21,928 nucleotides of DNA. It comes from Candidatus Eiseniibacteriota bacterium (GTDB lineage: Bacteria; Joyebacterota; Joyebacteria; Joyebacterales; Joyebacteraceae). The DNA lies in contig JBDRFG010000116.1 of NCBI GenBank assembly GCA_043819135.1, positions 1-21,928 of the forward strand, given 5' to 3'. Position 1 is the first letter of the stretch; every line of letters starts with the position of its first letter. This document shows positions 1 to 21,928 of this stretch, piece by piece. The notes under the pieces are model-generated. The model saw nothing but the letters and a program-made list of their open reading frames with translations, did not search any database and was not told the origin of the DNA. The translations under genes were made by a program, and so were the position numbers.

Positions 1-1
1 C

Positions 2-259
2 GAGGATCTGGACGCCGCCTTCTCGGCGGTGGACAGGGCGATCGAGAGGTTTCCAGGGTACGCCGACCTATGGCACCTCAAGATGAACCTCTGCGCCCTC
101 AAGTGGCGGCGAGCGACTTCACCGTACCGCTTCCAGAACGAGGCGAACGTTGAAGAAGCCGCCCGCAACGAGGCGTGGCGGCTTCTTCGGTTTCACTTCG
201 ACGAGCAGGGAGACCTGCTCACGGACGACGGCTCTACTACTTGGCGATCGAGTGGTTGA
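2..259 (+). CDS. C-terminal part of a protein truncated by the window edge; TPR-like helical segment
   Basis: Frame is open from base 2 (EDLDAAFSAVDRAIERFPGYADLWHLK...) with GC-rich third positions. AIERFPGYADLW resembles a TPR turn. Confidence 0.6.
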   Translation, partial: EDLDAAFSAVDRAIERFPGYADLWHLKMNLCALKWRRATSPYRFQNEANVEEAARNEAWRLLRFHFDEQGDLLTDDGSTTWRSSG

Positions 260-512
260 CCCACGCGAACACGTCCGCGTGCATGTCCGTCGTCTCGGAC
301 GTGGCGAATACCATGACGTAGAGGTTCGTCGTGTCGGGCGTCTGTTCCATGAACAGGTTGGTCAGGCGGGTCAGGGTGGCGATCGGGGCGAGGTTCATCG
401 CCCACCCGTCGGGCGCGGCCCCGAGGCTGTGGGCCAGGGTGACCTGCCCGGTGTTGGCGTGGTTGGCGGTCCAGCGGATTCGTGCGTGCTTGCTCTGGAA
501 ACGGCGTGCCAT
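237..512 (-). CDS. Small beta-rich putative virion protein (91 aa)
   Basis: GGAGG RBS precedes ATG at 512. Motif HSLGAAPD...WVNHSI is similar to the N-terminal domain of 21018..21620. Confidence 0.7.
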   Translation of the reverse strand: MARRFQSKHARIRWTANHANTGQVTLAHSLGAAPDGWAMNLAPIATLTRLTNLFMEQTPDTTNLYVMVFATSETTDMHADVFAWVNHSIAK

Positions 513-548
513 GGGGATTCCTCCGGTGGTGACGTTGGGGTAGAGTCC

Positions 549-588
549 AGCCTCCACGCTTGACAGAAAGGTGTCAAGCGATTAGGTT
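549..588. promoter_or_regulatory. Divergent sigma70-type promoter region with a perfect 9-bp inverted repeat
   Basis: CGCTTGACA-gaaagg-TGTCAAGCG (557-580). Plus strand: TTGACA(560-565)-17 bp-TAGGTT(583-588). Minus strand: TTGACA(577-572)-17 bp-GAGGCT (weaker -10). Confidence 0.7.
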
Positions 589-621
589 GACTACAGCAAC
601 CAGCAGCAACCGGAGGACACC

Positions 622-870
622 ATGGCAGCGAAAGCAAAGAAGACGACCGCGAAGGCATCCATCTCCACCGTCGTGACGACCGAGCCCGTCGTCGCCACAC
701 CCACGAGCATCACGATCCCCGCTGGCGGTTCCAGGGTCCTGCGGTTCGAGCGAGCGGACGGCAACGGCGGCGCGGCGGCGCTGACCGCCACCGTGACCGA
801 CGAAGGGATCGTCGTCGAGAACGCGACCGACGACGAGGTGGTCGTCGAGGCGAAGGTCTACCGGAAGTAG
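622..870 (+). CDS. Hypothetical small beta-rich protein (82 aa)
   Basis: GGAGG RBS upstream, typical codon usage, first gene after the 560-588 promoter. Confidence 0.75.
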   Translation: MAAKAKKTTAKASISTVVTTEPVVATPTSITIPAGGSRVLRFERADGNGGAAALTATVTDEGIVVENATDDEVVVEAKVYRK

Positions 871-876
871 CACCCC

Positions 877-1047
877 GTGGTCTGTCGCGACACAGCCGAG
901 CCCCCGAAGGTCCAGGTCCACACGCGGTTGTATGTCAAGGACGTCGAGACCCTCAAAATTCGCGCCCTGCGGGAAGGACTCCCATGGCAAACGCTACTGC
1001 GAAGCATCGTCCACCAAGCCCTCACCAAGAAGTCGAGGGTCGGATGA
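877..1047 (+). CDS. Ribbon-helix-helix (CopG-like) DNA-binding protein, 56 aa, absent from the ORF track
   Basis: Manual translation: VVCRDTAEPPKVQVHTRLYVKDVETLKIRALREGLPWQTLLRSIVHQALTKKSRVG. It matches the RHH pattern strand-RL..D.E.LK..A..EG.P[YW]QTL..S.[LV]H. Its stop overlaps the next ATG (ATGA). Confidence 0.75.
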   Translation: MVCRDTAEPPKVQVHTRLYVKDVETLKIRALREGLPWQTLLRSIVHQALTKKSRVG

Positions 1048-1286
1048 CGCTGTTCGCCTGGAAGTTCCTGGTGCCGTCCGACAGGTGGTATCCGCACCCA
1101 GACGACGATCGCAATCTGTACAAGGGGATCGTCGCCGTTGCGGTGGCTGCCGACTCATCGACCGCGCGCACGGCCCTGGAGAAACACCTCACCGACGACG
1201 GGACGGATGCGAGCTGGCTCGCCGTCGCGAAGGTCTACCAGATCCCCCTGGTCGACGGCGCGGTCCTGGCCTTCGCCGAGGTCTGA
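1044..1286 (+). CDS. Hypothetical protein (80 aa)
   Basis: GAGGG RBS, ATGA coupling to the RHH gene, strong GC3 bias. Confidence 0.7.
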   Translation: MTLFAWKFLVPSDRWYPHPDDDRNLYKGIVAVAVAADSSTARTALEKHLTDDGTDASWLAVAKVYQIPLVDGAVLAFAEV

Positions 1287-1289
1287 TCG

Positions 1290-1367
1290 ATGGAGTGGTG
1301 GGAAGGAATCTTGATGCTGGCGGCAGGTGTCTTCGTGGGCTGCCGCGTCTGGCGGGGGTCGTTTTGA
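1290..1367 (+). CDS. Putative 25-aa membrane peptide
   Basis: MEWWEGILMLAAGVFVGCRVWRGSF fills the gap exactly; its stop overlaps the TTG of the next gene (TTGA). Confidence 0.45.
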   Translation: MEWWEGILMLAAGVFVGCRVWRGSF

Positions 1368-1822
1368 GCCTGCTGAACCAGGGGCCGCCCCCAGAGCGCG
1401 AGTTCCGATGCGGCTCCTGTGGCAGGGTCGACACCTACAGGTTGCCCCGCTTCAGCATCATCAAGCCGAGGTGCTGCGAGCAGCCGATGCTGGCCGGGTC
1501 TGTGCTGTCCAGGCACGCGGTCCTCGCGAAACTCAAGATGGACATCATCGGGGACAAACGGGAACGGTGGAGGCTCGAACCCGGGGCGCGCGAGAGGCGC
1601 GAGTCTATCCTGGCGAACCACCCGGACTGGACCGACCTGCACCAGGTCTGGCAGCGCGGGAAGGGCCGTCTGCTCGGAAGCGAGCTCGTCGGCATGGTCG
1701 GCCGCGTCCAGAACGGCTGGGAGTACGACCTCGGAATCGGAATCTCGGACGCGAAGAGGACCGGAACGGCGACGAGCCGCCACGGCGCGCTTGCCGCGAT
1801 GATTCACGCTCTAGGGGGATGA
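1364..1822 (+). CDS. Zn-ribbon-containing hypothetical protein
   Basis: TTG start coupled to the upstream stop; EFRCGSCG...PRCCEQPM resembles a zinc ribbon. Confidence 0.65.
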   Translation: MSLLNQGPPPEREFRCGSCGRVDTYRLPRFSIIKPRCCEQPMLAGSVLSRHAVLAKLKMDIIGDKRERWRLEPGARERRESILANHPDWTDLHQVWQRGKGRLLGSELVGMVGRVQNGWEYDLGIGISDAKRTGTATSRHGALAAMIHALGG

Positions 1823-1826
1823 AGCG

Positions 1827-2024
1827 ATGACGGTCGTCCGCACGAACCACCACGCTCGACTCCAGGTCCGCTTCGACAAGGATGGGCCGAGCCCGTGGAA
1901 GGTCTACGACTACGTGAGCGAGATCCAGCTCGGCTCCTACGCCACCAAGGGGCAGGCCCTGGCGGCCTACCGGGACGCAGCGTTGCCGATCCTTCGGCAC
2001 ATCATGCAGGCGGCAGGATCGTGA
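1827..2024 (+). CDS. Hypothetical protein (65 aa)
   Basis: GGGGG/GGA purine tract upstream, good codon bias, GTGA overlap with the next gene. Confidence 0.65.
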   Translation: MTVVRTNHHARLQVRFDKDGPSPWKVYDYVSEIQLGSYATKGQALAAYRDAALPILRHIMQAAGS

Positions 2025-2206
2025 TCCCCCGACTTCGGTGTGAGTGCTGCGGAAAGCGACGGCTGCCTCCGTGGCGGCGTGGACAGAGCGCCACCGCGGG
2101 AGTGTGCTCGGCGTGCGCTGGGATGGCCGACCCGAACTGCAGCGGCTGTCAGAGCCGCCGCCGGGAAAGGCGCCTTCGGGATTCCATGGAGAGGAAAGCA
2201 TCTTGA
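2021..2206 (+). CDS. Small Cys-rich Zn-finger protein
   Basis: CECC, CSAC and CSGC motifs; coupled by GTGA and TTGA overlaps at both ends. Confidence 0.55.
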   Translation: MIPRLRCECCGKRRLPPWRRGQSATAGVCSACAGMADPNCSGCQSRRRERRLRDSMERKAS

Positions 2207-3063
2207 GCGACGACAGGCTCTGCCAAGCGTGCGGAAAGAATCTCGCCATGAAGCCGAAGGGGGAGGAGGGGGGCGGGATCTGCCGCGTGTGCATGGACGA
2301 GGCCGACAGGATCGCGAGCGCGCCGCCCCCGCTGGTGGTCCACTTCTGCGTGTTCACCTACGGCGGCGTCAACGAGGAGACCGTCGACTGCATCCTGGCC
2401 GAGTTCGGGATGGCCCCGGGCCTCGGGGTGCAATTCCTCTACGACCGGGTCAGCGGCGACGCCCTCATCAGCCGGTCGCGCTCCGTGGCGCTCTCTCGGT
2501 TTCTTCTGGAGACCGAGGCCGACGTTTGCTTCATGCTCGATCGAGACATCGTGTGCGTCGCCGGCGAGATCGTCGAGACCTGCAAGATCGCCCACCGTGA
2601 GAAAGCCTGCGTCGCGGGCCTGTACCCGAAGCGTACGCCGGGCATGGGGATGACGAGTCGGCTCACCAAGGACAACCCGGACTTCATCGTCGGGGAGGAC
2701 CGCCTCTGGCCGGCCGAGTACCTCGCCACGGGGTTCTTGGCAATCCCGAGATGCGCTCCGCGGGCCGTCGTCGACACCTTCTGCAAGACGAGCGTCGCTG
2801 ACAGCCTCCGCGTGCAGCCGTTCATCTACGCCCCCGACCCGGCCAGGGAAGCGTGGGATTTTTTTCGTCCCGTGGTCGCACCCTCGACGATGGTCAAGGG
2901 CAAGGGGGAGTATCTGAGCGAGGACTGGGCGTGGAGCCGCCGGGCCTCGTCGGCTGGAATCCGTCAGCTCGTCTGGTCGAAGCCGAGCCTCGTCCACTAC
3001 GGCAGGCAGGGGTTCGTGCCGGCGGACGGGCTCCCCGGGAGACTCCTGGTTTCGAGGACCTGA
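2203..3063 (+). CDS. GT-A fold glycosyltransferase (GT2-like) with N-terminal CxxC...CxxC Zn finger
   Basis: GGAGAGG RBS and TTG start. Motifs ALISRSRS..FL, FMLDRDI (DxD), AGLYPKR, ATGFLAI, YLSEDW and LVHYG are typical of phage GT-A enzymes. Confidence 0.85.
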   Translation: MSDDRLCQACGKNLAMKPKGEEGGGICRVCMDEADRIASAPPPLVVHFCVFTYGGVNEETVDCILAEFGMAPGLGVQFLYDRVSGDALISRSRSVALSRFLLETEADVCFMLDRDIVCVAGEIVETCKIAHREKACVAGLYPKRTPGMGMTSRLTKDNPDFIVGEDRLWPAEYLATGFLAIPRCAPRAVVDTFCKTSVADSLRVQPFIYAPDPAREAWDFFRPVVAPSTMVKGKGEYLSEDWAWSRRASSAGIRQLVWSKPSLVHYGRQGFVPADGLPGRLLVSRT

Positions 3064-3067
3064 GTTC

Positions 3068-3334
3068 CTACGCAGGACCCTGAGCGGAGTTTGCGCGACG
3101 GAGCAACTCGTCGGTGTTCGCTTCGATCTTGGCGAGGCGTTCGCCGTGCTGGGCAAGGTGTGCGAAGACGGTCTCGTGCATTCTCCGGCAGTCCATGGCG
3201 CTGACGGAATCTGGATGGTTGTGCTGGTCGAGCCGCTTGTCCACGTAGGTCCGAAGGGTCCACACTCCGGCGATAGCCGTACCCCCGAAGGTCAGGACAG
3301 CGAGGCCGATCGTGATGAGGCTGGACGTGGTCAT
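3068..3334 (-). CDS. Small membrane protein (N-terminal TM plus coiled coil), holin/XhlA-like
   Basis: Hydrophobic LITIGLAVLTFGGTAIAGVW followed by heptads (ERLAKIEANTDELL); ATGA-coupled to the upstream gene. Confidence 0.65.
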   Translation of the reverse strand: MTTSSLITIGLAVLTFGGTAIAGVWTLRTYVDKRLDQHNHPDSVSAMDCRRMHETVFAHLAQHGERLAKIEANTDELLRRANSAQGPA

Positions 3335-3669
3335 CGAGAACGACGTTGGACGAGATCAGAAAGGGCTTGCAGTATCCTTTCGAGCCGACGGAGCATCGGG
3401 ACCAGCAGGTCGACCGAACTCGGGATGACCATCACGGAGACGGTCTTGGCTCCGGTCGCCGCCGTCACGTAGATGTCAGTGCCCTTCGGCACGGTGAACG
3501 CGAGTTGACTTCCCGTCGGCAGGTAGAACGCGTCGGCCTGGTTCTGGCTGAATCCGACAAGTGCGATTGTTACCGCCTGGGAATGGACGATGACGTCGGA
3601 TTCCTCCGTGGCCCTGTACGCCAATTCGTACTTCCCAGCGACGGACGGGAACCTGCCTGTGAAGGACAT
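3331..3669 (-). CDS. Small beta-sandwich protein with C-terminal helix; possible vertex/minor capsid protein
   Basis: Alternating beta pattern (FYLPTGSQLAFTVPKGTDIYV). An extended -10 lies 6 nt before the ATG. Confidence 0.65.
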   Translation of the reverse strand: MSFTGRFPSVAGKYELAYRATEESDVIVHSQAVTIALVGFSQNQADAFYLPTGSQLAFTVPKGTDIYVTAATGAKTVSVMVIPSSVDLLVPMLRRLERILQALSDLVQRRSR

Positions 3670-3708
3670 TGCTGGACAGTACCATGCCCCAACGGTAAAA
3701 TTCCATCG
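3670..3708. promoter_or_regulatory. Back-to-back promoters for leaderless transcripts
   Basis: Minus: TGG-TACTGT(3681-3676)-6 nt-ATG 3669. Plus: TAAAAT(3696-3701)-7 nt-ATG 3709. Neither gene has an RBS. Confidence 0.6.
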
Positions 3709-3945
3709 ATGACGTTGCTGTCCAGCCTCCTGTCAAGCAAGAAGTTCAGGGCATTCCTGCTGCTGCTGGTCTGCGCGACTGTCCTCGCTGGGGTGGGGAA
3801 GATCGACTGGGATCAGTGGACGGCGTTCGCCGAGCATCTGGGCTACGTCTACATCGGGGGGCAGAGCCTCGTCGACTTCGGATCGCGGCTTCTGCGGCAG
3901 GCCGCGCCAGCGACGGAGCCGACCCCACCGGCGACGGAGAAGTAG
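3709..3945 (+). CDS. Putative holin
   Basis: SKKF followed by two hydrophobic segments and YIGGQSLVD, a pattern common in small phage holins. Confidence 0.7.
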   Translation: MTLLSSLLSSKKFRAFLLLLVCATVLAGVGKIDWDQWTAFAEHLGYVYIGGQSLVDFGSRLLRQAAPATEPTPPATEK

Positions 3946-3948
3946 CCC

Positions 3949-4260
3949 GTGCGGCGGGCCGTTGTCATCGCCATCGTCGCGGCGACGTGCGCCACGGTGC
4001 CACCCCGCCCCGCGGAGGTCGCCGAGAAGGCCCTCCTCGCCCTCGACACGGCGTTCACGGTCTGGTACGTCGCCCGTGTCGACGCGGCGCCCACGGAGGC
4101 CGACGTCGTGGCCCTGGACCCCGTGGTGGCCCGCTGGGGTGCCCTGGTGGCCGCCGTCGGGGCGGGGCTGGTTGCGGCCCGGGGGGGCGACGACGCGGCC
4201 CTGGTGGCCGCCATCGCCGACGCGCGGGCGTTCCTGGTGACAATCGGAGCCGATCCATGA
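3949..4260 (+). CDS. Putative helical lipoprotein
   Basis: MRR + hydrophobic core + AAT-C lipobox-like site; lies directly after the holin. Confidence 0.6.
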   Translation: MRRAVVIAIVAATCATVPPRPAEVAEKALLALDTAFTVWYVARVDAAPTEADVVALDPVVARWGALVAAVGAGLVAARGGDDAALVAAIADARAFLVTIGADP

Positions 4261-4466
4261 GCGCCGCCACGGTCATCGAGATCCTGAAGCTCGGGATGTG
4301 GGTCTGGGAGCAGCTCGTCGAAGGGCAGAAGCCGGGGGACATCAACCTCGCCGGCCACCTCGAACGGACTCGGCTCGTCCGCAAGGCCGCGCGTGAGCGC
4401 GCGCTCCGGCGCGTCCAGGGGCGGCCGGCGCTGCAGGCCGTGAAGCGCCCAGAGGCGTCGTCGTGA
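4257..4466 (+). CDS. Hypothetical protein (amphipathic N-terminus, basic C-terminus)
   Basis: GGAG RBS; ATGA and GTGA coupling on both sides. Confidence 0.65.
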   Translation: MSAATVIEILKLGMWVWEQLVEGQKPGDINLAGHLERTRLVRKAARERALRRVQGRPALQAVKRPEASS

Positions 4467-4723
4467 GCCTGTCGGGTTGCGCCCTTGGGTCCTTCCGGGA
4501 TGCCCCGGTGACCTGCATCTCCGAGCGGCAGCGCCGCTTCCACATCGCGACAGAGGCTGCGTCTGTCCTGTCGCTCCCGTTCTACCTCAAGGTCGCGTCG
4601 ATGAAGGCCGCGCCGCCGTGGGTTCGAGTCGCCGCCGGCGTCATGGCCTTCGGCGTGGCTGTCGTGGACGGAGGGCTGTTGTTCCGATGGGCGGATCTCG
4701 CTCGGAGGCGTCGGCAGCCATGA
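4463..4723 (+). CDS. Small membrane protein
   Basis: Two hydrophobic segments; coupled by overlaps at both ends. Confidence 0.65.
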   Translation: MSLSGCALGSFRDAPVTCISERQRRFHIATEAASVLSLPFYLKVASMKAAPPWVRVAAGVMAFGVAVVDGGLLFRWADLARRRRQP

Positions 4724-5211
4724 TCGTCCCTGCCCTCGCCGTCGGTGCCTGGGAGCTCGCCTGGCTGGTCTTCTACGACGTCGAGCGGAAGAAGCTGTTC
4801 ACGGAAGCCAGGGCCGAGGCGACCCGCCGGGGGAAGCCGCTGCTGGTTGTCGGCGCTCCGGACCCGGGGGATCCCTACGGCTGCGGTGACGTGGTCGTCG
4901 ATCTTCGGCCGGCGAAGCAGTGCAAGCGCACCGTCCGGACGTCGATCGAGTCGATGCCGATGTTCAAGGACAAGGAGTTTGGGGCCTGCTTCTGCGCGCA
5001 CGTCCTCGAGCACGTCTGCCAGCCCTTGAAGGCCCTCCTCGAGCTCCACCGAGTCGCTGACACCGTCCACATCTGCCGCCCGCGGCCGTGGACGCTGACC
5101 GCGTGGGTGGTCCCAGGTCACGCCTGGCTGATGGTGAAGAACAAGGCGGGCGGGTTCGACTTCCTCCCGTTGCGGGACCGCTGCAACGTCCCGACTCGCC
5201 AGGGTTCCTGA
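4720..5211 (+). CDS. Class I SAM-dependent methyltransferase-like protein with N-terminal membrane anchor
   Basis: LLVVGA (motif I-like), VVDL, MPMFKDKEFG and CAHVLEHV..P..AL.ELHRV, as in Methyltransf_11-type proteins. Confidence 0.75.
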   Translation: MIVPALAVGAWELAWLVFYDVERKKLFTEARAEATRRGKPLLVVGAPDPGDPYGCGDVVVDLRPAKQCKRTVRTSIESMPMFKDKEFGACFCAHVLEHVCQPLKALLELHRVADTVHICRPRPWTLTAWVVPGHAWLMVKNKAGGFDFLPLRDRCNVPTRQGS

Positions 5212-5874
5212 TCAACCCCAGAGGGTCGTGTACATGGCCAGGAAGCGCGCGGCGATTCTGTCGGCCTTGTTGGGATTCTGGGCGATGATCCCGTGGCCGC
5301 CGACGTAGCTCGCGCGCACCCGGGACCACTGCTGGACCGAGAGGTGGGGAACGAGTGGAAACAGGCGCTGCGCTTTGGCCGCGATGATCCTCGTCCCCTT
5401 GTCGATGTTGTAGGCCGGGTCGAAGAGGCGCGAATTCGGGGCGTTGTAGGGCATACCCCCGAGCATTCGCGCGGCGATTGCAGAGACCTGGAGGAGACCC
5501 GTCGAACCGAACGTCCACAGGCGAAGGACGTCGGACTTGCTGGCGCCGTCACGGAGCCTCCTGCACACCTCCAGGGCGTCCTCGTAATCTGGACATCTTC
5601 CCCATCTGGCAGAGTCCCCGGCGACATCGCAGGCCCAGGACTTCATCGCCCTCACGCCCTCGGGGTTGTAGGACCTCGGCCTGAAGTTGCTCTCCAGCTT
5701 CATGAAGGTGACGATCACGGGCGCGGGGACATCGTAGAGCCCGGCCGCTCGTTCGATCATGGCCTGGAACGGAACGGCTCTGGCGGGCCATGGATGGCTT
5801 GTGGAGGCCAGTGCGAGATTCTCGAACGCAAGCCAGGTCCAAATCAACACCATCCCAACGACGGTTTTTCTCAC
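5212..5874 (-). CDS. Lytic transglycosylase (SLT domain) with N-terminal signal/TM
   Basis: AAGLYDVP..I...MKLESNFRP (catalytic ES), GLLQV and LFDPAYNIDKG. GAGG RBS; GTGA coupling. Confidence 0.88.
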   Translation of the reverse strand: MRKTVVGMVLIWTWLAFENLALASTSHPWPARAVPFQAMIERAAGLYDVPAPVIVTFMKLESNFRPRSYNPEGVRAMKSWACDVAGDSARWGRCPDYEDALEVCRRLRDGASKSDVLRLWTFGSTGLLQVSAIAARMLGGMPYNAPNSRLFDPAYNIDKGTRIIAAKAQRLFPLVPHLSVQQWSRVRASYVGGHGIIAQNPNKADRIAARFLAMYTTLWG

Positions 5875-6188
5875 GGTGCGTCCTCTTCGTCGGCGTGCGG
5901 AAGGTCTGGAGGCGACGTGGGCGCGACGAGTCGCTGGTGGGTGACGACGATCAGGAGGCAGAGCCCCGCGGTCGAAAGGAGGCGTTCCGGGACGTCCCAC
6001 CACGGCACTTCACCCAGGGCGTACCTCCACGTCGAGAACCACACCACCAGGATGGAGGCCCAAAGGCTCATGCAGAGGTCACAGGCCCACGGCTTGATCC
6101 CTCTGATCATCCATCCCCGGACGACCTTGAACGAGCGGACGAACTGGACGATCAGATACGCCGCCAGCGCGCCGGCGATCAGCCACAC
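5871..6188 (-). CDS. Membrane protein with KPxxCxxCMSxW motif (DUF1360-like); start uncertain (6188 or 6197)
   Basis: Three hydrophobic segments and KPWACDLCMSLW. Confidence 0.65.
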   Translation of the reverse strand: MWLIAGALAAYLIVQFVRSFKVVRGWMIRGIKPWACDLCMSLWASILVVWFSTWRYALGEVPWWDVPERLLSTAGLCLLIVVTHQRLVAPTSPPDLPHADEEDAP

Positions 6189-6388
6189 CCGCCGCACCCC
6201 GGCGAGTAGGTGAGGACGTAGCCGCCAGCCCGAGCCCGGACGTTCACCCACATCGACAGAGCCCTCGAGTAGTAGACGAATCCGACCATCCCCTGGGACT
6301 CGTGTTCGGCGTGGCGTTCTGCCCGGATCTGTCTGAGACGGGCCTGTGCCTGCGGTGCGGTGAGGGTTTCTGGCCGCGGGGTAGCCAT
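6179..6388 (-). CDS. Hypothetical protein ending in CGGCG
   Basis: AGGA RBS directly after the upstream stop; fits the operon packing. Confidence 0.65.
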   Translation of the reverse strand: MATPRPETLTAPQAQARLRQIRAERHAEHESQGMVGFVYYSRALSMWVNVRARAGGYVLTYSPGCGGCG

Positions 6389-6392
6389 CGTC

Positions 6393-7997
6393 CTACTTTG
6401 CGAGAAGCTTGACGGCGATCGAAAGAGCAGTCAGCCAGACGAGCCCGGAACCCTTCTTCGCGGGGGCCTTCGCCTTCTTGGCGTCGGCCTCCTTCTTGGC
6501 GTCGGCCCTCTTCTTGGCGTCGGCCCTCCGCTTCGCCCAGGCGTCGGCGTCGGCCTTCTTCTTCTCCTCAATCGTTTTGGAGGAGCCGGCCTTCTTGGCG
6601 TCGGCCTCCTTCTTCGCGGGCTTCTTCTTCGCGGGCTTCTTCTTCGCCTTGGCGTCGGAGGTGGAAAGCCTGCCGGACGACGTGCGGGGCCTACTCGGGA
6701 CGGTGTCAGCGATTCTCCGGAGGGATTCTTTGATTGTATCAACGCGACCCGTCCTCACCCCGTACGCAACAGCCATCTTGAGGCAAAGGTGGAGTGCCTC
6801 CTGGGGTGTGTGCTGCATCCTGCTGAGCACGTTCCATCCCCCGTGGGTCGGACTCGGTACCTGCCGAGCCACCTTCTTTGCAGGAGAGTCGGTCGTCCTC
6901 GTCTTGAATCCGGCCACAATCTGACCCCCCGACCCCAGCCAATCCACGACTCCGTAGTCAAATGAAACTGTCGAACTGACGAGCTTGCGGGTGATCGGCG
7001 CCCACGAGAGGAACCCGGACATGTGCTCCTCTGGCAGTGGAAGGACGATCTGAGCCATCTCGGCCACGAAGTACTCAGGGTCGTTCCCGACGGCATGGGC
7101 AATTTTCTCTGCCCGCTTCAACGAAGGGGCGTGTACGTCGCGGCGGCTGATGTGCGTGTAGCCAGGGATGATTCTGCTGTGTTTCTGTCCTTTTCTTGAC
7201 GACAGCCCCAGCACATGCGCCTCGGCTTGAACCGTGCAGAAGAACAGCCAGAGCAGTCTCCGGAAGGCGGCTTGCTTTCCCCCCCACGCGAAGAGAACCG
7301 TTGCATATGGAAGTAGGCTTTGACTTCCCATCCATTCGGGGCTGCACATCGTGTCACTCGACATCAACGCACTGAACAACGCCAACGACGTAGCCGGAGT
7401 GGCGGGGATGAGCGGAGCGATGACGACCTGTGACCTGTGACGGCTTATCAACTGCGCCGTCAAACCTGTGACGCCGCCAACATCCTCCATCTTGTTGAGC
7501 GCCGTCTGCCAGACAGGCTTGACCTCCCCGAGCGCAACGTTGGAAACGAGATCCATGGAGATTCCGGATGTTGCCTTCACCATCTGGGGGTTCGAGGTTC
7601 TTGCTAGGATTGCTGCGATGTTTCGATTCCCGAGGGGGTGCTCGCGAAGTACGGTTGTCGAGATTCCTTCAACGTTCGCCGGAGGAGGAGTGCCGTCTGC
7701 CCCGAAGAGGTCACTGAGGATCTTACACACGATGGGCGCTGCAAAGGATATGGCCACCCCCGCTGGCCCCGAGAATGCCCCCGCCGCTCCGAGGAGTTGG
7801 GTCGCCATGCCCACTGCACCATTCACAACTTCTCCCATATCGTCGCCGGCGAACGAAGAAGCCCTCTCAGCCAGCCCCTTCACGGCGGACCAATCCCCTC
7901 CGTACTTCGCGCCGAGCTTCGAAGAGATAGCGATGTTGACCCCAGGAATATCCAAATTCCCGCCAGAGCTTACCTCCAGTGGTCCGATGCTTCCCAT
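6393..7997 (-). CDS. Large putative virion membrane protein with Lys/Ala repeat stalk and C-terminal TM
   Basis: 534-aa ORF in the operon; ADAKK repeats followed by GLVWLTALSIAVKLL. Confidence 0.75.
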   Translation of the reverse strand: MGSIGPLEVSSGGNLDIPGVNIAISSKLGAKYGGDWSAVKGLAERASSFAGDDMGEVVNGAVGMATQLLGAAGAFSGPAGVAISFAAPIVCKILSDLFGADGTPPPANVEGISTTVLREHPLGNRNIAAILARTSNPQMVKATSGISMDLVSNVALGEVKPVWQTALNKMEDVGGVTGLTAQLISRHRSQVVIAPLIPATPATSLALFSALMSSDTMCSPEWMGSQSLLPYATVLFAWGGKQAAFRRLLWLFFCTVQAEAHVLGLSSRKGQKHSRIIPGYTHISRRDVHAPSLKRAEKIAHAVGNDPEYFVAEMAQIVLPLPEEHMSGFLSWAPITRKLVSSTVSFDYGVVDWLGSGGQIVAGFKTRTTDSPAKKVARQVPSPTHGGWNVLSRMQHTPQEALHLCLKMAVAYGVRTGRVDTIKESLRRIADTVPSRPRTSSGRLSTSDAKAKKKPAKKKPAKKEADAKKAGSSKTIEEKKKADADAWAKRRADAKKRADAKKEADAKKAKAPAKKGSGLVWLTALSIAVKLLAK

Positions 7998-8009
7998 GGT
8001 CAGGTCATC

Positions 8010-9506
8010 CTACAGGAGCAGCAATGCGGCTGCGACGACGGCTGCGATGGAGAGGTACGTGCCTTTCCCGGCAGCCTCCTCCTTCGCCTTGGCGTCGGCC
8101 TTCTTCTTCTCCTTCTTCTTCTTCTCCTTCTTCTCCTTCTTCTCCTTCTTCTTCTTCTTCTTCTTCGCGGGCTTCTCGGCCTTGGGCAGAAGCTTCGAGA
8201 CCTCGGAAGCGGTGCACCCGGCGGCAATCAGAACTCTCTTGGCCACCATTATCGTTGCCGCGCTCGGGGTTCCTTTCCCGAGGAGATCAGCGACTTTCTG
8301 CTGGAGAAGGGGATTCGAGGCCAGCTTGCAGGAGGTGCTCGCTGCGAGCGTCGTGGCCGTCTTTTCGAGCTTCGCGATTTCGGCCCTCGCCTTGTCTTCA
8401 AGCGGCTTCACCGCGATGTCGAGTTCCTTCTTGAGGTCCTCGACGTTGATCTTGAAGCCGAGGCCGGTCGCACTCGCGGTCACGGGAGCGCCGGCGGCCT
8501 TCTTCTCGACGAGGGACTGGGGGGTTTTCCTCGCGGCCCGGTTCCGGATCTTCGCCATCGCGCAGTCGGCCATCGTGGCGTTGTGCCGCTCGGTCGACTC
8601 GCGCTGCTTGAGCTTGGCGACGGTCTCACGCATCACGGCGGCTTCCTGGGGGCGCCCGGCCCGCATGGCCTTCTTGATGTCTTCCGTCAGGCCCGCCCGC
8701 CACCGCTGCGCGACCACGATGCGTTCCTTCGCGGTTGCGGCGGCCCACGCGACCTTCTGCTTCGCGCGGACGACCTTGGTCGCCAGGTTGGCCTTCCCGA
8801 TGAACTTGAACCCAGCCGCAGCAACCTGCGCGGTCGCTCCGTCGCCGCTGGCCGGCGCCGCGGCGTAGGTCTTGCCGAGGATGACCTGCATCTTGTTGTT
8901 GCGGGCCATCTGGGTCGCCAAGACCTGGAGCTTCGCGTAGCGGACGGCGCGGCCGGCCGCAGCCGCTCGAGCAGCGTCGAGACGGAGGATCGCCGAGGAG
9001 TTCTTCGTCGGGGACCCTGACAGCTTCGCAATCTGCGTGTCGAGTTGCTTGACCCGGGCGAGGTAGCTTTGCTTCTGCGTCGCTGCCTTCTTCGCCACGG
9101 TCACGCGCTGCGTCAGCTTCACCTCGACGCGCTTGACCGTGGCCTGTGCGGCGTCGACGGACGGCGACGCCACGCCGAAGGGACCATCGGTCACGCCGAG
9201 CGCGCCATCGAAGGCCGACAGGCTCGACGCCCCGCTGATTCCGGCGTCTTCGTAGCGGTCGGCCCCAAACAGCGTCGCCTCGATCTGACCGAGGTCGCCG
9301 AAGAACGTCACCCCCTCGAGGATCTGAATCAGATCCCCGAGGAACTGCCCGGACGAATCCTGGGCCGAACGCTCCGTGACATCAGAGGGGACGCCGGCCG
9401 ACAGGAACGTTCCGGAGTTGCCCCCGTGTCGTCGTGCCAGCACATCCTCTGGAATGCCCCTGCGAGGATCTATGGTCGTCCCAAGGCTTTGGACGACCGT
9501 GCTCAC
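8010..9506 (-). CDS. Putative virion protein: acidic Gly-rich N-terminus, basic coiled coil, poly-K/E tract, C-terminal TM
   Basis: 498-aa ORF with strong GC3 bias, GTGA-coupled to the upstream gene; ends YLSIAAVVAAALLLL. Confidence 0.8.
   Translation of the reverse strand: MSTVVQSLGTTIDPRRGIPEDVLARRHGGNSGTFLSAGVPSDVTERSAQDSSGQFLGDLIQILEGVTFFGDLGQIEATLFGADRYEDAGISGASSLSAFDGALGVTDGPFGVASPSVDAAQATVKRVEVKLTQRVTVAKKAATQKQSYLARVKQLDTQIAKLSGSPTKNSSAILRLDAARAAAAGRAVRYAKLQVLATQMARNNKMQVILGKTYAAAPASGDGATAQVAAAGFKFIGKANLATKVVRAKQKVAWAAATAKERIVVAQRWRAGLTEDIKKAMRAGRPQEAAVMRETVAKLKQRESTERHNATMADCAMAKIRNRAARKTPQSLVEKKAAGAPVTASATGLGFKINVEDLKKELDIAVKPLEDKARAEIAKLEKTATTLAASTSCKLASNPLLQQKVADLLGKGTPSAATIMVAKRVLIAAGCTASEVSKLLPKAEKPAKKKKKKKEKKEKKEKKKKEKKKADAKAKEEAAGKGTYLSIAAVVAAALLLL
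8099..8166. repeat. 68-nt pure pyrimidine (TTC/CTC) trinucleotide tract encoding poly-Lys/Glu
   Basis: Directly visible in the sequence. Confidence 0.9.
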
Positions 9507-10099
9507 GTGCGGGACTCACCCGAATGGAGGACGAGGTCGCCGGTGAAGACCACGCCGACGACCTTCTGGTTCACCGAAGCGGTCCAGGCCCCGGGGCCGG
9601 TCGCCGTCGTGTCGACGGCGAAGGTCCCCTTGATGGCGTGGCCGCCGGAGAAGCGGTAGATGCCGGTATCGAACACCATGTCTGGCGCCGGCCCGAGCGT
9701 CGCGAGAAGCTCAGCCATCGAGATCAGGGAGGTGAACACGTCGAAGTTCCTCCCCTCCTCTCGCGCCTTGAACGTGATGCGTGCCCAGTTGTCCGGAATC
9801 TGGTCGGCTGCCGCTTCCTGGATGTAGCCTCGGATGCGGCGCAGAACGAAGTCCATCCCCTTGGGGATGGCGACGTCCACCGCTTGCAGCGAGACGACAC
9901 CGGCCGTGCTGATCGTCGCCTCCCACCGCAGATGGTCGACTCGGACCACCTCCGGCGGGAGATCGAGGACGTCGCGAATGTACCGTTTTGCTTCCCCGTC
10001 GGATCCACGCAGACGCTTTTCGAGCGCAGCGAGGATCTCGATCTCGGTCATTCCCTCGGTTCGAAGACCGAGTTGTCGGGCGGCGTCCTTGAGAAGCAC
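9503..10099 (-). CDS. Putative second single jelly-roll capsid protein
   Basis: All-beta pattern (IPKGMDFVLRRIRG, ITFKAREEGRNFDVF, IYRFSGGHAIKGTF, VGVVFTG); lies immediately downstream of the putative MCP. Confidence 0.55.
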   Translation of the reverse strand: MLLKDAARQLGLRTEGMTEIEILAALEKRLRGSDGEAKRYIRDVLDLPPEVVRVDHLRWEATISTAGVVSLQAVDVAIPKGMDFVLRRIRGYIQEAAADQIPDNWARITFKAREEGRNFDVFTSLISMAELLATLGPAPDMVFDTGIYRFSGGHAIKGTFAVDTTATGPGAWTASVNQKVVGVVFTGDLVLHSGESRT

Positions 10100-10118
10100 G
10101 GGCAGAGCCCTTCTGCGC

Positions 10119-10787
10119 CTAGCCCTTGGTGGCGGCGCTGCGGATCAGACCGTGGAGGTACAGGCGGACCATCACGTCGCCGGCCAGGGTCGGCGTCTGG
10201 CCGCCTGCCGCGGCCGAGAGACCGGCCGCGACCACGTCGGTCGAGGCCCAGGTCCGCTTGTGGTACGTGATCACGCCGTCGCAGTCGCTGCGGGGCGTGA
10301 TGAGCTGCTCGCGGGCCAGCTTGGCGGCGGCGGCGGTGGCCGGCGTGCCGATCGTCACGATCCCGGCGTCCGTCTCGACGGTGTTCCCGGCGAGGCCGTA
10401 GCCCGAGGGGAACTTGACGAGCGGGCCTTCCGCCACGTCCTTGCGGTTGAGCTGGAACATGAGGTACCCGTTCTCGGCGACCTTCTTGATGTCGGCCGGG
10501 GGGGGGACCGTGTTCCCGAGCGCCGTCGGGATGTGGACGCCGATGCGCTCGAGCCGCATCTCTTCGCCCTCGGGGATCTTCCGCGGGGTGGCGAAGTTCG
10601 TGTCCAGGATCTCCTTGTTGGTGAGGTCACGGAAGAAGTTCAACGTGTGGTTCAGCGCGACGGCGCCGTTGACGAGCATCGTGGTGTCCCACTTGTCGTC
10701 CTCGCGCCACTCGCTGATGTTGATCTTCTGCTGGGTGACGGAGTCCCAGAACATTCCAGGTTCGCCCTTGATCGCTACGAGTGCCAT
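10119..10787 (-). CDS. Putative major capsid protein, single jelly-roll type
   Basis: Strong RBS (AAGGAG) and extreme codon bias. Beta-rich pattern WDT...LNFF...DTNF...IP...RLERIGV...VRLYLHGL, which I recall from tailless-virus capsid proteins (not verified by search). Confidence 0.6.
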   Translation of the reverse strand: MALVAIKGEPGMFWDSVTQQKINISEWREDDKWDTTMLVNGAVALNHTLNFFRDLTNKEILDTNFATPRKIPEGEEMRLERIGVHIPTALGNTVPPPADIKKVAENGYLMFQLNRKDVAEGPLVKFPSGYGLAGNTVETDAGIVTIGTPATAAAAKLAREQLITPRSDCDGVITYHKRTWASTDVVAAGLSAAAGGQTPTLAGDVMVRLYLHGLIRSAATKG

Positions 10788-10809
10788 GACGTGTTTCTCT
10801 CCTTGCAGT

Positions 10810-10860
10810 GGGGTAGGCCCGGAGGGCTACGAAAAGCGGGGTGAGCCCGGAGGGCTACGA
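10810..10860. repeat. Two 23-bp direct repeats (28-bp period) in the MCP leader
   Basis: GGGGTAGGCCCGGAGGGCTACGA (10810-10832) and GGGGTGAGCCCGGAGGGCTACGA (10838-10860). Confidence 0.85.
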
Positions 10861-11583
10861 CAGCCAGGTTCCGATCTGGCCCGGGAAGGACGGTTCGACC
10901 TCGACCTCGACGCCCTCGAACCCCGCCATGTAGGAGGGAACGGGCTCCACGTCGACGTCGCCCATGGATCCGCTGTGCGAGGGCAGGCCGAGGAGTTCAT
11001 CCTCCTCGGGGAGATCGTCGTAGCTCCCGTAGCCCCCGTCGGAGAAGCCGAGGGTGATGGGGATGTCGGCGTACCCTGCGACTGCGGTCGCCAGGGCGAA
11101 GCCGCCGAGGCCGCCGATGATCCCGACGGCGAGCTGCGGGCTCACCCGGAAGGCGAGGCCGCCGCCGACGATGGCGAGGCCGAGCGCGATGGCCGCCTTG
11201 TAGATCGGCTTCTCGATCTTGATCATGCCGAAGAGCTTCGGGAGCACGAAGGCCCCGAGCATGATCGATCCGGCGGCACCGCCGGCGACCATCAGGCTCT
11301 CCTTGAACTGCTCGGCCGTGGGGACGAGCGCTCCGATGCCGCCATCGAAGTCATCGAGGGGCGGAAGGTCGACGGTACGGGACATGTTGGAACCTCCGAG
11401 GTGGGTGCTGCCGACGATGATCGGGATCTTCGCCCGACCGCATAGGGACTTGAAACCCGGACCGCTTCCGGGCGGCCCGTACTTGGCGCAGACGCAGCGG
11501 TCGTTCTTCTTCCCGCCGCGCCGGACGACGAGGCAGCTCCGCGATCCGCTGGTGCCGCCTTCGAGTGTCTGGATCTTGGCCAT
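10855..11583 (-). CDS. Putative major membrane protein (3 TM, acidic tail); alternative internal start at 11385
   Basis: ATG 11583 has a GGAG RBS and in-frame ATG 11385 has a GGAGG RBS. Three Gly-rich hydrophobic segments; sits directly upstream of the putative MCP. Confidence 0.75.
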   Translation of the reverse strand: MAKIQTLEGGTSGSRSCLVVRRGGKKNDRCVCAKYGPPGSGPGFKSLCGRAKIPIIVGSTHLGGSNMSRTVDLPPLDDFDGGIGALVPTAEQFKESLMVAGGAAGSIMLGAFVLPKLFGMIKIEKPIYKAAIALGLAIVGGGLAFRVSPQLAVGIIGGLGGFALATAVAGYADIPITLGFSDGGYGSYDDLPEEDELLGLPSHSGSMGDVDVEPVPSYMAGFEGVEVEVEPSFPGQIGTWLS

Positions 11584-11594
11584 CGTGCTCCGCG

Positions 11595-11984
11595 CTACGC
11601 GGCCTTCTTGATGAGACCCTTGCGGCGCTTCGTCGCCATCATCTTCTTCGTGGCCGCGGCGCGCTTCGCCTTGGTCCACGGGGTCTTCTTCCTGACCTTG
11701 ACGCCGGCCTTCGCCTTCTCGGCGGCGCTCATGTAGCCGGGGCCGGGCTTGAACTTGAAGCAGCGGATCTTGCCCTTCGGCCCGGGCTCGAGCTTGACGC
11801 AGGTCATCACGTCCCCGCGAAGCATCCCCGAAACCGCGCTGCCGAGCCCTCCGGGCGTGTACGTTCCGAGACCGGTCTTTGCCATGGTACCTCCTGAGAA
11901 AGCACGAGTTGTGCGGCCGGACGTCGGCTTCGCCTTGAAGCTCACGATCGTTCCGTCGCTTTTGGTAAACCTGACGTTCGGCAC
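11595..11984 (-). CDS. Small very basic protein, possibly DNA-condensing; alternative internal start at 11885
   Basis: Lys/Ala-rich tail. GTG 11984 lies 6 nt after a -10 box; ATG 11885 has AGGAGG. Confidence 0.75.
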   Translation of the reverse strand: MPNVRFTKSDGTIVSFKAKPTSGRTTRAFSGGTMAKTGLGTYTPGGLGSAVSGMLRGDVMTCVKLEPGPKGKIRCFKFKPGPGYMSAAEKAKAGVKVRKKTPWTKAKRAAATKKMMATKRRKGLIKKAA

Positions 11985-11990
11985 ACGTAG

Positions 11991-12019
11991 AGACTATTGA
12001 CCTGTGGAAACGCTGTCAA
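11991..12019 (-). promoter_or_regulatory. Consensus sigma70 promoter of the structural operon
   Basis: TTGACA(12019-12014)-17 bp-TAGTCT(11996-11991)-6 nt-GTG. Confidence 0.8.
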
Positions 12020-12050
12020 GGCTTTTCACAGGCGTGGTACCTTCGAGATC
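12001..12050 (+). promoter_or_regulatory. Inverted repeat (operator candidate) plus extended -10 for the rightward gene
   Basis: CCTGTGGAAA(12001-12010)...TTTTCACAGG(12023-12032), one mismatch. TGG-TACCTT(12038-12043)-7 nt-ATG 12051. Confidence 0.55.
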
Positions 12051-12320
12051 ATGCCGACGCCGGCCTCCAAGAGTTCCGCTACCGCAATCGCCGCAGGCAA
12101 GGTCCACGAGGGTTTCAAGTACGGGATCGGCTTTTTCGCAGCGAGCGTGATCATCGACGCCATCGCGAAAATCTGGAACAGCACCCCGTCGAACAGGACG
12201 CCCAACCCGCCGTCGGGGCTCTCCGAGTTCGCCCTGAATGCACGTCGCAGATCCACGACGAAGGTCGCGTTCACCACGAAGGACGGCAGGAGGGTGTCGT
12301 TCCGAACACGGGCGATGTGA
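12051..12320 (+). CDS. Small membrane protein with basic C-terminal VxFxxxDGxxVSF motif
   Basis: One TM (YGIGFFAASVIIDAIA); leaderless-type start. Confidence 0.7.
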   Translation: MPTPASKSSATAIAAGKVHEGFKYGIGFFAASVIIDAIAKIWNSTPSNRTPNPPSGLSEFALNARRRSTTKVAFTTKDGRRVSFRTRAM

Positions 12321-12406
12321 CGACGATTATAGACTTGCACGTAGGCTGAATGGTAAAACGCAAGTATGCTGACGAATCCCGAGATCAAGGGAGAAGGGAC
12401 CAGAAC

Positions 12407-13708
12407 ATGAGCCGATTTGCACACTCCCCGCTCGACATCGCGCTGGCGGGCAAGGACAAGACGATGGAATTCATGCAGTCGGCCTACGACATCGAGGTTG
12501 TGGGTGGCCGGGGGGCCGGAACCGTGTTGGCCCAGAGCGGCTTCGCCAGCTACGAATCCAGCACCTTCTTCACGACGCCGCGGGACAACCCGCCCGCCCC
12601 CCCCCCTCCGGCGGCAACGGCCCCGAAGACCCTCGCCGCCATCGGAGCGACTCGCTTCGGGGATGGGCTGGAGTACCTCCGGCTCCGGTACATGCAGGCC
12701 AAGCGGAACGCCGTCGAGTGGCCCGAGAACCAAAACGCATGGCTCAGCGTCGCGGCGAGGGTGGCGAACCTCCACGACATGCTGTTCCGCGGTCTGGAGA
12801 AGTACGCCGGCGCGAAGACGTCAACGATGGCGACGAAAACCGTCGACGTCCTGAAGAGTTCCATGGGGCCGATCGAACACGACGTGCGCGACATCAAGAT
12901 GGGCGGGTGGGAGCCCTCCGCGAGGCTCACCCCGGTTCTGGCGGCCAAGGAAAAGCGCGAAGGGATCTTCCCGCTCTCGACGGCCCCTCCCGGGGGATGG
13001 AAGCTCGCCAACAACAAGAAGAGCATCTGGCACGAGTTCTCTCTGAGGCTGCAGGAGGTCCTGAACGACCTCGGGTACAACGCCGGGGGGGAGGACGGCT
13101 GGTACGGAAAGACGAGCCACACCGCGATGGTCCGTGCTCGCGCCGCCAACGCGGCGCTGATCGAGAAGTACCTCGGACCGAACGGCATCCCGAACAACCT
13201 CCCCGAGTTGATCAAGGCGTTGCTCGGTCAGGGCGACGTCCCCGCCGAGCCCGAGAAGCCCGCCCCCGGCGAGCAGACGGCCGTCGCGGAAGCGAAGAAG
13301 AAGAGTGACGCCGCTGTGGAGAAGCGCCCGGCCGACCGGAAGAAGCTCGCCAAGCCGAAGAAGAAGAAGGAGAAGAAGCCGAAGGAGAAGAAGCCGAAGG
13401 AGGAGGAGCCGAAGGAGGAGGAGGAGGAGGAGGAGAAGGAGGAGAAGAAGGTCGAGAAGGCCGGGTTCAGCCTCGGGACGTGGTCGATCGTCGGCGGGGT
13501 CTTCCTCTTCATCGTCGCGCTCCTCGCGCGCCCGAAGAGGAGCGACGCCGTCGCGGACTTCCGACGCGCGCTCAAGGGCGCGGGACGAGATGGGATGTCG
13601 AGGCGATGCCTGCAATTCCGCCGGAACAAGGACGGGAAGAAGGTCTGCGCCAGGTACACGAAGCCGCGCCGTCAGAACCTCCGCGGGTCGTGGGCGCTGA
13701 CCGACTGA
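12407..13708 (+). CDS. Membrane-anchored protein with peptidoglycan-binding domain (PG_binding_1-like) and K/E stalk
   Basis: LQEVLNDLGYNAGGEDGWYGKTSHTA matches LQ..L..LGY..G..DG.[FY]G..T..A. A K/E tract precedes TM WSIVGGVFLFIVALLA. Purine-rich RBS. Confidence 0.8.
   Translation: MSRFAHSPLDIALAGKDKTMEFMQSAYDIEVVGGRGAGTVLAQSGFASYESSTFFTTPRDNPPAPPPPAATAPKTLAAIGATRFGDGLEYLRLRYMQAKRNAVEWPENQNAWLSVAARVANLHDMLFRGLEKYAGAKTSTMATKTVDVLKSSMGPIEHDVRDIKMGGWEPSARLTPVLAAKEKREGIFPLSTAPPGGWKLANNKKSIWHEFSLRLQEVLNDLGYNAGGEDGWYGKTSHTAMVRARAANAALIEKYLGPNGIPNNLPELIKALLGQGDVPAEPEKPAPGEQTAVAEAKKKSDAAVEKRPADRKKLAKPKKKKEKKPKEKKPKEEEPKEEEEEEEKEEKKVEKAGFSLGTWSIVGGVFLFIVALLARPKRSDAVADFRRALKGAGRDGMSRRCLQFRRNKDGKKVCARYTKPRRQNLRGSWALTD
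13357..13451. repeat. AAG/GAG trinucleotide low-complexity tract encoding K/E/P
   Basis: Directly visible; 13411-13451 is purine-only. Confidence 0.9.
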
Positions 13709-13751
13709 CCGCTCCGCGGCTGCGCGCCGTGAGCGCGTCCAGGAGTCACCC

Positions 13752-14927
13752 ATGCGATCTCTAGGTATCTTGTACGGGGCAGGTTTGGTGCCGGGCGTGA
13801 CGTACCCGGACTCGTTCCCGACGACGACGGAAACGATGGTGTTGGCTAGGGTCGCGGGGCTGCCGACCCCGCAAATCCGGGAGGCGTTCCAGAAGTTTCT
13901 CGACACCCCGGGCATCAGTCCTGCCGACGCCAAGGCGTTTCTGAAGCGGTGGGGGGACGCCGCGTGGAACAGTATTCAGTCGTCGGACAAAGCCTACAGG
14001 GGGGAGTGGAATCGTTTTCTTCGCGCTGCGCTCTCAACTCCGGCCTCAGTCACGATGACGGGCATGGAAGAATTCTTCGACCGTTGGCGGTTGCAGAACG
14101 TCGAGTGGCGCAAGGAAAACTGGGACAGGCGTATCCCCTCCAGGGACCAACTCCGCTCTTATCTCGACACGTTGTCGCAGACGCAGCCGATCCCGCGAAA
14201 GGCCGTGATCGAAGTTCTCCGTCAGGCTACGGCGTACGCCGACCTCGCGCACAACATCTTCCGGATCTCTTCGACCGACTACGCCGCGACCATCCGAGAC
14301 GTCATTCGGAAGCGCCTCAACGACAACACCTTCGGAAACAACCTCGCGATGGGCGTGGAGGAGATGATAAAGTTTCTCGGGCGGGCTCTGGCGTTCGTCG
14401 CCAAGAATATCCTCGCCCCTGTCGCCAAGGGCTTGTGGGCGAGCGTTCCGTGGTGGCTTTGGGCACTCCTCGTCCTCGGCGGGGGGGGATATGTGGCCGT
14501 GGCAACGGCCCCTGGGCGGGCCGTCGTCCGCCGGGTCCGCGAGCGGCGGGTCCGGGGGGGGACCGCCGGGGCGTTCCTCGCGGCCCCGCTGTCGTCGTCT
14601 GCTCTGGCCGGGTACACTCCCGCCGGACTGCGGGGGGCGATGATGCGCTGCGTCCAGTACTCGACGACTCCTCGGGGCGTGAAGCGGTGCGTGACGATGG
14701 AGATCGGCCCAGGTGAAGCAGACCCCGAGGCCCGCGCTGATGCCGGGATCACGAAGCCTTACCGCTACAAGACCGAGAAGGCCCAGACGCGAGGACGCCC
14801 CCATCGTGCCGTCGGGATCAAGGCGTACCCGAGGGTCTACACCGGGAAGACCGGGCGGAAGGTGCGGACCGGCGCGAACGTGCGCGTCCCGCCGCCCGCC
14901 GCCGCCAAGCAGAGGAAAGCCGCGTGA
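13752..14927 (+). CDS. Putative virion membrane protein: helical N-domain, TM, basic tail
   Basis: AGGAG RBS; TM VPWWLWALLVLGGGGYVAVA; C-x12-C motif; Arg/Lys-rich tail. Confidence 0.8.
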   Translation: MRSLGILYGAGLVPGVTYPDSFPTTTETMVLARVAGLPTPQIREAFQKFLDTPGISPADAKAFLKRWGDAAWNSIQSSDKAYRGEWNRFLRAALSTPASVTMTGMEEFFDRWRLQNVEWRKENWDRRIPSRDQLRSYLDTLSQTQPIPRKAVIEVLRQATAYADLAHNIFRISSTDYAATIRDVIRKRLNDNTFGNNLAMGVEEMIKFLGRALAFVAKNILAPVAKGLWASVPWWLWALLVLGGGGYVAVATAPGRAVVRRVRERRVRGGTAGAFLAAPLSSSALAGYTPAGLRGAMMRCVQYSTTPRGVKRCVTMEIGPGEADPEARADAGITKPYRYKTEKAQTRGRPHRAVGIKAYPRVYTGKTGRKVRTGANVRVPPPAAAKQRKAA

Positions 14928-15193
14928 GTTTCCCCCTCCGTTCCCGGGGCCAACGCGGGCTCGCCCTGGCCGCGCTCGGCAAGTTCCCGACGATCCGCCT
15001 CGTGAATTCCATGCTCAACGTTCCCCCGTGCGAGGTTGTGCTTGAGGTCAACGAAACGCGCTACCGCTATGACTTCGGGTACGACTGCGACGTTGCGTGG
15101 TCCGTTGCGGCCGGCGCGGACAGCCGAAACCCTCGCGTTCAGGTCGCTGCTTTGAACCGTGCCCGGAAGTACCTCGTGAAGCGGCGAAGCTAG
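14924..15193 (+). CDS. Hypothetical protein (89 aa)
   Basis: GAGGA RBS and GTGA coupling. Confidence 0.65.
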   Translation: MSFPLRSRGQRGLALAALGKFPTIRLVNSMLNVPPCEVVLEVNETRYRYDFGYDCDVAWSVAAGADSRNPRVQVAALNRARKYLVKRRS

Positions 15194-15213
15194 ACGACCT
15201 CACCGGGCGCGGG

Positions 15214-15247
15214 TAGGATGACACCGATGCTCGGTGAACTCGCACTC
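15214..15247 (+). repeat. Promoter + N-terminal tag module, copy 1
   Basis: TAGGATGACACCGATGCTCGGTGAACTCGCACTC; 32/34 identical to 21665-21698. Confidence 0.85.
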
Positions 15248-16042
15248 GGAAATGGCCTCGGGCTCGGTCCTCTGCTGCGCTGGCCAGGTGGGAAGGCGCG
15301 ATTCGCTGGCCGCGTCGTTCCGCGCATCCCGAAGCACCGAGTGTACTGCGAGCCGTTCTTCGGGGGCGGCGCGCTGTTCTTCGCCAAGCCGGAGGCGAAG
15401 GTGTCGATCCTCGGCGACGTCACGAAGAAGACGATCGCCTTTCACGACCAGGTGAGGCGCGGGGCGTTGCGGCGCTGCCGGGAGGGCGTCACGGTTGGGC
15501 CTGCGGCGTTCAAGAAGGGGGAGGACGGGAAGGCGAAGTCGGCCTGCGACGTGCTCGCGTGGACGATGTCCTCGTACCACGGGTCCATCACCCCGTCCGG
15601 CCGGTCGTCGAAGCACGGTGGACGTCAGAAGATGCGCCACCTGAAGGAGTACGAGGGGATGCTCCGGCGCGCGTTCCTCACGCTGGGCGACTTCGCCCGG
15701 ACGGTCTCGAAGGCGGATCGCCGCGGCGGGAGGGAAGCCTTCTACTTTCTTGACCCGCCATGGCCCGGTCTCCAGGGCTACTCGAAGAAGTACACAAAGA
15801 TGGGCGGGGCAGACGAGAAGGGGGCGACTCCGGCGCGCGTCCGGAAGGTCATGGACGACGTGAAGGGGAAGGTCTGGGTGGTCTACAACGACCATCCGGA
15901 GGTCCGGGAGGCGTTCTGCGAGGGGAAGAAGGGGAAGTGGAAGTGCTACGGCCTGAAGCAGAACGTGCAGCATGGGACGGGCGGGATGCAGAAGAAACCG
16001 TGGATTCTCGCCACGAACTACAACCTGAAAGGAAAACGCTGA
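15227..16042 (+). CDS. DNA N6-adenine methyltransferase, Dam/D12 class
   Basis: LLRWPGGK, YCEPFFGGGALFF (SAM-binding), FYFLDPPW (catalytic) and VYND...VRE.F. Confidence 0.9.
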   Translation: MLGELALGNGLGLGPLLRWPGGKARFAGRVVPRIPKHRVYCEPFFGGGALFFAKPEAKVSILGDVTKKTIAFHDQVRRGALRRCREGVTVGPAAFKKGEDGKAKSACDVLAWTMSSYHGSITPSGRSSKHGGRQKMRHLKEYEGMLRRAFLTLGDFARTVSKADRRGGREAFYFLDPPWPGLQGYSKKYTKMGGADEKGATPARVRKVMDDVKGKVWVVYNDHPEVREAFCEGKKGKWKCYGLKQNVQHGTGGMQKKPWILATNYNLKGKR

Positions 16043-16254
16043 TGCTCGGTGAACTTGCTCTCCAGAGTCTTTCGGGACGGGACGACTTCGACACCTGGAA
16101 GCGGAAGGTGTCCGCCCTCGTCTCCAAGAAGTACGGGGTCGAGGCCGACGATCTCCCCGACATCGACTACTACTCGCACTATGAAGATGGCATGTCCCCT
16201 GCTCAGGTTGTGACGGGGCCTCTCCGTCGGATGCTGCGTGAGGAAGGGTACTAG
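16042..16254 (+). CDS. Small acidic phage protein (70 aa) with MLGELAL tag
   Basis: AAGGA RBS and TGATG coupling; FDTW...DLPDIDY...EDGMSP. Confidence 0.75.
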   Translation: MLGELALQSLSGRDDFDTWKRKVSALVSKKYGVEADDLPDIDYYSHYEDGMSPAQVVTGPLRRMLREEGY

Positions 16255-16257
16255 GCC

Positions 16258-17337
16258 ATGTTCTCCGAGCGTGCCATGAGCAGCTTCGGCCGCGGGCTGC
16301 ACGGCGACCTCGACCCCGAGTACGTTCGCGCCTGCGTCGAGTGGACAGAGAAGATCCGCCGCTTCCCCCCGAAGTACGCGAAGAAGAAGAAGTGCTACAC
16401 GCGCTTCGACCGCGCCGACGAGGAAGCCCGCAAGCAGTCCGAGGCGAATCGAGAGACGACGGCGACCGTGACCGTCAACGGCAGGACGAAGACCGAGTGC
16501 AAGCGGGGCTCGTGCCACCGGCTCGGCGGGCTCGATGGCGTCCCCGTGTACCGCAACCCATGGGCGATCGGGCTCGCGGTCGTCGGGGCGGTCGCGTACG
16601 CCAACAGCCGACGGAGCAAGGGCAAGGGGCTGCTGGACCTCGGGGTGTTCAAGGCTGGCGTCGAGCCGGTCATCCGAGAGATCGCCGCTGCCGTGCGTCG
16701 GGTCGCGGTCGAGTTCGGGTTCCCGCCGGTCCCGACAGATGCCTACGTCACGGCGCACCTGATCCTGTCGAGCGGGTGGTTCGACTCGACGCTGGACAAG
16801 CCGCCCCACTACAACTTCTCCGGGGTGAAGGCGGGGAGTTCCTGGACTGGCCCCGTCGTCTTGCTGCCGACGGTCGAGTACTACACCGATGCCGAGATCG
16901 CCCGGGCGAAGGCGAAGCCGAGCGGGACGCGGGGCTCGTTCAAAGAGATGGCACCGAAGGCAGGTTCGACGGTGTCAGGGAAGAAGCGGGTCCAGATCTA
17001 CGACGACTTCAGGTCGTTCGGATCCCCGGACGCTGCGCTGCGCGACTATTTCACCCGACTGACGTCACAGTCGAAGTACAGCGAGAGCGGCGAGAAGCTC
17101 CGGACGGCGGCGCACGACTACATGGCCCAACTCGGCAAGGACGGCTGGTACACGGCTGACACCGACGTCACTCAGCGGGCATGGCGCTCGATCGTGGACG
17201 GCAGCCGCCTCCGCGGCATCCTCGGGCCTGAAGATGAACGTGGGAAGTCCACACCGGATCCTGTCAAGGCAGGCGTCGGGGTCGGAGTCGTCGGGACGGT
17301 CGCGGCGATCGTGCTCGCGCTCGCGCTCGGAGATTGA
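16258..17337 (+). CDS. GH73 glucosaminidase/FlgJ-like domain protein with two TM segments; catalytic Glu apparently substituted
   Basis: AHLILSSGW, YNFSGVKAGSSWTG, TVEY, FRSFGSPDAALRDY and GWYTAD. Confidence 0.85.
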   Translation: MFSERAMSSFGRGLHGDLDPEYVRACVEWTEKIRRFPPKYAKKKKCYTRFDRADEEARKQSEANRETTATVTVNGRTKTECKRGSCHRLGGLDGVPVYRNPWAIGLAVVGAVAYANSRRSKGKGLLDLGVFKAGVEPVIREIAAAVRRVAVEFGFPPVPTDAYVTAHLILSSGWFDSTLDKPPHYNFSGVKAGSSWTGPVVLLPTVEYYTDAEIARAKAKPSGTRGSFKEMAPKAGSTVSGKKRVQIYDDFRSFGSPDAALRDYFTRLTSQSKYSESGEKLRTAAHDYMAQLGKDGWYTADTDVTQRAWRSIVDGSRLRGILGPEDERGKSTPDPVKAGVGVGVVGTVAAIVLALALGD

Positions 17338-17342
17338 TCCTG

Positions 17343-18128
17343 ATGCTCGCCGAGGCAGCCCTCCAGTCCATCTCCAGACGCGGCACCGTGGTAGTCGGAG
17401 CGAGACTGCTGCACGGGTCTGCGGGGACCGAAAAGCGGCCGTGGTACAGGAACCCATGGGCCTGGGCGGGAGCGGCGCTCGTCGCCCTCGGGGCCGTCGG
17501 GGGCGGCACCGTTGCCGTCGTGGGCTTTCCCAAGGTCTTCAGCCTCGTGACCGGGGCCTACCGCTCGGCCGAGCAGTGGGCGACCGACCGTGGCCAGCAG
17601 ATCCGATCCGCATTTCATGTGAAACCCGATTCGCTGAAGCCTGCAGGAAGCATCAGGTCCTCGACGATGTCGCTCGACGAGTGGAACCGGAAGAAGCTGG
17701 AGATCCTGGCCCCGCAGTACCGCGGGCGGTTCGAGAGCTTCTTCCGTGCGGCGCAGGCCGCCGCACGCAGCCACGGGTCCGCTCTGCTGATCTGGGATTC
17801 GACCAGGACGCTCGAGCGGCAGCTTGACCTCTACCGAAGGGGGCGCGTCGACGACCAGACGAAGGTCACGGATACGATGGCTTCGCTGCACCAGTTTGGG
17901 ATGGCGATTGACGTGCTGATCGCTGGCCCGAACAACGCGCCGTCGTGGTCGTCCCCCGGGTGGTACACCACCGAGGTCCTTCCGCTGGCCGCACAGCACG
18001 GACTCGAGTCGCTGTACCTGGCGCGCGGGAAGGACAAGCCGCACATCCAGGTCCCCGAGGCCGAGTGGCCGGCCGTCGTCGCGTCGGCACGGGAACAGAT
18101 CAAGGACGACTTCCCAGGAGTCGCGTGA
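17343..18128 (+). CDS. M15-family peptidoglycan endopeptidase (L-Ala-D-Glu type) with N-terminal TM
   Basis: RTLERQLDLYRRGR, SLHQFGMAIDV (SxHxxGxAxD) and DKPHIQ. Confidence 0.88.
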   Translation: MLAEAALQSISRRGTVVVGARLLHGSAGTEKRPWYRNPWAWAGAALVALGAVGGGTVAVVGFPKVFSLVTGAYRSAEQWATDRGQQIRSAFHVKPDSLKPAGSIRSSTMSLDEWNRKKLEILAPQYRGRFESFFRAAQAAARSHGSALLIWDSTRTLERQLDLYRRGRVDDQTKVTDTMASLHQFGMAIDVLIAGPNNAPSWSSPGWYTTEVLPLAAQHGLESLYLARGKDKPHIQVPEAEWPAVVASAREQIKDDFPGVA

Positions 18129-18145
18129 ACCCACAGAAGGACACC

Positions 18146-18787
18146 ATGTCAACGAAGACTCCATGGATCATTGCCGCCGCCGCCGTTGTCACGGGTCTCC
18201 TCCTGAATTCCAGCGCGTCAGCGAGCACCAAGTCGCCCCCGAAGAAGCCCGCGCCAAAGAAGCCGCCCCCCGCCCCCGCCGCGCCATCCTTGGCTCCGTT
18301 CACGCCCACCAGCGCAAGCTATAGCTTCGCGTGCCAAGCCGCGCGCATCGCCTTCGAGTCGATCCGTGCAGCAACTCAGGCAGCCAACCCCAGGAAGCTG
18401 CGCCCGCTGTCCTCGTCGACCATCGACAAGCTGCGCCCGCTGTTCCCCAAGCTCGACCTGGGCCGCGTCCGGGTTGCCGAGAACGCCACAATCCCGGCGC
18501 GGGAGATCTCCAAGCTCAACATCCCTGGAGCTGCCAGCGACATCGACGCCATGACCTTCGGGTACGACATCTACATGAAGGGAAAGGCGAGCACAAAGCT
18601 ACTCGTCCACGAGTGCGTTCATGTTGATCAGGTCCGTCGCTACGGTGGGCGCGACAAGTTTGCCTGCGCCTACGGGAACGGGGTGGTCCGCGGAGGTATG
18701 ACCTACCGTGGCAACCCGCTGGAGGTCGAAGCGTACGGGTTCGCGGACAAGGCGATGACCTACCTCTGCGGCAAGGGGCTCGTATAA
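18146..18787 (+). CDS. HExxH metallopeptidase-like protein (DUF4157-like) with N-terminal TM and Pro/Lys linker
   Basis: AAGGA RBS; LDLGRVRV, AMTFGYDIY, LLVHECVHVDQ and NPLEVEAY. Confidence 0.82.
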   Translation: MSTKTPWIIAAAAVVTGLLLNSSASASTKSPPKKPAPKKPPPAPAAPSLAPFTPTSASYSFACQAARIAFESIRAATQAANPRKLRPLSSSTIDKLRPLFPKLDLGRVRVAENATIPAREISKLNIPGAASDIDAMTFGYDIYMKGKASTKLLVHECVHVDQVRRYGGRDKFACAYGNGVVRGGMTYRGNPLEVEAYGFADKAMTYLCGKGLV

Positions 18788-18796
18788 CCGAGCGGA

Positions 18797-18824
18797 CGAT
18801 GTGATAAGGTCGGTTAGCACCACG
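18797..18824 (+). repeat. dif/Xer-like 28-bp site 1
   Basis: CGATGTGATAA-GGTCGG-TTAGCACCACG. Confidence 0.6.
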
Positions 18825-18848
18825 GGGATAACCACGAAAGGAACGACG

Positions 18849-19433
18849 ATGGGACTCGCGGAACGCGCTCTCGGACTTCCGACGTACACCGGACAGGTCG
18901 AGGCCACGCTCGGGTTTGAGAAGCGCGATCCAGCCGGACGGTGGGCCAGGGCGCTGGGCGGGACCACGCCCTCGCACTTCGGAAGCTTGTGGATCACGAC
19001 CATCGTCACCAGCCAACTTGACGTCCACGCCGGTGGTGGAATTCTTCTGGAACACCGAGGCGTCAACGTCCCGATCTACTGCTTTAACGACTCGTTTCGC
19101 TGTTCCGGCAAGAAGCTGGCGGTGGTGTTCGACTGCGAGCAGCCCGGCAACATGGACGACGAGGAGTTCCAGGAGATGGCCGATCGCGCGAAGAGCGCCG
19201 GGTTCGACGCGCGGAAGGTGACGGTCACCCGAGGTGGACGCCTACCAGGCGGCGCTCGGGCCACGGGCGACGAGGTGGTGATCAGGGCTCTGCTGCCCAG
19301 CCCGCTCAGGGCGACCGACATCGACCCTCCGATCCACAAGGCGAGCACCGGAGCGGGAGCGTCGATCGGGGACAGGAACGACGACTCCGACGACGGACCG
19401 ATCTGGATGGACGTGCGCTGCCATGTCGTGTGA
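18849..19433 (+). CDS. Hypothetical cassette protein with LAERALG tag
   Basis: AAAGGA RBS; lies between sites 1 and 2. Confidence 0.75.
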   Translation: MGLAERALGLPTYTGQVEATLGFEKRDPAGRWARALGGTTPSHFGSLWITTIVTSQLDVHAGGGILLEHRGVNVPIYCFNDSFRCSGKKLAVVFDCEQPGNMDDEEFQEMADRAKSAGFDARKVTVTRGGRLPGGARATGDEVVIRALLPSPLRATDIDPPIHKASTGAGASIGDRNDDSDDGPIWMDVRCHVV

Positions 19434-19440
19434 CCGTCGA

Positions 19441-19468
19441 GAGGTCGATAACCCTGATTAGGACCATG
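19441..19468 (+). repeat. dif/Xer-like 28-bp site 2
   Basis: GAGGTCGATAA-CCCTGA-TTAGGACCATG. Confidence 0.65.
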
Positions 19469-19503
19469 GTCGAAATGGCATTAGAACCACGAGGAGGAAC
19501 CCC

Positions 19504-19929
19504 ATGTGGTGGATAATCGGAATCGTAGTCGCGGGCGGTGCGTGGGCGCTGACGCGGAAGACGGACGAGGACGACGAAGCGCCGAAGCGCATCGCCCCCA
19601 AGGGCAAGCGTCCGAAGTACGAGCCCCCCCCCGATCCGAGTCGACGCCCGGAGATGATGGTTCACATCCAGGACGCGCTTCGTCTCGAGGCCGGAACGAA
19701 GGTCTATGTCGGCGGTCGGTATGCCGCAAGGGGCGATGGGGAAGCAGGACGGACGTGGCGAATCGTCCAGGGCAAGTCTGCCATGTGGGTGGACGGAAGA
19801 CTCCCGGCTGGAACCCGAGACGGGGCGACCATTCGTGTCACCGGGACGATCAAGGTCAGGAACCCGGGGACGCGCTCGGAGACACGGTACATCCTGGCAT
19901 CGGAGGTCGCGCGGAGCGTCGGGAAGTAG
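19504..19929 (+). CDS. Membrane-anchored protein with OB-fold-like beta domain (paralog A)
   Basis: GAGGAGG RBS, N-terminal TM, GTKVYVGGRY...IRVTGTIK. Confidence 0.8.
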   Translation: MWWIIGIVVAGGAWALTRKTDEDDEAPKRIAPKGKRPKYEPPPDPSRRPEMMVHIQDALRLEAGTKVYVGGRYAARGDGEAGRTWRIVQGKSAMWVDGRLPAGTRDGATIRVTGTIKVRNPGTRSETRYILASEVARSVGK

Positions 19930-19933
19930 CCGG

Positions 19934-19961
19934 CCGTGCGATAACGTGGATTAGGACCACC
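19934..19961 (+). repeat. dif/Xer-like 28-bp site 3
   Basis: CCGTGCGATAA-CGTGGA-TTAGGACCACC. Confidence 0.65.
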
Positions 19962-19985
19962 GGATAACCACGAAAGGAACACAGC

Positions 19986-20426
19986 GTGAAGTGGATAATC
20001 GGACTTGTGGTCGCGGCGGCCGGCGCGTGGGCGCTGAAGTCGCGCAGCGACCGCGCGGAGGCATCCCCGAAGCGCCCGACCGGCCCCAATGGAAAGAAGC
20101 CGAAACAGGCTCCTTCCATCAGCGTCCACGCCGCGCGGCAGCTTCCTCACGGGACGAAGGTCACCGTCTTCGGACAGTACGCGGCCGAGGGAGGGCAGTG
20201 TCGGGGGGGGAAACCGACGCCCGAGGCATGGATGCTCGTCGGGCCTGCCCCCTCCTTGGGAGGAGCCCTCCCCGTCTGCATCTGGGTCGTCGGGATCTCC
20301 TCTGACAAGTTCCGCCACGGTGTCGGCATCAGGATCGTCGGGACGATCAAGTCCGTCAACGTCGGCACTCGCTCGGAACTGAAGGTCCTCCACGCCGTCG
20401 GATTCGAGCTCTTCAGGTCGAAGTAG
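19986..20426 (+). CDS. Membrane-anchored protein with OB-fold-like beta domain (paralog B)
   Basis: AAAGGA RBS and GTG start; aligns by eye with 19504..19929 (WIIG, AWAL, GTKV, YAA.G, GTIK, GTRSE). Confidence 0.8.
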   Translation: MKWIIGLVVAAAGAWALKSRSDRAEASPKRPTGPNGKKPKQAPSISVHAARQLPHGTKVTVFGQYAAEGGQCRGGKPTPEAWMLVGPAPSLGGALPVCIWVVGISSDKFRHGVGIRIVGTIKSVNVGTRSELKVLHAVGFELFRSK

Positions 20427-20430
20427 CCGA

Positions 20431-20458
20431 CGGTGCGCTAATGTCCATTAGGACCACT
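20431..20458 (+). repeat. dif/Xer-like 28-bp site 4
   Basis: CGGTGCGCTAA-TGTCCA-TTAGGACCACT. Confidence 0.65.
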
Positions 20459-21055
20459 TCGCTCGCCGAGGCTGCCCTTGGGGCGCGTGGAACGATGCGT
20501 GCCGAGGAGAGACGCTTCCTGCAGCAGGCTCAAAATGAACGCACCCCAACCGAGGCGATGGACGGTCAGGGAATCGTCGAAGCCGATGAGGATGAGTGGC
20601 TTATGGTCGGAGAGCGAATTCCGCGCGTCTTGTTCGGCGCACTGCCGAACAGCCTCCGAACCCACCACCTGGCGCTGCTCGGTCTGACGCCCTTCCCGCA
20701 CCCGCATGTATTCGGACTCCACGTCACTAGCGATCCGGAATACTGGATATACAGGTTGAGCGAGGACTACGACTACACCCTCGACGATGCGAGGGTCATC
20801 GAGATCGAGGTGTTGCCCGGCGACCGCCTGGCCTACGACGTGCAGTACATGACCGACCCTGACTCCGGCGAAAAGGCCAGCAGCAGCGTCCTCCTAACCA
20901 CGCGGCGAGTTCTGAGGCTAGGGACGGACTTCTTCGTGAGCGACGATGAGGCGATGTACGTCAGGATGGCCCGGGAGCGCGCGCAGGAGCCCTCCGAGGA
21001 GGACTCGCCGTACGCCATCAGCCAACCTCCCAGTTGCTCACGCCGTCACAGGTGA
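20441..21055 (+). CDS. Hypothetical acidic protein with LAEAALG tag; start uncertain
   Basis: 204-aa ORF with protein-like composition; first ATG lies inside site 4; 38-bp convergent overlap with the next gene. Confidence 0.65.
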   Translation: MSIRTTSLAEAALGARGTMRAEERRFLQQAQNERTPTEAMDGQGIVEADEDEWLMVGERIPRVLFGALPNSLRTHHLALLGLTPFPHPHVFGLHVTSDPEYWIYRLSEDYDYTLDDARVIEIEVLPGDRLAYDVQYMTDPDSGEKASSSVLLTTRRVLRLGTDFFVSDDEAMYVRMARERAQEPSEEDSPYAISQPPSCSRRHR

Positions 21056-21620
21056 GCTTGACCATGGCCGCGTTGGTCGAGATCACGAGGTTTGGCGCTC
21101 CATCGATGGTATCCCCGCCGTCGGGCGTGATCGTGATGTTGTTTACGGCAGAGTTTAGACCGGAGTCCTTGACCCAAAAGACCTTCCCCACTCCGGTCGC
21201 CGCGGCCGACGGAAGCGTGAGCCCGCTCGCGCCTGCCGCGGTCCTGGACACCGAGAGGTGAACGTCCGAGGCTGGGACCACGTAGACGGCATCGGAGACA
21301 TCCACCCAGGAGACCCGGCCCCCGACGCCACCGCCCCCGGCCAGGTTTTGCATGAACGGCAGCCCGGCCCCCGACGCCACCGCCCTTCCCATTGAGTGAA
21401 AACGGATGCACAGGAAGATCGCCGTGTCCGTGGCACCTCCCGTGTTTTGGACCGTGATATTCGTGGCGTCTGCGGTCGTGACCTCAAGGGTTGTTGGTGA
21501 CAGAGGGAGCACGAGATCCGGGGTGACCCCCTGGCCGCTCGATCCCTTGAGCCCATGGGCGTGGGTGGTCGTCGAGGTTGCAGCGACGGTTGCCGAAACG
21601 GTGCTGATGAGGACGGCCAC
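21018..21620 (-). CDS. Putative spike/fibre (receptor-binding-type) virion protein
   Basis: C-terminal LTLPSAA..G..FWVKD....NNITI....DTIDG....LTCDGVSNW module typical of phage fibre proteins; poly-Gly linker. Confidence 0.75.
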   Translation of the reverse strand: MAVLISTVSATVAATSTTTHAHGLKGSSGQGVTPDLVLPLSPTTLEVTTADATNITVQNTGGATDTAIFLCIRFHSMGRAVASGAGLPFMQNLAGGGGVGGRVSWVDVSDAVYVVPASDVHLSVSRTAAGASGLTLPSAAATGVGKVFWVKDSGLNSAVNNITITPDGGDTIDGAPNLVISTNAAMVKLTCDGVSNWEVG

Positions 21621-21677
21621 GGGCGCATACTACCCCGACCGTGGACGCGGCGCGAGTGGTCGGATAGGATGACACCC
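21621..21677. promoter_or_regulatory. Divergent leaderless-type promoters
   Basis: Minus: TAGTAT(21632-21627)-6 nt-GTG 21620. Plus: TAGGAT(21665-21670)-7 nt-ATG 21678. Confidence 0.6.
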
Positions 21678-21698
21678 ATGCTCGCTGAACTCGCACTC
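21665..21698 (+). repeat. Promoter + N-terminal tag module, copy 2
   Basis: TAGGATGACACCCATGCTCGCTGAACTCGCACTC. Confidence 0.85.
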
Positions 21699-21928
21699 AG
21701 ATCGCTCGCCGCCGAGTGGAACGCCAACGTCCCGAAGAAGTGGCGCGCGAAGTTCTGGGGCCTGCCCGACAGCGCGGTGTGGCTCGGCATCGGCAAGGAC
21801 GGGAAAGCCTACGCCCGCGTCGGGAAGGACATCGTCCGCGCTCCTCACGGGTCCGCGTGGCGCTGGGAAGGATTCGATCGCGAGAGCACCTGGACCGAGT
21901 TGGAGCGCCAGGGCGTGCTCCCGCTGGA
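21678..21928 (+). CDS. Hypothetical protein with MLAELAL tag, truncated by the window edge
   Basis: Open to the end: MLAELALRSLAAEWNANVPKKWRAKFWGLPDSAVWLGIGKDG... Confidence 0.7.
   Translation, partial: MLAELALRSLAAEWNANVPKKWRAKFWGLPDSAVWLGIGKDGKAYARVGKDIVRAPHGSAWRWEGFDRESTWTELERQGVLPL

Follow-up and report, generated by a model that had tools for sequence, protein, structure and literature searches.

Seven of the 39 called proteins of the window, the whole analysed stretch of 21,928 nucleotides from an uncultured bacterial virus that is apparently tailless, carry the same short peptide, [LF][GAS]ExA[LM], within their first 18 residues and are otherwise unrelated, and we rate the chances as slightly better than even that this tag is a docking label for particle assembly, working like the capsid-targeting sequence (CTS) of T4. 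The consensus spans about nine residues ([LF]-[GAS]-E-x-A-[LM]-x-S-[LFI]) ahead of the folded domain, with Glu3 and Ala5 invariant in 12 of 12 copies. In 20,000 shuffles at most two proteins showed [LF][GAS]ExA[LM], a comparison that is circular, as the motif was defined on these same genes; a look-elsewhere control with 300 shuffles gave at most four proteins for the best common 4-position motif, versus six in the real data. A six-frame search of the 2.69 Mb bin with the narrower L[AG]ExAL gave 34 matches, six of them on the 21.9 kb contig, all at or close to ORF starts. All tag peptides listed in an earlier note on this DNA were found at their places, and the count of N-terminal versus internal motifs that it had suggested yielded, on the bin's other contigs, 18 internal matches and an N-terminal motif in 0 of 3,925 ORFs. 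Contig C76, likely part of the same virus, has an eighth copy.

The tagged window genes are all on the plus strand. Copy 1 (MLGELALGNGL, 15227..15259), kept in three orthologs, begins a D12/Dam-class adenine DNA methylase of 271 aa and pI 10.2 (15227..16042; PF02086, E 2.5e-13) with an alternative in-frame ATG at 15218. The start of the following gene (16042..16254) overlaps the methylase stop, and its 70-aa product (phrog_519, E 1.5e-7) joins the tag MLGELALQSL (residues 1-12) to a DUF5419-like domain, an assignment made on its homologs. Further downstream are a glucosaminidase (16258..17337; PF01832, E 6.6e-9), whose tag is the variant MFSERAMSSF and which has a hydrophobic stretch led by YRNPWA and, by prediction, a C-terminal anchor, and an M15-like peptidase (17343..18128; phrog_465, E 1.8e-8, the M15 Pfam match being below cut-off) with MLAEAALQSI, after which come YRNPWA and a membrane helix predicted at residues 44-62; in both enzymes the catalytic domain is predicted to face outward. 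Two orphan soluble proteins bear MGLAERALG (18849..19433, between two dif-like sites) and SLAEAALG (20441..21055, tag core at 20462-20482). Pfam, PHROG and homolog searches returned no homolog of either, and the second gave a by-eye impression of an ADP-ribosyltransferase-like pattern. Its tag is present where the earlier note had placed it, but the start is doubtful, because the first ATG (20441) and the codons leading up to SLAEAALG belong to a repeated dif-like site; a second ATG (20495) lies downstream of the tag. The last tagged ORF (MLAELALRSL, 21678..21928) is truncated at the contig end and has a GC3 of 0.92 after the tag. Uncertain members are LALAALG, missing the Glu, at residue 13 of an 89-aa ORF, 14924-15193 (14960..14980, plus strand; profile score 11.3), an internal LSEFAL after a hydrophobic stretch (12219..12236, plus strand; 9.8), and LAERAS at residue 42 of a 534-aa structural-module protein (7857..7874, minus strand; 11.9).

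The plus strand has 11 ORFs between 14924 and the contig end: seven are tagged, one has a near-tag, and three begin with an N-terminal hydrophobic anchor instead, namely 18146..18787 (KD 2.16), with an eCIS-core-like domain (PF13699, E 4e-4, below cut-off), and two paralogs (19504-19929 and 19986-20426, together 19504..20426; paralogy E 1e-16; KD 1.83 and 2.09). We suspect that soluble cargo would need the tag, whereas neighbours starting with a membrane anchor would need none. On C76 only one of 24 called proteins is tagged though most are soluble, and thus the rule that soluble means tagged is true only for the window cluster. Four 28-bp sites at 18797, 19441, 19934 and 20431 (18797..20458, plus strand; 4 matches versus 0.01 expected) stand in direct orientation with single genes between them; from the repeated TAA-N6-TTAG pattern they may be read as putative dif-like sites, which we prefer to a repressor operator, and the site had no match in IMG/VR. 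Two tagged window genes occupy such cassettes, and the C76 copy has small non-structural genes as neighbours, at a distance from the capsid operon. Together with the mixed cargo and the untagged capsid protein, this placement would suit a tag that binds a hub of viral or host origin away from the particle, such as a protease adaptor, a chaperone or a replication site, and so steers the location or turnover of accessory proteins. We consider such a hub unlikely, given the two tagged enzymes with predicted anchors and outward-facing catalytic domains, the resemblance of the tag to a structural-protein helix (see below), and the lack of the motif at the start of any ORF on the bin's other contigs, although the virus may have a host other than the bin.

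The tag is conserved as a peptide. Across copies, identity by codon position is 1.00/0.90/0.48, pairwise differences comprise 47 synonymous versus 10 non-synonymous changes, and the DNA upstream is identical between copies at just 5-17 of 30 positions. The synonymous changes between the copies at 15227 and 16042 (CTC GCA versus CTT GCT), from which the earlier note had argued for peptide-level selection, are real, and that argument is borne out by the codon-position pattern; conservation purely at the DNA level, which would have spoken against it, is not what we found, third positions being free and residues fixed. CTC accounts for 12 of 14 Leu codons in the tags versus a usage of 0.51, and therefore common DNA ancestry contributes as well. 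A 34-bp start unit, comprising a likely ribosome-binding site, the start codon and tag codons, is present on the plus strand as copy A (15214..15247) and copy B (21665..21698), identical at 32 of 34 positions, and outside it identity drops to 3-5 of 10. This match, previously described as a portable promoter-plus-tag unit, is exact, but its promoter part is unsupported: the claimed -10 box is accompanied by no upstream similarity, 0 sigma-70-like promoters were detected in 14800-21928, and its letters can equally be taken for a ribosome-binding site, AGGA, located 8 nt ahead of the ATG. A copied unit spanning ribosome-binding site, ATG and tag codons, along with the CTC excess and a GC3 of only 4-6/10 in the first codons of four tag copies, could mean that the peptide is a functionless by-product of a translation start that serves to express newly captured genes. 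This seems very improbable to us, since residues are fixed where third positions vary freely, most pairs of copies have unrelated DNA upstream, the distance of the tag from the protein start varies from 1 to 10 residues, and the tag persists in a methylase clade at 56-57% identity.

Of the 11 non-self methylase homologs, three are tagged, and these are the ones nearest to the window protein, with which they group in a single clade (97/99). Seven distant methylases have no tag, one further homolog is a fragment without its N-terminus, and at the N-terminus of the untagged P0130 a hydrophobic anchor (KD 2.06) takes the place of the tag. Furthermore, the tag is found in 0 of 80 phage Dam-like loci and in 0 of 123 homologs of the 16042 protein, whereas one of eight M15 homologs has the variant MSERALGTF, nested among untagged members so that two changes are forced; the other seven comprise five full-length proteins and two likely fragments. 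The tag is hence modular, missing from most homologs of its cargo in other loci, and the expectation that cargo homologs would lack it holds for distant or foreign homologs of these three cargos, with a patchy picture in M15. P0136 had no match in IMG/VR. The motif occurred in 0 of 120 capsid-protein matches among those listed, the window's own included, the capsid protein itself being untagged. Eleven IMG/VR matches to the tag DNA pattern, none of them at a locus that also encodes a homolog of any window protein, were read as chance. Eight long relatives gave 1, 1, 0, 0, 0, 0, 0 and 1 N-terminal profile matches; judged from these sequences, the sharing of the tag among many proteins is therefore lineage-specific.

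In structure, the tag is predicted to be a short one-faced helix with a hydrophobic face of small residues (positions 1, 2, 5, 6 and 9) and the invariant Glu opposite (hydrophobic moments 0.17-0.46, directions 9-78 degrees), and a helix with such a face would suit a protein groove better than a bilayer. A profile built solely from structural-protein helices of 20 relatives put the eight tagged genes ahead of 62 without the tag (p 7e-5); measured against 1,144 background N-termini, five of the eight tags scored in the top 1-3%, three falling outside. The likeness in sequence between the tag and the structural-protein helix of the family is thus moderate.

Predicted structures support a jelly-roll capsid context of the tagged genes. 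The predicted single-jelly-roll major capsid protein (10119..10787, minus strand; pLDDT 84.5; 132 matches including itself) best matches the SPV1 capsid (Z 8.0, rmsd 4.3, 143 aligned; also the best Foldseek match, E 1.2e-3), followed by P23-77 VP17 (Z 7.1), HHIV-2 (6.9) and HCIV-1 (6.7). The likeness is at fold level only, and values of 7-8 lie in the range common for chance best matches. A second predicted jelly roll with an N-terminal helical extension (9503..10099, minus strand; pLDDT 85.1) matches nucleoplasmin (Z 8.0) and SPV1 (Z 7.1), and a conserved membrane protein with three predicted helices (10855..11583, minus strand; 36 homologs in related loci) is encoded upstream of the capsid gene. 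The many predicted anchors in the structural module suggest an internal lipid membrane. A joint structure prediction for the capsid protein, residues 28-198 of the second jelly roll and a 32-residue alignment of tags scored 0.00; run without controls, it is taken as neutral. The single capsid sequence had no match in IMG/VR, and a search with the capsid profile in 30 further genomes from the phylum of the bin gave 0 matches. Complete relatives measure 80-102 kb and carry an integrase, a transglutaminase-like protease and peptidoglycan hydrolases, the latter indicating a bacterial host. While sphaerolipovirus-type viruses possess an FtsK/HerA-type packaging ATPase, PF04665 (A32) and PF01935 (HerA) matched 0 of 4 complete relatives (this virus's own genome being incomplete) and did match the controls; a divergent enzyme is possible, and a Walker-A scan of eight relatives gave matches unsorted by family. 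One sequencing run contained scattered pieces at low depth, and no RNA dataset with such pieces was listed. Literature listings and abstract openings, confined to openly accessible papers, yielded nothing on this virus family or tag, and a family of tailless single-jelly-roll viruses of 80-100 kb is apparently undescribed.

The transglutaminase-like cysteine protease (PF01841) occurs on C76 and in four of four complete relatives, and the motif could be its site, a propeptide being cut at maturation, which would be compatible with targeting, as in T4. Indeed, L-x-E is the pattern given for T4 gp21 cleavage (L/I-X-E; PMC9026906), and [GS][LFM]G is found in the first 45 residues of 30 of 152 structural-module proteins versus 36 of 765, with glycine-rich membrane helices as a confounder. 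However, the protease is family-wide and the shared tag is not, a cut after the Glu would take just four residues off most copies, and the helical periodicity probably fits docking better than an extended substrate; we thus regard a cleavage site as quite unlikely. The gp21-type prohead protease (PF03420) itself matched 0 of 5 records, as well as none of the control genomes.

Returning to the docking label, we propose that the tag would recruit seven unrelated proteins to the assembling particle. As the particle would consist of jelly-roll capsomers over an inner membrane, with no packaging motor, its cargo would be captured during co-assembly. Candidate readers are the capsid protein, the second jelly roll, the membrane protein at 10855, and a 425-aa core protein on C76, whose matches in the Atlas are viral clusters without a name only. 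The source of the tag may be the conserved N-terminal helix of the family's large membrane-anchored structural protein; it would have spread through copying of a start unit of 30-35 bp and then been retained by selection on the peptide. The complete picture, a motorless tailless virus with plug-in cargo, in which a nine-residue structural-protein helix was pasted onto captured genes, some in a dif-like cassette array, and soluble enzymes including the methylase are packaged and delivered with the genome, is put forward tentatively and we rather doubt it as a whole. If the docking reading is true, a shared graftable tag would show how tailless jelly-roll particles acquire accessory proteins without portal or motor, offer a sequence rule predicting virion cargo from genomes, and provide a nine-residue handle for assembly tests in this apparently undescribed family. 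A virion-borne methylase would be a new anti-restriction route, provided that it gains access to the DNA. Inside a particle lined by a membrane, a soluble enzyme docked on the capsid might perhaps lie outside the DNA compartment.

In the portions of the literature compared, capsid-targeting peptides are those of tailed phages only (T4, P1). The T4 CTS of 10 residues (PMC9026906; PMC3012670) is, like the present tag, an N-terminal stretch common to unrelated proteins of one virus (about 10 residues on IPI, IPII and IPIII), graftable, and with an L-x-E pattern inside. T4, however, is tailed, with an HK97-fold head, a scaffold core and the serine protease gp21, whereas here the candidate capsid proteins are predicted jelly-roll beta-sandwiches accompanied by predicted membrane proteins and a transglutaminase-like protease; furthermore, two cargos here are predicted to be membrane-anchored. 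P1 DarB also uses an N-terminal signal, of 30 residues, to package an anti-restriction protein (PMC9024508), but that study saw no consensus in the N-termini of the Dar proteins, and more than nine residues were needed, unlike the one consensus on seven or eight proteins here. In vaccinia, a short N-terminal peptide of the membrane protein A17 docks on the jelly-roll lattice of D13 during assembly (PMC13672803), yet A17 is a single dedicated protein in a eukaryotic virus with a double jelly roll, as opposed to many, mostly soluble cargos. SPV1 (Portogloboviridae) has single-jelly-roll capsid proteins, as predicted for our virus, and so do the sphaerolipovirus-type viruses P23-77, HHIV-2 and HCIV-1, these three compared by fold match only. 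Besides an inner membrane, SPV1 contains subcapsomer proteins and a core of nucleoprotein, but it is archaeal, with a 20 kb genome, and its profile mentions no shared cargo tag (PMC8459092). Odin viruses without ATPase have 7-11 kb, and the passages on them nowhere mention a transglutaminase (PMC5894146). As for the lytic enzymes, PRD1 and PM2 virions contain membrane-associated ones (PMC5380687), and in a related paper the M15 enzyme described there is taken to be an endolysin (PMC10589892). Finally, the tag is reminiscent of the encapsulation peptides of bacterial microcompartments, short terminal peptides that send unrelated enzymes into a protein shell, although those compartments are cellular organelles. 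The encapsulation peptides are also longer than the nine-residue tag.

The peptides that the earlier note had listed near the starts of unrelated proteins are all present in the window, which constitutes the entire contig C116 of a 2.69-Mb bin. L[AG]ExAL has 34 six-frame matches in the bin, 6 of them on this contig and all at or near ORF starts. With gene calls from a simple codon-score caller, whose start positions may be wrong, the wider pattern [LF][GAS]ExA[LM] falls within the first 18 residues of 7 of the 39 called window proteins, versus at most 2 proteins in 20,000 shuffles; a look-elsewhere control that scored whichever shared motif did best gave at most 4 in 300 shuffles versus 6 in the real proteins. 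On the bin's other contigs, this wider pattern occurs N-terminally in 0 of 3,925 ORFs. The N-terminal preference also held when positions were counted, as the tag profile matched 7 of 1,014 N-terminal window positions versus 2 of 5,551 internal ones. From 14924 onward, 7 of 11 plus-strand ORFs are tagged, one carries LALAALG, and the other three begin with a hydrophobic anchor. Contig C76 has an eighth copy, which follows a GTG start by ten residues; of the proteins called there, 1 of 24 is tagged, which counts against a general use of the tag. The tag is a real, peptide-level and modular element, whose function we infer.

The claim of peptide-level selection was borne out: over seven canonical copies, identity at the three codon positions is 1.00, 0.90 and 0.48, where the first two are high by construction and the free third is the informative part, and pairwise differences comprise 47 synonymous versus 10 non-synonymous changes. 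Within the 30 bases upstream of the copies, just 5-17 positions are alike. The tag leucines are encoded by CTC in 12 of 14 cases versus a usage of 0.51, so shared DNA ancestry is visible too. The view of the tag as a side effect of start-unit copying would draw on this excess and on the pair at 15214 and 21665, identical at 32 of 34 positions as previously reported and unrelated beyond that stretch; set beside the free third position, it seems to us very improbable. The same pair had been described as a portable promoter with a -10 box, a description that found no support, since no sigma-70-like promoters were detected in the tag region and AGGA stands 8 nt ahead of the ATG. Judged by its sequence, the stretch may be a translation-start unit that has been copied, and a leaderless -10 box in it, though possible, is unsupported. 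Ribosome-binding-like sequences occur at the usual position before the starts at 16042, 17343 and 18849. The suspicion that true starts lie downstream of the tag finds little room for six copies, whose translation appears well supported, and retains some for 20441, which is doubtful: initiation at its second ATG (20495) would leave the tag out, and the first ATG sits within a repeated site.

Glu3 and Ala5 are the same in all 12 copies, whose consensus reads [LFM]-[GAS]-E-[LAR]-A-[LM]-[GQ]-S-[LFI]. Drawn as a helical wheel, the peptide has positions 1, 2, 5, 6 and 9 on one face (moments 0.17-0.46); the small residues there and the acidic one on the far side suggest that the helix packs against a protein. 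Five of the seven tagged cargos are soluble. The unrelated tagged hydrolases, a glucosaminidase (16258-17337) and an M15-like peptidase (17343-18128), also share YRNPWA directly ahead of a hydrophobic stretch, possibly a second portable module; one relative has WYENPW at the equivalent position.

The expectation that cargo homologs lack the tag was right in part. It is absent from all 123 homologs of the DUF5419-like protein at 16042, whose alignments nearly all begin at query residue 8-16, from 80 phage Dam-like loci, and from seven methylase homologs at 34-44%. Of the 11 non-self homologs of the methylase at 15227, one further is a fragment, and the three closest (56-57%) do carry the tag, beginning MLGELALGGLG, MLGELALASLG and MLGEAALGSLAG; the four tagged sequences form one clade (support 97/99). 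The untagged homolog P0130 has a hydrophobic anchor at its start in place of the tag. Among eight M15 homologs (43-55%), one begins with the variant MSERALGTF, five are full-length and untagged, and two are likely fragments; on the M15 tree the tag requires two changes, a number that no bootstrap tree reduces to one. The tag was therefore long kept in the methylase family, is patchy in the M15 family, and is an add-on in the 16042 family, and the ortholog data show gain and loss. The methylase family (P0122-P0132 and 15227-16042) is very basic and carries FxDPPW where DPPY is the usual motif; one member starts with a hydrophobic anchor, and relatives in G004 and G005 sit 11-20 kb away from the capsid gene, surrounded by accessory genes.

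In eight long relatives, the tag profile gave 1, 1, 0, 0, 0, 0, 0 and 1 N-terminal matches, which makes the shared tag a feature of the lineage of the window virus. Relatives possess a similar helix, once each, near the starts of proteins encoded downstream of the capsid genes; in most cases this is a single large protein with a membrane anchor. The 20 distinct sequences of the helix take the form GL[AGS][SE]Y[LF][AGDE][EA]F[AS]xG. A profile from these helices alone separated the 8 tagged genes from the 62 others, the tagged ones ranking higher (p 7e-5), and versus background placed 5 of the 8 in the top 1-3%, but not the other 3. Descent of the tag from this structural-protein helix is plausible and unproven. 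That helix, YL[AG]EF in short form and represented by the 20 distinct sequences, is family-wide at the N terminus of a large membrane-anchored structural protein, for example at 11788-13779 in locus L001 and 11813-15172 in L026. Furthermore, proteins of the structural module show an excess of [GS][LFM]G near their starts (30/152 versus 36/765).

The predicted major capsid protein (10119-10787, minus strand) has 132 matches, itself counted, and the capsid profile recruited 92 loci. It is predicted to form a single jelly roll, and the nearest capsid proteins are those of SPV1, P23-77, HHIV-2 and HCIV-1 (Z 6.7-8.0; Foldseek E 1.2e-3), scores that constitute fold-level evidence only; 9503-10099 (minus strand) is a predicted second jelly roll. 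SPV1 possesses the architecture inferred for the window virus (PMC8459092). Four relatives are complete (80-102 kb, direct terminal repeats); all four encode the transglutaminase-like protease family, and none matched the A32 or HerA ATPase families. On C76, genes for an integrase, a 425-aa core protein and a transglutaminase-like protease follow the same order as in the relatives, and a repeated site is common to C76 and the window; C76 likely belongs to the same virus, though the contigs are not joined. Contig C51 and the start of the window (region 1-259) overlap over 141 identical bases, and C51 contributes tandem glycosyltransferases along with an amidase and an HU-like protein. The bin is not necessarily the host.

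We lean, with some reserve, towards the tag being an assembly docking label. Once translated, it would fold into the predicted one-faced helix and attach to a structural protein where the particle assembles; cargo might then be captured while shell and membrane close, a step drawn from the relatives, in which no motor was detected. The hydrolases could act at entry, with soluble cargo delivered or held, and access of the methylase to DNA would depend on the reader, the putative partner binding the tag, as a protein docked on the capsid could be positioned outside the inner membrane. Docking of the helix on a non-virion hub instead seems unlikely to us. Less likely still is a protease site, even with the L-x-E of the tag identical to that carried by the T4 gp21 motif (PMC9026906). 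By analogy, a docking label would work like the T4 capsid targeting sequence (PMC9026906, PMC3012670) or the P1 DarB signal (PMC9024508), but its different head type places it outside both systems. The nearest jelly-roll precedent is the docking of vaccinia A17 on D13 (PMC13672803), and lytic enzymes are associated with PRD1 and PM2 virions (PMC5380687). Among titles and abstract beginnings of non-subscription papers, no paper on the virus family or on the tag was found.

The repeated site, 28 bp in an 11-6-11 layout with a TAA-N6-TTAG core, separates single genes (window 18797-20458; C76 1457-11789); it occurs four times in the window, roughly a dozen times on C76 and on no other contig. It resembles Xer dif sites, and C76 encodes a tyrosine recombinase; alternatively, the site could be a repressor operator. 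Also on C76, 1619-1900 (67% match to the first 24 capsid residues) and 2455-3033 (weak capsid-family match, E 5e-5) are capsid-like remnants or paralogs. Of the related loci, L004 has two tandem capsid paralogs (9264-10681), and in L019 a tandem set of three paralogs directly precedes the capsid gene (8143-9867). In the window, a 69-aa protein with a C-terminal Cys pair (6179-6388), conserved in the relatives' structural module (9 matches), is a possible adaptor. Several structural-module proteins (6393-9506, 11595-11984, 12350-14927) bear long Lys-rich tracts and are candidates for DNA condensation, and a Cys/basic segment is common to the proteins at 11598 and 13752.

Follow-up and report, generated by a model that had tools for sequence, protein, structure and literature searches.

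A repeated dif-like site between small genes of a putative tailless bacterial virus that probably carries its own Xer-like recombinase

The window, a stretch of DNA of 21,928 nucleotides, carries four directly repeated sites with a TAA-N6-TTA core, each at a gene boundary, and a second contig carries 13 more. From sequence comparison we lean towards reading these sites as double-stranded cassette junctions for an Xer-like recombinase that the virus itself encodes and that would tolerate mismatched spacers. This reading is supported by the 17 co-oriented sites with conserved arms and a low-information 6-bp centre. It is also supported by the conserved Xer-like enzyme, the lone dyads of the relatives, the chance-level spacers and the stop codons inside the sites.

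The two arrays and the anatomy of the sites

The four 11-6-11 sites listed in the first-pass annotation were read again in the window, and their coordinates, sequences and spacing (644, 493 and 497 bp) are all correct (Table 1). The annotation also placed a stop codon less than 10 bp before each site, and the stops do end 9, 7, 4 and 4 bp before the left arms. The four spacers all differ, as had been claimed. A pattern search of the window gave the four sites against a mean of 0.26 matches per shuffle, and none of 100 shuffles had four. The degenerate extra site has a matrix score of 14.1, compared with 29–34 for the four sites. The proposed likeness to E. coli dif holds for the TAA-N6-TTA core. 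It fails for the XerC arm, where the quoted alignment was one base out of register; aligned on TAA by hand, the E. coli and viral arms match at 5 of 11 positions.

Table 1. Coordinates of features in the window and of lone dyads in related viruses
Feature	Position	Strand	Remarks
Gene following capsid gene	9503..10099	-	homologues at the equivalent place in relatives
Single jelly-roll major capsid protein	10119..10787	-	222 aa; 174 homologues
Two endolysin-like genes	16258..18128	+	glucosaminidase; M15-type peptidase
Gene preceding site 1	18146..18787	+	weak eCIS-core domain match; closes the Dam-methylase/lysin run
Site 1	18797..18824	+	spacer GGTCGG
Leader after site 1, with ribosome-binding site and start	18825..18852	+	near-identical to the leader behind one C76 array site, 27 matching bases
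Unit 1 gene	18849..19433	+	194 aa; family not found; profile-scanned as a 210-aa frame
Site 2	19441..19468	+	spacer CCCTGA
Degenerate extra site	19464..19491	+	GAA replaces TAA; right arm intact; 23 bp behind site 2
Unit 2 gene	19504..19929	+	141 aa; orphan; hydrophobic N-terminus and probable OB fold (lead only)
Site 3	19934..19961	+	spacer CGTGGA
Unit 3 gene	19986..20426	+	146 aa; paralogue of unit 2 at 38% identity
Site 4	20431..20458	+	spacer TGTCCA
Gene behind site 4	20441..21055	+	204 aa with the start at 20441, 186 aa if the in-frame ATG at 20495 is the start; family not found
Lone intergenic TAA-N6-TTA dyads of relatives	G043:C12 14032; G044:C1 16387; G046:C1 14012; G047:C1 88673		each at most 50 bp from an IHF-consensus box

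The 13 further array sites all lie on contig C76. These are co-oriented and lie 142–623 bp apart with small genes between them, and in each array the sites score best on one strand. Array units hold single genes, apart from one C76 unit of 489 bp that apparently holds two short ORFs. The whole 2.69-Mb assembly has 26 TAA-N6-TTA dyads, and 19 of these fall on the window contig and C76; 0.06 would be expected in the 39 kb of viral contigs. One full intergenic site lies outside the array, at C76:1438. A dyad inside the C76 recombinase gene misfits the matrix and was left out of the site set. On C76, 11 of the 13 genes upstream of sites stop within the site (six at TAA, five at TAG), and several right arms carry a ribosome-binding-like AGAGG or GAGG shortly before a start.

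Two arms around a 6-bp spacer with a TAA/TTA core are found in 17 of 17 array sites, this layout being the search criterion. The arms are informative out to 9–10 bp, and the six central bases carry little information; the consensus of the right arm is TTAG[AGC][AG][CG]CAC. All 17 spacers are distinct (0 of 136 pairs identical, best pair 5/6). Mean spacer identity over the 136 pairs is 1.74/6, against 1.62 expected from composition. It is 1.67/6 in the six pairs with homologous leaders (above the 99.9th shuffle percentile), and the strongest leader pair, window site 1 and a C76 site, has 27 leader bases in common and only 2/6 in the spacer. Since spacer identity stays at chance level despite shared leaders, spacers and the leaders behind them are not inherited together. 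Leaders common to units end at the spacer. Sites 3 and 4 are the sole pair with a homologous upstream flank, and their spacers agree at 3/6. Both types of left arm are found with both types of right arm. Left-arm and right-arm identities are correlated (rho 0.30, over non-independent pairs), and the arms are therefore not freely shuffled.

The four genes of the window array region had no match at a meaningful level in Pfam, PHROGs or NCBIfam. By their sequences, units 2 and 3 appear to be a duplicated site-plus-gene unit, and their products are probably membrane-anchored OB folds, which we offer as a lead only. When 59 candidates were scored against the unit 2 protein, its sole homologue was itself. 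The gene behind site 4 has no closing site. Elsewhere in the window, unrelated genes at 15210–15250, 16025–16065, 17340–17366 and 21661–21701 have a common leader and N-terminal codons of the M-L-G/A-E-L-A-L type. The best leader pair among them is 90% identical over 41 bp, and the leader common to 15210 and 21661 is site-free.

The virus, its probable recombinase and its relatives

The element had been called a virus at first reading, and the single jelly-roll capsid protein in the window bears this out. The capsid model has a pLDDT of 90, and its top Foldseek matches are SPV1 and SH1 (probability 0.98–1.00; E 1.4e-3 to 1.1e-2, just above E 0.001). On this modelled fold, the window element is predicted to be a tailless (single jelly-roll) bacterial virus. 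The endolysin-like genes indicate a bacterial host. The gene following the capsid gene probably encodes a second capsid protein. The 39 kb of viral contigs showed no packaging ATPase.

In the 2.69-Mb bacterial bin G000, the window makes up contig C116. Contig C51 overlaps its start by 141 bp, C76 and C116 have no overlap, and the three make up the 39 kb. We infer that C76 and the window belong to one virus, because the motif and a near-identical leader are common to both and because the capsid profile matches once in the bin. In addition, C76 (recombinase, transglutaminase) and C116 (capsid gene and its neighbour) hold complementary halves of a core block that is contiguous in relatives. The array on C76 also includes an HTH_17 gene. 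In tetranucleotide usage the three viral contigs correlate with the remainder of the bin at 0.955–0.963. Among 38 control contigs these values would rank in the lower quarter, and the binned organism is therefore a candidate host only. An archaeal host was rejected (no mcrA; XerC/XerD and tmRNA present). A crude scan of the bin saw no CRISPR array. At positions 746–4938 of C51 and 2044–3063 of the window, the virus has an HU-like gene, an amidase gene and two genes for GT2 glycosyltransferases that contain TPR repeats; the adjoining window ORF has weak matches only.

The first-pass annotation had allowed for a recombinase outside the window. C76 indeed encodes, at 3030–3887, a catalytically complete tyrosine recombinase of 285 aa, on the same contig as the longer array and about 4 kb from it. 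Its nearest solved structures are XerA/XerD. The catalytic R, K, H-x-x-R, H and Y are intact in all eight aligned members (C76 and seven relatives), and 8/8 long relatives have a homologue. In an NCBIfam scan the C76 enzyme falls below every cut-off; the best model is XerA, at 123.8 vs 220, and against the IntI family (TIGR02249) it scores 55.4 bits vs a cut-off of 265. A recombinase search of viral contigs returned four distant, unrelated integrases only. In one relative, the provirus in G042, the family recombinase lies about 27 kb inside, and a separate 437-aa ORF at the tRNA-Asp att repeat reads as integrase-like by its motifs. The conserved recombinase is therefore probably not the integrase. 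This 62-kb provirus (G042:C1 143649–205261) sits at tRNA-Asp with 97-bp bounding repeats, and a second copy, about 94% identical, is found on G042:C48.

In the intergenic region at C76 1378–1628, half-sites match at six places, the full dyad of 1438 is present, and a TTGACA hexamer is enclosed by a 13-bp inverted repeat; the region is a candidate native recombination or control region. The half-sites cluster around the hexamer at other spacings, upstream of the recombinase operon, and some C76 half-sites sit between a ribosome-binding site and a start codon. Directly upstream of the recombinase gene (C76 1619–3033, + strand) are two short ORFs like the capsid N-terminus and a 192-aa capsid-related ORF, which may be paralogues in decay or fragments that interfere with assembly.

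Scanning with the capsid motif yielded 13 distinct loci, with ten relatives among them. The family sample consists of eight long sequences, whole or full provirus, of 62–102 kb, five of them with terminal repeats, plus a 40-kb partial second copy in G042. The relatives' circular genomes (65–102 kb) carry the conserved Xer-like recombinase and the transglutaminase. None of the eight long relatives has a TAA-N6-TTA array, and none of the 19 genes tested from the arrays and their flanks has a homologue on the relatives' contigs. One or two TAA-N6-TTA dyads are present in six of the eight; G041 and the circular G045 have none, and both have the recombinase. The raw N6 dyad count in the relatives is 8 and is not higher than at the other spacer lengths (2–11). 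Extended palindromic arms are found at 4/8 N6 dyads vs 0–2 for other spacer lengths.

Four lone intergenic dyads lie close to a box that fits the IHF consensus (Table 1). Five such boxes were picked by eye from 17 motif matches in the relatives. A TAA-N6-TTA lies within 50 bp of four of the five, and the other spacers gave one N10 and one N12. The shuffle probability of this association is about 1e-7, with windows chosen after the boxes had been seen. No IHF-like box is found in the virus's own contigs, and the arms of the relatives' dyads agree with the viral array arms only in TAA/TTA. By sequence, the lone dyad may be the native (candidate resolution) site of the family recombinase. Scans with the array-site motif gave lone matches in unrelated DNA: two in viral contigs, one in metagenomes and none in 40 other genomes. 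Searches with the capsid protein revealed no close relative among viruses. They gave nothing in 30 other genomes of the binned phylum and one new match among 400 in the phylum of G042. That new capsid-bearing genome has no dyad in the stretches examined. Five alignment-based locus searches did not find a conserved stretch.

Several relatives have repeats of other kinds. On G045:C5 there are 13 dispersed perfect CTGAA-N3-TTCAG dyads, from 1744 to 59681, several of them at gene boundaries, and one overlaps the stop of the gene following the capsid gene; a second dispersed repeat in G045 is GC-rich and about 30 bp long. In the complete 102-kb relative G048, a hairpin-rich leader of about 70 bp occurs eight times (C1 72100–75850), always ahead of a small gene. 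The centre of its dyad, unlike the spacers of the array sites, is conserved in 7/8 copies. A common leader precedes four starts in G044, and at G044:C1 78377–86128 and G047:C1 7036–10066 a repeated leader with N-terminal codons precedes several genes. In the complete relative G046 the capsid gene is present in two tandem copies (8984–10401 of locus L034). A tRNA with a CUA anticodon, possibly an amber suppressor, was called on the viral contig G041:C10 (11786–11862).

Recombination, regulation and folding as readings of the sites

If the sites are recombination junctions, the family recombinase would normally act at one TAA-N6-TTA dyad per genome, probably resolving dimers of the circular genome and not integrating it. 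The site would have multiplied in the lineage of the window virus, and the arrays would be stacks of small gene cassettes. A unit would consist of right arm, leader, gene, left arm and spacer, which would put the junction at the right edge of the spacer. The invariant TAA/TAG would supply a stop codon to incoming genes. Because every spacer differs, units would be added or exchanged by one of two routes: a single strand exchange that replication then resolves, as happens in integrons, or a rare exchange between matching spacers of co-infecting genomes. With no two spacers alike, the array would in addition be protected from deletions. In the accessible part of PMC4792948, two arms around a 6–8-bp spacer are the layout of tyrosine-recombinase sites, and integron integrases carry out a single strand exchange that replication resolves. 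A bolder and tentative proposal is that the virus has made a gene-capture platform out of the site at which its own Xer-like recombinase resolves the genome. Double-stranded 28-bp sites would then recombine with no need for identical spacers, and genes would be added, swapped or lost singly. We are similarly doubtful about its corollary, that such an integron-like platform arose separately from both IntI/attC and host XerCD, in a little-described family of large tailless bacterial viruses.

The recombinase reading is weakened by several observations. None of the 19 genes has a homologue, no relative has an array, and no rearrangement was observed; no cassette homologue was found in another context (relatives' contigs; unit 2 among the 59 candidates). 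The raw N6 counts are not raised, G041 and G045 have no dyad, and the IHF-like boxes were chosen by hand. Half-sites overlap translation starts, the arms are correlated, and C76 does not overlap the window contig. Finally, pdif recombination needs identical or near-identical spacers, on the portion of PMC13141974 that was available.

The first-pass annotation had allowed that the sites might use host Xer. As pdif-like substrates of host XerC/XerD they would have the expected 11-6-11 layout with a TAA/TTA core, and the binned genome encodes both proteins. In the family of the binned host, however, the canonical XerD arm, TTATGTAAAC, is near-invariant: 20 of the 30 other genomes have it, at 21 loci in all, and a dif that matches it with one change lies on contig C170 of the bin. 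(An earlier candidate for the host dif, on C146, was dropped in favour of C170 after the family comparison.) The viral sites lack this arm. In the comparison with host dif that had been called for, made by hand, the viral arms match the family dif arms at 4–6 of 10–11 positions in either orientation. The viral sites are also all direct repeats, whereas C and D types alternate in dif modules, as far as the text of PMC13141974 at hand goes. Even allowing that the true host might differ from the bin and have a different dif, we consider host Xer very improbable.

Regulation is the main competitor of the recombinase reading, and we regard it as possible, if less probable. The sites would be operators of a dimeric viral repressor, similar to stoperators, or part of a repeated regulatory leader. 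Under this alternative, to which we give the same minor weight, ordinary recombination between leaders, homologous or of the annealing type, would enlarge and reshuffle the arrays in the manner of PeSL, and the spacers would drift. An operator role had been named at the outset as the main alternative, and it gained some support from the repeats in relatives and the half-site clusters. The dispersed dyads of G045, the leaders of G048 (unrelated to the sites) and G044, and the site-free common leader at 15210 and 21661 in the window all speak for it. So does the C76 cluster of half-sites at the TTGACA hexamer upstream of the recombinase operon, overlapping translation starts. Two genes are candidate regulators: the HTH_17 gene of the C76 array and, at 877–1047, a weakly CopG-like gene. 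Precedents for operators and leaders are found in the available portions of PMC2839356 and PMC9283540.

Several findings argue against regulation. The spacers are at chance identity even next to 27-bp identical leaders. Full sites occur only in the two accessory arrays and at C76:1438, and the window's structural operon and lysin genes have none, a distribution judged on 39 kb that are probably under half of the viral genome. A promoter scan, which covers the sigma-70 type only, gave no score at any site. A like TAA-N6-TTA core stands alone in relatives that have no array. The arms reach 9–10 bp, which is long for a simple helix-turn-helix half-site. As for the half-site cluster on C76, it would fit a repressor and would also fit accessory sites to which the recombinase binds, of the kind known from TnpI and attI.

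The sites could also act as single strands, as attC-like hairpins, or as RNA-level signals (termination, re-initiation, processing) at gene junctions, which we think highly unlikely. The stops inside the site in 11/13 C76 units and the AGAGG/GAGG in several right arms would suit such a role. The fold test covered the four window sites. All eight foldings (both strands) were within the shuffle range (z −1.16 to +0.61), that is, no better than shuffles, and an attC-like fold was rejected on these grounds. The core is symmetric, the four window genes stop ahead of their sites, and the recombinase is far under the integron-integrase cut-off (55 of 265 bits).

Should the recombinase reading be true, the virus would encode a cassette system that works without attC hairpins and without host Xer. 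Such a system would be a natural test of how an Xer-type enzyme can drop the spacer-identity rule, which is regarded as the step from Xer to the integron integrases. With a single enzyme of 285 aa and 17 natural sites that differ in their spacers, the idea is directly testable, and the set might serve as a multi-site recombination tool. If the operator reading is true, the array is a lineage-specific regulatory one. Under either reading, the data outline a family of 65–102-kb single jelly-roll bacterial viruses with a core recombinase.

Comparison with known systems

On its sequence, the array appears to act like an integron or an array of dif modules, yet it belongs to neither. No such array in a virus was found in the literature, in a search with incomplete coverage of subscription papers; nor was a described family of 65–102-kb single jelly-roll bacterial viruses with a core recombinase.

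The array resembles the Acinetobacter pdif/dif modules (XerCD) in having gene modules between 11-6-11 sites with a TAA/TTA core and variable spacers. Recombination between pdif sites, whose C and D modules alternate, goes through identical or near-identical spacers in the section of PMC13141974 available. In contrast, the viral sites are all direct, lack the XerD consensus arm (compared with the candidate host), have 17 distinct spacers and have a candidate enzyme that is virus-encoded. As in integrons, the units are co-oriented and mostly single-gene, stops fall within the site, and a tyrosine recombinase is on the element, given the inferred link between C76 and the window. Unlike integrons, the window sites have no attC hairpin, the sites are simple and of 28 bp, the recombinase is not IntI and lies about 4 kb from the C76 array, and neither attI nor Pc was identified.

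The PeSL cassettes of T4-type phages likewise have repeated intergenic elements among orphan genes in a variable region, and leaders common to unrelated genes. PeSL consist of a sigma-70 promoter and a stem-loop terminator and shuffle genes by recombination between the repeats (PMC2839356, from the part available). The viral sites have neither such a promoter nor a stem-loop, and what they conserve is a split dyad whose centre is random. The stoperators of mycobacteriophages also occur as many oriented copies at gene boundaries. They are asymmetric repressor sites spread over the phage genome, according to the available text of PMC9283540, whereas the viral sites are split dyads confined to two arrays and one intergenic copy. 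The virus has the single jelly-roll capsid fold of SPV1 and SH1. It differs from both in its bacterial host with endolysins and in its 65–102-kb circular relatives, which carry an Xer-like recombinase and a transglutaminase.
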